DNA from: a virus
Lineage: Duplodnaviria; Caudoviricetes
Length of the DNA stretch: 57,962 nucleotides
Virus record (IMG/VR): IMGVR_UViG_3300048834_000191
Coordinates: 1 to 57,962 of that record
Direction: 5' to 3' (one strand)
In this document: positions 1-57,962 of the stretch, in pieces
Numbering within the stretch: the first letter of the stretch is position 1
Layout of the letters: the number at the start of each line of letters is the position of its first letter
Program-made: the position numbers and the translations under genes
Notes under the pieces: model-generated
Told to the model about the DNA's origin: nothing
What the model saw: the letters and a program-made list of their open reading frames with translations, nothing else
The model's database searches: none

Positions 1-126
1 CGACTTCATCAAGCGCGGCGTCGATTACATCCTCGCCCGCGTTGACTGGAAGAATGCGAAGGAAGCCAACACCGGCTACCAGAGCGCAGCGACCAACACG
101 GGCGACCGGAGCGCAGCGACCAACAC
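1..126. repeat. Terminal direct overlap (copy at 57793-57918); assembly circularity
   Basis: Base-by-base identity for 126 nt, then divergence inside the 27-bp repeat array. Confidence 0.95.
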
Positions 127-439
127 CGGCTACCGGAGCGCGGCGACCAACACCGGCTACCGGAGCGCAGCGACCAACACCGGCAACCAGAGCGCAGCGA
201 CCAACACCGGCTACCGGAGCGCAGCGACCGTCGAAGGTAAGGACAGTGTTGCTCTCGCCTCTGGATGCGAAGGCCGCGTTTCCGGCGCGGACGGTTGCGC
301 CCTTTTCCTGGTCGAGCGCAGCGACAACTTCAAGATCATCGCTGCATGGGCCGGAATTGTAGGTCGCGACGGCATCAAGCCCAACACCTTTTACACCCTC
401 AAGAACGGCCAACCTGTCGAAGTTCAGGAGGCCGCGTGA
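2..439 (+). CDS. C-terminal part of DUF7666-type phage repeat protein; gene starts at 57476 and crosses the origin
   Basis: Frame 2 reads DFIKRGVDY...(NTGxxSAAT)6 VEGKDSVA...GIKPNTFYTLKNGQPVEVQEAA*; not in the ORF track. Confidence 0.85.
   Translation, partial: DFIKRGVDYILARVDWKNAKEANTGYQSAATNTGDRSAATNTGYRSAATNTGYRSAATNTGNQSAATNTGYRSAATVEGKDSVALASGCEGRVSGADGCALFLVERSDNFKIIAAWAGIVGRDGIKPNTFYTLKNGQPVEVQEAA
68..229 (+). repeat. Six 27-bp tandem coding repeats, NTG[YDN][QR]SAAT
   Basis: Unit aacac(c/g)ggc(t/g/a)acc(a/g)gagcgc(a/g)gcgacc read directly. Confidence 0.95.
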
Positions 440-651
440 TGCGCATGACCATCCTCCCCGTCCTCGGACAACTCAACTGGGCTGCATATCACCGCAACCG
501 CGCAATCAAATTTAGACGCGCTGGAAATTCTGACGATGCGTATATCGAAAAGCGCAAGGCAGAGGGCAGCGTGTGGTGGAGCAGAAACGAGCGCAAAGAT
601 TTTCAGACGCGCATGGAATTCAGGAAAGAACTGGCGGAGGCAAACTCATGA
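439..651 (+). CDS. Hypothetical phage protein
   Basis: ATG overlaps upstream TGA; GGAGG RBS. Confidence 0.6.
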   Translation: MRMTILPVLGQLNWAAYHRNRAIKFRRAGNSDDAYIEKRKAEGSVWWSRNERKDFQTRMEFRKELAEANS

Positions 652-941
652 GCGCCCTGTGTCTCAATCTCGAATGCTGCAAAACGAGCGAGCCGCACAA
701 GCAGATTGAATTGATGGCCCGCATTGCCAGACGCGATGAATTGCTTGTTTGCGCCAAGGTGAATGAGATTTTTGTTTCTGTCGGCTGGACGGAGGATTCC
801 GAACGGGCGGCTAAGGACAAGTATGACCGCGACTACAAGCGGCTTCCAGAACATCGCAAGCGGTTCTCGATAGTCACGCACACAGCATCCGCATGGCTTC
901 TTCTTTCTATTGTTCTGATGGCGAAGGGGTTGATGGCATGA
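648..941 (+). CDS. Hypothetical protein with C-terminal hydrophobic segment
   Basis: GGAGG RBS, ATGA overlap. Confidence 0.6.
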   Translation: MSALCLNLECCKTSEPHKQIELMARIARRDELLVCAKVNEIFVSVGWTEDSERAAKDKYDRDYKRLPEHRKRFSIVTHTASAWLLLSIVLMAKGLMA

Positions 942-1258
942 GTACTTTATACAAATCACTTTCAGTGGTTCGCGGGTTGATCGCCAACAAAGAAAGCTGG
1001 TGTCAGCACGAGCCTATCATCCGCGAAAAAGGAAAACCCACAAAGCGGTGTTTGCGCGGAGCTATTTTTGCCGCCAGCCTTAATGAGTCGGACGAGAAAA
1101 GCGTCGTTGAATCTCTCGTCGCAGTTATTGGCGGCGGGAATGGCTCAAGCGTCCAGAATCTAAACCGCATCGCGAGATACAACGATACGCATTCCCATGA
1201 TGACGTAATTGCGCTGATTGATACGGCGCAATTTATATCGCCAGTGGGGACGGCATGA
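938..1258 (+). CDS. Hypothetical phage protein (DUF6197-like)
   Basis: WCQ..CLRGAI..YND..H.DVIALID pattern; ATGA coupling. Confidence 0.55.
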   Translation: MSTLYKSLSVVRGLIANKESWCQHEPIIREKGKPTKRCLRGAIFAASLNESDEKSVVESLVAVIGGGNGSSVQNLNRIARYNDTHSHDDVIALIDTAQFISPVGTA

Positions 1259-1500
1259 ACGTAGATCAAACCGCAGCCGAATACGCCGACGATTGGGCAA
1301 TAGATACAATCGAATATTACGCGAACGCATTGATCTTCCCCGCGCAACGCATTGATGTTGCGGCAACGGAATTAGAGCGGCGCAGACCGTTCAGAACACG
1401 CATGGAATCGTCGCTTGATAAAGCTGAGGAAAGTTTGAACGCAGCATTACTCAGCGTGAGGGCTGCGAAGAAGGCTTATTCGGAAAAGGAGGCTGCGTGA
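1255..1500 (+). CDS. Hypothetical protein
   Basis: Coupled ORF in early operon. Confidence 0.6.
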   Translation: MNVDQTAAEYADDWAIDTIEYYANALIFPAQRIDVAATELERRRPFRTRMESSLDKAEESLNAALLSVRAAKKAYSEKEAA

Positions 1501-1850
1501 TGGAGTATGAAATTTACAACCCCAAGAATAAGCCGGTTGAAGAATTGCCCGTCATTTACGGCTTCAATAACGGCGGTAGTCCCGGTTGGTATTCTGGCTG
1601 CTTACTTGCAGAGGATGGCACGGGTCTTGGCGGTCATGTTTGCTCGTCTGAGGGATTTATGTACGGCGACTTAGGTGTCGCCAAGGGTTCTCGACCAGAC
1701 CGGCACGAAACTTTCAGAGAACATTATCCCGATGGGTACCGCATGGATTTTGTGCGATCTGAGGATGTGAGGAGCCATCAGGGGCTTGCAGCCGCGTATC
1801 AGAAAAATCAACAGAAGTCCAAAGCTGCGAAAGAGGCGGACGCAGCATGA
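1497..1850 (+). CDS. Hypothetical phage protein
   Basis: AGGAGG RBS, coupled ORF. Confidence 0.7.
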   Translation: MMEYEIYNPKNKPVEELPVIYGFNNGGSPGWYSGCLLAEDGTGLGGHVCSSEGFMYGDLGVAKGSRPDRHETFREHYPDGYRMDFVRSEDVRSHQGLAAAYQKNQQKSKAAKEADAA

Positions 1851-2644
1851 GCATGACGCTGGAAGATTTCGAGAAAGCGCATGGCCTGGACGGGCCGCAG
1901 AACCCGCGCGCCGTTGCCGGGAATAACAACCCGCCAGCCGGCGCTATTGAGCGCAGCAAAGACACGCTGGCCGATCTACAGCAATTCCTGAAAGACGAGC
2001 CGGTTATCTGCGATGAAGATAAGGCGCGGTACGCAAAAGGCTTGATCGAGCGGGCGAAATCTTCATGGAGCGATATGGATGCTGAGCGCGATGGGAAAGT
2101 TCGTCCTCTCAATGAGCGGGTACGAGAAATCAACGCTAATTATAAGTCGCCTATGGCTGTTATCAGGTCCGCACTGGATTTGGCGACCGGCAGGCTCGAC
2201 ACTTTCTTCAATGAGCAGCGAGAGAAAGCCGAAGAAGAAGCGCGCAAAGCTGCGGAAGAAGCCGAGCGTAAAATCCAGGAAGCTAATGACGCGATCAAGG
2301 CCAAGACGGAAGCTGCGGAAAACGCGGGCTTAGGCGAAGTCGGCATTGATGTAGTCGCCGCCGAACAGGAAGCGGCGCAGAAGGTTGCCGAGGCCAACAG
2401 GGCCATTCGCGTGGCCAACAGAGCCGAGCGAGACACAAATATCCGCGTTGGCGGCGGGTTCGGTCGCGTCATGACTCAGCGCACGAAGGAAACGCTGATC
2501 GTCACTGATTGGCAGAAAGCCATTACGGAAATGGGGTTTGTGGACGGCATTCGTGATGCAGTGCTGACGGCTGGCCGAGCATATCGAAAACTAAAGGGCG
2601 ATCTTCCCGAAGGGATTGTGAGCGAGAAGGAGAAGTCTTTATGA
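1847..2644 (+). CDS. Coiled-coil protein of the recombination module
   Basis: 265 aa, E/A/K-rich helical, directly upstream of the recombinase. Confidence 0.7.
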   Translation: MSMTLEDFEKAHGLDGPQNPRAVAGNNNPPAGAIERSKDTLADLQQFLKDEPVICDEDKARYAKGLIERAKSSWSDMDAERDGKVRPLNERVREINANYKSPMAVIRSALDLATGRLDTFFNEQREKAEEEARKAAEEAERKIQEANDAIKAKTEAAENAGLGEVGIDVVAAEQEAAQKVAEANRAIRVANRAERDTNIRVGGGFGRVMTQRTKETLIVTDWQKAITEMGFVDGIRDAVLTAGRAYRKLKGDLPEGIVSEKEKSL

Positions 2645-3312
2645 GTGATATTTTTGCCGCCCTCGCCGCCCCGTTCGATCCGGCGGATGTTTGCTGGCGT
2701 ATCGGCAGCACGACGAAAGATAAAACACGAGGGATGGCCCTTGCCTACGTTGACGCCCGCGCGGTGCAAGACAGGTTCAACGAAGTCCTCACGCCCTACG
2801 GCTGGCAGAACGAATACGTCATGGGACACGATAAGCGGATTACTTGCCGCATCGGCATTTCGCTTCATGTTGCCAACGCCGTGCTCGCCAACGCGGCAAT
2901 GCCAGAGAACCCGTTTTGGGTTTGGAAGTCAGACGGTGCCGGCGAAACAGATTTCGAGGGAGAGAAAGGCTCCTACTCCGACAGCTTCAAACGCGCTGCC
3001 GTCAAATGGGGTGTCGGTCGGTATCTCTATGACTTAGAAGCTCCGTGGGTAGAGCTTGAGAACGAGGGGCGGAAAATTAAAGCAAGCGAGCTGGCAAAAT
3101 TGTCGGCACTTCTCCCCGCCCCGTCAAAGCTAAGCGATGTAGAAATCGCCAAGCTGGTTATTCAGGCTGGCGCGGAATCCAACGAGGGTATGGATTCCTA
3201 TAAGGACTTTTACGAGTCGCTTGGCAAAGAGCATCGCCTAGCCCTCAAGCCATATCACGATCAATTCAAACAGAATGCACAAACTGTAACGCAACAGAAG
3301 AAGGCTGCTTAA
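2641..3312 (+). CDS. Rad52/Rad22-family (Sak-like) single-strand annealing protein
   Basis: LAAPF..V.WR, AYVDARAVQDR, KG.YSDSFKRAAVKWGVGRYLY motifs. Confidence 0.9.
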   Translation: MSDIFAALAAPFDPADVCWRIGSTTKDKTRGMALAYVDARAVQDRFNEVLTPYGWQNEYVMGHDKRITCRIGISLHVANAVLANAAMPENPFWVWKSDGAGETDFEGEKGSYSDSFKRAAVKWGVGRYLYDLEAPWVELENEGRKIKASELAKLSALLPAPSKLSDVEIAKLVIQAGAESNEGMDSYKDFYESLGKEHRLALKPYHDQFKQNAQTVTQQKKAA

Positions 3313-3314
3313 TC

Positions 3315-3572
3315 ATGAGCAAGACATACGACAACACGAACTCTGGCGCGCTGTTCAAGAACCAGAAGAAGTCATCGGAGAAGCATCCCGATTATACGGG
3401 CAGCGTCAATGTCGGCGGCGTCGAATACTGGCTTTCTAGCTGGATTAAGAAGTCAAAGACCGGCGACACGTTCATGTCGCTCGCGGTGACGCCGAAGGAC
3501 AAGGACGCCAAGCAGACAGAAAAGGCGAAACCTGTGTCTAAGGAAGAACTCGACGACACCATCCCATTTTAG
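3315..3572 (+). CDS. Single-stranded DNA-binding protein-like
   Basis: GALFKN..K..EKHPDYTG core, acidic DDTIPF tail, next to recombinase. Confidence 0.75.
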   Translation: MSKTYDNTNSGALFKNQKKSSEKHPDYTGSVNVGGVEYWLSSWIKKSKTGDTFMSLAVTPKDKDAKQTEKAKPVSKEELDDTIPF

Positions 3573-3581
3573 AGGCGATCC

Positions 3582-3881
3582 ATGTGCCAGCTCACAAAGC
3601 ACGGTGTCGAGCGAATGGAAAGTAGGCTGGGTATCCCCAGGAAAGCCGCGCAGAAAATGGCGGACAAGGCATTTGAATATGGGGCATGTCGGCGGGATTT
3701 TTCAGGAAGTTTCCGCCGATACCTGGACGATCAATATTATTCAAAGGCGCAAGCAAACAACATGCGGGTATATGCCGAGCATCTATGGCTGTTCGCGAAT
3801 ACTGATCTAATCACAGTCTGGCGTGTACCGCATGAATATTTGAATGCTGCGAATAGAGCGATGAAACGGGAGGCTGCGTGA
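3582..3881 (+). CDS. Hypothetical protein
   Basis: GAGG RBS; TKH..ERM..R and LITV motifs. Confidence 0.6.
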   Translation: MCQLTKHGVERMESRLGIPRKAAQKMADKAFEYGACRRDFSGSFRRYLDDQYYSKAQANNMRVYAEHLWLFANTDLITVWRVPHEYLNAANRAMKREAA

Positions 3882-3996
3882 TTGGAGATGAATATAGAGA
3901 CTTCGGCCCGTCTGACAAATGGGTAACGTTCGGTGAGTTGTTCTTTTGCGCGCTAGAGTTGGCGGCAATCATAGCTCTCATTTGTATGGTGGCCTA

Positions 3997-4311
3997 ATGA
4001 GCAACCAACCCCTCTCCGAACAATACCGCCTACAAGCAATCGAATATGTCGAGGCTGAATCACGCGCCTCGCTACTAGAAGAACTGAAGTCTGCAACACT
4101 ATCGCAGATGATGCTCAAGCTAGGCGACATTGCCGTCAATAAGGCCGAGCGCGATGTGAAGGCGTCTGATGATTGGAAACAATACATAACCGGCATGGTT
4201 GAGGCGCGAAGAATTGCAAACCAAGCCAAGCACGATCTTGAAGTTATCCGAATGAAATTCAACGAGCAGCAAAGCGCGGAAGCTACTGCGAGAGCTGAAA
4301 GGCGGATGTGA
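3997..4311 (+). CDS. Helical hypothetical phage protein
   Basis: ORF from MSNQPLSEQYR. Confidence 0.65.
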   Translation: MSNQPLSEQYRLQAIEYVEAESRASLLEELKSATLSQMMLKLGDIAVNKAERDVKASDDWKQYITGMVEARRIANQAKHDLEVIRMKFNEQQSAEATARAERRM

Positions 4312-4535
4312 TGGCTGGACATAGATGGAGTGGTTGGCCGGGAGCTTGGTGCCTAGATTGCGGTTGTGATGATCCGTTTGAAATCGCGATGGCAGAAGGA
4401 AAGTTCGTTGAAGTTCCAGACGATTCACCGATGGGGTTTCATTATGAGTTTCCCACAGTGAAGCAGGCCGACTGTCCAGAACCAGGAAGCGGACGACACG
4501 ATCCCTACGCATCTAGGATGCGCGAAACAAAATGA
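4308..4535 (+). CDS. Small Cys-containing hypothetical protein
   Basis: HRWSGWPGAWCLDCG; coupled ORF. Confidence 0.6.
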   Translation: MMAGHRWSGWPGAWCLDCGCDDPFEIAMAEGKFVEVPDDSPMGFHYEFPTVKQADCPEPGSGRHDPYASRMRETK

Positions 4536-4636
4536 CCAATTCAATTTCACCGGACAGCGCCTCTCCCAATCCATCCGGTGAATCGGGAGTCGTGGGTGGT
4601 TCAGGCCGAACTCAACCTGCGGCTCCCGCCCTGGGG

Positions 4637-5137
4637 ATGGTAAATTTGAAAATAAAGAACCCGCGAAAAAAGAATTTTGAACCAATAACAATAGAATATT
4701 TTATTGAGCGCTCTATCCCAGAACCTAACACGGGTTGCTGGTTGTGGCTCGGAGCAACGCAATGGAATGGCTATGGTGCCGTCAGGGTCGGAAATAAAAC
4801 AAAACCAGCGCATAGGTTAGCCTATGAAACTCATCATGGCGTTACTCTCGCTTCTGACTTGGATGTTTGTCACAAGTGCGACACTAGGGCTTGCGTAAAT
4901 CCAGATCATTTATTTTCAGGGACGCGCACAGACAATATGCGCGATTGCTCAAATAAGGGAAGAGTTGTCACTCCATCATTGGCCGGAGAGAGATGCCCTG
5001 CATCTAAACTAACTCCAAGGCAAGTTATAGCAATCAGAAGCGATCCGCGTTCCCAGCGCGCCATTGGACGCGCGTATGGCGTTGACCATGGAACCGTAGG
5101 GCACATTAAGCGCGGGTCCACGTGGAGGTCGCTTTGA
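4637..5137 (+). CDS. HNH homing endonuclease with C-terminal HTH
   Basis: GCWLW, AHRLAY, VCHKCDTRACVNPDHL..GT..DN; start at MVNLK inferred. Confidence 0.88.
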   Translation: MVNLKIKNPRKKNFEPITIEYFIERSIPEPNTGCWLWLGATQWNGYGAVRVGNKTKPAHRLAYETHHGVTLASDLDVCHKCDTRACVNPDHLFSGTRTDNMRDCSNKGRVVTPSLAGERCPASKLTPRQVIAIRSDPRSQRAIGRAYGVDHGTVGHIKRGSTWRSL

Positions 5138-5544
5138 GGTCGGTGGAAGAATGGGTCGGCTCAAGTGATGACGCTGCGATCCCAGCAAGAGTAAAACTGC
5201 GTATTTTTAATAGATGTGGAGGAGTATGCCACCTCAGCGGGAAAAAAATAAGGCCAGGAGATGCGTTCGAGTTTGATCATATTATTGCCATCGCAAATGG
5301 AGGTAGGCACGCTGAGTTTAATTTAGCGCCAGCACTCGTTGCCCCGCACAAGATTAAAACCGCAGAAGACCGACGCAAGAAAAAGAAATCAGATCGCGTG
5401 CGTAAAAAACATTTCGGAATGCACGAAGCTAAACGCCCGATGCCGGGAGGAAGAAAATCACGCGAGAAAATTACTTGGGGGCCGAACGGAAATAAAATCG
5501 TGATCGACAGAATCACGGGCGAGCAAATCTGGCCGAGAATTTAG
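5122..5544 (+). CDS. HNH endonuclease
   Basis: CHLSG..EFDHIIAIANGG.H..NL..H.IKT. Confidence 0.85.
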   Translation: MEVALRSVEEWVGSSDDAAIPARVKLRIFNRCGGVCHLSGKKIRPGDAFEFDHIIAIANGGRHAEFNLAPALVAPHKIKTAEDRRKKKKSDRVRKKHFGMHEAKRPMPGGRKSREKITWGPNGNKIVIDRITGEQIWPRI

Positions 5545-5598
5545 TCACAGATTAAACCGCTGCTCTGTCTAACCCGATGTAAATACTTGTTTTTATTG

Positions 5599-5647
5599 TG
5601 TTTAGTATTGCTTGACAATGTTACTACTTTGCTAGTATTACTACACA
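5599..5647 (+). promoter_or_regulatory. Early promoter with two 19-bp operators (5599-5617, 5629-5647)
   Basis: TTGACA at 5612; sites TGTTTAG-N5-CTTGACA and TTGCTAG-N5-CTACACA match operators near cI. Confidence 0.75.
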
Positions 5648-5653
5648 TATAGT

Positions 5654-5905
5654 TTGGATTGGGAGATTCAGATGACCGAACAAGGGAAACGGGAGACGCG
5701 CGAAAAACGACCGGGCTTTAAGTTTTGCGTGTGCTGTAACACGCGGGTTTTAAGGTCTGCGCGGAAATGTCCAACTTGTGGGCCCGCGCTTTGGAGAGAG
5801 CCAACCAAAGCCGAGATCGAGGAAGAAGCCCGCTTAAATGCGGAAGCTGAAAAAACCATGCGTTCTATAAAAGGTGCCGCTCTCACCCGGAGTCGCCAGT
5901 CATGA
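5654..5905 (+). CDS. Small zinc-ribbon protein
   Basis: CVCC...CPTC; first ORF after the promoter, start probably 5672. Confidence 0.6.
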   Translation: MDWEIQMTEQGKRETREKRPGFKFCVCCNTRVLRSARKCPTCGPALWREPTKAEIEEEARLNAEAEKTMRSIKGAALTRSRQS

Positions 5906-6054
5906 CCGCGCAGGAATTAATCGCCCGTCTGAAACTCCGCATTGCCGATTTCAACGAGGCAACGGCGCAACTCGAAACCATGACCTACTCAAAGGTCGAT
6001 GCAGAGCTGGATGCGGAAATCATCAAGCGCCTTGAGAAGGACGGTGCGAAATGA
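5902..6054 (+). CDS. Hypothetical 50-aa protein
   Basis: ATGA overlaps on both sides; MTAQELIARLK... Confidence 0.5.
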   Translation: MTAQELIARLKLRIADFNEATAQLETMTYSKVDAELDAEIIKRLEKDGAK

Positions 6055-6113
6055 CCCCCTCACTAAAGCAGATAGAGGAATTGATCGGGCATCCTCAGCA
6101 AGGAGGAAGCGTG

Positions 6114-6761
6114 ATGGCTGTGCAAGCCGCCATCTTCCTCTGCGATCTGACCGGTCGCATGGCCGAGCCCTGGGCCAATGCCGGCATCCGCTGTTACTGC
6201 GTTGATACCCAGCATTCGATCCGGAAAGACAGAATCGAGGGCAATATTCATTACGTCTGGGGTGATGTCCGCACCTGGACGCCGCCAAAAGGCATCAAGC
6301 CGATCTTCGGCGGGTCTTTCACGCCGTGCACTGATGTTGCGGTCAGCGGTGCGCGCGACTTCGAGAAGAAGGGCGGTTATCTTTTAAGGGATGCACTGGA
6401 GGCTTTCGAGGCGGCACGTCAGTGCTTTGAGTGGGCAGGCATTCCGTACTTCCAGGAAAACTCTGTCGGTATCCTCTCCAGCATCCCGCATATAGGGAAG
6501 CCTGACTATTACTTCCACCCGTATGAATACGCTGGCTGGTGCGAGGAAGATAACTACACCAAGAACACCTGCATATGGGGCGGTAATGGCTTTGTGATGC
6601 CGGCTCCGCGACCGGCCCCGCATCTTGGTCAGCCCGACAACCGCATATGGAAAGCGCCGCCATCTGACAGCCGCGCTGATTTTCGCGCAGCCACGCCTCG
6701 TGGCTTTGCGCGCGCAGTATTTCACGCAAACGCACCCGAAGAATACCGGAGAGCAGCATGA
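6114..6761 (+). CDS. DNA cytosine-C5 methyltransferase (short phage type)
   Basis: FTPCTDVAVSGAR (catalytic PC), QENSVG (ENV-like), YTK.T..W, R..TP.GFA; AGGAGG RBS. Confidence 0.8.
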   Translation: MAVQAAIFLCDLTGRMAEPWANAGIRCYCVDTQHSIRKDRIEGNIHYVWGDVRTWTPPKGIKPIFGGSFTPCTDVAVSGARDFEKKGGYLLRDALEAFEAARQCFEWAGIPYFQENSVGILSSIPHIGKPDYYFHPYEYAGWCEEDNYTKNTCIWGGNGFVMPAPRPAPHLGQPDNRIWKAPPSDSRADFRAATPRGFARAVFHANAPEEYRRAA

Positions 6762-6835
6762 ACACCCCCACCCCCTCTACCGATACGGTGCAGAGCGCGA
6801 GTGCTTCGCCGCCGCGAACTCGCAGGAGGAAAGCC

Positions 6836-7174
6836 ATGAGCGGTCGAGCACCAAACATCGACCCCGAATTCATTGTTATTTGTCAGTCGGCATGGATGAC
6901 TGATAGCAATTTCGGCATTTCATACGATTGGGACGGTGCGAGATTCAACAATCGACCAGACGCCATAAAACACGGTTGGAAGTTGCGTGGCTCCGATGAC
7001 TTTAACATCGGCCAGACATATGGCGACGATTTGATCTGGTTCGGGTGGATGGATGAGCAGATTAAAGAACCCATAGAGACGATGCGCGAGATAGCTAACT
7101 CTATCGGGCTCGATTTCAATGCAAAACTATACCGCCTAAAATTTTCCAAGGCATCCGGGATGGCCTTGCCATGA
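6836..7174 (+). CDS. Hypothetical protein
   Basis: AGGAGG RBS before MSGRAP. Confidence 0.6.
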   Translation: MSGRAPNIDPEFIVICQSAWMTDSNFGISYDWDGARFNNRPDAIKHGWKLRGSDDFNIGQTYGDDLIWFGWMDEQIKEPIETMREIANSIGLDFNAKLYRLKFSKASGMALP

Positions 7175-7377
7175 CAGGGCGGGTGAAGCTGACGGAGGCG
7201 CAGCGAGAGGTGCTTCAAAGGGCTCCTAGCGAGTTCGGTCGATTGGCCATGCCATCAAATACAAGAAACGCCTTATGGGCGCGGGAATTTATTGAACCTT
7301 CACATCAGCCCATCGGACCGATGACCAAATGGCGCATCACCGATGCCGGTCGCGCCGCCATAACGAAAGGCGGGTAA
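7171..7377 (+). CDS. Small winged-helix-like protein
   Basis: KLTEAQ...ITDAGRAA pattern. Confidence 0.55.
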   Translation: MTGRVKLTEAQREVLQRAPSEFGRLAMPSNTRNALWAREFIEPSHQPIGPMTKWRITDAGRAAITKGG

Positions 7378-7381
7378 GGGG

Positions 7382-7666
7382 ATGAGTATTCCTTTCACGC
7401 AATTTCTCTTGCCCGATGGCCGAGAGCGGCCCGAGAAAATCGACCGTCCTGCCGAGATCGAAGCAATGGCGACCTCATTCATCGAAGCTGGCGGCCGGTA
7501 CACTTGCGAGATTCTTTCAACAGGCGAAGTCAGTCTCGCGGCTGAAATTCGTGACGAAGATATAGCCTGCATAGTTTGCCCGAACGCGGTCGGCGTTGCG
7601 CTTCACGTTGACAATCTCGTTCGCGCGTCGGCCCGGCATCTTTCTAAATTGGAGTCCTCCCAATGA
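7382..7666 (+). CDS. Hypothetical phage protein
   Basis: MSIPFTQFLLPDGR; coupled ORF. Confidence 0.6.
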   Translation: MSIPFTQFLLPDGRERPEKIDRPAEIEAMATSFIEAGGRYTCEILSTGEVSLAAEIRDEDIACIVCPNAVGVALHVDNLVRASARHLSKLESSQ

Positions 7667-8763
7667 CCCATGAGCAAGGGAATACGCAGACGCCGTGGTG
7701 CGTTCAAAACCAAGACGAAATTTGGGATGGCGAAGCGGAATTTCCCGGCATCCCGCTTTTCAAGCCCGCAAACCAGTATCGTTCATGGGGACGCGAATAT
7801 ACCCATGCTGAGCGTGCAGCGAACGCTCAACTGATCGTCACCGCCGTCAACGAACGAGCCACCCTTCTCTCCCAGGTCAGGCAGAAGGACGAGGCGCTGC
7901 GGAAGATTCGAGATATGAAATTCAACGATTGCGGTATTGCCGATGTGGCAGAACGAGTCTTTGAAATGCGGCAGACTGCACGGGACGCTCTATCTCCCGC
8001 CCCACAACCCGGTGCTGATGCAGAGCCGTTGACCCGTAACGAGGTAGATCGCCTCGCGGCGGATAGGCCGAACAGCCAGTTTGATTCTGGCGACCGGGGC
8101 CAAGCCCCACAACCCGACGCAGCACCGGCAGATGAAAAAAAGAGATCCGATATTACGGATAAGCCGCACCTGAAAACTATTCTTTGCGTTTTGTGCGCGG
8201 CGAAGGAAGGGCAGTCGTGGTCAGCGCCCATGCTCAAGGATTTAGATATTGCGATTGAGTGCGCACAATATCTCATGGCGCAGCCCGCCTCCCCCTTACC
8301 GGCAGACGATGTGGTCGAGCGGGCGCTTAAGGAGTGGATCAAGCGTGTTCTCAATTATCCTTCCGATCAGCCTTGCAAGCACTGGGTATTGACGGCGCTT
8401 TTGTCTGAAATTGAAGGACTGGGTGCAGTTCATTCTGGCTCATTCATCAAAGCGGTAGTGGATGCGGATGATGAAACCGCATTGTCTCTGTTGGATAATG
8501 AAACGATCCTCCCCGCCAACCTTCTCCGCCAATCACCACCGGCAGACGTGACGGGGATGCGGGAAACTTTAGAAAAGAAGCTCACCGAGCTTCACGCTGG
8601 CGTTTATCGCCTTTGGGAAGCACAGCCTGATCGCCACCCGACCGGCATGAGTTCCCCGCCGCTTGGAAATATCAACGAAATCTGCGGTCTTTTTTCTGAT
8701 CTGAAAACGCAACTCGATAACCGCGACGCGGCAGCCAAGGCGCTGGTGGAGGATAATCGATGA
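7663..8763 (+). CDS. Mosaic Ead/Ea22-like early protein
   Basis: TPW...ANAQLIVTAVN motif, proline-rich linkers, 366 aa. Confidence 0.6.
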   Translation: MTHEQGNTQTPWCVQNQDEIWDGEAEFPGIPLFKPANQYRSWGREYTHAERAANAQLIVTAVNERATLLSQVRQKDEALRKIRDMKFNDCGIADVAERVFEMRQTARDALSPAPQPGADAEPLTRNEVDRLAADRPNSQFDSGDRGQAPQPDAAPADEKKRSDITDKPHLKTILCVLCAAKEGQSWSAPMLKDLDIAIECAQYLMAQPASPLPADDVVERALKEWIKRVLNYPSDQPCKHWVLTALLSEIEGLGAVHSGSFIKAVVDADDETALSLLDNETILPANLLRQSPPADVTGMRETLEKKLTELHAGVYRLWEAQPDRHPTGMSSPPLGNINEICGLFSDLKTQLDNRDAAAKALVEDNR

Positions 8764-8948
8764 TCTCATGTCCAAAATGCGGAAGCAGCCGTATCAACGG
8801 CCCTTTCTATAAAGCGGCATGTTACCCAGCGCGTGATTTGCTGAAATATATTTGCGCTCAATGCGGGTATTCAGGTTACGAGGTGCCGCTCGACAGAAGG
8901 CAAGAAGATAAAGATGTCCCCACCCTCGCACAGCACGGGGTGAAGTGA
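8760..8948 (+). CDS. Small zinc-ribbon protein
   Basis: CPKC...CAQC. Confidence 0.55.
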   Translation: MISCPKCGSSRINGPFYKAACYPARDLLKYICAQCGYSGYEVPLDRRQEDKDVPTLAQHGVK

Positions 8949-9346
8949 TGGCTCGCCAGACCTCATTATCTACAGCAGCGTCGGCAGAGAATTTGGAAAT
9001 ATATTTTTCCAAAATTCTGCAACATGCCGTCGATGGACAGGACGGCTCTTGCAGTTATGCCCTAGACCGCCTCGCTCAAATTAAAAAGGTGGCAAACCTT
9101 GGACTTAAACGCCTCCGCCAACCAGTAGCAGGTGACGCCTCTGATCTCGTGAAGGCGTTGGAAGGTGAACAAAAAGCGATTGATACCATTTTAGAGAAAG
9201 GCCGGTGGCTTATGAGCGAGCCATATCTTTCCGGCGCTCGCGTCACCATTGGCACTGATAACATGAAAGATGCAGGCGACATCCAAAAAGCGTTTGCAGA
9301 ATTGAAGAAATCCGCCATCACCCGTCACCGCCAGGGAGAGAAGTGA
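8945..9346 (+). CDS. Hypothetical protein
   Basis: Coupled ORF. Confidence 0.55.
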   Translation: MMARQTSLSTAASAENLEIYFSKILQHAVDGQDGSCSYALDRLAQIKKVANLGLKRLRQPVAGDASDLVKALEGEQKAIDTILEKGRWLMSEPYLSGARVTIGTDNMKDAGDIQKAFAELKKSAITRHRQGEK

Positions 9347-9450
9347 TGAAGATGCTTGATACGGACGAGGCGCTAATAGAGGCGTACGCCCGCACAGGTA
9401 TTGATCGTGACGCGGCGATCAGGGCCCACAGAAAATAGGGAATTATATAT

Positions 9451-9480
9451 TTGACTCCCCGATAATTCCGGGGTAGATAT
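9451..9480 (+). promoter_or_regulatory. Sigma70-type promoter with palindromic spacer
   Basis: TTGACT-ccccgataattccgggg(17)-TAGATAT. Confidence 0.6.
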
Positions 9481-9524
9481 CTACTTATGGAGCGGATAAG
9501 ACGAACGCTCACAAGGAGATAGCG

Positions 9525-9734
9525 ATGAGCAATCAAGCCACGGGCAATTCCGCCCATCAGCCCCGGGAGGGTTTCATGGCTCCGACGTTCCGCATCTTCG
9601 TTCGCACCGCTGAAGGCGCCGAGTTTCAGGCTTTCACGTGGTGCCGGGACGAGGCATCTGGCATCGCTCGCGCTTGGCGCGAGGGCCGCGAATTTGGTCA
9701 CAACGTGACCGCCGTCTGGGCGGAGGCGGTCTAA
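9525..9734 (+). CDS. Hypothetical protein
   Basis: AAGGAG RBS downstream of the promoter. Confidence 0.6.
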   Translation: MSNQATGNSAHQPREGFMAPTFRIFVRTAEGAEFQAFTWCRDEASGIARAWREGREFGHNVTAVWAEAV

Positions 9735-9940
9735 TGGCCGTCACGCTTGAAATCGGCCCCAATGGCTCAACCGTCATGGTTGAGCCTGTGCTTCGCAAGG
9801 GCCTAACCCGTCGCGTCTTCCGCTACATGGCGGATGGCTCGCTTGAATGGGCCGCCTACGATGACTGGCGGTCTCAACATGAGCGCGCCCGGTTCTTCGG
9901 CTTCGCCTCCCGCGAACTCCCCGCCTCTATGACCTCCTGA
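9734..9940 (+). CDS. Hypothetical protein
   Basis: GGAGG RBS, TAATG overlap, MAVTLEIG. Confidence 0.6.
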   Translation: MAVTLEIGPNGSTVMVEPVLRKGLTRRVFRYMADGSLEWAAYDDWRSQHERARFFGFASRELPASMTS

Positions 9941-9952
9941 AAGGAGCCCGAC

Positions 9953-10066
9953 ATGCATAGCGTTCTTCGCCCCAACTACCGCCGCGCTCGCGCCCTCGCC
10001 TTGGAGATCGAGGCCCAAGCAGCGGCTGAGCGGACACAATGGGAAGACGTTATCGAGGTTTTGTAA
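9953..10066 (+). pseudogene. Probably truncated ORF fused to the att core
   Basis: Strong AAGGAG RBS; 37 codons with the TAA stop inside the tRNA anticodon loop. Confidence 0.45.
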
Positions 10067-10104
10067 ACCGAAGGTCGGGGGTTCAATCCCCTCATCCGGC
10101 ACCA
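10057..10104 (+). other. attP core: 3' half of tRNA-Thr(UGU)
   Basis: GGT-TTTGTAA-ACCGA-AGGTC-GGGGG-TTCAATC-CCCTC-ATCCGGC-ACCA; no D-arm or 5' acceptor strand upstream. Confidence 0.85.
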
Positions 10105-10183
10105 GAAAGACGCTTGAATATTGATATTTTCAAAAAACCGACACGAGAACAAAAGCGCGACAAACGCGCGTGCCGCGTACACG

Positions 10184-10204
10184 GGTATCCCAAACGGTAT
10201 CCCA
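10184..10204. repeat. Direct repeat GGTATCCCA x2, candidate integrase arm-type sites
   Basis: 10184-10192 and 10196-10204, 80 bp from the att core. Confidence 0.6.
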
Positions 10205-10271
10205 CTTTGTTCACGGTTTCTCTCGCCCAATAGGAAGATTGTCAGCGCGTTTAATTTGACTTGGACCAGTT

Positions 10272-10544
10272 ATGCGCCTAGAACAAAGCAAGAACGCTGT
10301 AGCCTACGTTTCCGGGCCATTACGGGTCACTTTATACATGCGCGACGAGGACTTGTTCATTCGGCATACCATCGAGGGCGTTAACGACCTGCGGAAGGCG
10401 CTTGGCTTGGGGCCTTTAGAGCAAGAGAAGGCCTATCGTCTCGCCAGCTTTTTATGGAAGCGGTACCAGATCAAGGGCTGGCAGTTCTCCCCGCCCCTTA
10501 TGCCCATGACCGGAGGATTAACCGGGGGCCGCAGAAAAGATTAA
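10272..10544 (+). CDS. Hypothetical protein
   Basis: ORF only. Confidence 0.4.
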   Translation: MRLEQSKNAVAYVSGPLRVTLYMRDEDLFIRHTIEGVNDLRKALGLGPLEQEKAYRLASFLWKRYQIKGWQFSPPLMPMTGGLTGGRRKD

Positions 10545-10604
10545 AACCCCGACAGCGAGCCGCAATATGGCCGCCATCGGGGCGATAAGAAATAGGTTAT
10601 GAAA

Positions 10605-10928
10605 TTAATTTGTTGAGTTGATGTTTCCGCCAAACGCCGAACGCGGAAGATCGGAGCGCGACGGATATTTAATTCTATCGTCCCCCACTGGATAGCCCAG
10701 TGATTGATGTTCACGCGCACAAAGGGCATACGCGACTTCAAATGCTACATTCGAGTTGTCATACTCTCCCCTTTGGTCGCTACCGCAAGCTGCGCCGCCG
10801 TCTTTCTCGTAGTAGCGCGTTACAATATAGCGCGGGATTTCCCGTACCCTATATTCAATCTTCATTTTTAGTTTCCCTGCGGCCTCAGCCGCGTAAATCA
10901 TCGAGCATAATTGCACGATGAAACTCAA
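10605..10928 (-). CDS. Hypothetical phage protein
   Basis: Last ORF of the minus-strand arm; likely start at MKIEYRV. Confidence 0.55.
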   Translation of the reverse strand: MSFIVQLCSMIYAAEAAGKLKMKIEYRVREIPRYIVTRYYEKDGGAACGSDQRGEYDNSNVAFEVAYALCAREHQSLGYPVGDDRIKYPSRSDLPRSAFGGNINSTN

Positions 10929-10930
10929 AA

Positions 10931-11284
10931 TTATTTTTCAATCATACGGTCAAGTTCTTCCGGCCTAGCTTTCAGATATTCGTGCAGATAGCCGGATGCA
11001 TTGAAGATGATCGCGCACAGAGACGACACAACATCGTCCTTAGCCGGAAGCCCGCGATGGCATTTCCAGAAATCCATATGGTGCCGCCATTCAGATTTGG
11101 CGTAAGCATCTAGGGGAATGCCCTTCTGCCAGTTATCGCTATCGCGCAATGATCCGTCAGCCTGTTTACGATGCTTGTGCATGTAGGCTGCATAGGCTTC
11201 CAGAACTAGCGGGCTGAGAAACCCTTCATAATCGAATTTATCGACTTCTGAATCCCTGGTAGCGCCGGTAGCAAATTTGCGCAT
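10931..11284 (-). CDS. dATP/dGTP diphosphohydrolase-like protein (DUF5664 type)
   Basis: RKFATGATRD..K..Y, DNWQKGIP..Y..S..RH, L.AIIFNA. Confidence 0.75.
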   Translation of the reverse strand: MRKFATGATRDSEVDKFDYEGFLSPLVLEAYAAYMHKHRKQADGSLRDSDNWQKGIPLDAYAKSEWRHHMDFWKCHRGLPAKDDVVSSLCAIIFNASGYLHEYLKARPEELDRMIEK

Positions 11285-11508
11285 GTAATCCCCTGCACTC
11301 GGATGTATTCAAAGCAACGCCGCAGAATGTATGAGCGGCAGATAGATATGATCGTGAATAGAATTGCTAAAGCGATGTTCTCGGCTATCGTTATGTGAAT
11401 GCCGACAAGCGGGAATATGTAGTGCTGAGCGATGACATTGATCGTTAGGCCAATCACAACATTCGTCACGCTCTCGAATAGAGATGCCTTGCGAGATTGA
11501 GCGGTCAT
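11206..11508 (-). CDS. Small membrane protein (DUF7220-like)
   Basis: QSRKASLFESVTNVVIG...SICRSYILRRCF, two hydrophobic helices. Confidence 0.7.
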   Translation of the reverse strand: MTAQSRKASLFESVTNVVIGLTINVIAQHYIFPLVGIHITIAENIALAILFTIISICRSYILRRCFEYIRVQGITCANLLPALPGIQKSINSIMKGFSAR

Positions 11509-12257
11509 GCTGCGGTCTTTACTAACTCACCGCGAAACCATGCACCGCAATCCTGACAGTGAATGCGCTGATATGTGCGCTTCAATGTCTTATCGTGTCC
11601 CCTGCGCTGCGTATTTAGCGACTGGCAGGTTGGGCAGGCGATGGAATGCGAATAGCTGTTAAGATTCGGGTGGTTCTTAGCCCACGGCCTAAGCTTTAGA
11701 TAAACCTGTTCCAGCAATTCAACGTCATGCTTGTTATATTTCCGCATGACTTTCCATGAGGCTGGGTCACCGTTCATGCAGCCAAGCCACAGGTGCATTC
11801 CGGTATGGGGAATCTTCCCGCCAATGTTTAGGTATTTTGCCAGATCGTTCAGCTTGTTTGAATCAAACCCGAAACTTGCTCTGGCAATTTTTAACGTATC
11901 AATCGACTTGCAGGGCGAAGGTGGCCCCATTCCATTGATGATAAAGCGAGCGTTAGTTTTTTTAATATCGAACTTGTCGCCATTGTGGGCGACGATAATG
12001 TCAGACTCGTCCATCATCCTCCAAAGCTGCGCGAGAAGCTTTGAATCGTCTTGTTTATTTTTCTTGTATCCAGGAAAGTCTGGCAGGCAGTAACAATGAA
12101 CTTTGTTATCGCCCAGCATCTTGTAGGAGAATGAAAGCATATAGGTGGGGTTTTTAACCGCCACCACATTCGTCTCGTACATTCCCCATGTGAAACCTTC
12201 AATAGGTGCGGTTTCAATGTCAAATATGGAAATGCGAGGTTCACTGAATTTCGTCAG
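11505..12257 (-). CDS. DEDD/RNase H-like 3'-5' exonuclease with C-terminal zinc ribbon; CTG start
   Basis: FDIETAP (upstream of first ATG), AHNGDKFD, YNKHDV, CPTC..CQDC; AGGAG 6 nt before CTG. Confidence 0.85.
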   Translation of the reverse strand: MTKFSEPRISIFDIETAPIEGFTWGMYETNVVAVKNPTYMLSFSYKMLGDNKVHCYCLPDFPGYKKNKQDDSKLLAQLWRMMDESDIIVAHNGDKFDIKKTNARFIINGMGPPSPCKSIDTLKIARASFGFDSNKLNDLAKYLNIGGKIPHTGMHLWLGCMNGDPASWKVMRKYNKHDVELLEQVYLKLRPWAKNHPNLNSYSHSIACPTCQSLNTQRRGHDKTLKRTYQRIHCQDCGAWFRGELVKTAA

Positions 12258-12379
12258 TGGGCTCTCCTGTTCAATAATTCAGGAAACGCAAAATGATGTA
12301 GATTATAAGCAGCGGGCCTAGTGTTGCAGTTAAGGTAACGATTAACGGTGCAAGAACCCCGTCAGGCTCGCTGTGACGC

Positions 12380-12700
12380 TTACTTATCGTCTCTGTCCAT
12401 AAGCGCCATGAAGATTTTATCCAGACGCTCGGTTACACCGCCCATAGCCGACATGAGGCGAGATTCAACATCGTGCAGCATCCGCAGAGGGGCGTATTCC
12501 TTGGCGACCTCAGCCTTAAATTCCGCGTGCTGAAGCAATGCCAATTCGGATTTTGCTAGGGCTGACGTAGAGGCCAATACGGCATTCTCGACGCGCTCAA
12601 GACGACCGCCCAAACGCATCCAGAAGGCGATGATGGCTATGATAGAGCCCCCCGAAAGGACAAGGGTTCCAATAATGATGGCTGGCAAGTATTCCATCAT
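12380..12700 (-). CDS. Membrane-anchored coiled-coil protein of the lysis region
   Basis: N-terminal TM helix, helical tail. Confidence 0.55.
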   Translation of the reverse strand: MMEYLPAIIIGTLVLSGGSIIAIIAFWMRLGGRLERVENAVLASTSALAKSELALLQHAEFKAEVAKEYAPLRMLHDVESRLMSAMGGVTERLDKIFMALMDRDDK

Positions 12701-13002
12701 TAAACGCTGTCCTGCGGGAAGTCGTTATTCGGATTGGCGGCAAACGTATTCCGCTCCATCCAGATTTTTTCTTCCGCCGCGTCCATCTTGTGGACCTTGG
12801 CGACAGAGGCGAGGAAGTTAAGTCCCGCTTCTAAATCCGGTGCCCCGTTTTCTTTGAACTTCTCAATGACGCCCTCGGCCACGGCCAAGGCTTTCTTCGC
12901 GGTATCGCTCTGTAGCAATGCTAGAATTTCAGAGACGGTGTAACCGGCGAAGATAACCTTGGAGCCGTACCAGGCGTTAATGAGGGAAATTAGCCAGCTC
13001 AC
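12700..13002 (-). CDS. Hypothetical protein in lysis cassette
   Basis: Coupled ORF. Confidence 0.55.
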   Translation of the reverse strand: MSWLISLINAWYGSKVIFAGYTVSEILALLQSDTAKKALAVAEGVIEKFKENGAPDLEAGLNFLASVAKVHKMDAAEEKIWMERNTFAANPNNDFPQDSV

Positions 13003-13211
13003 TTCGCATCAACCACTTTGGTTGAGAACCGGGCATAAAGCATATGCGCGGTCGAGACGATGAAAAACACATTGCCGACAATCTGGACGATCTGATCTGA
13101 GAGGGCGCCAAGATCAACGCCCTGGAACAGGTCTGGACGCAACGAGGCCGCGAGGCCGATGAACTGGAACGCGGTGCGCACCAGCATGACGATATAATCT
13201 TTGTTGAACAT
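12999..13211 (-). CDS. Putative holin
   Basis: 70 aa, two hydrophobic segments, charged C-terminus, lysis context. Confidence 0.55.
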   Translation of the reverse strand: MFNKDYIVMLVRTAFQFIGLAASLRPDLFQGVDLGALSDQIVQIVGNVFFIVSTAHMLYARFSTKVVDAK

Positions 13212-13213
13212 GA

Positions 13214-13591
13214 TTAGCTGACCTTTCCGGCGAGGATGGCGACACGCTCAATCCAAGCGTTGATCTGTGGGATTTTCTTAAAGAGTGACGCTAGATCGTT
13301 GGGAACGGTCGCGCAGACTTCTACGCCCTGATTGTAGAGAGCCATCTCGTTTGCATCGTCTTTCGCAGAGAGGCGGATGATTCCCGCGTCCATCTGCGTG
13401 CGCAGAATTTCATGCGCTCGCTTGCCTGCCGCGCAGGCGTCAATGAAAATGTTTTTATTCTTTGCAACAAGCTCGTCGCCCTCGGTAATGGCAACCTTGA
13501 CCTTGCCGATGATCTGTTCCCACGTAACGCAGCCGCCGAGACTGGAGGCCAAAAAGACAACGGCAAACGCCGCCATAAGACGGTTTTTCAT
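13214..13591 (-). CDS. Lipoprotein, possible spanin component
   Basis: Signal peptide with lipobox LGG-C. Confidence 0.65.
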   Translation of the reverse strand: MKNRLMAAFAVVFLASSLGGCVTWEQIIGKVKVAITEGDELVAKNKNIFIDACAAGKRAHEILRTQMDAGIIRLSAKDDANEMALYNQGVEVCATVPNDLASLFKKIPQINAWIERVAILAGKVS

Positions 13592-13610
13592 TCCTGAATT
13601 TTCCTTGGAT

Positions 13611-14129
13611 TTAAGAGAGGGTGATTGCCTTGACGCGCTTAATCACATCGTCATGCATTTGAACGCACTGAGCCATTGCAACGTGGTTCAGAGATAATTT
13701 AGTAACGGATGTTTCGCCGGGGCCTTTATCGAACGGAGGATTGCCGCCGCCCATAGGGTCTACACGCTGGTAATAGAGAACGCGGTCGCCTCCGGTTGCG
13801 GGAACGCTGTCTTGTGTAATTACGGTATCGACGACAACGAGCAGCGAAACCTTGATGCCCATCTTCCAGAGATACCCGGCAATCCTACTTGCTGCATCAG
13901 CGCCGTAGCTGTGCCCGATTAAAACAATCTCACGATATTTGATTGCCGCCATGCACGCCTGAATTAGATTCCAGACGACAGCTAATGGAAATAGTGAGTT
14001 CTGCTCATAGGTGGATGAAACGCCGGGAATGGTATTCAGCTTATCGGATAGCTGCCGCATCCCGATTGAGAAGTTAAACGGAAGGCCGCCGAGAAGGCCG
14101 CCGATGCAGAAGGCGCGAACCTTTTTCAT
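13611..14129 (-). CDS. Alpha/beta-hydrolase (esterase/cutinase-like)
   Basis: VLIGHSYGAD nucleophile elbow, DP, NH. Confidence 0.8.
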   Translation of the reverse strand: MKKVRAFCIGGLLGGLPFNFSIGMRQLSDKLNTIPGVSSTYEQNSLFPLAVVWNLIQACMAAIKYREIVLIGHSYGADAASRIAGYLWKMGIKVSLLVVVDTVITQDSVPATGGDRVLYYQRVDPMGGGNPPFDKGPGETSVTKLSLNHVAMAQCVQMHDDVIKRVKAITLS

Positions 14130-14155
14130 TCCTATTGTATTCCGTAATTAGAAAA

Positions 14156-14178
14156 TAAAAAAAGCCGCACACGCGGCC
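14156..14178 (-). terminator. Intrinsic terminator after endolysin
   Basis: GCCGC-GTGT-GCGGC-TTTTTTT on the minus strand. Confidence 0.7.
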
Positions 14179-14201
14179 CAAATAAAATATCGTCTCACTG
14201 A

Positions 14202-14969
14202 TTATGCGGCTTTCTTCATGTCGAGTAGTTGCAATTCGGATTCGATCTTGCCCCATGTCTTTGGACCGGGAATGCTGTCGTCTTTTAGACCGCGCGATTT
14301 CTGATAATCTCGGATTTCCTCGCGCGTCTTCGGCCCCATGATTCCATCTTCTGACAATGGCGGGTAAGTGCCGAGGCGGTTGAGTGCCTTCTGCAATTCT
14401 AGCGTGGTATGCTGGATGACGATGCCGTTTTCGTTGGCGGGCGCGGTTGGTTTAGCCATCACACCGAAATATGGGCGAGCGTCGATATAATATCCGCCCT
14501 TGTAATACGGACGGTTGTTTCGCACAGGAGCGACGAGAACCCTTCCGTCTGCGCAAGAATAGATGCCTTCCCGATAAAGGCGCTGCTCGCCTCGCCTGCG
14601 TCCCGTGATTTCAGGCGGCTTGGTATAGAGCATGAGGGACTGACCGATGGCGTCCACCGAACGGCCAGAGCACAGCTTGCGCAAGTTACCCTGCCCGAAA
14701 TTGTAACAGGCGGAAGTCAGGGCATCGAACTGGAATTGATTGAACGGCTTGCCAGTGGCCTTAACTGCATTGGCGTATGGCTGCACATCTTCCTTGAAAA
14801 GCTCTATGGCTTTTTCAATCGTGATCTTGCCGAACGAGCGCGGGTCTTTACCGTCATAGGCAGTACGCCCTGCCCCAATAGTCCATACGCCCACACTATC
14901 AAGATACGGCTCTAGGATAATGGCTTCGCGAGCAATAATATCTATTGCGCCGGATGCGCTTAATTCCAT
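14202..14969 (-). CDS. Endolysin: GH24 lysozyme plus peptidoglycan-binding domain
   Basis: E-x8-D-x5-T (REAIILEPYLDSVGVWTIG), FDAL.S..YNFG, LQ..LN..G..DGIMGPKT. Confidence 0.92.
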   Translation of the reverse strand: MELSASGAIDIIAREAIILEPYLDSVGVWTIGAGRTAYDGKDPRSFGKITIEKAIELFKEDVQPYANAVKATGKPFNQFQFDALTSACYNFGQGNLRKLCSGRSVDAIGQSLMLYTKPPEITGRRRGEQRLYREGIYSCADGRVLVAPVRNNRPYYKGGYYIDARPYFGVMAKPTAPANENGIVIQHTTLELQKALNRLGTYPPLSEDGIMGPKTREEIRDYQKSRGLKDDSIPGPKTWGKIESELQLLDMKKAA

Positions 14970-14996
14970 CGTGTTGCAAACCTCGCAAATATGTAG

Positions 14997-15230
14997 TTGG
15001 ATATGGATATGAGGTACTTATTCTTATTGAATGCGCTTCTCGTATCTGGCTGCGGAAGCTCGCAGCCCCCAATCATCGACATGACCGGAGTAGACCAGGG
15101 GCAGCACAGCCGGGATTTGGCTGAGTGTACCAAGGCTGCCGGGCAGAAGATTATCGACTACACGCCGGGAGGATTTGTTTCCTCCTGCATGAAAGATCGC
15201 GGGTACAAGGTTCTGGTGAATACCAGTTGA
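14997..15230 (+). CDS. Small lipoprotein moron
   Basis: Lipobox VSG-C; opposite strand to the late operon. Confidence 0.7.
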   Translation: MDMDMRYLFLLNALLVSGCGSSQPPIIDMTGVDQGQHSRDLAECTKAAGQKIIDYTPGGFVSSCMKDRGYKVLVNTS

Positions 15231-15418
15231 GGCACCCGCCTATGGACGGGTCACGCGGTACTGCCGCTACGCTTAGGGCTCGTCTCGGCATCGATGCTGA
15301 GATAAGATATTCAAGGGAGACATATCGATGAGCCGACTAACGAGCTTGATAAGAAGGAAGCCGGCACAAGAGGCCGAGAAGCAGATTGGCGATTTTACAA
15401 CCGACTTGGGGAATCCAT

Positions 15419-15886
15419 ATGAAATCGTTTTTTGCAGCATTGATTGGTGCAATCATTGGTGCAACCGCGACAAATATCGCCAACAACTATTTCTATCGCC
15501 ATACTGCGTTTGAAATAGTTGATCGTGCTGCGCTCCCATACGGGGTTCCCGTCGTCAGGTCGGGACGCAAATATGGAGAAAATAGACCTACTGCTTTCGA
15601 TATTCTCCCTCGGGGAAATCCAAGCGATGAAGCAAATAGTGGCAAGGCATGGTTTGACGTTTGTAACGCGGATATTATAGAAAACCCAAACTCTGCCGTA
15701 AGCTGCATCTACGCAGGAGCATGGGCCGACAAAATGTTTCTCGGAACGCGAAGTTTTAATGGCGCGCCAACCGTTCCGCTTTATCTCCGGATAGGAAATC
15801 TTAAAGTTGGCGAACTGAGCGAGGCGGGGCTGAAAATCTATGGGGATATTTCCGCCCACAGTTTTAAAATAGATACTAGCCGTTAA
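15419..15886 (+). CDS. Exported or membrane-anchored moron protein
   Basis: MKSFFAALIGAIIGA hydrophobic leader; AT-richer; converges on tail gene. Confidence 0.6.
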   Translation: MKSFFAALIGAIIGATATNIANNYFYRHTAFEIVDRAALPYGVPVVRSGRKYGENRPTAFDILPRGNPSDEANSGKAWFDVCNADIIENPNSAVSCIYAGAWADKMFLGTRSFNGAPTVPLYLRIGNLKVGELSEAGLKIYGDISAHSFKIDTSR

Positions 15887-16497
15887 TGCAGCCCATAAAG
15901 TTGCAGCTCAGCACAGGCTAAAAACGTATTGCTATTTGCGGCAATAGCCAACAACACATGATTGTATACAGTCGTTAAATCGGAGGACGTGATGGTCCTG
16001 CCTGTGCTTTCATTGGAGAGACTTGTAAACGGCGTAAGGGTGCCAAGTAACGTCCCATCCGTATGGCTTGTTGGCGCGCTACCAACCTTGCCATACAAGG
16101 ATAAGGTAATTGTTCGTGGAGAATTTGAAGAGTACCCGAGGTTGTTAGACCCGAATACAATGCACTTGGAAATGATCGAAGGTACGGCAAGCGTTTTCCC
16201 AATCGAATTGAGTGTTTCCCCTCCCGTGCTAGTAGCTGTAGACGTCGCAACTTGATTAGTTACGCCGTCAAATGCAGCCGACAGACCACCATTGCCGGTC
16301 ATGCCGCCAATATTCGTTCCGGTCGTTCGGTCGATCAGGTATTCGGTAAGAGAAACTACCGGCGGAACAAAAAAAGGAAGCGGGAAGACTGCCTTCATTC
16401 CCTTCTGCGCCAGATGATCAAGCGTATCGCTGTGCGCGCGAATGATCGCTGGCTTGGACGGCAGCCAAAATTTCGGCGGTGGCGTTGCGTCAAGCAT
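15883..16497 (-). CDS. Tail fibre-associated / receptor-binding protein
   Basis: Start at MLDATPPPKFWLP (TAATG overlap); G/S/T-rich beta domain. Confidence 0.65.
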   Translation of the reverse strand: MLDATPPPKFWLPSKPAIIRAHSDTLDHLAQKGMKAVFPLPFFVPPVVSLTEYLIDRTTGTNIGGMTGNGGLSAAFDGVTNQVATSTATSTGGETLNSIGKTLAVPSIISKCIVFGSNNLGYSSNSPRTITLSLYGKVGSAPTSHTDGTLLGTLTPFTSLSNESTGRTITSSDLTTVYNHVLLAIAANSNTFLACAELQLYGLH

Positions 16498-18341
16498 TAG
16501 AACATCTTTTGCACATGAAGGTGGGAACCGCCGGTTCCGTAGCTGATAAAGCAACGCCAGATATGCGCGTTTGTGGTGTCGAATGCGTCTCCGGTGACTT
16601 TCGTAAAGCCCGAAGTCGTGATGGCACCCGCCGAGCCGTTGTTTGTGATGTTGAGGAGGAACGAGCAGGCTTTCGTGGTGTAAGGCGCGAGGGTAAAGGC
16701 ACCCCCATTGACGCATTTCTGGACAGCGCCGTTGAGCGGCGACGGCGTGAAGGTGCCCGTGGTCTTCGTGCCGTTGTCGTATTCGTCGGTCGTGAAGCCG
16801 CCGGTGAGGTTTTGGTTTCCGGCTTTCTGCGCCGCCCCCGTAATCCGGCTATCGTCACCTGCCGCTAGCGTTCCCGTAGTGGTGCCGGTGTTTTTGTAAG
16901 CCGCGTCACCTAGTGCAGCACTCGCCTGCTTTAACAGCTTCCCGGTTGTGCCATCGAACAGAGCTGGGCGGCCATCAGTAGAAGATGCCGGGCCGGTTAC
17001 AAAAATTGCAGAGAGCGCCGCCTTGAGATTGGCCCAGGTCAGCTTCTTCAGAACATTGGAAGCGGCTGAATCAATAAGGCCCAATTCGTCGGCATCAACC
17101 GGGGTGGTTTTTCCGGCCGCGCCATGAATTGACGATGCAACATTCTCTGCGTCTGTTACATCGGCGTTAGATTCAATGCCTGATAACTTTGATTTCTCCG
17201 TCCCGGTGTAGTTTTTATTTGTCGTGCCATCGACCATATTGTCCTGATCGAATGCATCGGCAGCCTTGCTATTCGGGTCGTAGGTCGCGGCCTGCATATC
17301 GCCAGTGCCAAGACCGTCTGCACCCTTGTCGCCGCTCCGCGTAAACTGCAGGCTGATTGCGTCCGCTGTTGAAAACGATGTTGCCCCGAACGGAGCAGAG
17401 ACGGCCACTTTTACATATCCGCTAGCGTCCGTGATTCCGGCGACAACAAATCCAGACTGCGTATCATTGGATGGCTTGGTTAGAAGAAGGTCGCCCTTCT
17501 TCGTGTTGGTTGAATCATCAAGGGACGCAAGGAAATCTGAAATATCGCTCCCGCCCTTGCTTGTTTTGGAAACATACAGAACGGTTGCAGAGGCTAGTGA
17601 AGCGTTATTAGCCCGGATTTTACCTGAACCGGGGTTCGCGTCTGACGTCCCGGTATCCCAAACAAGTAGAATACCGGGATCGGCTCCGTCACTTCCGTTA
17701 AAACCGGGGTCCCCCTGATGTCCGCGAATGGATGCAATCAAGCCCCATGAGCCCGAAATCTTCTGCCAAACATTGCCCGCAGTATCCGGCGAGACACCGC
17801 CCGTATCTAAATATAAATCTCCGTCGTTTCCAAAATCAGGAGACGCGGAGGGGGAACCAGCCCCAGTATACCACCCTGTCCCATCTACTCCGGGTTCATT
17901 CGCCAGCGGATATGGAACCGCAGTCGCCACACAGTTCCACCGGCTACTATTCGTATCATAAACAAGACAAGCGCCGTATCCGGGGGAGATAACCACGTCC
18001 GATGCACCGGGCAGGCTAAACCGCATGGCTGCAGTAGTCCCGGAAGTATATTCGTGTTTGAGCGTCAGATTTTCGGAAGCGTCGTCATTCAGGATGACCT
18101 TGGCAACCTTAACGTCGCCTCCGTCCATCGAGCGAATTTCAAACGGGCCGCCATCCTGTGTAACGCTGATAACTTGCGCATCCGCTAGTCCCGTCGGCTC
18201 CCAATCGGTTTGGCTAGCCCCGATCTCTGCAGAGATGAACGCATCGCCAATTACGCGGCGGGCATGAAGCAAGTTCAAAATAGGAGAGAGCTGCAACCCG
18301 CTCATGGTGGGCGGGGTGCCGCTGAAAAAAGCGGTCATCAA
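16497..18341 (-). CDS. Tail fibre protein
   Basis: Collagen-like GxxG stretches, GDLYLDT, KLSGIE.NADVTD, KKLTWANLK fibre motifs. Confidence 0.8.
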   Translation of the reverse strand: MMTAFFSGTPPTMSGLQLSPILNLLHARRVIGDAFISAEIGASQTDWEPTGLADAQVISVTQDGGPFEIRSMDGGDVKVAKVILNDDASENLTLKHEYTSGTTAAMRFSLPGASDVVISPGYGACLVYDTNSSRWNCVATAVPYPLANEPGVDGTGWYTGAGSPSASPDFGNDGDLYLDTGGVSPDTAGNVWQKISGSWGLIASIRGHQGDPGFNGSDGADPGILLVWDTGTSDANPGSGKIRANNASLASATVLYVSKTSKGGSDISDFLASLDDSTNTKKGDLLLTKPSNDTQSGFVVAGITDASGYVKVAVSAPFGATSFSTADAISLQFTRSGDKGADGLGTGDMQAATYDPNSKAADAFDQDNMVDGTTNKNYTGTEKSKLSGIESNADVTDAENVASSIHGAAGKTTPVDADELGLIDSAASNVLKKLTWANLKAALSAIFVTGPASSTDGRPALFDGTTGKLLKQASAALGDAAYKNTGTTTGTLAAGDDSRITGAAQKAGNQNLTGGFTTDEYDNGTKTTGTFTPSPLNGAVQKCVNGGAFTLAPYTTKACSFLLNITNNGSAGAITTSGFTKVTGDAFDTTNAHIWRCFISYGTGGSHLHVQKMF

Positions 18342-18354
18342 TAATCCTGATTAT

Positions 18355-19245
18355 TTATGGAAGCGACGGGTCGCGGTACTGCTTGAAAGCGTTGTAGATG
18401 TTCTGCAGCTGCGTGGACGAAAGCGCCGTATCGAAGAATGCGAGATGGCTGATTTGACACGTGCTTGGCGTGCCGCTGCCACCGAATTGCTGCCAAGGGC
18501 TTCGGTCGGGGTACTCTCGTTTACCACCAGCGTCGGTAGATGGGTTGGTATCCCCATCACCCCAAGAAGCAGCTGTGTTGTTAGACGCATCGTTTACGCG
18601 AAAGTGCTGCTCACCATTTTTGATTGACGCCATGACCATGAGAAAATTCTGATCGGAAATGTCCAGGCCGGTATCGACCCCGGCGGCGTTCTTACTGTTA
18701 TTGCTGGTCGCTCGATAAACGGCATACATGCGTTTGTTAGTTTTGAAATTGTCAAATCCGTTTGGGTATCCGTTCCCATTCCCACGATGGAGTGCAAATC
18801 CCTTGGTCACATTGCTGCCATTGATAACTACGCCGGTCGAAATCACCGATAATGCCACTGTTGCGGTGCCTGGGGTCTTCAAGCCAACAATCACACTGAA
18901 GTTTGCCGCCGCCGTATGCCACGGGTCCATGAAATTGAAAGACGCATCTGGTATCAACTGTTGATAATGATTACCGATTCCAAACATGCCGATTTGAAAG
19001 TATTCGCTCGGGCTGCGGCCATCTGGCGTCCCGTTGAAAATCCCCAGCTTGTCGGTCGGAACAATCATATCTCTGTCATTGCCAGAAAGATCATACCAGG
19101 TATCGCCTGAACCTGGGTAAGAGTCGCCAGCGCCAGCATCAAGACAGCACAACGTATTGCTGCCTAGCCCTTGGAGGTTCAGAATATCCATCAGTGTGGG
19201 AGCTTTATTTTTGCCCCCCAGACTTCCCCATCCGTAACGTGTCAC
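18355..19245 (-). CDS. LamG/concanavalin-like tail protein
   Basis: LDAG..SYPGSG.TWYDLSGN; FFDTALS..Q..IYNA. Confidence 0.75.
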   Translation of the reverse strand: MTRYGWGSLGGKNKAPTLMDILNLQGLGSNTLCCLDAGAGDSYPGSGDTWYDLSGNDRDMIVPTDKLGIFNGTPDGRSPSEYFQIGMFGIGNHYQQLIPDASFNFMDPWHTAAANFSVIVGLKTPGTATVALSVISTGVVINGSNVTKGFALHRGNGNGYPNGFDNFKTNKRMYAVYRATSNNSKNAAGVDTGLDISDQNFLMVMASIKNGEQHFRVNDASNNTAASWGDGDTNPSTDAGGKREYPDRSPWQQFGGSGTPSTCQISHLAFFDTALSSTQLQNIYNAFKQYRDPSLP

Positions 19246-19248
19246 GGC

Positions 19249-20304
19249 TTAAGCCTTCAACGAGCCAGACAGCTTCCAAACATTCGTAGCCGTTTTGACA
19301 ATCATCGCCGTTGAATGTTGTGCATTCAGCTTGAGAAACGAGCTTTCGGAATTTATCGTGACACCCGCTTCCGCTTGTAGGACGACCTCGCCCGCACCGG
19401 AACGGCTTAGATCAATCTGCGCCCCTACCGGGATAGCTACCGTGCCGTTTGCCGGAACAGTGATGGTAACAGTGCCAGCATTGTTGAAATCAACAGGACG
19501 CCCAACATCGGAAGCCGCGAACGTGTAAGACGTGCCGGTTTGGAAATTAATATCCCGAACAGTCCCGGTTCGCTCGCCAACTGTTTGCCAACCCGAGCCG
19601 TTCCACTCCAAGCGAAACACATGAAAGGCGTAAGCCGTTTTCGACGCAGCACCATCAATCGTATCCGAGCCGTTTGGACTGATCGTGCAGCGCCCCGCAA
19701 ATGCGCCCTCGAAATCGATATAATCGCCTTCAGACAGCCCGCTCCCCGCCGGCAATGTATGCGTCTTGGCGGCGGTTAGCTTGTGAACTTTGGTAAGTGA
19801 ATTTGTAGTTAGAGTCGTATTGTCTGAAAGCGTAACGACCGGGAAGCGTGCAGAGTCAGGCGTCGCAAATCCCATAGAGCCGTTGCCGACGCGCAGGAAC
19901 TTTCCAATATCAGAGGGCGTCGGAGCCGGAACTAGGCCTTTAACACCGTTTGCCGAAGGGGAGGAAGTCGGCCCCTGCACTGTGCCGAGCAACGACAACA
20001 GAGTCGTCATCGAAGATGGATTCGGAACACCGTTATCGTCGAAGATCGGAACCTGGTTCTCGTTCCCCTTCTGCATCTTGAAAAGGGGAATATCCTGCGA
20101 GCCATCAACGGCGGCACCACACATAATCCATACCGGCGGTGAGAAATTGGTATTCAGATAGACGGTGCCGAGGCCAGCCCAATCGGGGCGAGTCGTGCCG
20201 GAATAGTTATCGAGAAACGAAGTCCAGAAGTTAGAAAGCAAAGCCGCTAGCTGCGAGCCGGAAGTGACATTGGGATTAATCGTCCCAATCGGATTGCGAG
20301 ACAT
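19249..20304 (-). CDS. Tail fibre / tail tip accessory protein
   Basis: G.KGLVPAP, PNGSDTIDG, QTGTSYT..SD.G modules; follows J. Confidence 0.75.
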   Translation of the reverse strand: MSRNPIGTINPNVTSGSQLAALLSNFWTSFLDNYSGTTRPDWAGLGTVYLNTNFSPPVWIMCGAAVDGSQDIPLFKMQKGNENQVPIFDDNGVPNPSSMTTLLSLLGTVQGPTSSPSANGVKGLVPAPTPSDIGKFLRVGNGSMGFATPDSARFPVVTLSDNTTLTTNSLTKVHKLTAAKTHTLPAGSGLSEGDYIDFEGAFAGRCTISPNGSDTIDGAASKTAYAFHVFRLEWNGSGWQTVGERTGTVRDINFQTGTSYTFAASDVGRPVDFNNAGTVTITVPANGTVAIPVGAQIDLSRSGAGEVVLQAEAGVTINSESSFLKLNAQHSTAMIVKTATNVWKLSGSLKA

Positions 20305-23300
20305 TAAGCGGTCACCTTCCCATATCCTTTCGCGACGTAACCAAAGGTGCGCTCCTGCGAGACACCAGCCGCGTTGAAAAATTCAATATCAAAGCCATCT
20401 TCGGCCTCGTTAGATTTTGTGTAGTAATCACCAGTCGCCATATCGCGGGCATTGATGCCAACACCAGGAACGGCCTTGAAGCGTGGAACGTAAGTCACTC
20501 GCAAACCGCCATCAGGGCAGGTAAGCGCATCCTCCGCGACAACGCGGTCGGGCATATCAATCGAAATATCCATGTTGAGAACGCGCGGCGAAATGCCAAT
20601 GCGGTTTGTTCTCAGCGTAACGCGAAAATCAAAGCCTCGCGCCGAGTAGTCGCCCACCCTAAATTCCTCCCAATCGCTCCATGATGGAGCCGGAGAAACG
20701 GAGAGCGGATCGTCATTCGTGGTGCGAACCTCAAGAAGTACCGACCATTCTGAAGGATCGATGTTGGAAAGAGATGCAACGTCAGACAGGCGAACCCAGC
20801 TAGAAATCGCTTCAAGGTCGTTCGTCGCATCAACGCGCAATAGAACCGAGACGCGGCTGGTATAGACCTCCGAGAGATCAATCGGCTGGTCAATCTGATA
20901 CGAGCCGACAGTCGTTCCGCCGCCGACACCGAAAGCCAATTCAGGCACGTCTTCCAAGTGCGGCCAGTCGCCAATGTCATCCTCAAAATCGAGGCGTAGC
21001 GCATTGGTGAAATCGACTATCGTATCCGTTCGGCTTCCAGTCCAGCCCGGCTCTTCCTCTTCATTGAAGACCGCATTGAAATTCAGCGCGCCAGAAATGG
21101 TGGAAACAACAGCCGCCGCATTAATGCTGGCTATGCCCTGCCGAGTAACGCCCTTGACGAAATACGTTCCAGACATGGCCGGGACTTGCGCGGATGTGCC
21201 GGCAATGCGCGGAAGCAGAATGGACGATGTGCCATATTGAGCGGAGAACACATCGGGAGAGAACCTGATTTCGTAATGATCGAGATTCAGCGCCTCCACG
21301 GCGTCCCATGACGCCGTAGCCGTCTCACCCAGTACCGATAGCTTGAAATTCTGCACATCATCGGGAGGTGCAAGCAGGCCGTCTAGAGATAGAGTTGTAG
21401 TCTGTGCCCACGGCGAGGCGCGTCCCAGTGAGTCAAGTGCGCGAACGCGAAAGACGAAATTCCCCGACCCAACATTATCAATATCAATGGACGGGGTATT
21501 TGACCTTCCACCATCCTGAAACAGTTCGCCCTCACCTGCATACTGGACTTCAAACAAGGCAACGCGAGCATCCTGCGGCGGCGTCCATGAGACGGTAACG
21601 CGCTGAGCTGCGGTAGAACCGCCAACCAGAACCAGCTTGTCAGAAACCGTAATAAGCGAAGGGGCCTTAATCGGCCCCGTAGGTATCGCTGAATATGAAT
21701 CGGTGTCTAGCGTTACGCCTAGATCAATCCTGTCATATTTATTTGGATCGTGAATTATCGCGCTGAAATCAAACTGGTGCGGTGCGCTTTCTTTCAACCC
21801 GACAAGAAAGAACGGTCTTGGTTTTACGCCGCCACCGGATAATGACCAAATGGCACCGGGAACCGGCGTATCGGGCAATGGCGTATCGAAATGCAATTCA
21901 TCAGTCGCTCCCTCGCCGTCAGTAACATCGCGAGTAACCGCCGTGCCGTCTGGCATCGTGATCGAGACTAAGAAATCATCGCTGCTCGTGAGCGTGACAG
22001 GAGCATCCAGCGTGATCCCAACGATGGCGTCAGGAGAAGACGAATAGATAAACGATTTAATGCGGCCCGACCGACGAATACCGGCATAGGCCGGATCGTT
22101 GATCGGAATGATATTGCCGGGACGGAATTTGGCCTGATCGAAGCTGGCCGACCATGCAACCGTTTCGGCTTGGGCTTCCGTATTCAGGAACCACAGACCG
22201 ACTCGATGCGCCTGCCCGCGAGACGTGCAACCGACAGCTACTATCTCCTGAACCTTGCGCCCGATCTTCTGAATCAGTGCCCGATCTTCGACGACTTCAA
22301 TTTTCTGGTTGCCAGTGTCTTCCTGATCAAACCAAGTAACATGGACAACCGAATGCCGCGTCTTTTGCGAGACGCCAGCATAGGTAAAGCCCTCGACAAG
22401 CGTATTTGCCTGCGAGATAGGCGCAACCGGCTCGGTCGGCATGTCAGCCGCAAACGTAATCGTGCCTCCACCCCAGTAAGGCTGCGCACGGATACCAGAG
22501 GCTACAGTTTGCAGAACCTTCCACGCATCTTCGGCTGCAGTAATCGCGCCGTTGAATGTCGCTCTTGGCTCATAGCCCCCGAAACCGTCAGGCACAGTCT
22601 CATCGAAATATTGTCCGATGGAATAGAGCGCCCACTTATCGACAATCGACTCGTCGATAAACTGACCAAGCCCGCCGATCTTGTTCGTCAGAAGATCGTA
22701 GAGAACCCATGCAATTCCGTCATAGGCCGCTAACTTGAACGTGCCATCCCAAACGCCAGAATATTCCCGCGTTTCGGGATCAAGATTCGTCGGGATTTTG
22801 ATTTCAATGCCGCGCCAGTCATAGTTTCGCTGCGGGATATTATTGCCGAAATCATTGGCGTTACCGGAGATGCCGACAAGCGCACAATGTGGATAAGAAA
22901 AGCGCTCGTCAATGATCGTGGTATAGCTCGCCCAATAGGTGGCGTTCTGTAGCGTGTCCCGCGTGCTATCGTCGGTGATACGGCGGACGCGAACCGTCCA
23001 CGGCGCTGATCCCTGCAGCGGAACTCGATAACCAAGCTCGACCGGAGAGCTGGTTTTATCCGGGCCTATCGTCTCAAGTATCTTGGTGCCGAACGTGCCG
23101 CCATTAGGCTGAACATCAATGGCGAACTGGACAGATGTTTTCGGGTGATCCGCGTTATTTGAATCAATCAGCGATGGAATGCGAATCTTGACGCTAACTG
23201 CATCCACATTCTCGTCGGAGATAACGCGAGTAACTGGCGTATTCTTTTTGACTTCTGCGTTGACGCTGGTTTCCGCTTCAACGCCAGGAAATCCGTCTAG

Positions 23301-24191
23301 CGGCCCCTGATCGGGTAAACCATTCCGCGTCTCAACGACGATGTTGTAATAATTAAATGAGCCATCATCATTCTGAACAGGAGTCCCGTCCAGCTTTACC
23401 GATTTAAGGCCATCAGCTAACCCACCTGAAGGCCCACGCGTAATCAGGTCAATGATGTTGACGCGCGAAACCGTGCGGAGAGAATTAGGCGTGTCGAACG
23501 GGCTAGCCTGCGAGCCGCCGGACGACTTACCGCCGCCGCCGCCAGTACCCGGCCCAGTCCAAGTAGAGGCTAGTTTGGCGGGATCGCTAGACGGATCTGC
23601 AATCCTATCCGAACTAATGCCGCCGGAGATAACAACCGAGCCAGTCCATGCGCGCCCGTAAAGACGCGGTACAGGCCCGCCCTCTGCATCAACATTGGCG
23701 GTAGAGCCGAATAGGAACGATTCTCGCTGATCGCCTGCCTTGCCGCCCTTGAGGGACGGGTTAGGGGCGAGCATTTGCGCAACGCCGGAAAGGACCAGAC
23801 CGGCACCCATCAGGGCGATATTGCCGTATGTCGTCAGCCCGAAAAGCGTGGACGCGCCAAGACCGCCAGCAGGCCCGGCAAACACGAAAGCCGCAGCCAT
23901 GATCGTAACGCCAAGGATGACCTTGAACGTAGGGCCCGCGCCTTCGGCAGCAGGAACAAAATGAATCTCCGAGCGGCCAAGACCGAACTTTAACTCATGC
24001 TCGTCAATTGCCCTGCCAGATTCCACCGGCCCGCGAATGACGTGCCATGCATCGGCAACAAGATCGTTCTGGAAACCCTTGAATTGCGAGGCGAGCGCAC
24101 GCACGGCCTCGGCGGGGTTTCTAACGTCTAGCTGAAACTCGTGGCCGTATTTTTGGGCTAGCTGGCCATGCAGATAGACCTTACGCAGCAA
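20304..24191 (-). CDS. Tail tip protein: lambda gpI-like domain fused to gpJ-like central fibre
   Basis: N-terminal VYLHG.L..YG..EAVRAL and G.PVP.LYG..GS.VIS (gpI); YPH.AL, W.LYDLLT, GCTSRGQAHR.G.W, FN3 domains (gpJ). Confidence 0.9.
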   Translation of the reverse strand: MLRKVYLHGQLAQKYGHEFQLDVRNPAEAVRALASQFKGFQNDLVADAWHVIRGPVESGRAIDEHELKFGLGRSEIHFVPAAEGAGPTFKVILGVTIMAAAFVFAGPAGGLGASTLFGLTTYGNIALMGAGLVLSGVAQMLAPNPSLKGGKAGDQRESFLFGSTANVDAEGGPVPRLYGRAWTGSVVISGGISSDRIADPSSDPAKLASTWTGPGTGGGGGKSSGGSQASPFDTPNSLRTVSRVNIIDLITRGPSGGLADGLKSVKLDGTPVQNDDGSFNYYNIVVETRNGLPDQGPLDGFPGVEAETSVNAEVKKNTPVTRVISDENVDAVSVKIRIPSLIDSNNADHPKTSVQFAIDVQPNGGTFGTKILETIGPDKTSSPVELGYRVPLQGSAPWTVRVRRITDDSTRDTLQNATYWASYTTIIDERFSYPHCALVGISGNANDFGNNIPQRNYDWRGIEIKIPTNLDPETREYSGVWDGTFKLAAYDGIAWVLYDLLTNKIGGLGQFIDESIVDKWALYSIGQYFDETVPDGFGGYEPRATFNGAITAAEDAWKVLQTVASGIRAQPYWGGGTITFAADMPTEPVAPISQANTLVEGFTYAGVSQKTRHSVVHVTWFDQEDTGNQKIEVVEDRALIQKIGRKVQEIVAVGCTSRGQAHRVGLWFLNTEAQAETVAWSASFDQAKFRPGNIIPINDPAYAGIRRSGRIKSFIYSSSPDAIVGITLDAPVTLTSSDDFLVSITMPDGTAVTRDVTDGEGATDELHFDTPLPDTPVPGAIWSLSGGGVKPRPFFLVGLKESAPHQFDFSAIIHDPNKYDRIDLGVTLDTDSYSAIPTGPIKAPSLITVSDKLVLVGGSTAAQRVTVSWTPPQDARVALFEVQYAGEGELFQDGGRSNTPSIDIDNVGSGNFVFRVRALDSLGRASPWAQTTTLSLDGLLAPPDDVQNFKLSVLGETATASWDAVEALNLDHYEIRFSPDVFSAQYGTSSILLPRIAGTSAQVPAMSGTYFVKGVTRQGIASINAAAVVSTISGALNFNAVFNEEEEPGWTGSRTDTIVDFTNALRLDFEDDIGDWPHLEDVPELAFGVGGGTTVGSYQIDQPIDLSEVYTSRVSVLLRVDATNDLEAISSWVRLSDVASLSNIDPSEWSVLLEVRTTNDDPLSVSPAPSWSDWEEFRVGDYSARGFDFRVTLRTNRIGISPRVLNMDISIDMPDRVVAEDALTCPDGGLRVTYVPRFKAVPGVGINARDMATGDYYTKSNEAEDGFDIEFFNAAGVSQERTFGYVAKGYGKVTA

Positions 24192-24897
24192 AGCGTACTG
24201 CCCGCCTTACAAATCGCTGCCAGTTATTCAGCGGCTCCCGCTTTGATAGGTTTTCCGGGCTTCCGCCGGCGTGATGCAGAATGAGATTGTTTGCTTCCAA
24301 TACGGCGCAATGATTAGGAACGCGGGCACCAATCTGCATGATCAAAATGTCATTCTCTTTCGCTTCGCTCGTATCAATTTGAAAACAGCCGGCAGCTTCC
24401 ATGCTTTCGGAAATCAGGTCTTTTGGCTCGATGCCATCCCGCTTCTTCCACCATTCGTTATCGCGCGGAAATTCGGGCATCTTGATTTTGAACTTCTGCC
24501 AGCGCCATGAACGCACCAGCGAATAACAATCGAATACACCGTGCATGAACTTTCGGCCCAAGAGCGGAACATCCAGAAGATGATCGCCAAGCCACAGAGG
24601 CCCATGAGCGGCCTTGCCGTTCGTCCAGACGATGCCCCAAGGTATTGCTGTTCTAATCATGCCCTGCATATCGAGGGCTGATGGATGCGGCCCATCGCCG
24701 TTTTGCGCAACGTGGCTATGCACGATGGCCTCAGCGCCTATTAATAATTCCGGTTTGATCTTGAACGAGCGTTGTGGGTTATCAGCGATGTTTTCGCATT
24801 CGATATACTGGCCCCCTCTGATAACAGCGCAGCACTCATTTGGGCTTTTGCGTATAGCGTGCTTGCGGGCAGCCAAGTCAACTTCTTCACCGAACAT
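24181..24897 (-). CDS. Tail assembly protein K (JAB + NlpC/P60)
   Basis: HSH..PS..D; DCYSLVR; NHCAV..ILHH. Confidence 0.9.
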   Translation of the reverse strand: MFGEEVDLAARKHAIRKSPNECCAVIRGGQYIECENIADNPQRSFKIKPELLIGAEAIVHSHVAQNGDGPHPSALDMQGMIRTAIPWGIVWTNGKAAHGPLWLGDHLLDVPLLGRKFMHGVFDCYSLVRSWRWQKFKIKMPEFPRDNEWWKKRDGIEPKDLISESMEAAGCFQIDTSEAKENDILIMQIGARVPNHCAVLEANNLILHHAGGSPENLSKREPLNNWQRFVRRAVRFAA

Positions 24898-25631
24898 TAT
24901 TGTCTAATCCGCGCAACGCCGGGGAACCCGCCAAAAGGAAGCGAGCCAGTTGGAAATCTTTTTTTGCAATCCGAAACGCGCTTGCCGCATACATCAAGAG
25001 ACGGAACGGAAGTGGAATTACCATTCACGTCGAACATATCAACGCCGACATACGGGCAGCCAATGACTTTGGAATAATCGTATTCGCTGCCGTCCCAGAA
25101 CCGATAGGTCCACTGGCAGGAGTTTTTCAGGACGGCATCGGTCGGCAGTAAAACGCCCTGCTGATCTATGGGAGAGGCTAATTCGTATTCAACAATCGTT
25201 TTTGTCTGAAGCGATTTGCGGTCTATCTTGAAAACGTCAACCTGATAATGGCTATCGGGGTCTGCCTCTGGCTTTCCGTCAAGGAACCGATCAAACGTGC
25301 GCCAGCGAGTAAGCGTGGCACCTACCAGATCGTTGTATTGGATATTCAATCCAGTAAATGAAAGATCGACGTTCGCCGTTCGGAATTTAGGTGTTGGTGC
25401 TGGCCCATCGCCGCCCCACTCCCATCCATCGGTTTCAAACGGGTGCGGAGTGTAGATATTACCCCGCCAAGTAACGGCCTCTGGAATAACCTCGCCGCTG
25501 GCAAACGTCACCAATGGCGCTGGAACGAGATAAAGAACAACACCGCCCAATGCGGTTAGATCAATGTCTATCAGTTCAACATGAGAGCCAAGTGAGGCTT
25601 TTTGAACATGCGCCTCAAGAGACAATATCAA
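24897..25631 (-). CDS. Minor tail protein L
   Basis: CQWTY..C.Y..D.CGKR.SDC..RF..FGGFPG. Confidence 0.9.
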   Translation of the reverse strand: MILSLEAHVQKASLGSHVELIDIDLTALGGVVLYLVPAPLVTFASGEVIPEAVTWRGNIYTPHPFETDGWEWGGDGPAPTPKFRTANVDLSFTGLNIQYNDLVGATLTRWRTFDRFLDGKPEADPDSHYQVDVFKIDRKSLQTKTIVEYELASPIDQQGVLLPTDAVLKNSCQWTYRFWDGSEYDYSKVIGCPYVGVDMFDVNGNSTSVPSLDVCGKRVSDCKKRFPTGSLPFGGFPGVARIRQ

Positions 25632-25968
25632 ACACCTCTTTCAGCGTAGCGGAGTAAGAACCGCCCACGCCATATTCATATCCATTCCGCCAGCCAGCGC
25701 ACGTCCACATGCGTTGCGCACTATCGCCCGCTACCCAATACAGAAACGCCTCGTCCCCACCGTGGGCCTCGAAGAAGGAATCAAGGTCTGCGGCTTCGTC
25801 GAATGTGAGATAATCCCAATTCAGAACAAGAGAGCGAGAGATGGAGTTGATCCCATCCCTCGCCCGCTGAGAATATCCGTCGCCAAATTGTGCCGTGTTG
25901 ACAGCCGCCGATGTGGTTCTATTTGTTCCGCTGGTCTGCGGGGTGACGGACGGATTAAAGGTATCCAT
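25615..25968 (-). CDS. Minor tail protein M (distal tail)
   Basis: FGDGYSQR..DGIN; FF..HGG..F.W. Confidence 0.9.
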   Translation of the reverse strand: MDTFNPSVTPQTSGTNRTTSAAVNTAQFGDGYSQRARDGINSISRSLVLNWDYLTFDEAADLDSFFEAHGGDEAFLYWVAGDSAQRMWTCAGWRNGYEYGVGGSYSATLKEVFDIVS

Positions 25969-28016
25969 TAAATAGCGGACGCCCTGTTGAGATCGCCGCC
26001 GGGGCGCTGTTGCTTGATTAGCTCACTACGCACCATGCCGCGCACGGTGCCCTCAAGAGCCTTGGCCACAGATGATGCCCGAGTCGCGCCGGTTGGGTCG
26101 TTGCCGTTCGGGTCTTCCGGCAGTGAAATTTGCATCCCGCTCATGTCTATGTAGGTATCGCCTGATTTGGCACCGTCAGCCCTAACGCCGAGCTTCCCGC
26201 CGATACGAGTAAGCGGCATGATCGCTTCCGCGCCAGCCTCGCCCATCAAGCCAATGCCTTTGGCGAACGGGAAGATCGTTGGGCGGTCCACAATCTGGTT
26301 GCTGAAAGCGGAAATACCGGGGCCAGATTGCACACCGCCATCTGCATAAAGTGCGCCAAGAGAGCTAGGAACGCCTACAGAAGCCGATACCGCAGATGCA
26401 CCAGTGAACGGTGACAGGATCGACATAAGCCCGCGAGCAATGGGGGCGGCAATCGTCATATTCACAATCATCTGCTCGATGGAGCGAATGACGTTAAGGC
26501 CCATCTGCCGGAAAGCATCGCCAGCCTTTGTTGCACCGGATGCGAGATCGACAAGCGGCCCTGAAATTCCATTAGTAATCCCCTGCCCCAACTGATCGAG
26601 CTGAATACGAATATCTTTCGATTGCAGCTCTAGTTGTTTCAATCCGGGGAGTGCAGCAGCGGCAACCTCGTTATTCATACGAAGCTGCTCGGTCTGCTTG
26701 CGGTAGGCTTCTGTTTGTTCTGCGATTGCGCGTTGGGCGGGAGGAATAGAGGCGAGAATCTGCTTACGAATGTCAGCCTCAGTGGCGAGGCCGTATTGGA
26801 GGCGAACGCTGGCGTCAGCCGCGTCTTTCTTCAGGGCGACTTCAGAAATGATTGCTTGTCTGACCGACGCCGAAACACTCACGCCGTTCAACGAAGCGAT
26901 ATTAAGCTCATTCTGCTTTTGCGTAACTAGATCGGTCTTTGTCGCAAGGTCGCCAAGCAGCGAAATGCGCTGATTGATTAGCTGCATTTGCGCGATCTGA
27001 ACCTGAGGATTATTGGCGGGTGAAGATTTTCCGCCCTGATCCGATATAAATCTGTCAATGCCGGAGAAGTCAGAAAAATCAGCGTTCTTTCCAGTTGCGC
27101 CATTTTGCAACCGAACGCTAAGGAGGTTCTTTGCGACCGCGCCGTTGGTAATTTTATTCAGAAACTGATCGGCCTCGTCGCTTAAGCGAGAGAAGAAACC
27201 AGTAAGTGAAAGAAACGCGGACTGGCCGTCTTGCTTGAAGTTAGTCCAAGCAATGTTCCATTTCCTGCTAAAATTTTCCGCCTGTCTCGCCAGATTCTCA
27301 AATGCAGGATCAGTTGCCGCCTGAACCTGCGCACGCAAAGCAGCGCCGCCCTGCTCATACAGCCGGACATTTTCTCTCGTTGCAGAGATACCCGCTTGCT
27401 GCAGGATGCTCAGCTTGTCCCACTCCGTGCGGGCATTGCGAACCAGGTCTGCAACCTGTTCCAGGTTATCAAGCACATCTCGACGAATAGTGAGGCCGTT
27501 AGCGTGGAACAGATTTCCAAGTTCGGCGGCGTACTGGCGAGACTCATCAAGCCTGCCGGCAAATGCAGTAATATCCTTGAGAAGCGTCTGTGTATCTACG
27601 CCGTTCGCTCCAGCAACCCGCGACAGACCTCCCACCGCGTTAGTGCTAGCGCCAAGACGTGAGGAGATATCACCGAACGCCGCAAACTGCGCATTGATTT
27701 GCAATAGCGTCGAACCGAGGTTGCGTAGCTGTGTGACAGCATAACCGACAATCAAGCGCCGCGTTAGGGTATCTGCAAAGCTACGAGCGGCCTTATCCGC
27801 CGCGTTCATCTTATTGGCGGTATCGTTTACTGCGGTATTAGCAGCCCTGTATTCAGCAACGCCCTCGCGAACACCCTGAGCGAAGCCACCCGCAAAATCT
27901 CGGGCAACCTTTGTTGCGGCCTGCACCGAGACAATGAATTTGTTAGACGCGCTGGTGGCCTGATTAAAACCTTGAACTGCGCCAGAGGAATTAACTGCAA
28001 GATCAAGTGAGGCCAT
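25968..28016 (-). CDS. Tape measure protein
   Basis: 682 aa A/Q-rich helical; MGEAG.EAIMPL.R..GKLGV C-terminus. Confidence 0.9.
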   Translation of the reverse strand: MASLDLAVNSSGAVQGFNQATSASNKFIVSVQAATKVARDFAGGFAQGVREGVAEYRAANTAVNDTANKMNAADKAARSFADTLTRRLIVGYAVTQLRNLGSTLLQINAQFAAFGDISSRLGASTNAVGGLSRVAGANGVDTQTLLKDITAFAGRLDESRQYAAELGNLFHANGLTIRRDVLDNLEQVADLVRNARTEWDKLSILQQAGISATRENVRLYEQGGAALRAQVQAATDPAFENLARQAENFSRKWNIAWTNFKQDGQSAFLSLTGFFSRLSDEADQFLNKITNGAVAKNLLSVRLQNGATGKNADFSDFSGIDRFISDQGGKSSPANNPQVQIAQMQLINQRISLLGDLATKTDLVTQKQNELNIASLNGVSVSASVRQAIISEVALKKDAADASVRLQYGLATEADIRKQILASIPPAQRAIAEQTEAYRKQTEQLRMNNEVAAAALPGLKQLELQSKDIRIQLDQLGQGITNGISGPLVDLASGATKAGDAFRQMGLNVIRSIEQMIVNMTIAAPIARGLMSILSPFTGASAVSASVGVPSSLGALYADGGVQSGPGISAFSNQIVDRPTIFPFAKGIGLMGEAGAEAIMPLTRIGGKLGVRADGAKSGDTYIDMSGMQISLPEDPNGNDPTGATRASSVAKALEGTVRGMVRSELIKQQRPGGDLNRASAI

Positions 28017-28024
28017 TTATGCGT

Positions 28025-28267
28025 CTATCTTTTTCCAAAATGATTGCGTAGCGCAGAAAGTAATTTACTGGCCGGTTTTATCTCCGGCTCATTCGCGGCA
28101 GTCTTATCGTCCCCGCCGAATATTGCGCGGAGCATATCGACGCGAGCCTTATAAGCTCGCTCGATAGCCTGCATCGTGGTGTCAAGCGTTTGATCTTCTG
28201 TCCAGCCGATCCAGCCGGTGCCTAGTCCTTCAAGCCACTCGAAATAATCCGAGTGGCTTAGGCTTCC
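28025..28267 (-). CDS. Frameshift extension (gpT-like) of the tail chaperone
   Basis: -1 frame open from GGGGGAA: SLSHSDYFEWL..GWIGWTEDQTLDT..FGKR*. Confidence 0.75.
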   Translation of the reverse strand, partial: GSLSHSDYFEWLEGLGTGWIGWTEDQTLDTTMQAIERAYKARVDMLRAIFGGDDKTAANEPEIKPASKLLSALRNHFGKR

Positions 28268-28270
28268 CCC
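28232..28270 (-). promoter_or_regulatory. Programmed -1 frameshift signal
   Basis: G GGG GAA (28270-28264) then 10-bp perfect stem AAGCCACTCG/CGAGTGGCTT. Confidence 0.8.
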
Positions 28271-28584
28271 TCGCGCGGCTCGCCTTCGTTGCGCTTCGGC
28301 TCCTTGCCGCCATTGCCGAGAATACTGACAAACCTAGAAAGCGGTTCGGCTAGAGGCTCCATGCCGGTAGCCCACACATCATCTTCAATATCGGTGCGGC
28401 GCTTCTTTAAGCCAGCACAAACAACCGTGATATATGCCTCAAGATCGCCAGATGCCAATTTGGTTATTGCGCCAGCAATCCCGCCGAGCAGATTTACTTC
28501 TTTGGCTGCCCTCAAGGTTGGACGCAAAACCTCTCTGCGCCCATTCAATTCAATCTCAACTTCACCGGGATTCACTGGCATCAA
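28258..28584 (-). CDS. Tail assembly chaperone (gpG-like)
   Basis: Between tail tube and tape measure; LRPTL.A motif. Confidence 0.8.
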   Translation of the reverse strand: MMPVNPGEVEIELNGRREVLRPTLRAAKEVNLLGGIAGAITKLASGDLEAYITVVCAGLKKRRTDIEDDVWATGMEPLAEPLSRFVSILGNGGKEPKRNEGEPREGEA

Positions 28585-28593
28585 TCACCTTAA

Positions 28594-29046
28594 TTAGCTT
28601 GCGGAAACTTCGCTATATGTCGCCGGGTTCACGCCGATATTGACGGTAGCGCCAACCGGGTTATTCGGCCCGCCCATATCGACGGTGTAGGACATAACCT
28701 TGCCCTCAAACGTGATCGTGGTCGGGTTCGTCAGCGGCGCAATATCGTCGTTGAGCACAATCTTGAAATTGTAGTCATCGTCGCTATCCGCTGCGGTCTT
28801 GATAAGCGCCTGCCCGGAATCTTCTGGATCGCGGTTGAGCTTCACCTGCAACTGCGTAGAAGTCTTCGTGCCCTTCAGTGTGCGCTCATTGCGGTCGCCA
28901 ATCGAGGTAATCGTGATCGGCGTATAATTCGGGCCGACCGAACCGAGATCGTTGATCTCGCCAACTTCAACAAAAGTATCGGGCGAAGGCGAAGCGCCCG
29001 GAGGCGCAATATAAAGTTTAGAACCGGCGGTTGCTCCAACGGCCAT
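28594..29046 (-). CDS. Major tail tube protein
   Basis: GSKLYI..VGEI..G..G; LKG; D.GQ; F.GKV.S. Confidence 0.85.
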   Translation of the reverse strand: MAVGATAGSKLYIAPPGASPSPDTFVEVGEINDLGSVGPNYTPITITSIGDRNERTLKGTKTSTQLQVKLNRDPEDSGQALIKTAADSDDDYNFKIVLNDDIAPLTNPTTITFEGKVMSYTVDMGGPNNPVGATVNIGVNPATYSEVSAS

Positions 29047-29080
29047 TTAATCAATCTCCATAATATAAAGTGATCGGCTG

Positions 29081-29524
29081 TTAGGCCGGGTTTTTCGCGT
29101 AGCAGACGTATGCAATCCGAACTGGAAGCATCCACCACGCCTTGGTTTCCGCGTCCTGCAGGTAAGGCAGGCGAGACGGAGGGTCTTGAATTTCAATCGT
29201 GAAATTGTTTTTAGTTAAACGAGTGCCGCGTTTGAACTTGGCAATGATCTGTTCTGCAATCGCGACTGCGGCTGGCTCGCCTGCGCCATTCCCGATGAAT
29301 ACGTCTACCTGATAAAGACCCGCATACTTGTTGCTGTCTAATTTTCCGATAGACGCCGCGAATGTGTCTGCCGGCAAATGTGAAACGCGAAGATATTTCG
29401 CTGTTTTCGATGCTGCAGGCGGGGTAAAATCAATATTCGGATACGAGACTGGAATAGACGGAGAGAAAACCAGCGATGCTAACTGCGTATTCAGCGCAGC
29501 TAGAATTGATACCTCTGCCGCCAT
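29081..29524 (-). CDS. Tail terminator (DUF4128-like)
   Basis: YPN..F.PP, YLR, G.YQV.VF..G.G, F.RGT. Confidence 0.8.
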   Translation of the reverse strand: MAAEVSILAALNTQLASLVFSPSIPVSYPNIDFTPPAASKTAKYLRVSHLPADTFAASIGKLDSNKYAGLYQVDVFIGNGAGEPAAVAIAEQIIAKFKRGTRLTKNNFTIEIQDPPSRLPYLQDAETKAWWMLPVRIAYVCYAKNPA

Positions 29525-29593
29525 TAATAATTACATTTACGCCGCGTTACGTGACTTTCGTTATAATTTTGCTTCACAAGCGGAGCATCCCCC

Positions 29594-30133
29594 ATGCAAG
29601 AAACTTGGATTCCAATCATAGATTTTTCAGACATCTACGAGGTTTCAAATCTCGGAAATGTAAGATCAATAAATAGAACTGTTAAAATGAGTAACGGTCG
29701 CGTTCGCGAATTTCCAAGCAAACGACTTGCGTGGCAGACTCAAAAGCAGGGTTATGTTTTTGTTCTTCTTTCCAGACGTTCAAAATGTTCTAAGCGATAC
29801 GTACATCGCCTAGTTGCTGAAGCATTTATTCCAAACCCAAATCACTTACCGCAAGTGAACCATATCGACGGCAACAAGAATAATAACGTCAGGTCTAATC
29901 TAGAGTGGTGTACGGCTAGCCAGAATTGTCAACACGCTCACGACAACAGGATCTATCAAAATGCCGTTGGATCAATGTGCCCGAACGCTAAAATCACCGA
30001 GGCTGATGTAATTGATATTCGACGAAGAGCCTTAGCCGGGGAAGTTCAGCAAAAAATTGCTGACGACTACGGGATTGGAAGAAAGGCCATCACCAAGATA
30101 ATCAACAGACAGAGGTGGAAGCATGTAGCTTAA
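29594..30133 (+). CDS. NUMOD4-HNH homing endonuclease, inverted in the tail operon
   Basis: W..I..YEVSN.G.VRS; VHRLVAEAFIPNP..QVNHIDGNK.NN..NLEW; TATAAT upstream. Confidence 0.92.
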   Translation: MQETWIPIIDFSDIYEVSNLGNVRSINRTVKMSNGRVREFPSKRLAWQTQKQGYVFVLLSRRSKCSKRYVHRLVAEAFIPNPNHLPQVNHIDGNKNNNVRSNLEWCTASQNCQHAHDNRIYQNAVGSMCPNAKITEADVIDIRRRALAGEVQQKIADDYGIGRKAITKIINRQRWKHVA

Positions 30134-30552
30134 CCAAATGTCTTGGTTGACTTAGATGCCCTGCTTAAGAGTGACTGAAACTCTAAAACAGTTATTCCCA
30201 CAAACCCCGCGGGAGCCTGCTTCGACCATCCCGTTTCGAGCCGCCATGCGTAAGGAAGACTATTCGTCATCCAGATCATGTCGCCCATCTTCGCTGTAGC
30301 CGCTATGTTTGAAATCTTGCCGATGGTCTTTGCGCCAGCGGGGTCAACGCCCTCATTCGTCTGCGAGACAGGCGCGCCGATGGACGGATACCAGTTATTG
30401 CGGAATCTTCCGGTATCTACCGGAGAGCGCAGGACTACGCGCGAGAAAAGATCGAGTGTAACCTTGCGGAGTATCTTGTCCCCGTCTTGCTTGGCTTGCT
30501 TTAGCCAGTCTCCGATTTCGAGAATAAACTTATTGGTATTGTCAGCCGCCAA
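30130..30552 (-). CDS. HK97 gp10-like neck / tail completion protein
   Basis: SPVDTGRFR.NW; N.LPYA.RLE.GWS.QAPAG. Confidence 0.85.
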   Translation of the reverse strand: MAADNTNKFILEIGDWLKQAKQDGDKILRKVTLDLFSRVVLRSPVDTGRFRNNWYPSIGAPVSQTNEGVDPAGAKTIGKISNIAATAKMGDMIWMTNSLPYAWRLETGWSKQAPAGFVGITVLEFQSLLSRASKSTKTFG

Positions 30553-30844
30553 TGACGGTCTCGATCATCTGCCGCTTAAATATCTCTGTCTGCAAAAGCA
30601 TCTCGCCAATATCGGAATATGACGTTGCGTAATAGGTCGAACCATCCTCACGCATTCCGATAATCATTACCTGAGCCAGCTTCTCGGGCTTGGCCCCATC
30701 GAGAACAGATTCGACGGGAATTTCTGAAAATGTGGCCCCTGTGAATCCTATAAGGTTGTCTGGATGATTAGCGCGATACTCCGCCTCGGCCTCCGGCCCC
30801 GCCTTGATCGGATGCTTTGGCAGGAGAATTACTTTGTCATCCAT
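30542..30844 (-). CDS. Hypothetical protein
   Basis: Start at MDDKVILL by TAATG overlap. Confidence 0.6.
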   Translation of the reverse strand: MDDKVILLPKHPIKAGPEAEAEYRANHPDNLIGFTGATFSEIPVESVLDGAKPEKLAQVMIIGMREDGSTYYATSYSDIGEMLLQTEIFKRQMIETVIGG

Positions 30845-31206
30845 TAGCTGGTAGCCCTCAATTCCCACGTTGCTTTAGCTGGATCTGTACCGATGGAAAC
30901 AACGGTATAAGTTTTTCCGCGAATGGCGATCTTGTCGTTCTGCTTCGGCTCGGTATTCAATGAGTCAGCCAGCACCAGAATCTTTCGCTCATTCGCCTGA
31001 ACAAGATTTTGCAGTTTGTAGTAATCGGAGAACTCCTCCGTAATCGCCTTGCAGTTAAAAGTCTGCGTTACAGTCTGTGCCGGCTCGCCCGGTGCTGGTG
31101 CGGGGCTATCAATAGCCACCTCGCGAAATATCGTGGCATTCAGAAACAGATTGTTGAATGCCTTGCCGATTGTCTTGGCAAGGGAACCTTCAAGAGGAGA
31201 ACTCAC
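30844..31206 (-). CDS. Head closure / head-tail joining protein
   Basis: Position; EP..ND.I..G..Y.VV...DPA.ATW.L. Confidence 0.75.
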   Translation of the reverse strand: MSSPLEGSLAKTIGKAFNNLFLNATIFREVAIDSPAPAPGEPAQTVTQTFNCKAITEEFSDYYKLQNLVQANERKILVLADSLNTEPKQNDKIAIRGKTYTVVSIGTDPAKATWELRATS

Positions 31207-31433
31207 TTGCCGAGCGGCTTCCCGTTAATGCGCAAGCCATACCGCAGCATGTCGCACGAAATACCCTCAACGATGCCGAGATGAAACCGCTTGGCGTTGT
31301 CAGCAGCCCACATAATGGCGGGGGCGATGGGGCGAAACCACCACGCAAAAGTAATTTTCAGCGGGGAAACTTTAATGCTTTTCATTTTCTTCTTGGTTCG
31401 CTTATGCGTTGCAACCATTTCACCGCGCTTCAT
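31203..31433 (-). CDS. Hypothetical basic protein
   Basis: ORF fills the gap in the head operon. Confidence 0.5.
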   Translation of the reverse strand: MKRGEMVATHKRTKKKMKSIKVSPLKITFAWWFRPIAPAIMWAADNAKRFHLGIVEGISCDMLRYGLRINGKPLGK

Positions 31434-31434
31434 A

Positions 31435-31950
31435 CTAACCCCTCATCACGCGAGCAAAAGCCACACCACTAGTCCGAACATTGCCAAGTAGCCCAGCGAG
31501 AATGCCGTCAATAATACTGAATGTAGTCTGGCTAGGCGCGTTCGTCGCATAATCAATCTCTACCGAGCCAGCGGCCATATGCGTAATAGCACCGCCCCGC
31601 TCTAAGTCTGGCATCAGCGAATTGGGGCTGGCGGCTTCTCTTAGCGCCGCCTCACATGTCGCGTCTTGAATTTCTACCGGGATTTCATCGGGCATGATTT
31701 CAAAGCCCTCCTGATCCCTTACATATGAGCCATCATATAACTCACGCGGCCAAGCTAACGTCTGCGAGCGTCCGCCAGTCTTTTGGCCTGGGAACTTCGC
31801 GCCGTACTGCGCATCAATAAACTGCGAGCCACGCACTAGCGCCGCTTCGATAGCCTCATCGGAATAATCTGTAATATCGTTACCGCGAGCGTTGTGATAC
31901 GCTTTGAACTCGTTCACACTAACATACACATCAATATCAGGCGACGGCAT
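31435..31950 (-). CDS. Head-tail adaptor (DnaT_2-like family)
   Basis: YVS..E..AY..RG; Q.L.WPR; IP.EI..A.CE.AL. Confidence 0.8.
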   Translation of the reverse strand: MPSPDIDVYVSVNEFKAYHNARGNDITDYSDEAIEAALVRGSQFIDAQYGAKFPGQKTGGRSQTLAWPRELYDGSYVRDQEGFEIMPDEIPVEIQDATCEAALREAASPNSLMPDLERGGAITHMAAGSVEIDYATNAPSQTTFSIIDGILAGLLGNVRTSGVAFARVMRG

Positions 31951-32315
31951 TAGGCCGCGTCCTTATTCTTGCGGGGACGGCCACGCTTCTTGGGAGGCGC
32001 AATAATATCCTCGATCTTCTCTATCGAACGATAATCCTTGCCAGCCATGTCCCTATCGGCACGCGCCTGAATCTTGGCTATCTCGGCAGGATCAATTTCA
32101 TCAATCGGCTCTGGTGCACCTACGCCAAACACATGCTCAATGCGCTGCCGGTCGAAATACGAGACACAATCCATAATCTCGGCTTGATCGCCGTCTTTCG
32201 TGCCTTCCCAAACCGTCACATCGCAAACCATCACCTTTTTCTTTTCGCCACGTAATTCCTTGGCTCGTTCTTTCGCCCCGGCTCCATTACGCCCATAGAA
32301 AATGATGGTCTGCAT
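31950..32315 (-). CDS. Hypothetical virion-region protein
   Basis: Follows capsid gene; KKRGRPRK tail. Confidence 0.65.
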   Translation of the reverse strand: MQTIIFYGRNGAGAKERAKELRGEKKKVMVCDVTVWEGTKDGDQAEIMDCVSYFDRQRIEHVFGVGAPEPIDEIDPAEIAKIQARADRDMAGKDYRSIEKIEDIIAPPKKRGRPRKNKDAA

Positions 32316-32335
32316 TTAGCTTCCTAATATGCTGA

Positions 32336-32367
32336 AAGAAAAAGGGGCGAGGAAAATCCCCGCCCCT
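32336..32367 (-). terminator. Intrinsic terminator after major capsid gene
   Basis: AGGGGCGGGGA-TTT-TCCTCGCCCCT-TTTTCTTT. Confidence 0.85.
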
Positions 32368-32375
32368 CAAATTTA

Positions 32376-33347
32376 TTAGCGGGAAACAACCGCTACGCCG
32401 AGCGTATCCTTGATGCTCGTCGCAGTCTTATCCCAGTTGGTACCCGTCTTGAGAACCGCATCGGTCGGCGAGTGGCTGCCCGAACCCGTATCCCAGGTGT
32501 AACCCTTGAGAGCGAGGTTGAACGTCCATTCCGCCTGATAGGTGCGCTCGATGTTCTCCTGGCCGTTGGTCGTTTCGGTGTTCGCGAAAAAGTCGTTGTT
32601 GTCTTCAGCGATAATCGCGTTCTCGACCAGACCAAGCGAGACGTAATCATAAACGTCAGGCGAGACAATGTGCTGTGCAAGGCTCGGAGAGTCGGTGATG
32701 ATGAACACGCGACCAAAGCCATCCTCGCGAATCTGCACCGTGCCGAACTCGAACAAATTGGTCGAGTTGGTCAGTGCCTTATCGCGGATATCGAACAGCG
32801 GCTTGGAGTGCATGACCCACGCCTTGATTGCCTGCTCACGGTCGCCAAACTTGGCAGAACCGTAGTTAAGGCCGTTGAGCGTAAGCGTGCCGTTCGACGG
32901 CACCGTGTAGGTAACGTCAGTACCAACATTGCGCACCGCAGCCGCAGCCGCACCAATCGCGGAGTTAAGCTCGTCCTGCAACATCGCCTTGGCAAGCTGC
33001 TCGCCAATGACAACGCCGGCGACTTCGGGATTCTGCTGAATCCAGGTGAGCTGCTGCGGTTCCCACTTGATCGGGGGAGTGCCACCGGCAACCTTGACGC
33101 TGTTGTTCTGCAACATGGCGAGCGCAACCGCGTTCACCGAGCCGGAGCCGTAAGCATTACGCCGACGCACGAGGCCGGAGATATTGGCAAACGACGCCTT
33201 CATGGCGTAATCGCCAACGTTACGCTTCGAGGTCAGGGTAATGGTACCCCGCGAAGCGGCATTAAATTTCTGAACTTCCTGGTCTACAGTCTCCGTCACG
33301 GTATCGTAAACGAAGTCGTTGAAGACCTTCATATCGGTCAAAGCCAT
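32376..33347 (-). CDS. Major capsid protein
   Basis: FNAAS.G.I.L, KFGD....I..WVMHS, TDSP.L, Q.EW.FNL..KGY.WD; strong codon bias. Confidence 0.9.
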   Translation of the reverse strand: MALTDMKVFNDFVYDTVTETVDQEVQKFNAASRGTITLTSKRNVGDYAMKASFANISGLVRRRNAYGSGSVNAVALAMLQNNSVKVAGGTPPIKWEPQQLTWIQQNPEVAGVVIGEQLAKAMLQDELNSAIGAAAAAVRNVGTDVTYTVPSNGTLTLNGLNYGSAKFGDREQAIKAWVMHSKPLFDIRDKALTNSTNLFEFGTVQIREDGFGRVFIITDSPSLAQHIVSPDVYDYVSLGLVENAIIAEDNNDFFANTETTNGQENIERTYQAEWTFNLALKGYTWDTGSGSHSPTDAVLKTGTNWDKTATSIKDTLGVAVVSR

Positions 33348-33364
33348 TTAAGTATAAATCCTTG

Positions 33365-34129
33365 CTATTTATTTTCGCGTTTATGTTTGAGGTACGCGGC
33401 CTTATCCTCGTCGGTCTTGGCTTCTGACCAAGACTTAGGAACGCCGCTGTTGTTAAGAGGCTTCCCGCCATCATTTTGTGAGCGCGTCCCGCCGCCCGAT
33501 TGGCCAGAGCCTTCAAACGCTCGACCGTAGATATTCACATCCGCTTTCATTTCCTTGATGAGATCGGAAATGGTGAGCGGTTCGCCTTTTGCGTTAATGC
33601 GAGGATCACCCTTGGCATCAACAATCTGGACGGCGTACTCGCCATCCTGCTCGACCACCCGCGTGAGGCGCTGCACATGCGGCAGGAGCAATTCAGGAAC
33701 GCCCTTCTCCGCAGCAATCGCGGATACAGCCTGAGAGTTAATCAGGTGTTTTTCGAGCGTGGTTTTCATGGAAGCAACGGACTGATCGCGCTGCTTCAAT
33801 TCGTTCTGGTGTTTTTCGTTAAGCTGATTTTTCAGCTTGTCCCATTCACCGGCATTCTTGGCCTTGTCTTCTTCGGCCTTCTTGCGGGCCTCAACCAGCT
33901 CGGCAATTTCTTCCGCGCTAAGTCCGAGTCCCTCATACTGCTTGGCGCGCTTGGCTGCATCTGCTGCCGCCTTGCGTTCCTTCTGCAAGGCAGACTTAAG
34001 ACTTGCGGTGTCTTCCGGTTCAGGAAGGCCATCAACGGCCAAACGAAACTTGCCGTCTTTCTCTACATAAAGCGCCTTCTGCGCGTCTTCCAAACCATCA
34101 AGAGTATCAATTTCAAATTTAAGAGACAT
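33365..34129 (-). CDS. Capsid scaffolding protein
   Basis: LY.EKDGKF.L.VDG..LKSAL.KER coiled coil; upstream of capsid. Confidence 0.85.
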   Translation of the reverse strand: MSLKFEIDTLDGLEDAQKALYVEKDGKFRLAVDGLPEPEDTASLKSALQKERKAAADAAKRAKQYEGLGLSAEEIAELVEARKKAEEDKAKNAGEWDKLKNQLNEKHQNELKQRDQSVASMKTTLEKHLINSQAVSAIAAEKGVPELLLPHVQRLTRVVEQDGEYAVQIVDAKGDPRINAKGEPLTISDLIKEMKADVNIYGRAFEGSGQSGGGTRSQNDGGKPLNNSGVPKSWSEAKTDEDKAAYLKHKRENK

Positions 34130-34180
34130 TCCCTGTCCTAGTGATAATCAGCCAGCCCTCTCGGCGGCTTTCTGCCGTGT

Positions 34181-34738
34181 TTATTGCGGCTCACCCGCAA
34201 TCCATATTGGCGACGGCTCGCCAAAAAGCTCTTTCGTCAGCCCCGATACGGAGCGGACGTTATTCCTCAAATACGGTACAGCGTCCTTTAGCCCACGCAG
34301 GAACGCATCGCATTGCGTCCATTCCTTCCCGCGTGTGAAATGCCCCTGCTCTGCCTGCATGGGAATGCCAGCCAGCACGATACGGTCGCAGCCATCTTCC
34401 AGCGCGACTTTTGCGGCATAAATTCCAGAACTGGCGGAAGCATTCATTCCGGGAAAGCGATACGAAACACGCCTGTCCGGCTCATGCTTCGCGTGCCGCC
34501 CCACTTCACCGTCTAATGGTGCTACAGTCTCGAACTCCATCGGATAACCGAGAGCGAGACGCTGTTTTTTATAGTCTTCGATCCACTCGGGGTGGAGCGT
34601 CACAAAGGTATCGAATTTATCCGGCCAATGAACTGCGGCTAGTTTTACGCAATAGATCTTGTCGAATTGGCCTAGGGATTTAGCAATCTCAACGTCGCGC
34701 CAGACACATTCGGCGCAACCGACAACTAGAGCCTTCAA
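34181..34738 (-). CDS. Glycosyltransferase-like protein (Maf/MptE/sialyltransferase-type Rossmann)
   Basis: ALVVG.A; SSG..A..VA...G.DRIVLAG.PM....HF. Confidence 0.55.
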   Translation of the reverse strand: MKALVVGCAECVWRDVEIAKSLGQFDKIYCVKLAAVHWPDKFDTFVTLHPEWIEDYKKQRLALGYPMEFETVAPLDGEVGRHAKHEPDRRVSYRFPGMNASASSGIYAAKVALEDGCDRIVLAGIPMQAEQGHFTRGKEWTQCDAFLRGLKDAVPYLRNNVRSVSGLTKELFGEPSPIWIAGEPQ

Positions 34739-35103
34739 AGTTTCGCTGATTTAATCCAGTCAATCAGCCAAGGATTGTCGCGGTAAACAGCAGCCCATGC
34801 GCTAGAGGATGTGCCGACAATGCGCTCCTCCTTATCTTCATCTTCGATGCCGTATGCCCAAAAGATTGCATGGCTAATTTCGTGCAATACAGTATCGACT
34901 GCCTTAAACCGCGTTACATGGTCGATCTGAATTGAAATGCGCTGCTCGATCGTGGAGCATTCGCCGTAACTTGATCGTTCGGCGCTACGAGACGGCGACC
35001 ATTTCTCAATAGCAAAATCGAATGGGCCAACTCGCACCTTAGCCGGAAGACGCTTAACAAGCTCGCTCGCAAACTTCTGTTCTGCTACTGGATCAAGCGC
35101 CAT
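34735..35103 (-). CDS. HExxH metallopeptidase-like protein
   Basis: YG.C....I.I; TVLHEISHA; EE..V. Confidence 0.7.
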   Translation of the reverse strand: MALDPVAEQKFASELVKRLPAKVRVGPFDFAIEKWSPSRSAERSSYGECSTIEQRISIQIDHVTRFKAVDTVLHEISHAIFWAYGIEDEDKEERIVGTSSSAWAAVYRDNPWLIDWIKSAKL

Positions 35104-35882
35104 AAGGTATCTTCAATCATCTCTTGTTCGGTGAACTGCGAATAGGCCAGCGACCAGCACCATTGTTCACGGTCTGGATAAATCGGCGTCTCAATTTGTT
35201 TTAAGTCTGTCTGCCCAACTAGCGCGGCAGCGGAATCAGCGTGAACAAATACAGGTGTGCCAAGAATAACCGCCTCAACCGCAGCAATAGAGCCATGCGC
35301 GATAAGGCAATGCGCGTTTCGCAAGTCATCCTGTAATGGCCGTTTTGTTTCCTTGTCACGAATGACAATCTGTCTGTCTGTGACTTTGGCTAATTCAAAT
35401 AGCGTGTTCTCTATCCAGCCTTCGCAGGCATGAGACGCCATATAAGTCTTTGTCGGTGGCGCTAGAACGATGTGCGATCCGTTACGATTCCACGGCTCTA
35501 AGGGCAGCTTCAGGCTATTCCATCTATCGCCAGGAACGTCTCGTATCGACCGCATTTGATATGCGTTGAGCGTCCAGCGGTAATACCCGCCAGCAAACCC
35601 TCTGGGCAACCAAGTAGCGTGGGTTCTGCGGAAATACCCGCGATCCCATCCTATCCATTGCTTACCGCTCTTGCGCCATTCCCGAACTATCGGAGCGAGC
35701 CTCGGTGAAGCACCCACAATCGGAATGGTGTGTGCCGGCAAGTAACGTAATGCAGTTTCGTTATCCCGAACGACTCTGCCGCCGCGCCGCTCGATGTACC
35801 CGGCTATTCTATTGAATAGGGCTAGCTTAAAATCCTTGAGGCCCTTCGGAATAAATAATGCGACGTTCTTTGGGTCAATCAA
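35085..35882 (-). CDS. GT-B glycosyltransferase-like protein (KpsS/capsule synthesis type)
   Basis: DRGYF; I.IR.K; S.AAVEA.ILG.PVF; LAY.QF...E. Confidence 0.65.
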   Translation of the reverse strand: MIDPKNVALFIPKGLKDFKLALFNRIAGYIERRGGRVVRDNETALRYLPAHTIPIVGASPRLAPIVREWRKSGKQWIGWDRGYFRRTHATWLPRGFAGGYYRWTLNAYQMRSIRDVPGDRWNSLKLPLEPWNRNGSHIVLAPPTKTYMASHACEGWIENTLFELAKVTDRQIVIRDKETKRPLQDDLRNAHCLIAHGSIAAVEAVILGTPVFVHADSAAALVGQTDLKQIETPIYPDREQWCWSLAYSQFTEQEMIEDTLWRLIQ

Positions 35883-35890
35883 CTCACTAA

Positions 35891-36076
35891 TTAATCGGCA
35901 TAAAGATAGCGGCCAATAAAGCGGCCAGAGTATTTGTCGCCATACTTAGTCAGGTAATTTGCGTGCATCCGCAACCAAGCGGCGATTTCCTTTCGGCCCT
36001 TCGGCGTCATTTCATCAGCGCTCTTGATGGTAACAATCGCAGCGCTTTGCACTTTAGTTTTCTTCGCCATCACCAA
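35891..36076 (-). CDS. Small basic hypothetical protein
   Basis: ORF fills the gap. Confidence 0.5.
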   Translation of the reverse strand: MVMAKKTKVQSAAIVTIKSADEMTPKGRKEIAAWLRMHANYLTKYGDKYSGRFIGRYLYAD

Positions 36077-36704
36077 TCCAGTTCTCTTTAACCCAATCTA
36101 AATCTTGAATCTGATCCGGCCTTCGCTTGCCGGCGAATGTCACCAGCTTTGCGCGTTCCGGTAAAATATCGTCTTTCGGCCAGCCGGGTTTTTTGTAAAC
36201 GAAAACCTCATCGCCGCATTGCCAACCCGCAGCATCGGGAAGCGTAGAAGCTAGCCAGCCCTGATCGTCTGGAAACTCATGGAATTGAGTCTTGGCGGCT
36301 TCGTTGAGATTAAATCCCGTCCAAACTTCTTCATTCGTATATGCGCGCTGCATCCAGAGAGCGCCGTCATATGGGCATGGCTGGTAACTGCCGCCCTGCA
36401 TAATCACAAAGTCTTCGCCTCGATCAAACAGCGTATCGAGGTTGCCGGTAATGATCGTGTCAACGTCCACCTGGACGATACGGTCACCGGGCTTGAACCC
36501 CATGCGTTCCTGCCACGCATAATCGAACATGCGCAGACGGCAAAAACAGCCGGGGATTTCCGTGTACGGTAAATCTTCGATCTCAGGCGCTACGAAATGC
36601 TGTTCGTAGTCCTGATTGATATTTCGTTTTAGTGCAGCAGATAATCTGGACTGGTATTCAGGCGGGTATTTGTTGCCCCACAGCCACGTTACGATGTGAA
36701 GCAA
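36054..36704 (-). CDS. GT-A glycosyltransferase-like protein
   Basis: WG.KY..EY..L; VDVDTIITGNLD (DxD); DDQGW; F.G..RP. Confidence 0.7.
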   Translation of the reverse strand: MLHIVTWLWGNKYPPEYQSRLSAALKRNINQDYEQHFVAPEIEDLPYTEIPGCFCRLRMFDYAWQERMGFKPGDRIVQVDVDTIITGNLDTLFDRGEDFVIMQGGSYQPCPYDGALWMQRAYTNEEVWTGFNLNEAAKTQFHEFPDDQGWLASTLPDAAGWQCGDEVFVYKKPGWPKDDILPERAKLVTFAGKRRPDQIQDLDWVKENWIGDGEEN

Positions 36705-37476
36705 TTAATTTACGTGCCTCGCCCAATACTCTTTCGACTGTGATTGCTCGCATGGCTTGCTTACAGTGTTCGCAGTCAATGATCTTTCCGCACGCCACGC
36801 CGCCCTCGCCCGTAAATATGTTGGCGTGGAAATCATACCCAGTAGTAGCAGGGCTGATAAAACCTCCGAACAATACAACAGCGCCAATACCAACAGCAGC
36901 AGCGCCGTGGTGCATACCGCCTTCACAGCCCATAAACATTTTCGCATGTTGCAGGACTGCAAGTGCTTTCCTGAATGTCGGAGTCTTGATTTCACGCACG
37001 CCTGATAGAACACGGCCGCCGCTATGCCTGAACTGGACAACTTCATGCCCCTCTTTGCGTAGTTGATCGGCTACCGCCTGCCATCGCTCGAACGGCCAGC
37101 GTTTGTTGTTCGCTACTGATTTTTGTTCTGGTACATTCGGCTCAATGACGATGAAGCCAGAGCCAAACTGTTTGCCGAAATCTAATTCGTCTTGATCGAA
37201 AAATATCTCACCGGGTATCGGCTTGAAGTCTCGCCATACCCAATGATCGCCACCGGGATAGAAATTATAGAGGCGGTCACCGGCATAGTGGGCAACCCAC
37301 TCAATGTCAGGTTCACGCTCTGAACCGGGTGGCGCTACGTTCGGATTGTTGCGAAAGATTTCGTATTCGTACGTCTTCCAGCGGATTTTCAGCTTATCGC
37401 CGAAAGCTATTCGCTTTCCTCTTGCCTTCGCGCCACGAGCTAGGCCGGTCGCGATCAGCGCATCGCCAAGGCCGAT
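36658..37476 (-). CDS. GT9 (heptosyltransferase-like) glycosyltransferase; ATC start
   Basis: Hand translation: IGLGDALIATG..NNP..NKRWPFERW..VAD.L..EGGMHHGAAAVG..AVVLFG; frame open 272 codons. Confidence 0.8.
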   Translation of the reverse strand: MGLGDALIATGLARGAKARGKRIAFGDKLKIRWKTYEYEIFRNNPNVAPPGSEREPDIEWVAHYAGDRLYNFYPGGDHWVWRDFKPIPGEIFFDQDELDFGKQFGSGFIVIEPNVPEQKSVANNKRWPFERWQAVADQLRKEGHEVVQFRHSGGRVLSGVREIKTPTFRKALAVLQHAKMFMGCEGGMHHGAAAVGIGAVVLFGGFISPATTGYDFHANIFTGEGGVACGKIIDCEHCKQAMRAITVERVLGEARKLIASHRNVAVGQQIPA

Positions 37477-37477
37477 A

Positions 37478-38236
37478 CTAGAGCGCCCAACTGTCTAATT
37501 CGTCTCGCCACTCTTGGGCGAACTCACAATCTTCGTATCCCGGCATATCTGGTGTGCCTAAAGTGTAGTGCAACAGCTTGGCCTCACCGCGAAACTTCTC
37601 ATCGTACTCGCCTACGAGGAAATTCCACTCCCTGCCTATCGCGCCAATGTCATTATCAGACAGCCACCCGAATTGATGCAGGAACTTCCCGCTTGCGTTA
37701 TTCACAAGATCAATCGTCAACGATTTGTTGGCGGGATGGTCGCAGTTAAACAGCATGACTGACGACCAATTCTTTCGCGCGTATTTAGTCTGCGCTTGCC
37801 CGTCCATTTTAATATCAGACTTGGGCGCGTAATCATGTTGAACGCAAAGCAACGCTTTATGCCGCTGCGTTTCCGCGTATTCAAATAGCCGCACCAGATT
37901 GCAGCCCGGACGAGCCAGCATGTCGCAATCAATAAACAGCGCCCAACCCGTCTGCGCCAGATACGGCACAATGAACCGCGTAAGCGAAAATTGCGTGGAC
38001 ATGGGCGCGTCAGAGATAACATCATATCTCTGGAAGCCCGTTCCTTTAGGGTTCGCCCTGACTTCTTCTTTTCGCCAGTATAAATTCTGCGCGCGCAGAT
38101 CCGATTGAACCAACCCCTGAATCGGGATCGGCTGCGTCAGCCATTTCTTGATCGAATGTCTTGCAACTGCGAAGGCTGCGGACTCTCTCGGATCGAAGCC
38201 TATAAAGATTGATCGTTCATTCACGGCAGAGGACAT
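37478..38236 (-). CDS. GT8-like glycosyltransferase
   Basis: IFIGFDPRE; STQFS.TRF.VP; FIDCDML; RKNWSSVMLFN; WN.LVG; HYT.G.P. Confidence 0.8.
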   Translation of the reverse strand: MSSAVNERSIFIGFDPRESAAFAVARHSIKKWLTQPIPIQGLVQSDLRAQNLYWRKEEVRANPKGTGFQRYDVISDAPMSTQFSLTRFIVPYLAQTGWALFIDCDMLARPGCNLVRLFEYAETQRHKALLCVQHDYAPKSDIKMDGQAQTKYARKNWSSVMLFNCDHPANKSLTIDLVNNASGKFLHQFGWLSDNDIGAIGREWNFLVGEYDEKFRGEAKLLHYTLGTPDMPGYEDCEFAQEWRDELDSWAL

Positions 38237-38520
38237 TCAACCACAATCGCGTTGTCTTGTTTATCTAACGAGTAGCAATACGGCATCGTATTCAAGTTGA
38301 CCTCGACGCCACTCAAATCGAAATATTCAGATAGAGCGCCCGCAATTAAAACATCTTGCAGGAATTGGTCTATCTGTTCGTCGGAAACACCGCCGCGTAT
38401 ATCAACGATGTTGTCTGATAATCGCCAGCCAGTGACCGGCATATGTTCGCGCGGGAGAAACCTTGTTGAGAGCAATGAGATTAGAAGAAACGCACTAATC
38501 AATATCGGGCGAGTAATCAC
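38221..38520 (-). CDS. Hypothetical protein with N-terminal hydrophobic segment
   Basis: ORF upstream of the GT block. Confidence 0.45.
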   Translation of the reverse strand: MITRPILISAFLLISLLSTRFLPREHMPVTGWRLSDNIVDIRGGVSDEQIDQFLQDVLIAGALSEYFDLSGVEVNLNTMPYCYSLDKQDNAIVVECPLP

Positions 38521-38562
38521 CCGCTCATGGCCTCAATCAAGTTTGTCTCCGAATAAATGCGA

Positions 38563-38667
38563 TGCGGCAACAACCGCTCAACCGCAGCAGCGGACACCTT
38601 GAGCTTAGACACCACTGCCAGCGGTCAAGACCCCGAAGCGTCCTTGCCAGCGGTGTTGCGGGCCGCG
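38563..38667 (-). ncRNA. Candidate structured RNA downstream of tRNA-Pro
   Basis: Stems GCGGC/GCCGC, CAACA-CCGCT/AGCGG-TGTTG, UUCG-capped hairpin. Confidence 0.45.
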
Positions 38668-38677
38668 TGTTAGAATT

Positions 38678-38753
38678 TGGTCGGAGCGGAGGGACTCGAA
38701 CCCCCAACCCTCGCGCCCCAAACGCGATGCTCTCCCGATTGAGCTACGCTCAG
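38678..38753 (-). tRNA. tRNA-Pro(UGG)
   Basis: CTGAGCG-TAGCTCAATCGGGAGAGC-A-TCGCG-TTTGGGG-CGCGA...GTTCGAGTCC...CCA; one acceptor mismatch. Confidence 0.92.
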
Positions 38754-38761
38754 AAATAATA

Positions 38762-38930
38762 TCTAGCTGGCGGGGTGCCCTACTTCCCGCATCTCTTCGC
38801 TCTTTACCGCTTGTACGTTCTCAATGCTGATCGCATCGAGGGTTTGGCGTCACCAAACTCGGAGAGCTACTTTCCCCTAACCCACGCGAGGATTATGGAG
38901 TGTGAGGAGGCCGTTCTCACCTCAGCTAGA
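38762..38930 (-). ncRNA. Candidate structured RNA between the two tRNAs
   Basis: Closing stem TCTAGCTG/CAGCTAGA and at least five internal stems. Confidence 0.6.
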
Positions 38931-38933
38931 ACT

Positions 38934-39009
38934 TGGAGCCGCCTGTAGGATTTGAACCCACGACCAGAAGTTTACAAAACTACTGCTCTACCAACTGAGC
39001 TAAGACGGC
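38934..39009 (-). tRNA. tRNA-Thr(UGU)
   Basis: GCCGTCT-TAGCTCAGTTGGTAGAGC-A-GTAGT-TTTGTAA-ACTTC...GTTCAAATCC...CCA. Confidence 0.93.
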
Positions 39010-39021
39010 AAATTCTATAAA

Positions 39022-39306
39022 TCAGGCTTTCGCCAACTCGATAACCTCGCCATCCTTCTGATAGCATAAGGCGCACGCATATATCGAAGTCCCGCCAGAC
39101 AACTCCCCGCTCTCATTTCTAAATGGTGCGAGCGTCAGTTTAATCACCGCGCTGCCGTTGCAGCGGGAACATACAATCTGCTGCGGATCGTCGAATGCGC
39201 GCTTCCTGGGACGGATGACTTTATCCCCATCCTCGCCAACTACAGCCAAATTATCCGGCTTGTCTTTAGCCGTTCGGGGCTTGCGGATGTAGCGCTTACT
39301 ATCCAT
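39022..39306 (-). CDS. Zinc-ribbon hypothetical protein
   Basis: CSRC...CALC. Confidence 0.55.
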   Translation of the reverse strand: MDSKRYIRKPRTAKDKPDNLAVVGEDGDKVIRPRKRAFDDPQQIVCSRCNGSAVIKLTLAPFRNESGELSGGTSIYACALCYQKDGEVIELAKA

Positions 39307-39363
39307 CGAGAATAGGTTTTAACCCATAAATCCGGAGGATTGCTATAAGTTAAAGCCTATAGT

Positions 39364-41418
39364 TTACGCGGCTAAATTAGCCTTTTTGAACGCGCCAGCC
39401 TCGACTTTCCGCAATTCATCGAGGGTGTATTCCTTGCCCGCATTGTTAATGAAATCGCGGATTTTAAGCCCGCCACGGCGGAATAAAGCGCCCTTCGTGA
39501 CGCCCAGAACATCATCCTGCACTTCGGCTGATTGTCTGCGTAGCCACTGTTCATAAGTCTGCGTGGCAGGTACCTGGCCGTTCATCGAGGCGCGTGTTCC
39601 CGCAGGAACCTCGTCCACATCCAGCCCAAGCTCGCGAAAACTTTTTGTTACTGGGACCGTTGTACAACGGCAGTTGTGTACCCATATGCCGTTAGCGATA
39701 TAAGCGCCAATTTTTGTTTCGAGGTTATAAACGTGACCGCTAAAATCAACACGATCAACACTGATAACCTTATCAAGGACTATCTCGCCGGATTTTCCAG
39801 CGCAAATCTCAGCAGCAAGTACGGCGTCAGCGTCAACACCGTGCTCAGAAGACTTAAAGAACGCGGCGTCAAAATAAGGCCCGGCGCATTCATGCCGTCC
39901 GTTTCCCTCCCGACCGATGAAGTGGTCGCCCTGTTCAACAGGGGCCGAGGCGTTTCTGCTATAGCCAAGCACTTCGGCTGCGTGCGCACCACAGTAGACA
40001 GACACCTGCGTATGGCCGGTATCAAGCCTCGCAATAGAGCCGAACAGCAGGCTGAGCGAATGAAACGTTCTACGCCAGCCGAGCGCAAAAGACTCGCCAA
40101 GGCCGCGCATGACGCGGTTCGAGGAAAGAGCCATACCGAGGCACATCGTAGAAAAACGGCTGCGACGCGACAAAAACGCCAGACACACGTTTCTAAATAC
40201 GAGCGGCAGATTGCCGATCACCTTAAAAATATAGGGCTCGACGCCGTGTGCCAGAAGGCGATTGGTCGCTACAATTGCGATATCGGTATCGCCCCCGTCG
40301 CCGTGGAAATCTTCGGCGGAAATTGGCACTGGTCGGGCATACATTTCGCGGGAACCGAACGCCGCCTCCGCTACATCCTGAATCTTGGCTGGGACGTTCT
40401 TGTCATCCACATCGACAGTCAAAACAGGCCCGACATGGCCGAGGTCGCGAACTACATTGCTTCCTACGTCAATGCTCGACGCGGGCAAGAACCCCCTGCC
40501 CGTGAGTATCGGGTGGTTCGGGGTGCAGGAAAGCTGCTTGCCAGAGGCAGTGCGAATGACGCAAAGCTCTCCATCGTACCAATGTTTACTTGCACCCGTG
40601 ACCCCATCACGGGTCGTTACAAGAGTGTCCGCAGGGAAGCAGTTAATATGTAGCGGAGGGCGCGGCCCTTCGCCCATATCGTATGTCTTGCCATCAAGCG
40701 CGGCGCAGCGGGGACACGTTCTCGTATCGAGCGTGCTCACCCACTGGATTTTAGAAATAATATCCGCGTTCTGTTTATAGACAAGATCGCGTGCGGAATG
40801 GGAAACGTCTGCAACGGCGGTTCTAACGAGAGCCTCAGCCGAACGCCGCGAGATTTCAAGAATCCCGTCCTTGAACTTCAGTGCCCGCGTGCCGCGAATA
40901 CGCTGGATCATTTCCGGCGTAGTCTGGCCTTCAATCATGCCAAGTCTGATGGCTTGGCTTACTCGCGCGTAATTATTCGCGTTTAAGCTGTCAGTCCATT
41001 CCTTGAGTAGCCGACCGCTAATGGGTTCCCGTGTCGCTAAAGCATTAAGCAACGGCGCGGCGGGCGTCACGATATCCATAACGACCGGAATCGTGCTTGC
41101 CAGAAGATTGGCCTGAAAGCCAGCCTCGTATTTCGCTAGGCTCGATAGCTGCCCGCCAAGCTGATTATTTACCTGACGATATGCGTCCGCTGAAATCTCG
41201 CGAACCGCCTTTAGCAAGGCTTCTAATCTGCGCTTCTTAAATCCATCGCCAACATCGTTCAGATCCAGCTTTTGTATTTGCTGGACTAGATCAAGATCGG
41301 TCTTATTCAGTATCGCAAGTATCTTGCGAACTGTTCCATTGGCGAGACGGAGTAGATTTACTTTGTGTCTAACGGAGGCGTCGAATAGGCCTTCGTTTAC
41401 GGATTGCGATTGAGCCAT
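39364..41418 (-). CDS. Head morphogenesis protein (MuF/SPP1 gp7 family) containing an intein
   Basis: A..LVRTA, W.STLD.RT...C..LDG, PP.H.N|CRC motif split by the intein. Confidence 0.92.
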   Translation of the reverse strand: MAQSQSVNEGLFDASVRHKVNLLRLANGTVRKILAILNKTDLDLVQQIQKLDLNDVGDGFKKRRLEALLKAVREISADAYRQVNNQLGGQLSSLAKYEAGFQANLLASTIPVVMDIVTPAAPLLNALATREPISGRLLKEWTDSLNANNYARVSQAIRLGMIEGQTTPEMIQRIRGTRALKFKDGILEISRRSAEALVRTAVADVSHSARDLVYKQNADIISKIQWVSTLDTRTCPRCAALDGKTYDMGEGPRPPLHINCFPADTLVTTRDGVTGASKHWYDGELCVIRTASGKQLSCTPNHPILTGRGFLPASSIDVGSNVVRDLGHVGPVLTVDVDDKNVPAKIQDVAEAAFGSREMYARPVPISAEDFHGDGGDTDIAIVATNRLLAHGVEPYIFKVIGNLPLVFRNVCLAFLSRRSRFSTMCLGMALSSNRVMRGLGESFALGWRRTFHSLSLLFGSIARLDTGHTQVSVYCGAHAAEVLGYSRNASAPVEQGDHFIGREGNGRHECAGPYFDAAFFKSSEHGVDADAVLAAEICAGKSGEIVLDKVISVDRVDFSGHVYNLETKIGAYIANGIWVHNCRCTTVPVTKSFRELGLDVDEVPAGTRASMNGQVPATQTYEQWLRRQSAEVQDDVLGVTKGALFRRGGLKIRDFINNAGKEYTLDELRKVEAGAFKKANLAA
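39673..40641 (-). mobile_element. Intein (323 aa, residues 260-582 of MuF)
   Basis: Block A CFPADTLV, block B TPNHPILT, blocks F/G VYNLET..YIANGIWVHN followed by Cys+1. Confidence 0.92.
39733..40653 (+). CDS. Antisense homing-endonuclease-like protein (2x HTH + NUMOD3-like + DUF559/Vsr-like nuclease)
   Basis: GAGG RBS + GTG; YGVS.NTV.RRL and FG..RTTV.RHL HTHs; GKSHTEAHRRK; SKYE..Q..IG.Y..D..AVEI.GG.WH..LGW.V..I. Confidence 0.8.
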   Translation: MTAKINTINTDNLIKDYLAGFSSANLSSKYGVSVNTVLRRLKERGVKIRPGAFMPSVSLPTDEVVALFNRGRGVSAIAKHFGCVRTTVDRHLRMAGIKPRNRAEQQAERMKRSTPAERKRLAKAAHDAVRGKSHTEAHRRKTAATRQKRQTHVSKYERQIADHLKNIGLDAVCQKAIGRYNCDIGIAPVAVEIFGGNWHWSGIHFAGTERRLRYILNLGWDVLVIHIDSQNRPDMAEVANYIASYVNARRGQEPPAREYRVVRGAGKLLARGSANDAKLSIVPMFTCTRDPITGRYKSVRREAVNM

Positions 41419-41493
41419 CTGCTAGAAATTTTCCTCAAGCGCAAAAATCAGAAAGGGCGATTCCTTAAATTCGGCTCCTACGTTTCGACTATT

Positions 41494-41763
41494 TCAACGC
41501 CAGCCGACATACAGACGAAACGGCCCAATATCTAAACTACAGCCGTGCGTCCGCCACCAACCAGCATAAAGCTGCCACGACAACGGCCAAAACGAAAACT
41601 TGATGTGAACTTTCTGCGCGCATCTCCAAGCCCACAGCCAATCGGAGGGATGGAAAAACATAAATGGCGGTCGCCCAAGTCCGAGCGTGGAATAAACATC
41701 CCGCCGCGTTGCGGGCGGTAAGCTATTTATTTTATCCATGTACCGCTGCGAATAACATCTCAT
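41494..41763 (-). CDS. Trp-rich hypothetical protein
   Basis: ORF between portal and MuF. Confidence 0.45.
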   Translation of the reverse strand: MRCYSQRYMDKINSLPPATRRDVYSTLGLGRPPFMFFHPSDWLWAWRCAQKVHIKFSFWPLSWQLYAGWWRTHGCSLDIGPFRLYVGWR

Positions 41764-41796
41764 CTGAGAACCGCTCTACTAGACTAGAATTGGATA

Positions 41797-41881
41797 AACT
41801 GGCCGATGCTCGTCAACATCACCGGGGATTCCCTCCCCGACAACACTTGGGCGCTATCCAGCAGCCCTATGAAAGCCAGTT
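41797..41881 (-). ncRNA. Candidate cloverleaf-like structured RNA
   Basis: Closing stem AACTGGC/GCCAGTT enclosing three hairpins. Confidence 0.5.
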
Positions 41882-41883
41882 AG

Positions 41884-42135
41884 CTAAATAGAATATCTTG
41901 CTCGGAGATTGGCTCGCTCCATGTCATCCCATGACTTTAGGAGCTTCATCCACTCTTTATCGAACTTGCGAATGCGACCAGTGCCATTGCATCGGTTACA
42001 TGATTGCTCTCGCGTGCCACGACCTGTCTTGCGCCGTTCTGCTAGCGGCATCGGGCGCGGCGGCCACACCCTAATATTTGATCCATCTCCATAACAAACA
42101 TTACAGCACTCTGTTTGCGCAGAACCCATCAGCAA
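41884..42135 (-). CDS. Small DnaJ-type zinc-finger protein
   Basis: CNVCYGDG and CNRCNGTG. Confidence 0.55.
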   Translation of the reverse strand: MLMGSAQTECCNVCYGDGSNIRVWPPRPMPLAERRKTGRGTREQSCNRCNGTGRIRKFDKEWMKLLKSWDDMERANLRARYSI

Positions 42136-42295
42136 TCTTCCTGTTTTTGATAATGGAGCGGGCGAGCTTATGCACGTCGAATACGCCGTGGAGGCATACC
42201 CTCGGCCATTTCACATTTTCATCGGAATAAATTAGACCGCGATGTGTGGCCGTTAACTCGATATATAATTCTTCGGCCAACTGCTCAGGCGTCAC
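42101..42295 (-). CDS. Hypothetical protein
   Basis: GTGA overlap with portal stop. Confidence 0.5.
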   Translation of the reverse strand: MTPEQLAEELYIELTATHRGLIYSDENVKWPRVCLHGVFDVHKLARSIIKNRKIADGFCANRVL

Positions 42296-43875
42296 GCAGC
42301 CTCTTGCTGTTGCTGGCCGCCACCCGCGTTAGGGCCGGCCAAAGGATCAACCATATCCCCCAACGCACCGCCCTGCTGGCTAATCAATTCTTCCTCGGAA
42401 TCAGCATCAAACTCTGCCGACAAAATATCTCGGCGCTGCAATTCCGCCCAATATGTTCTACGCGAAATCTGACCGGACTGTGCATCCTTTTGCAGTACCG
42501 CAGCTTCTTCAACACCAGTCGCGTCAACTCCGAAATCGGTGAATACCTGAACTTCCGGCTCGACATTCAAATTCATCCATTGCGCCGTGTATTTCAGCGC
42601 AAGCTCTAGAGCGTCTTTCAAACCAAGTGCCCACGACTGCAATGTTGAATGCGCCTTGGCTTGGTCGATAGCCTGTCCTGTAGCAGTAGGATTGCCCGAC
42701 TTGTCTGTAATCGGCTGCATCGCAAGGCGACGCATATATTCAATCAGGTCGTTAATATCCTCGCGCAGCTCGGTCATATTGGCTGCTGCTGGCTGGATAT
42801 AATCAGCGTCAGGCTGTGCACCATCAACGCCGGGAGGAAGCGTGATAACCCTCTTGGGGCTTACGGTAACGGTCGGGACTTTCTTGCCAGAGCCGTCATC
42901 TTCAGTAGGCAAGCTATCATTGCTAACGCCCAGCAACTTAAGCATTGGGCTGCCGGCGAAAGCTTGAATTTCATTCTTATTAGACAGCTTCTGATAAAGT
43001 TCTATCTGCGCATCTGCCAGAGACAGCAGCGGCGGGTGAACGATGAAATTGCCGGAACGCTTGCCAGTGAAAAAAAGCGAAACGGGAATTTCAGGAAGGG
43101 AAATCAGCCCTTCATCAATCAGGCTATACGCCTGCTTCTTCTTGTCTCCGCTCGCCTGTTGCGAAGTGTTTACCGGCGTAGATTCCCAAACCTGCCAGCG
43201 CACTTTGCCGGATACGTCTTGGCCGTTTCTGTCTTTGGCCCCATCGGGCGCAATCTCAAACACGCGAACGCGGTCAATTTCGACTTCTTCAAACCCATCC
43301 TGTTCCGTATAGCACTCACGGAAACGGAAATGGCTGATAACGGATCGACCGCCAACATTCTTAAAATACAGCGCGATAATGTTTTCCGGCTGGATTAAGC
43401 ACCAGTACGGGCGAGCGCCGGATTGCTTCTCATCGGCAAGCGTTATACCTGCCTGCATCGTGGGGTAATCAACTAGGATCGCCCCAAGACCGAAACCAAC
43501 GCCAGTGTCGAAATACTCTTTCGAGAACCGCGTTAGATTGGTGCCGCCGCCGTCAACATCTTCAGCGAATGTCTTGATCTGTTCAGGCGCGCCATCAGCA
43601 AGTGAAATATCTTTTTGAAACGGCTTGGCCGACAGGTTGCGCAAGCCGTCTTCAAATTCTGGACGCCAGCTCGTCGTGTTAAGACGACGATTGTATTCGT
43701 CGTTTGTTTCGCCCTCGAAGCGGGGGAGATAATCGGTACGATGCTCACGAACTGCATCAAGTCCGCTAAGGATGGCGCGAATCTTCTCCCAGACAGGAGC
43801 CATAACCTCGGAATCGGTCGATAGGCAAGACGGGTCTAGCGTTGTGTTTGCGTTGCCCGCCGTAGTGTCAGCCAT
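42292..43875 (-). CDS. Portal protein (DUF4055 type)
   Basis: YLP.F..E....Y..RL, DVDG.G..L, LVDYP, RPY, PPL..LA, TAT; follows terminase. Confidence 0.9.
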   Translation of the reverse strand: MADTTAGNANTTLDPSCLSTDSEVMAPVWEKIRAILSGLDAVREHRTDYLPRFEGETNDEYNRRLNTTSWRPEFEDGLRNLSAKPFQKDISLADGAPEQIKTFAEDVDGGGTNLTRFSKEYFDTGVGFGLGAILVDYPTMQAGITLADEKQSGARPYWCLIQPENIIALYFKNVGGRSVISHFRFRECYTEQDGFEEVEIDRVRVFEIAPDGAKDRNGQDVSGKVRWQVWESTPVNTSQQASGDKKKQAYSLIDEGLISLPEIPVSLFFTGKRSGNFIVHPPLLSLADAQIELYQKLSNKNEIQAFAGSPMLKLLGVSNDSLPTEDDGSGKKVPTVTVSPKRVITLPPGVDGAQPDADYIQPAAANMTELREDINDLIEYMRRLAMQPITDKSGNPTATGQAIDQAKAHSTLQSWALGLKDALELALKYTAQWMNLNVEPEVQVFTDFGVDATGVEEAAVLQKDAQSGQISRRTYWAELQRRDILSAEFDADSEEELISQQGGALGDMVDPLAGPNAGGGQQQQEAA

Positions 43876-44003
43876 TAACTAACAGCTACCAGAAATGATG
43901 CAGAGCACCGCCGCGACGGAAACAATGCCACAGCCAACCAAAATTCCGATAGCTGCCCCGCCAGCAACCACAAGCATCGCTTCATCAATTTTATTGCCCA
44001 GCC

Positions 44004-45224
44004 TCATGCCGTCCTCTGCCATCCGAATGTTGCTACTGGTGCCGCCCTGCGTAACGGCTCTAATGCATACCGACACGCATCTATCGTGTGGTTTTTCTTA
44101 TCTTCCAAAACCGGCAAGACCTCATCAGTCTTCTTGTCGATCTCGTATGAATAACTGGAAAGCTCATCGACGACATGCGGACACGCATCGGGGTCAACCA
44201 CAATGTCGTATGACTTCATGAACTCAACGCCCTCCTCAACTGAACCCGGCCCCTTCTTGGCCGCGATTAGTTTCGGATAGCCATGCCGCCGCATGTAACT
44301 AATGGCTTGCGGGTTTGAGCTATCGCCCACACAAGGCCAGAGCCTCGCCATGCCGCCGTCAATCTTATCGAACAATGCCGGTGTGCGGTCTATCTCGCAA
44401 CCTACCGCCCATGATTCAGCGTTGATGTAGATTGTCCGCTCGCCTATCAGATACAGGCGAACGATAACCGTGGGATCAACCGAGAAGCCCCAATCGCAAC
44501 CGAAATACGGGCGACAACCCTTGGGCACCTCCATCTTGCCGGCACGCCAGTTACGGAAGACGCGGGCCTCAGATAGCTTGCGATATTTGCCTAGCCAAAC
44601 GTGGGCGTATTTCTCAGGATCGCGCCGCTTATCGCGCTCCATGTCCCCGCGCAAATCGTCCGGGAACCACGGATTGTCGCTATAGTTAGCGGTAACACAG
44701 ACGAAATTCGGGTCGTCCGCGTTCTCGCGAAACATCTTGTCAACTGGATCTGACGGAGCAGTTGGGTTCCAGCCAAACCTTAGAATAGAACCTTGCGCGC
44801 GAAAGGTAGGTATCGCCAAGTCCATAGACTTCTGCGATAGCTCTTGCGCCTCGTCGAACAAGCCGCGATTAAACCCCTCAGCCGATTTAAAGCGTGAGGC
44901 TGTGTGGTTCTGAATACCTTTGAAGATAAACAGGCTATCGTTCGGACCGCGTATCTCTCGGTCAGTAATTACAAATAAATCATCCAGTCCATATTTATGG
45001 ATGAACGATTCAAGCAACGGCTTAACAGAATCTTCTAGGGAGTTTTGCGTTTCTCTAAGGCACGCACAGCGAATGTGCTGGTCAATGCATTCTTCAACCG
45101 TTCTGCCGCCAAAGAACCAGGATTTACCTGAGCCTCTCCCGCCTTTAGCGCCGGCAAATCGTTTATTGCTTAATAACGGCTCAAATACAGCAGCCGTTTC
45201 AATCCTTAGCGTTCGGCTTGACAA
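44004..45224 (-). CDS. terL: Terminase large subunit (PBSX family)
   Basis: GGRGSGKS Walker A, FDEAQ Walker B, WNP, G.DWGF..DPT, NH.IDA.RY. Confidence 0.95.
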   Translation of the reverse strand: MSSRTLRIETAAVFEPLLSNKRFAGAKGGRGSGKSWFFGGRTVEECIDQHIRCACLRETQNSLEDSVKPLLESFIHKYGLDDLFVITDREIRGPNDSLFIFKGIQNHTASRFKSAEGFNRGLFDEAQELSQKSMDLAIPTFRAQGSILRFGWNPTAPSDPVDKMFRENADDPNFVCVTANYSDNPWFPDDLRGDMERDKRRDPEKYAHVWLGKYRKLSEARVFRNWRAGKMEVPKGCRPYFGCDWGFSVDPTVIVRLYLIGERTIYINAESWAVGCEIDRTPALFDKIDGGMARLWPCVGDSSNPQAISYMRRHGYPKLIAAKKGPGSVEEGVEFMKSYDIVVDPDACPHVVDELSSYSYEIDKKTDEVLPVLEDKKNHTIDACRYALEPLRRAAPVATFGWQRTA

Positions 45225-45498
45225 TCACACGCTCGATCTTCGCGACAATGCCAATGTCCCCGCCGTCTTTTCCTGAATGCTCGACCGCCTGCAATCGAGG
45301 GTGAAGGTACGGCGCGCAAGCCTTCGCCATATCGTCTCTGCGTTCAGTATCGGCAGCCACATCGCGCATAACGCCCAGCATGTATTCTAGCGGGGTAATG
45401 CCCTGCTCTAGGGCCTTGGCGACGATCTCTTGCGTTTTCTTATTCGCTGAGCCTTTGGGCCTACCGGCCCCCGGTCTGGCCCCGCCGTTCTTAGCCAC
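45199..45498 (-). CDS. terS: Terminase small subunit
   Basis: GGARPGAGRPKGS.NK; AK..APY.HP.L..VE.SG. Confidence 0.85.
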   Translation of the reverse strand: MAKNGGARPGAGRPKGSANKKTQEIVAKALEQGITPLEYMLGVMRDVAADTERRDDMAKACAPYLHPRLQAVEHSGKDGGDIGIVAKIERVIVKPNAKD

Positions 45499-45547
45499 TG
45501 ATATCCTCTAAATAAATTTCAGTTAATAAAAGCTCGAAGCGTTTCCG

Positions 45548-45790
45548 TCACGCTGTTGGGTCAATACAGTTGTTTATGTTTGCGTTCCCAGGTTCGGGGT
45601 GACGCTTCGAATCTAGTCTAATTAATATTTCTTCTATAACGTCTTGAAGCTCAGCCGATTTTCGTCCGTCAGCCGCCGCCCAAATACTATTGCGAACAAC
45701 GTCAACATCGCCGCCAGCAAGCGATAGCAAATAATAGGAATAATCTTTTGGCCTAAACCAACTCACGCCCTGCCCGCCGGATGAATGCAT
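45548..45790 (-). CDS. Hypothetical protein
   Basis: ORF in late leader region. Confidence 0.45.
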   Translation of the reverse strand: MHSSGGQGVSWFRPKDYSYYLLSLAGGDVDVVRNSIWAAADGRKSAELQDVIEEILIRLDSKRHPEPGNANINNCIDPTA

Positions 45791-45960
45791 TTCAAAAATA
45801 AATCCTTCACCATCGAAAGCACGTTATCTCTCGTCAGAAATGGATTCTTACCCGCCTGATATTCCAATTCTGCATCTGTCCATGAAGCCAGTTTCTTATG
45901 TAACTCTGAGGCTATGTAGATGTTTTCTGGAATAATTACTGGCGGTGGATTAGCCTGCAT
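45763..45960 (-). CDS. Hypothetical protein
   Basis: ORF in late leader region. Confidence 0.45.
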   Translation of the reverse strand: MQANPPPVIIPENIYIASELHKKLASWTDAELEYQAGKNPFLTRDNVLSMVKDLFLKCIHPAGRA

Positions 45961-46209
45961 GTACGCCTACATGGTTTTAGCTTCTCTCGGCAGGACGCTA
46001 GCTAAAAGCTGACCAGATACAATCTGGTGCGCTTGCGAAATGTGCCGTGTCCGGGGTGGGTGTGATCCCAATAATCAATCGGGTCGCGAGCGATAATTTT
46101 CGGCGGGAACAAAGCGAAAATAACGATGAGATTCAGCCCGACATAGCCAGCCAAAAAATATAATCCGCTCATGTAGACTTTCCACGCCGCGAGAGAATTG
46201 GAATTTGAA

Positions 46210-46423
46210 TACCGCAGGCCGGTGCGCTACGTCCGGCTCCCATGATTGAAGATCATCATTAGTCAGCCGCCGCTTGTGCTCGATAGCTAAACGAGCCTTT
46301 GCTAACGGTAGCGACGATCAACTGTCCTCAGCTGCCTCTGGCTTGCCGTGCACAACGCACCAGACTGCATGGGCCTAACTTTCGAATAACTGGCGTTTCT
46401 GCGACTTCAACGCCGCTGCGGTA
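46210..46423 (-). ncRNA. Candidate ~214-nt tRNA-like structured RNA
   Basis: TACCGCAG/CTGCGGTA closing stem, GGCGTT/AACGCC, CCCATG/CATGGG, GCCGG/CCGGC. Confidence 0.6.
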
Positions 46424-46429
46424 ACTGTA

Positions 46430-46503
46430 TTGAGCGCGCCTAAGCCCGTCTCACGATATGGCTTCATCTCCGCAAGCGGAGAATGTTCACGGCCCGCGCT
46501 CAA
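46430..46503 (-). ncRNA. Candidate three-way-junction RNA
   Basis: TTGAGCGCG/CGCGCTCAA, TCTCCGC/GCGGAGA, AAGCC/GGCTT. Confidence 0.5.
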
Positions 46504-46521
46504 ACTCGAATGGGTCAGAAA

Positions 46522-47160
46522 TCAAGCCGCGCATTTTAACTGACTATGCTCGGCAACCTTCCTGCATACCTCGGTAAACAACCTTGGAGGCAAGTCGCCC
46601 TTCATAATATTCACGCATCGCAAAACTAATTGAATATTGTCGTAAGTGTAGTGCCGAGAACTATCAATGCGGTCTAAGCTGGGCCAATAGCGTCTATCTA
46701 TCTCGTCGCCAAGCCTTAATGCGAGTCCAGTAAGAGCACACAACCCTCCCTGTTCGATATGTTTTTCGACTATATCCTGAGGCTTAACAGCCAAGACGAT
46801 CCCGCGCGCTTTAGCCGCGCGCCTGACGCCGCTGTATTTATCTTGCCAATACCCAAGCACACTCGCATCCCATAACGGATGACGCTTAAGAGCCTCTAGC
46901 TTTGTAGACCGGCAGTCTATGCAATCCGGAGAATAAACACACTGGCTAGTGAGCGGACTGGTTGGTCCAATACCGTCCACCGTAAGGTGGATGTGCCCCA
47001 TTAACTCAAAATCATCGGCTCGATAAACAGCGCCGCATGAGATACATTGAAACGCATGGAGGACCGCGCCGATAGACGACTCACTTTGAGTTATGTGAGC
47101 CCGGATATAACCTCGCGAGATTGAGCGGATTACGCGCGTTTTCAACGCTCGCTTGCTCAT
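46522..47160 (-). CDS. His-Me finger (HNH-like) endonuclease with Cys clusters
   Basis: Q.G.CALTG; SLDRIDSS..YT.DNIQLV...N.MK. Confidence 0.75.
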   Translation of the reverse strand: MSKRALKTRVIRSISRGYIRAHITQSESSIGAVLHAFQCISCGAVYRADDFELMGHIHLTVDGIGPTSPLTSQCVYSPDCIDCRSTKLEALKRHPLWDASVLGYWQDKYSGVRRAAKARGIVLAVKPQDIVEKHIEQGGLCALTGLALRLGDEIDRRYWPSLDRIDSSRHYTYDNIQLVLRCVNIMKGDLPPRLFTEVCRKVAEHSQLKCAA

Positions 47161-47233
47161 GGGCGTCTTCGCAATCCACTGAATTTCTTTTTCGGCTTGC
47201 CAAAAATAGGCACTAAAGCCGATGGTAAGTTTT

Positions 47234-47262
47234 CAGTAGGAGGACGGGGGCCCCCAGTCAAG
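47234..47262 (-). promoter_or_regulatory. Putative late promoter (PR'-like)
   Basis: CTTGAC-N17-CTACTG just downstream of the Q-like gene; spacer contains GGGGGCCCCC. Confidence 0.55.
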
Positions 47263-47297
47263 ATGCGATAGAACTTCTCCCCTCCCCTAACTAGAAT

Positions 47298-47960
47298 TTA
47301 ATCCTCGTCAGCGATATGTGGAATCTCGGGCCTATTCATCAACCCAAATACTACCGCTATCGTAGGCAAAACGATTGCCCTAAACGACCAGGCCAAACCC
47401 TTAATATCCTTTGCCCCGAATAACCCTCTTTTAGCAGCAGCGTCTCTCAGCGTTAGACCGGAAGCCAAAACATCAAACGCCAGCTCGTTCATTAACGTGC
47501 CCAGCGCCTTAGCAACGTGAGCAATCTTATTTGCGCTGCGGATTCTATCATCACTATCTAGCTCAGACCTCAACCCGCAGTTTTTCTGCGGCGCAAGATT
47601 GGCCGGGTTCGTAGCCCTTAATGAACCAATCTGGCTTCGCTCGTAACAATCCTGCCATGCCTCGCCAGCCTTATTAAGAATTTCATTTATCTCAGGATCG
47701 GAGTGCAACTGTCCTGCTGCCCACATAGCTGCCAACGGATTGTGCCTTATTGATCGAAATACCCGTACCTTATCGCCGGGATTTTCGCCCCAAGGATCAT
47801 CCACATCGGTGATAGCCACGTTTGCATTTAGTAGTAACGTTTCGGCGCGCCGGTCATGCACCTTGTTTGGTGTTACCGGCTCTTGTCGCCCCGGCTCTTT
47901 CTTCCGCTCTCGCCCCCTATTGTTATTCTGCGCTAGGCGGATTTTGGTGCGTTTGCTCAT
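47298..47960 (-). CDS. Putative late transcription regulator (Q-like, DUF6456-like)
   Basis: Last early gene before the late operon; PL..M...G.L, C-terminal HTH. Confidence 0.55.
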   Translation of the reverse strand: MSKRTKIRLAQNNNRGRERKKEPGRQEPVTPNKVHDRRAETLLLNANVAITDVDDPWGENPGDKVRVFRSIRHNPLAAMWAAGQLHSDPEINEILNKAGEAWQDCYERSQIGSLRATNPANLAPQKNCGLRSELDSDDRIRSANKIAHVAKALGTLMNELAFDVLASGLTLRDAAAKRGLFGAKDIKGLAWSFRAIVLPTIAVVFGLMNRPEIPHIADED

Positions 47961-48195
47961 GCTCGGATTCCTGCGGAAGAATTTTAATTGACCTATGCAA
48001 TCTCGGATGAGAACAAAGATACCCGCGCGCCTCTAACGCATGCACAAGTTCAAATACGCGCCCCTTAGACCGAAGCCCTATGGCATCAGCAATTTCCTGA
48101 TACGAGGGCGACCACCCAAACATGGCGATATAACCGTCTATAAAAGACAGCGCCTGTTGTTGCCTGCGCGTCATTCCAAGTGTGGCGCGCCTCAT
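47923..48195 (-). CDS. Stand-alone LexA-type DNA-binding domain
   Basis: MTRRQQ..L.FI......G.SPSY.EIA..IGL.SK..V...V.ALE.RGYL; no peptidase domain. Confidence 0.85.
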   Translation of the reverse strand: MRRATLGMTRRQQQALSFIDGYIAMFGWSPSYQEIADAIGLRSKGRVFELVHALEARGYLCSHPRLHRSIKILPQESEHEQTHQNPPSAE

Positions 48196-48491
48196 TTTAA
48201 TCCCACCACATCCGGGTGCTTAGCTTTTTTTAACATGGCTACGTGATCGCTGCCCAGATGAACAAAAATTGTCATATCGTCATCTCGACCAAACACCGGA
48301 ACGCCCATTCCCCACGAGTGCTCGCCATAGCAAGAGGCATAGCCATCAATAAACTCGCCGCCCTTAACCAGAATATCGGCCAGCACTGCGGGCACGCCTA
48401 TTTCTTGCAAATAAAAAGAGACAGATTCCACAAATTCACGTGGTGGGATTTCAAGAATGCTTTTCTTGCTCCCTCTTCGTTTGGTTTCCAT
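48192..48491 (-). CDS. Hypothetical protein
   Basis: Coupled ORF. Confidence 0.5.
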   Translation of the reverse strand: METKRRGSKKSILEIPPREFVESVSFYLQEIGVPAVLADILVKGGEFIDGYASCYGEHSWGMGVPVFGRDDDMTIFVHLGSDHVAMLKKAKHPDVVGLK

Positions 48492-48493
48492 AT

Positions 48494-48796
48494 TTATCCC
48501 TCACACAAAATATCCAACAGCTTACCGATAGGAGAACTAGCTGAACCGTCAGGTTCTCGTGTCATTGACTTTCTTAAATTCTTGAATGATGCGCCGTGCT
48601 GTAAAAGCAGAGATAGCAATACGGATTCATCTCTGGCTGCTACGTCGATTTGTGTTCCGTCACGTTGAGCCGCCATAAAACACTCCCCCAGCCTTCCGTC
48701 CGTGTAGAAACCTAAAGTCACCCGATAGCTTATGTTCTCATGCTCAAAGTCGAATGATTCAGCGGGGCGTCTTGAGGGTAAGGGTTCACGGGTCAT
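48494..48796 (-). CDS. TSCPD-domain protein (NrdJ C-terminal-like)
   Basis: RE.LP.RR; G.Y.DGR.GE.F; SL.LQHG. Confidence 0.75.
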   Translation of the reverse strand: MTREPLPSRRPAESFDFEHENISYRVTLGFYTDGRLGECFMAAQRDGTQIDVAARDESVLLSLLLQHGASFKNLRKSMTREPDGSASSPIGKLLDILCEG

Positions 48797-49479
48797 GCGT
48801 TCCTCGAAAACATTGATTCTTGTTTTGCTGGCTTAGGTTTTTCGACAAAGAAATCCGGCTGCTTCAATGCATCGGTAATGCGCTTCTTTGCGATCTCGTA
48901 ATATTTCGGTTCAATCTCTATGCCGATGAACTTGCGCCCAAGATTTACCGCTGCAACCCCTGTAGTTCCGCTACCCATGAATGGGTCAAGGATAGATACC
49001 GCTGGTTCCAGTTGCTCGATTGACCACTTCATTATCTCGACGGGCTTCTGCGTCGGGTGCAGCGCGCCGTCAGTCATTAGCGCGACTCGGTTCAATTCAA
49101 ATATGCGAAGCGCACCGTAATGGCTCGTCCACGCAAGTTCTCCATCAGATTGATTGATGCGCTGACCTTTATCCCAGACCAGCCACTTGCCGGTAGCCGG
49201 TAAAAAATCGGCAAAATAGTTACCGCCCCAAATTAGGTGCTGGTCTGCGGCGGAGAGAATTAGATCAAAAACAGAGCGCTCTGGGCGAGACTTATCCCAC
49301 CCAAGAAACTCGTAGGCCTTTCTGCCGCCGTGCTTACCGCTCGATTGTTTCTGCCCGTCTTTTCCAATCCCATAGGGCGGGTCGGTAACTACGGCATCTA
49401 CCTTCCCAAGCGTAGGGAGAATTTCTCGGCAATCACCGCAATATATCTCGATGCCATCGGCTAGAATTTCGTGTTTCAT
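48793..49479 (-). CDS. DNA amino-methyltransferase (N4C/N6A, beta class)
   Basis: TDPPYG, HPTQKP, LDPFMGSGTT. Confidence 0.92.
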   Translation of the reverse strand: MKHEILADGIEIYCGDCREILPTLGKVDAVVTDPPYGIGKDGQKQSSGKHGGRKAYEFLGWDKSRPERSVFDLILSAADQHLIWGGNYFADFLPATGKWLVWDKGQRINQSDGELAWTSHYGALRIFELNRVALMTDGALHPTQKPVEIMKWSIEQLEPAVSILDPFMGSGTTGVAAVNLGRKFIGIEIEPKYYEIAKKRITDALKQPDFFVEKPKPAKQESMFSRNA

Positions 49480-49832
49480 GCGTTCCGCAGCTCCACGCGA
49501 GCGCCGACGACCTTTCCAGACTGATCCCACATCACATAGCCGCCCTGGCAGAGTGAATCGTCTTCAACGACGCCCTGCCCGACGAGCAAATCCTCTATTC
49601 CCTTGATTAAGTTGAAAACGTCCCTTCTTCGGTTGTCAGGTCTTTGAATCGTGACATCCATGAAGTAGCGGCCGCGAAAGGTGGGGACGCGCTGCTGGTT
49701 CAGTTTCAAACCAGCCTCCATAATCCAGTCTTGATATTCCTTGGTCTTGAATCTCCCGCGCCCATGCTTCGCGTTGTTCGCGTACATGCGGTTTACGGAT
49801 ATGGGCATGGGAAGATGGAAGCTGACGTTCAT
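49476..49832 (-). CDS. rusA: RusA-like Holliday junction resolvase
   Basis: P.SVN.MY; RRD..N..K...D.L......DD. Confidence 0.85.
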   Translation of the reverse strand: MNVSFHLPMPISVNRMYANNAKHGRGRFKTKEYQDWIMEAGLKLNQQRVPTFRGRYFMDVTIQRPDNRRRDVFNLIKGIEDLLVGQGVVEDDSLCQGGYVMWDQSGKVVGARVELRNA

Positions 49833-50377
49833 TCCGGCCTCGCCAGCAATTTGTATTCAGTGTGTTGTGGCGAACCGGGACGCCAAATACACCAGATGCA
49901 ATTTCGGTGCGGCCTTCCTGCGCCGGTGAAATCCAGCCGCCATGTCAGGCCAAGAATCTCTGACGGTGGTCGCGTGTCCCACAGTTCTTGCCGGCACTTC
50001 GCATTCCAGAAGTCGGCCTTAAGAAGCATTGCTATGTGTTCGACGTTCAGCTTGTGAGCGTGAGCAATAAATTCATGCGCGAGATTAAACGGCGGGTTAG
50101 TGACGATTGCTCTGGCTGAATTAAATTCTCGTTCAAGAAAATCACCTGTCTTAGTTCCGATATACCCACGGTCAACCAAGTCCTGCGAAATAACAAAAAA
50201 ACCAGCGTCTTCTAAAATTGCTGATATTGCGCCATCCCCGCAAGCTGGTTCCCAGACTTCATGCGGAAAGGTTTTTATATGCGGCAGGAGTGCAATCGTA
50301 GCCAACGGTGGCGTAGGGTAGAAATCTAATTCTCTGCGCTTGCCGCCGCTCGTGGCTGCTTTCAGTGAAGCACTCAT
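49829..50377 (-). CDS. DNA N6-adenine methyltransferase
   Basis: DFYPTP, WEPACGDG, IVTNPPF. Confidence 0.85.
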   Translation of the reverse strand: MSASLKAATSGGKRRELDFYPTPPLATIALLPHIKTFPHEVWEPACGDGAISAILEDAGFFVISQDLVDRGYIGTKTGDFLEREFNSARAIVTNPPFNLAHEFIAHAHKLNVEHIAMLLKADFWNAKCRQELWDTRPPSEILGLTWRLDFTGAGRPHRNCIWCIWRPGSPQHTEYKLLARPE

Positions 50378-50760
50378 GCAGCAATCTTCCTGCGCTGCAC
50401 AGACACGCGCGCAATGCTCACCTGATGCGGTAGTGACAAACGATAGCCGCTTTCCTTCTCGCAAAGGATTTCAATATCGAGCGGGCGCAATCGGCCACGC
50501 AATTGGTTCACATAAACGCGCACGGTTTCCTTGGCGCTCGGAATTTCATTCTTCCCATACATCTCATGAATCAACCCATGAAGCGGCACGGCATTCGGCC
50601 AAGCTCTCGCTAGGGTTCGGGCAAGCGTCGTCTGCATGTTCGATAAATGAACTGCATCGCCGTTGTAGCTGGCAATATTCCCATCGGAGAAAATAAACAG
50701 CTTCAGCGGATCAACTGCTTGCCCACAGCAAGGACAAATTCCATCCGGCAAATTCTGCAA
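50374..50760 (-). CDS. Winged-helix (OmpR C-terminal-like) DNA-binding protein
   Basis: CPCCG; TVRVYVNQLR.RL......GY.L. Confidence 0.75.
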   Translation of the reverse strand: MQNLPDGICPCCGQAVDPLKLFIFSDGNIASYNGDAVHLSNMQTTLARTLARAWPNAVPLHGLIHEMYGKNEIPSAKETVRVYVNQLRGRLRPLDIEILCEKESGYRLSLPHQVSIARVSVQRRKIAA

Positions 50761-51038
50761 GAATATTCTCCTGAATATTTAGGCTGAGATTTACTCATTC
50801 AGGCTTGCCGAAACTTGTCTAGGGTTCAGGAGAAAAAACCACACCCTGATCGCCAGATATTTTTACTCTCTCCGACAACTGAGACAGCGCACTATTCCTC
50901 GCCATCTCATTCCACCGTTCAGTTTCCCAAAGCGGAGTCTTTTCAAGAAATTCTATGTGCGGCAACGTCACGCTGAGATTGATCGGATAGAACGAGCCGA
51001 ACGGAATGTGCTTGACGATGCGAATAACCGTGGAGGAA

Positions 51039-51326
51039 TTATGCAAGCCAGGGCGACCCGTTTTTGTCACGAATATCGTCCCACCACTTGTCAATAATAT
51101 CTATGCGCACGCCCCAATCCTTCCCCGAAGCGCTAGCCGCATCTTCTGCTAGCTCCATCATTTGCTCCAGGTTCATTATTGTTGCCGCCTCGAATCCAAT
51201 AATCCTTATTTGCTCTCTGATTCTTTCCTCATACGCCCTGTCCGGATTATCTGAATCAATCTCTGCGACCGCCGAATCCAAAAGCGATCCCAGCGACGAA
51301 AGCAATTCTTGCCTGCTTCTGCTCAT
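51039..51326 (-). CDS. Hypothetical protein
   Basis: GGAGG RBS, ATGA overlap. Confidence 0.55.
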   Translation of the reverse strand: MSRSRQELLSSLGSLLDSAVAEIDSDNPDRAYEERIREQIRIIGFEAATIMNLEQMMELAEDAASASGKDWGVRIDIIDKWWDDIRDKNGSPWLA

Positions 51327-52867
51327 AGCGAAGCGCCTCCTGCGGAATAGACTGGTTGCGACATATCAATTTCAGAATATGTTTCGTTGTGAGGGTTGAA
51401 GCGCATAATTAATTGACCACGGCGACCAGTATTCTTGAACCTGACTTTCTTGACATAGACGGTCGTTTCATTGGCCTCCAAATTTGAGCACTCAATAATT
51501 ACACCGTGATCTGGCTTGTTGTACCAATGTGCGCTGCCCTCAACGTCATACAATGTGACTGGGCGATGCTTGCCATCCTTGCCGACTTCCTTGGTCGGGT
51601 GCGCAACTACAATCACGACCACGTTGTAGGATCGGGCAAATCGTTTTAGCTGCCGAATTGCCCTGCCAACATATTCGGTCTGCGATTCATCCTTGCGACG
51701 CCGATGTTCAACCTCGTTCCACGGGTCAACCAGCAAAACATTTATGCCATCCCGAAAGACGGCCTCCGTCGCCTTGTCGAGCACCCAATCCAAATCAATA
51801 TCGTCGTCGTCAGAGCGAGGGTCATAATCAATAAAAACCCAATCCCGCTCAATCCATTTATCGGCGCGCTGAATATCTTCCGCCGTCCATGCCTCGCGCG
51901 TGTGCCCTATAAATCCAGACCGCAATTTGTCCCGCAAATACGGAACCGTAGGGATTTCAAAACTGGCGACACAAATTTTCCAGAGATGCCTTCGCGCCAA
52001 ATTTGCACACAACCCAAGCGCCCATGTGCTTTTCCCGTGGTTCGGAACGCCGGTAATAATCATAAACTCGCCAAGCCACAGCCTTAGGTATTCATCGACC
52101 GAGGCCCACCCCGTGCTAAACGATTTGGGTTCTCCCACTTCCGGGTAATCGGATAGCCGGTAAAGACCCTTAACCGGATACGGCTTTGCGTTCTGGATAA
52201 CGTCCCGCACCGCATCAGCGCCATGCTTGACGCGAACATCATTCAAATCCTTGCAGCCGTCCGGATAGGTGACAAACATGCACCTTCCGGCAGAGAGGCG
52301 GCGAACAATTTCAGAAGCTAAACGCTGGCCAGGCCCATCGTTATCAACCGCGATAATAAATCGCTTAATCCGCTTAAGTTGATTTCGTGAGCGCCATAGA
52401 AATTGAAACTTGCCGCCACTCTTTTCGGCCTCTGGTGATAAAGGTTGCTCGTCTTCTGAATCATCTTCCTTTTCGGGCGGCGCGCCGGCGGGAACAGAAA
52501 CCGTTAGCGGAAACCCGCAATCAATGGCGGTCAGAGCATCAATCTCGCCTTCGCAAATAATTAGAGCGTTGCGGGAATCCTCTAGCAGAGGGTCGTCGAG
52601 AACATCGACATTCCAAAAAATGCTCTGGCTTCCCTTGCGTTGCCACATGCGCTTATGACGCCCGGACTCATCCGGCGCGCGGAACTTCTCGGCGTATTCC
52701 TTGCCGTTTCTGGCAAAGGGAAAAACAATAATCTGACCGCTAGCGTCCGGTACGATTTCGTCGCCGCTTTTCTTAGCGGTAAAGATTCCGAACCTTGCGG
52801 CCGTCTCGGTTTCGATTTTGCGGCTGGTGAAAAACTTTTGTGCCGCTTCGCCAAGCACCTTCGTCAT
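51323..52867 (-). CDS. Primase-helicase (TOPRIM + SF4 helicase, T7 gp4/Twinkle-like)
   Basis: ICEGEIDAL, DNDGPG, KDLND; GVPNHGKST, LVDPWN, VAHP.K. Confidence 0.92.
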   Translation of the reverse strand: MTKVLGEAAQKFFTSRKIETETAARFGIFTAKKSGDEIVPDASGQIIVFPFARNGKEYAEKFRAPDESGRHKRMWQRKGSQSIFWNVDVLDDPLLEDSRNALIICEGEIDALTAIDCGFPLTVSVPAGAPPEKEDDSEDEQPLSPEAEKSGGKFQFLWRSRNQLKRIKRFIIAVDNDGPGQRLASEIVRRLSAGRCMFVTYPDGCKDLNDVRVKHGADAVRDVIQNAKPYPVKGLYRLSDYPEVGEPKSFSTGWASVDEYLRLWLGEFMIITGVPNHGKSTWALGLCANLARRHLWKICVASFEIPTVPYLRDKLRSGFIGHTREAWTAEDIQRADKWIERDWVFIDYDPRSDDDDIDLDWVLDKATEAVFRDGINVLLVDPWNEVEHRRRKDESQTEYVGRAIRQLKRFARSYNVVVIVVAHPTKEVGKDGKHRPVTLYDVEGSAHWYNKPDHGVIIECSNLEANETTVYVKKVRFKNTGRRGQLIMRFNPHNETYSEIDMSQPVYSAGGASL

Positions 52868-53069
52868 AGAATTTCTTTCCCTTCCAGCCGCAGTTGAAGC
52901 AATGCCACATCACAAAATCAGATCGCGCCCACCAGCCAAGGCATGGTTTTTTTCGATTTGCTCTTTGTCTCGCGTGAGAGCATTGCGGACATAAACAAAA
53001 CCCGCTGCTCTGATTTCCTACCCGCGCAACAATTCCTGCGCTTGCCAGTAATTCGCCGGCGGCTTTCAT
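52773..53069 (-). CDS. Primase zinc-binding domain as a separate ORF
   Basis: CPQCSH.R...K.CL...WHCFNCGWKG. Confidence 0.75.
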   Translation of the reverse strand: MKAAGELLASAGIVARVGNQSSGFCLCPQCSHARQRANRKKPCLGWWARSDFVMWHCFNCGWKGKKFYDEGAWRSGTKVFHQPQNRNRDGRKVRNLYR

Positions 53070-53929
53070 AGCTTCGGGTCACCGTAACCGGTTAGCGGTC
53101 GTGCTTTTGCCGCCGCAGACAATTCAGCCGATAACCTCAACCCTGCAGCGGTGTTTTTATTCGACAGCCATGTTGAGGTCGCCACAAACCAATTCTTGCG
53201 GGTCGGATGATCGGTGGGTAGGGTTGAAAGCCAATCATCTCTGGCCGACAGCACGGAATCCAACGGCAAATTTTGATTGGCGTTTTTCCATCGGGAATAG
53301 TTCTCCCGGTTAAGTTTTATTACGGCCCCTTCAAAAATATATTTTGAAGCATTGGCAGCCGCGTTAGCGGCCCTCGCTTCTTCTTTTGGTTTACTGGTTA
53401 AATGGTTTAATGGTTTAATGGTTCTAGTTTGCGTCGCCAGTTCGTCGGTTTGTGCGTCATCGGTTTGTCGGCTGGAGCGTCGCGGGTTCTGATTTTTGTT
53501 GTAGTTGCAAATAGTTATGTGTGTCGCGTCGCGCGTCGGTTTGACATGCAGCATTGCGTCGGTTTGTGCGTCATCAGTTCGTCTGTTTGTGCGTCGCGGG
53601 TTCTGATATTTGTTGTAATTACAAATAGTTATGTGTGTCGCGTCGCGCGTCGGTTTGACATGCAGCATTGCGTCGCTTTTTAGCTTGTTCAGAAACCGCC
53701 TTACACGCGATTCATGCCACCCCCATGCGGTCGCCATAAAACGAATGGAATGGGCAAATTCTCCGCGCTTCAAATCAAATACAACTCGACCGCGCCTAAC
53801 TCTGCGCGCATCCCATGCGGCCTCAAAAATCATCCACTGGAATGCCTCACGCTCGGTAAAAGGCTCGTCGGCAAATATCTGATGGTCGAAAAAGCCCCTT
53901 GATAAGGCTATGTATCCTTTATCACTCAC
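53066..53929 (-). CDS. Replication initiator protein with internal duplication
   Basis: GYI...R...H; L.RG....S.R.MA..WGW...V.RFL; ITICNY..YQ. Confidence 0.8.
   Translation of the reverse strand: MSDKGYIALSRGFFDHQIFADEPFTEREAFQWMIFEAAWDARRVRRGRVVFDLKRGEFAHSIRFMATAWGWHESRVRRFLNKLKSDAMLHVKPTRDATHITICNYNKYQNPRRTNRRTDDAQTDAMLHVKPTRDATHITICNYNKNQNPRRSSRQTDDAQTDELATQTRTIKPLNHLTSKPKEEARAANAAANASKYIFEGAVIKLNRENYSRWKNANQNLPLDSVLSARDDWLSTLPTDHPTRKNWFVATSTWLSNKNTAAGLRLSAELSAAAKARPLTGYGDPKL
53443..53675. repeat. 114-bp imperfect tandem duplication in the likely replication origin
   Basis: Copies start at 53443 and 53557; GTCGGTTTG iteron-like units; (TGGTTTAA)n AT-rich tract at ~53395-53423. Confidence 0.85.
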
Positions 53930-54384
53930 GCCGCTTCCGCCTTCTTCAAAATCCTATCGACCTTCTCCGAAACTTCTGTGTCGGCTTGCAATTCTGTTAG
54001 AAACTTCGCGTATCCGTCTCTAATCGCGTGAGTGTCAAAACCGCCGAGAGATATGGCGATTTTGCGCCACGACATGCCGAGATGATTTCGCAAAAGATAA
54101 ATGAACAATCTACGAGCAAATGATTTCTTCAGCCCGCGACTGAACGAAAAAAACTCACGCTTTGATACACCCGTTTGAGTAAGGACGGCGTAAAGAAAAA
54201 AATTTACCTGTGGCGACTCGTTAGCCGGCGGCTTACGCATCGCCAGTTCAACTTTGTGCTTTCGCGCATCCTCTGGCTTGCCGGGACATAGTTCATGATC
54301 TTCATGAACGGCATAAAGCGCGCGAAGCAATTTATCGACGCCGCGAACGCGGCAATCGAGCGGAATGTCTGGCGTGTTCTTCAT
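53926..54384 (-). CDS. DnaA C-terminal HTH-like protein
   Basis: AR...IYL.R...MS...IA..LGG.D...I. Confidence 0.7.
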   Translation of the reverse strand: MKNTPDIPLDCRVRGVDKLLRALYAVHEDHELCPGKPEDARKHKVELAMRKPPANESPQVNFFLYAVLTQTGVSKREFFSFSRGLKKSFARRLFIYLLRNHLGMSWRKIAISLGGFDTHAIRDGYAKFLTELQADTEVSEKVDRILKKAEAA

Positions 54385-54971
54385 CGTCCGGCACCTCGAT
54401 TGTCTAAAGCGCTTCTGCGCGAGGAAAACATCGATGATAGCCTGTCGGCCCTACATGGCGGCAGGTGATGCCATGTTCTGCTATTTATAATATGTCCAAT
54501 AGTTGTTCTGCCGCAGCCAAATTTTCTGGCTATGGCTGTTAGATTATTTTCTCCCGCATCAAATAATTTTCTAATTTCAAGAACCTCGCGTGAGGTGAGT
54601 CTTGCCGTGCCGGAATTTTCTCCAACCTGCCGAGTTCCGTGTTTTATTTTGTCGGCGTTGTTTTCCTTTGGTGTGGCCCATCTAAGATTCGAGATTGCGT
54701 TATTATCCTTATGATTATCGTTGTGAGCAGCCTGATGAGTCGCCGTTGGGGGCGGGCCAACAAAAGTCATAAGCATCAGTCTGGCTGCACGTATATAAAC
54801 TTGTTTGCCGTCTTTATTTACCAGCTTGAACAGCCTGTAGCCACGAATAACCCTGCCTGATAATTCGGTTCCGGCAGAAGACCTGCTGGTTGTGTGGATT
54901 CTAATTACCCGACAACTCGATGAGATTTTATAATCGGGAAACTCTTCATTGATTTTCCATATCTCGTTCAT
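54381..54971 (-). CDS. NUMOD4-HNH homing endonuclease
   Basis: EIWK.I..Y.IS; RL...TFVGPPP....AAH.D....NN...NLRWAT..EN. Confidence 0.85.
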   Translation of the reverse strand: MNEIWKINEEFPDYKISSSCRVIRIHTTSRSSAGTELSGRVIRGYRLFKLVNKDGKQVYIRAARLMLMTFVGPPPTATHQAAHNDNHKDNNAISNLRWATPKENNADKIKHGTRQVGENSGTARLTSREVLEIRKLFDAGENNLTAIARKFGCGRTTIGHIINSRTWHHLPPCRADRLSSMFSSRRSALDNRGAGR

Positions 54972-55315
54972 TTGGAGGCCCTCGCCTTATCCAGCGCGCT
55001 TCTGCCCCTGCATGGCTCTCCCAATAGCTCAGCTTGACGACTTGCCCACTCACGCGGGCCATCTCGCTTAGGGTCGTATTCGGGATCGCGAGTGATGCCG
55101 TCCTCTTTCGGAAGCATCATTGTGTAATCGAAATCAGCCAGAGGCGTTCTTGTGTTTGCCTGCTCTGCCAGCTTTCTCGCCCGATATGTCGGGTCGAGTT
55201 TCATTTGGAGCGGATGGAGCGGAAAACGTAGATGCTTTGCAATCCGCTTCCATGAGTAGTTTTCTTGGCGCAGCCGTCTTGCGCGCACGAGAATATCTGC
55301 GGGCACTTCACGCAT
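54968..55315 (-). CDS. Hypothetical protein, possible HTH
   Basis: SWKRIAKHL; G.P..GRSALD. Confidence 0.55.
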   Translation of the reverse strand: MREVPADILVRARRLRQENYSWKRIAKHLRFPLHPLQMKLDPTYRARKLAEQANTRTPLADFDYTMMLPKEDGITRDPEYDPKRDGPREWASRQAELLGEPCRGRSALDKARASK

Positions 55316-55326
55316 TGCAGATTCCT

Positions 55327-55617
55327 TTAGGTTTTGTGATTTGCAGTTTTGATAAGCGCGGTGATGTGGTCGTAATCATCTTTCGACATGCCATGCACGG
55401 CAAAATGATCCGCCATCAGGTATAGAAATTCGGAAGTTGCGCGCTCGCCGTTCAGTACGGCTAGGCTTGATGCCATTCCGTAACAAAACGAGCGCATCAT
55501 CTTCGTGGTGCTATCGACGCCAAGATCGGCAACCGTGTCGAGAACGTAGTTGATGCCGAGATCGCGCATATGTTCGAGATCATCGGTATCGGTGGAAGCA
55601 GCCATCCCGCACCCCAT
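55327..55617 (-). CDS. Hypothetical protein, first gene of the leftward early operon
   Basis: Divergent from repressor; no obvious HTH. Confidence 0.5.
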   Translation of the reverse strand: MGCGMAASTDTDDLEHMRDLGINYVLDTVADLGVDSTTKMMRSFCYGMASSLAVLNGERATSEFLYLMADHFAVHGMSKDDYDHITALIKTANHKT

Positions 55618-55639
55618 TAGGCTTAATAAGTAACCTCAA

Positions 55640-55691
55640 TGTTAAGTAGTACTATACATACCTGGGTATTAGTGTCAAGCAATTCTATCGT
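55640..55691 (-). promoter_or_regulatory. Leftward promoter with two operators (55640-55658, 55673-55691)
   Basis: TTGACA-N16-TATAGT on the minus strand; TGTTAAG-N5-CTATACA and TGTCAAG-N5-CTATCGT. Confidence 0.75.
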
Positions 55692-55725
55692 TTATTTGTA
55701 AGGCTGGCTCGTTCATTGAGCCGTA

Positions 55726-56481
55726 ATGGGAAAATTGAAAGTGCCAGCTAAAAACTCACTTGGAGCGAGGATTAGGTTCGCGCGAATGAGAGTTAGAGAC
55801 AGCCGTGGGCGCGTAGTTTCTCAAGAGGAATTTGGCGCAAGAATAGGTGTTACGCGCGGGTCGGTATCTCAATGGGAAAACAATACGTCCGCGCCCAGCA
55901 TAGAAAATCTGCGGAGCATCGCAAGAATATCCAGGCTCAGTCTCGACTGGCTCGATAGCGGCAAGGGCGAGCGTGAGATACGCGAAGAAAAACCACTACC
56001 CATAGGCGACAAACACAAGGCTCGCGTTGCCGGCGAAGTGAACGCCGGAGTGTGGCGAGAGGCGTCACCCATCAATATTGACGCCGATGCAGACGCCGAC
56101 AAATACCCACCAGTGCCAGCAGCCATCAACAGTCGGATTCCCGCATCGCGGCAGGGGGCGCTCAAGGTAATTGGCAATTCGGTGAATAAGGCAATACCTG
56201 ACGGGGCTTTTGCTATATGCGAAAGCCTATGGGATTCCAGTGAGCCAGAAGCCGGAGACCTGGTTGTCGTTCAGCGCGAGCGAAACGGGTTATTTGAGGC
56301 GACCATCAAATTATTGGCTCACAAAAATGGGCGTTGGGAATTGCAGACACACTCCCACGATCCAGAATTTCAAGGCATTATTCCGCTTACGGATAATTTC
56401 ACCGCGTCTGAAAAAGACTCTGCCATTGTTCAGATTATAGGCCGGGTAATTGGTCACTATGCGCAATACGGCAATTCTTAA
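55726..56481 (+). CDS. cI: CI-like repressor (XRE HTH + S24 peptidase)
   Basis: SQEEFG.RIGVTRGSVSQWE; V.AG cleavage site; GNSV; ATIK. Confidence 0.9.
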   Translation: MGKLKVPAKNSLGARIRFARMRVRDSRGRVVSQEEFGARIGVTRGSVSQWENNTSAPSIENLRSIARISRLSLDWLDSGKGEREIREEKPLPIGDKHKARVAGEVNAGVWREASPINIDADADADKYPPVPAAINSRIPASRQGALKVIGNSVNKAIPDGAFAICESLWDSSEPEAGDLVVVQRERNGLFEATIKLLAHKNGRWELQTHSHDPEFQGIIPLTDNFTASEKDSAIVQIIGRVIGHYAQYGNS

Positions 56482-56941
56482 AGCTGCAATCTGCGCAACG
56501 TTCTTATGGCCCATTGCGGCAAGCGCCGAATGGCGGTCATTCACGCAGATCGACCGCATGTCGGATAAAAAAGAAACGTGGATAGAGCTTCGCGGCAATC
56601 CAATTAATCGTCTCGGCAAATCTGTTACGCCATATATCGAAGTACAGTGTCATCGTGGCCACCCTCTCCCGCAATTCAAATTCAGCTCGCCGGTAGATTT
56701 TGGCCGCGTCGGCGTCAATTACAAATTTGATAACGAGAATATCCGTCAACTCTATATTTCAATTTTTAAAGACGGCATGACGCTGCCTATTTTCGCCGGA
56801 AACGAATCGAACATCAACGCGAAGTTGAAGTCAGCCAAGCGATTGCGGCTCGAAGTTTTCTTCACTGGGCAATCCGCCGAATTTATCGACATGAATTTGA
56901 CGGGCGCAAAAGACGCCTATTCCAAGCTCGGCTGTCGATAG
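56459..56941 (+). CDS. Exported protein co-transcribed with the repressor
   Basis: Signal peptide ending ASA-EW; two Cys. Confidence 0.65.
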   Translation: MRNTAILKAAICATFLWPIAASAEWRSFTQIDRMSDKKETWIELRGNPINRLGKSVTPYIEVQCHRGHPLPQFKFSSPVDFGRVGVNYKFDNENIRQLYISIFKDGMTLPIFAGNESNINAKLKSAKRLRLEVFFTGQSAEFIDMNLTGAKDAYSKLGCR

Positions 56942-56996
56942 CCCAATAACTCACTGATTTAATGGGATTATTTGCACTGATTATTCTTGCCTATGA

Positions 56997-57045
56997 TGTA
57001 TAGTATTGCTTGACTCCACTATGCGATGTGTAGTAACTCTACACA
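56997..57045 (+). promoter_or_regulatory. Rightward early promoter with two operators (56997-57015, 57027-57045)
   Basis: CTTGAC; TGTATAG-N5-CTTGACT and perfect TGTGTAG-N5-CTACACA. Confidence 0.78.
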
Positions 57046-57072
57046 ATCAGATCGCTTCGGGAGAAAGCAGAC

Positions 57073-57354
57073 GTGACGACCTACAGCCTGACATTCAAGC
57101 AAATCGGCGGCGATGAAATTGCCGTTAGCGAGTCTCGCAATCTGGACTCCGCTTGCGACCGCGTTCTCGAATATCTGGATTACGGCTATGAGCTGATCGC
57201 GGCTACGCGTGGCGATGCAAGCGCCCTCTCCGAAGTCATGGTGGAGGTCAACTACCGAATCGACAATCCAGATTGGGAAGAATCCGAAGAAGAGTTCGCG
57301 CGCAACCAGCGCAATGAAGATCGGCGCGACTATTACGCCGGACGGGGTGTGTGA
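57073..57354 (+). CDS. Acidic hypothetical protein
   Basis: GGGAG RBS; first gene after the promoter. Confidence 0.6.
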   Translation: MTTYSLTFKQIGGDEIAVSESRNLDSACDRVLEYLDYGYELIAATRGDASALSEVMVEVNYRIDNPDWEESEEEFARNQRNEDRRDYYAGRGV

Positions 57355-57475
57355 TGGGTATTGCGTTCACATTCCTCATCTTCCTTCCAGCCATTCTCGT
57401 CGTGTGCGTTCTCGCGCAGCAATTCGCTGATGCTTGCCGCGTTGGTCAGCACAGCAAACATTTCGAGGTGATGTG

Positions 57476-57962
57476 ATGGGCATGTCCAGTTACGAGAAGG
57501 CGAAGGAAGAAACGAAACCGGAGGTCATCGTTTCCTACAAAGGCTTCGATCAGAATTTCCAGTGCCGCGGCTTTCAGTATGAAATCAGCAAGACCTACTC
57601 GATCGAAGGCGAGATCAAGGCTTGCAGCCAAGGCTTCCATGCCTGCGAAGAACCGTTCGATGTATTTGGATACTACGGCCCCGGCACATCCCGGTATGCG
57701 CTGGTCGAGCAATCTGGACGGATCGACCGCGATGACGGTGACAGCAAGATCGCCTCGGCGCACATCACCATCGTGGCCGAGTTGACACTCCCCGACTTCA
57801 TCAAGCGCGGCGTCGATTACATCCTCGCCCGCGTTGACTGGAAGAATGCGAAGGAAGCCAACACCGGCTACCAGAGCGCAGCGACCAACACGGGCGACCG
57901 GAGCGCAGCGACCAACACGGGCAACCAGAGCGCAGCGACCAACACCGGCTACTGGAGCGCGG
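57476..57962 (+). CDS. N-terminal part of DUF7666-type repeat protein (continues at position 2)
   Basis: YKGFD...CRGFQYE, C..GFHACE.P.DVFGYY, DSK.A; in frame with the 5' end of the window. Confidence 0.85.
   Translation, partial: MGMSSYEKAKEETKPEVIVSYKGFDQNFQCRGFQYEISKTYSIEGEIKACSQGFHACEEPFDVFGYYGPGTSRYALVEQSGRIDRDDGDSKIASAHITIVAELTLPDFIKRGVDYILARVDWKNAKEANTGYQSAATNTGDRSAATNTGNQSAATNTGYWSA

What the first reader, a model, noticed from the sequence alone, without database searches (positions are those of the whole stretch)
39673..40653. Intein whose endonuclease is a separate gene on the opposite strand, overlapping codon-for-codon
Seen: MuF is interrupted at its H-I-N|C-R-C motif by a 323-aa intein with intact splicing blocks (CFPAD, TPNH, VYNLET, HN/C). 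The intein interior shows no LAGLIDADG or HNH motif. The + strand holds a stop-free 306-codon ORF (39733-40653, GAGG RBS) in the same codon register. It encodes two HTHs, a NUMOD3-like segment and a DUF559/Vsr-like nuclease motif set. It also overlaps intein blocks A and B and takes its stop codon from the extein, 12 nt beyond the splice junction. Known: intein homing endonucleases are normally in-frame domains of the intein. Inference: a two-strand mobile element in which the intein excises the antisense-dictated filler peptide. The nuclease could be expressed independently of late MuF transcription, letting homing be timed with replication.
Basis: partly seen in the sequence, partly recalled or inferred. 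Interest (0 to 1): 0.92.

Follow-up and report, generated by a model that had tools for sequence, protein, structure and literature searches.

The report
MuF intein with antisense homing endonuclease gene
A phage head-assembly gene carries a self-splicing intein whose homing nuclease is a separate gene read from the opposite DNA strand, a layout reported in a 2025 preprint that proves common and more tightly double-coded than described there.

Summary
Window 39364-41418 (-) is a MuF gene split at HIN|CRC by a 323-aa class-1 intein (39673-40641). Window 39733-40653 (+) is a 306-codon ORF in the same codon register.

- The + protein folds confidently (pLDDT 88). It has two HTH modules and a Vsr/DUF559-like nuclease core resembling I-Bth0305I.
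- The sense-frame interior (intein residues 131-268) does not fold (pLDDT <50).
- In relatives, codon-position variation shows selection on the + frame inside and on the - frame at the splicing blocks.
- 145 of 147 related loci keep both frames open. The other two carry the nuclease gene free-standing beside an intein-less MuF, and there the antisense frame has stops.
- Two metagenome contigs hold a precise intein-less allele.

It is not categorically new. Gosselin, Arsenault and Gogarten (bioRxiv 2025) report anti-sense VSR-like endonuclease inteins in actinophage minor capsid proteins, and they cite older reports of antisense LAGLIDADG cases.

Added here:
- wide spread (at least 576 viral loci, 143 phage records, 64 bacterial genomes);
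- start and Shine-Dalgarno site built from intein block F, and a stop usually opposite intein Leu2;
- true dual coding (PVAVE opposite FHGDG; EYRVIRG opposite TPNHPIL).

Expression, cleavage and splicing are untested.

The parts
39364..41418 (-). MuF (phage head morphogenesis / minor capsid) gene, 684 aa precursor including the intein
   Evidence: Pfam Phage_Mu_F 45.7 bits (cut-off 29.6), residues 153-260. PHROG 241 head morphogenesis, E 5.6e-138.
40642..41418 (-). N-extein (259 aa), ending ...PPLHIN
39673..40641 (-). Class-1 intein, 323 aa (Cys1 ... His-Asn, followed by Cys+1)
   Evidence: Blocks read from the sequence. AF2 gives high confidence for residues 1-70, 81-110 and 270-323. Foldseek matches RecA, RadA and DnaB mini-inteins with prob 1.00. 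Metagenome contigs lack exactly 969 nt here.
39364..39672 (-). C-extein (CRCTTVPVTKS..., 102 aa plus stop)
39733..40653 (+). Antisense homing-endonuclease gene, 306 codons (GTG start, TAG stop), codon-for-codon opposite the intein
   Evidence: AF2 pLDDT 88.4. Codon-position selection on this frame. Free-standing homologues L055 and L110.
39721..39724 (+). Shine-Dalgarno-like GAGG, 8 nt before the GTG; it is the antisense of the Asn-Leu-Glu codons of intein block F
   Evidence: Sequence. An SD-like motif was found in 51 of the 56 loci where block F was located by pattern.
39715..39738 (-). Intein block F (GHVYNLET); the His codon read on the + strand is the nuclease start codon
   Evidence: the opposite-strand codon is ATG in 48 and GTG in 8 of 56 loci.
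40513..40524 (-). Intein block B (TPNH), dual-coded with the nuclease tail motif EYRVVRG
   Evidence: minus T40, N42 and H43 are 98-100% conserved, and the + codons there are 99-100% fixed. The + motif is kept and the minus motif lost in free-standing L055 and L110.
40627..40641 (-). Intein block A (CFPAD)
40294..40308 (-). Conserved minus-frame motif FHGDG (intein residues 112-116), opposite the nuclease strand PVAVE that holds invariant Glu192
   Evidence: synonymous codons of P-V-A-V-E are 92-98% fixed in 127 embedded copies. They have drifted in both free-standing copies. Nucleotide-level pile-up of metagenome contigs at 40262-40335.
39838..40251 (-). Sense-frame interior (intein residues 131-268) with no confident fold: read-through opposite the HTH and linker part of the nuclease gene
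   Evidence: AF2 pLDDT 33-54 with a 59-sequence alignment. Minus-frame amino-acid entropy exceeds plus-frame entropy there.
39760..40014 (+). Two helix-turn-helix modules (about residues 10-43 and 61-94)
   Evidence: AF2 helices. Pfam HTH_23, residues 64-93. HTH families across the 41 members.
40195..40485 (+). Vsr/DUF559-like nuclease core (about residues 155-251), with Glu157, Asp183, Glu192, His199 and His204 conserved
   Evidence: Foldseek 3r3p prob 1.00, TM 0.60; 3hrl TM 0.63. Profile vs PDB: 3hrl 2.8e-5, 3r3p 7.1e-4. 34 of 41 members hit PF18741. Conservation.

Best explanation
This is a composite mobile element in a phage MuF gene. It consists of a contiguous class-1 intein whose homing endonuclease is a separate gene on the opposite strand, in the same codon register.

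Inferred mechanism:
- Late MuF mRNA is translated straight through the intein.
- The HINT splicing domain is built from intein residues about 1-126 and 270-323. It excises the whole 323-aa insert, including a roughly 140-residue unstructured read-through segment, and joins ...HIN to CRC....
- The + strand ORF starts at a GTG that is the antisense of the block F histidine codon. Its Shine-Dalgarno site is the antisense of the block F Asn-Leu-Glu codons.
- It encodes a 306-aa protein with two HTH DNA-binding modules, a helical linker, a Vsr/DUF559-type nuclease core and a C-terminal beta-hairpin.
- That protein most likely cuts intein-less MuF alleles near the HxN|CRC coding site during mixed infection. 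Recombinational repair then copies the intein plus nuclease gene into the cut genome (homing).

Shown here: both frames open and each under purifying selection in its own stretch, with two short stretches under selection in both; the + protein's fold and family; a free-standing form of the gene; a precise empty-site allele.

Inferred, not shown: transcription and translation of the + ORF, nuclease activity and target, and protein splicing.
For: Selection per strand.
- In 73 unique loci, the interior has more variation at + codon position 3 than position 1 (about 1.7 vs 1.3-1.4 bits), and lower amino-acid entropy in the + frame (about 2.1 vs 2.7).
- Both relations reverse over splicing blocks A/B and F/G.
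- The same result holds when the alignment is guided by the minus frame.
- Three close pairs give 106, 67 and 221 differences at + positions 1, 2 and 3.

Fold and family.
- AF2 of the + protein: mean pLDDT 88.4.
- Foldseek hits the I-Bth0305I catalytic domain 3r3p (prob 1.00, TM 0.60) and the DUF559-like protein 3hrl.
- Profile search of the PDB: 3hrl 2.8e-5, 3r3p 7.1e-4.
- 34 of 41 family members hit Pfam MTES_1575 at E<=0.01.
- AF2 of the intein frame: splicing lobes pLDDT 80-98, interior below 50. Its Foldseek hits are inteins only.

Both frames are kept open.
- 82 of 83 loci, 63 of 64 loci, and 66 of 67 inteins ascertained through the intein frame.
- Background antisense-register stop rate in the exteins is 467 per 32125 codons. 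In the window's own MuF it is 16 per 362 extein codons against 0 per 323 intein codons.

Natural controls.
- In L055 and L110 the nuclease gene is intact and lies convergent, just downstream of an intein-less MuF with HPNCRC or HPQCRC intact.
- Its antisense frame there has stops (18 across the 376 codons translated in L055, 2 in the L110 match).

Mobility.
- Contigs in two runs from two studies join 39639 to 40639 with 30 letters between, a net loss of exactly 969 nt.
- Homologues occur in 143 phage records and in 64 bacterial genomes whose record titles name many phyla.

Internal control. The two other long antisense ORFs in this contig have no family hit.
Against: - No RNA, ribosome or peptide evidence for the + ORF.
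- No sigma-70-like promoter on the + strand within about 3 kb upstream.
- The + gene sits alone against a long minus-strand structural operon, so antisense transcription would collide with late transcription.
- Long antisense-register open frames occur elsewhere in this contig through codon bias.
- The loci were gathered by similarity searches that keep the best 80, which favours intact copies. Decayed copies would be under-sampled.
- The last acidic residue of the EDxHD motif is not evident in this family, and Pfam nuclease hits for the window protein are below the curated cut-offs, so catalytic competence is not assured.
- Pfam Intein_splicing is just under its cut-off (34.4 vs 35.8 bits).
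Confidence: 0.8

Rival explanations
1. The + ORF is a shadow. It is an accidental open frame opposite a conserved intein domain, kept open by codon bias, and its apparent conservation only mirrors the sense frame.
For: In the same contig the antisense-register frame is open for 324 codons opposite the major capsid gene and 249 codons opposite the portal gene. Any conserved sense protein gives a conserved codon-for-codon antisense translation.
Against: - Variation concentrates at + position 3, which is minus position 1, in the interior.
- Synonymous + codons vary freely at conserved + residues, while the minus residue opposite them changes.
- The + protein folds at pLDDT 88, whereas the sense interior does not fold.
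- There are HTH and nuclease family hits, against none for the two control shadow ORFs.
- In L055 and L110 the + gene stands alone with the minus frame broken.
Confidence: 0.02
2. The + ORF encodes a real protein that is no longer a homing endonuclease. It may be domesticated, for example as a DNA-binding regulator or a nuclease used against competing phages or host DNA, and the intein is now inherited vertically.
For: - The last residue of the EDxHD motif is not conserved.
- The preprint reports that most VSR-like cases in actinophages look vertically inherited (section 15).
- HTH domains are compatible with a regulator.
- No cleavage data exist.
Against: - Glu157, Asp183, Glu192, His199 and Arg211 are 95-100% conserved and His204 88%.
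- The element occurs at one and the same MuF site in phages of very different hosts.
- A near relative (about 90% identical exteins) lacks it precisely.
- Free-standing copies still sit next to MuF, as expected of a nuclease whose target is in MuF.
Confidence: 0.12
3. The nuclease gene is real, but the sense read-through is not a working intein. MuF would then be made as two pieces (a split or fractured gene in the sense of Dassa et al. 2009), or be inactive in this virus.
For: Vsr-like endonuclease genes are known between split-intein halves (PMC2677866, passages read). Pfam Intein_splicing is just under its cut-off.
Against: - The minus frame is uninterrupted over 323 codons here and in 145 of 147 relatives. 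It acquires stops as soon as the gene is outside an intein.
- Cys1, TPNH, block F, the terminal HN and Cys+1 are all present and under minus-frame selection.
- No internal stop-and-start signals for two MuF halves were seen.
Confidence: 0.05

Closest known systems
Anti-sense VSR-like HEN inteins of actinobacteriophage minor capsid proteins (Gosselin, Arsenault, Gogarten, bioRxiv 10.1101/2025.01.02.630785; abstract, passages and sections 8 and 15 read)
   Same: - A contiguous intein in a minor capsid (MuF-type) gene, with a Vsr-like endonuclease ORF on the antisense strand.
- The predicted structure matches Vsr and 3R3P.
- The window protein hits Gordonia phages by tblastn (for example Malisha, E 1e-32). 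Malisha's match lies antisense to its annotated CDS; for Vivi2, Angelicage and Fosterous the match lies under their MuF-like genes, strand not checked.
   Different: - This copy is in an uncultured, non-actinophage viral contig.
[quoted passage not shown]
- Here the ORF runs from block F to block A and overlaps the N-terminal splicing lobe, and the family is abundant.
- I could not see the preprint's supplementary tables, so I cannot say which phages it lists.
I-Bth0305I and the EDxHD homing endonuclease family (Taylor et al. 2011, PMC3239194; passages read)
   Same: - Bipartite build: an N-terminal HTH-type DNA-binding region plus a C-terminal Vsr-like nuclease.
- Phage-borne and associated with a self-splicing element.
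- Structural and profile similarity to 3r3p.
   Different: - I-Bth0305I is encoded in a group I intron in recA, on the sense strand.
- NUMOD motifs were not detected here.
- The final Asp of EDxHD is not evident.
- The profile is closer to DUF559-like 3hrl than to 3r3p.
Fractured genes: split inteins with a free-standing Vsr-like endonuclease gene between the halves (Dassa et al. 2009, PMC2677866; passages read)
   Same: A Vsr-like endonuclease gene lodged inside an intein-coding region of a phage gene. It supports the model that free-standing endonuclease genes invade inteins.
   Different: There the host gene and intein are broken into two ORFs retained in the parent gene's orientation and locus. 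Here the intein frame stays open and the endonuclease is read from the other strand.
Antisense LAGLIDADG endonuclease inteins (Gorbalenya 1998; Gogarten et al. 2002), as cited in the 2025 preprint; the original papers were not seen
   Same: The endonuclease is encoded on the strand opposite a contiguous intein.
   Different: A different nuclease family and different host genes (dnaX, a SpoVR-like protein, and actinophage minor capsid genes, per the preprint).

Membership tests
Class-1 intein (HINT splicing domain) | Cys/Ser at position 1, block B TxxH, blocks F and G ending in His-Asn, and a nucleophile at +1 | tested here: met
   CFPAD, TPNH, GHVYNLET and VHN|C are read in the sequence. 80 of 83 rows start with Cys and end (H/S)N followed by Cys.
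Class-1 intein (HINT splicing domain) | HINT fold | tested here: met
   AF2 pLDDT 80-98 for residues 1-70, 81-100 and 270-323. Foldseek matches RecA, RadA, DnaB and gp41-1 inteins with probability up to 1.00, though E-values are only 3e-3 or weaker because the model is half disordered.
Class-1 intein (HINT splicing domain) | Curated Pfam Intein_splicing score | tested here: inconclusive
   34.4 bits against a cut-off of 35.8.
Class-1 intein (HINT splicing domain) | In-frame insertion that is absent from some alleles of the host gene | tested here: met
   Contigs of runs X1 and X5 lack exactly 969 nt. Intein-less MuF with HPNCRC or HPQCRC is seen in L055 and L110.
Class-1 intein (HINT splicing domain) | Protein splicing activity | not testable with these tools
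   Needs expression and a gel or mass-spectrometry assay.
Vsr-like / EDxHD homing endonucleases (I-Bth0305I) | Vsr-type nuclease fold | tested here: met
   Foldseek 3r3p prob 1.00, TM 0.60 on the target. hmmsearch 3r3p 7.1e-4; Vsr 1cw0 only 0.37.
Vsr-like / EDxHD homing endonucleases (I-Bth0305I) | The five motif residues E, D, x, H, D | tested here: inconclusive
   Glu157 96%, Asp183 100%, His199 95% and His204 88%. No conserved acidic residue was found at the place of the last Asp (alignment). The mapping to I-Bth0305I numbering is by eye, not from a structure superposition.
Vsr-like / EDxHD homing endonucleases (I-Bth0305I) | N-terminal NUMOD/HTH DNA-binding region | tested here: inconclusive
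   HTH is present. No NUMOD family was listed for the window protein at E<=1, nor among the 25 families shown for the 41 members.
Vsr-like / EDxHD homing endonucleases (I-Bth0305I) | Site-specific cleavage of the element-less allele | not testable with these tools
   Needs purified protein and an intein-less MuF target.
DUF559 / MTES_1575 PD-(D/E)xK nucleases | Match to the curated family model | tested here: inconclusive
   Window protein scores 17.9 bits against a cut-off of 38.2. 34 of 41 relatives match PF18741 at E<=0.01 (best 2.8e-8) and 3 of 41 match DUF559. The profile hits 3hrl at 2.8e-5.
Anti-sense VSR-like HEN intein (2025 preprint) | Contiguous intein, endonuclease ORF on the antisense strand, Vsr-like fold, minor capsid (MuF) host gene | tested here: met
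   Homology to copies in Gordonia phages lying under their MuF-type genes; antisense position checked for Malisha.
Fractured gene with split intein (Dassa 2009) | Host gene and intein broken into two ORFs | tested here: not met
   A single uninterrupted 684-codon minus ORF.

The most novel reading that the evidence does not exclude
The intein and its antisense nuclease gene are one old, co-adapted, dual-coded unit, not a rare accident.
- The nuclease start codon and ribosome-binding site are made from intein block F.
- Its stop codon is usually made from intein Leu2.
- Its catalytic strand (PVAVE) and tail hairpin (EYRVIRG) share nucleotides with conserved intein motifs (FHGDG and TPNHPIL), with selection acting on both strands at once.
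- The unit has spread through MuF genes of phages of many bacterial phyla.
- It occasionally sheds a free-standing nuclease gene that stays beside MuF.

If so, it would be among the most extensive natural antisense dual-coding arrangements tied to a defined function, and probably the main kind of MuF intein.
Probability: 0.55. Interest if true: 0.65.

Novelty: new member of a known kind. Interest (0 to 1): 0.5.

Why it matters
- Antisense-encoded intein endonucleases are not an actinophage curiosity. The same unit sits in MuF genes of cultured Salmonella, Escherichia, Vibrio, Pseudomonas, Klebsiella, Haemophilus and Gordonia phages and in prophage regions of many phyla. In the three phage records inspected, no gene is annotated on that strand.
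- It offers a clean natural system for studying two-strand coding. The same nucleotides carry a nuclease active-site strand and an intein motif, and free-standing copies serve as built-in controls for what each strand demands.
- It supports the idea that inteins gain endonucleases by capture of free-standing genes, or lose them again.
- Practically, gene callers miss this gene, so phage annotations lack a nuclease.

Tried and rejected
- Single-sequence phmmer of the + protein against PDB gave nothing below E 0.1. The profile search was needed.
- Megablast of window 36000-46000 against GenBank phages: no match.
- A scan for close relatives of the MuF N-extein in viral contigs gave one distant locus only (42% identity). 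Presence or absence among close relatives could not be mapped that way.
- Promoter scans on the + strand upstream of the ORF found nothing usable and no more sites than in shuffles.
- RNA evidence: no RNA holder listed. The runs laid are contigs and cannot show strand or expression.
- Literature searches with 'opposite strand', 'antisense' plus 'MuF', 'MuF-like', 'head morphogenesis' plus 'Salmonella phage', and 'non-canonical inteins' returned nothing on this arrangement.
- The searches returned the 2025 preprint. It was the only paper in the held library describing an intein endonuclease on the anti-sense strand; one search's second hit was unrelated. Gorbalenya 1998 and Gogarten 2002 were not seen and are cited through the preprint.
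I therefore cannot say whether the Gordonia phages I hit are among its VSR-like cases, nor how many such cases it counts.
- The block F pattern failed to locate the block in 25 loci. Those were left out of the start-codon and SD counts.
- In one search, two short rows (L135, L145) were dropped. The tree is FastTree with a midpoint root, so the direction (escape from the intein, or capture by it) is not settled. It shows only that the two free-standing copies are not sisters and that L110 is nested among embedded copies (support 96-98).
- The reading that the sense interior is itself a nuclease was rejected.
Full report
**What is there.** The window is a whole IMG/VR virus record of 57,962 bases, estimated about 70% complete.
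- On the minus strand, 39364..41418 encodes a 684-aa MuF head-morphogenesis protein. Pfam Phage_Mu_F scores 45.7 bits, and PHROG 241 has E 5.6e-138.
- It is interrupted between ...PPLHIN and CRCTT... by a 323-aa insert (residues 260-582, window 39673-40641).
- The insert starts CFPAD, carries TPNH and GHVYNLET, and ends VHN before Cys+1.
- On the plus strand, 39733..40653 is a 306-codon ORF: GTG start, GAGG 8 nt upstream, TAG stop. It is in the same codon register, so + residue i lies opposite intein residue 304-i.

**Is the plus ORF more than chance?** Length alone does not show it.
- In this contig the antisense-register frame is also open for 324 codons opposite the major capsid gene and 249 codons opposite the portal gene.
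- Those two ORFs have no Pfam or PHROG hit.
- The intein ORF does have hits: HTH_23 above its cut-off, a weak hit to the restriction-endonuclease family MTES_1575, and 13 PHROG families of DNA-binding or endonuclease type.

**Relatives.**
- tblastn of the + protein finds 143 phage records (Salmonella 62, Pseudomonas 15, Gordonia 11 and others), all below 60% identity.
- In the three records I opened (Gordonia phage Malisha, a Vibrio phage and Escherichia phage Snoke), the match lies antisense to the MuF-type gene, and no gene is annotated on that strand. Snoke's annotators marked the intein itself.
- The protein database holds 40 relatives, mostly on contigs of about 1 kb. Four are named very-short-patch-repair endonuclease by their source.
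- A scan of one genome per species found 64 loci. Their record titles name Pseudomonadota, Actinomycetota, Chloroflexota, Gemmatimonadota, Bacteroidota, Planctomycetota, Cyanobacteria, Firmicutes, candidate phyla and more.

**Both frames are kept open.**
- In 82 of 83 phage or viral loci and 63 of 64 genome loci, a minus-strand frame in the same register runs uninterrupted across the + ORF.
- The loci were also gathered through the intein frame instead: 512 relatives, best 80 kept, 67 unique. Of those, 66 have an antisense ORF of at least 200 codons with the nuclease motif. The last has a 234-codon open frame that my pattern missed.
- The background rate of antisense-register stops in the exteins of these genes is 467 per 32125 codons. 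In the window's own MuF it is 16 in 362 extein codons against 0 in 323 intein codons.
- In 80 of 83 rows the insert starts with Cys after an H-x-x motif and ends (H/S)N before C-R-C/S, so the insertion site is the same everywhere.
- Six of ten sampled N-exteins hit Pfam Phage_Mu_F. One (Malisha) hits VG15 and three hit nothing.

**Which strand is selected?**
- In a codon alignment of 73 unique loci, the interior shows more variation at + position 3 than at + position 1, and lower amino-acid entropy in the + frame than in the minus frame.
- Over blocks F/G and A/B both relations reverse.
- Re-aligning by the minus-frame translation gives the same picture. The switch falls near intein residue 58.
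- Three close pairs differ at + positions 1, 2 and 3 by 106, 67 and 221 sites.
- So the interior is constrained as the + protein and the ends as the intein.

**Structure.**
- With 41 sequences, AF2 models the + protein at mean pLDDT 88.4. The model has two three-helix modules, long helices, an alpha/beta core and a beta-hairpin at residues 258-273.
- Foldseek finds the I-Bth0305I catalytic domain (3r3p, prob 1.00, TM 0.60) and a DUF559-like protein (3hrl, TM 0.63). E-values are weak because the query is multi-domain.
- The family profile hits 3hrl at 2.8e-5 and 3r3p at 7.1e-4.
- 34 of 41 members hit MTES_1575 at E<=0.01. No NUMOD3 match was listed at E<=1 for the window protein, nor among the 25 families shown for the members.
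- With 59 sequences, the intein frame is confident at residues 1-70, 81-110 and 270-323, but has pLDDT 33-54 over residues 131-268. Its structural matches are inteins.
- The sense interior is therefore not a hidden endonuclease.

**Natural controls.**
- In L055 (a viral contig), a 328-aa homologue is intact. It lies convergent to, and overlaps by 14 nt, the end of a 168-aa MuF that reads ...HPNCRCCLTFKVD with no intein. The register minus frame there shows 18 stops in the 376 codons translated.
- In L110 (a Thermoleophilia genome bin), a 231-aa homologue lies convergent to an intein-less MuF with HPQCRC. Its minus frame has 2 stops in the match.
- The protein therefore exists without an intein, still beside MuF. 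The open minus frame elsewhere is a consequence of being inside an intein.
- On a FastTree of 129 unique proteins the two free-standing copies are not sisters. L110 is nested among embedded copies (support 96-98). The root is unknown.

**Dual coding.** Across 127 embedded copies:
- At most conserved + residues the synonymous codons vary (top codon 29-75%), and the opposite minus residue varies with them.
- At + 188-192 (P-V-A-V-E, with invariant Glu192) the codons are 92-98% fixed. This gives minus F-H-G-D-G at 91-98% conservation.
- At + 257-264 the minus residues T-P-N-H-P-(I)-L-T are 84-100% conserved (the Ile only 50%), while + Tyr259, Arg260 and Gly266 are also 86-91% conserved.
- In both free-standing copies the + residues persist through other codons and the minus motifs are lost.

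The two segments stand out at nucleotide level in wastewater runs, with depth peaks at 40262-40335 and 40484-40557.

The nuclease start codon is the antisense of the block F histidine (ATG in 48 and GTG in 8 of the 56 loci where block F was located). An SD-like motif precedes it in 51 of the 56.

The stop is opposite intein Leu2 in 51 of 67 unique inteins. The window, with Phe at position 2, runs on to +4 in the extein.

**Mobility.**
- Contigs in two runs from two studies join 39639 to 40639 with 30 other letters between, a net loss of exactly 969 nt. These are a wastewater run (757-nt contig, 165 and 562 letters either side) and a rhizosphere run (330-nt contig).
- Decoded by hand, the 30 letters encode the same ten C-extein residues as the window, with synonymous differences in all ten codons. 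The flanks are about 89-92% identical.
- I read this as a precise empty site plus a short, strongly diverged flank. That is what co-conversion during homing would leave, but this is inference.

**What is known.**
- Gosselin, Arsenault and Gogarten (bioRxiv 10.1101/2025.01.02.630785; abstract, passages and sections 8 and 15 read) report anti-sense VSR-like endonucleases in full inteins of actinophage minor capsid proteins. They found an HHpred match to 3R3P, and they cite earlier antisense LAGLIDADG cases.
- Dassa et al. 2009 describe Vsr-like endonuclease genes between split-intein halves.
- Taylor et al. 2011 characterise I-Bth0305I and the EDxHD motif.
- The kind is therefore known. This window is a new member outside actinophages.
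- What the present work adds is its abundance and breadth, the strand-switch in selection, the shared start, stop and motif nucleotides, the free-standing controls and an empty-site allele.

**What remains open.** There is no evidence on transcription or translation of the + ORF, and no promoter was found. Nuclease activity, its target and protein splicing are inferred. The search tools keep the best matches, so decayed copies may be under-counted.

Noticed in passing
window 38678-38753 (-) and 38934-39009 (-): Two tRNA genes, tRNA-Pro(TGG) and tRNA-Thr(TGT), lie just downstream of the MuF gene inside the structural module.
   Followed up: no
window 32472-33530 (+) and 42649-43398 (+): Two long antisense-register ORFs lie opposite the major capsid gene (352 aa; Gp13-like, E 3e-116 on the minus strand) and the portal gene (249 aa). 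Neither has a Pfam or PHROG hit. They look like codon-bias shadows and served as internal negative controls.
   Followed up: partly
L055 2579-2941 (-): Next to the free-standing nuclease gene lies a 120-aa ORF with a CxxxCxxC-type start and a weak Radical_SAM hit (26.0 bits, cut-off 29.5). An 870-aa ORF follows.
   Followed up: no
L003 (Escherichia phage Snoke, MK931441.1) 2090-3949; L001, L002: The deposited annotation of Snoke marks the MuF intein as a mature peptide but has no gene on the opposite strand. The Gordonia and Vibrio records also lack one. Some Salmonella phage records call the host gene NAD+--asparagine ADP-ribosyltransferase.
   Followed up: partly
window 40262-40335 and 40484-40557: In two wastewater runs, contig depth summed over many contigs peaks sharply at these two short segments (up to 267 and 772, against single or double digits elsewhere). 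Joints skip about 163-168 nt between them. This suggests many other family members share these nucleotides and have a shorter spacer.
   Followed up: partly
L001 (Gordonia phage Malisha) 3230-3739 (-): The N-extein of the intein-bearing gene hits Pfam VG15 (E 2.6e-28), not Phage_Mu_F. The actinophage host protein may be a distinct MuF-like family.
   Followed up: no
L037, L038, L070, L073, L086 (minus ORFs of 1300-1540 aa): Some intein-bearing MuF genes are very long fusion proteins. The extra domains were not examined.
   Followed up: no
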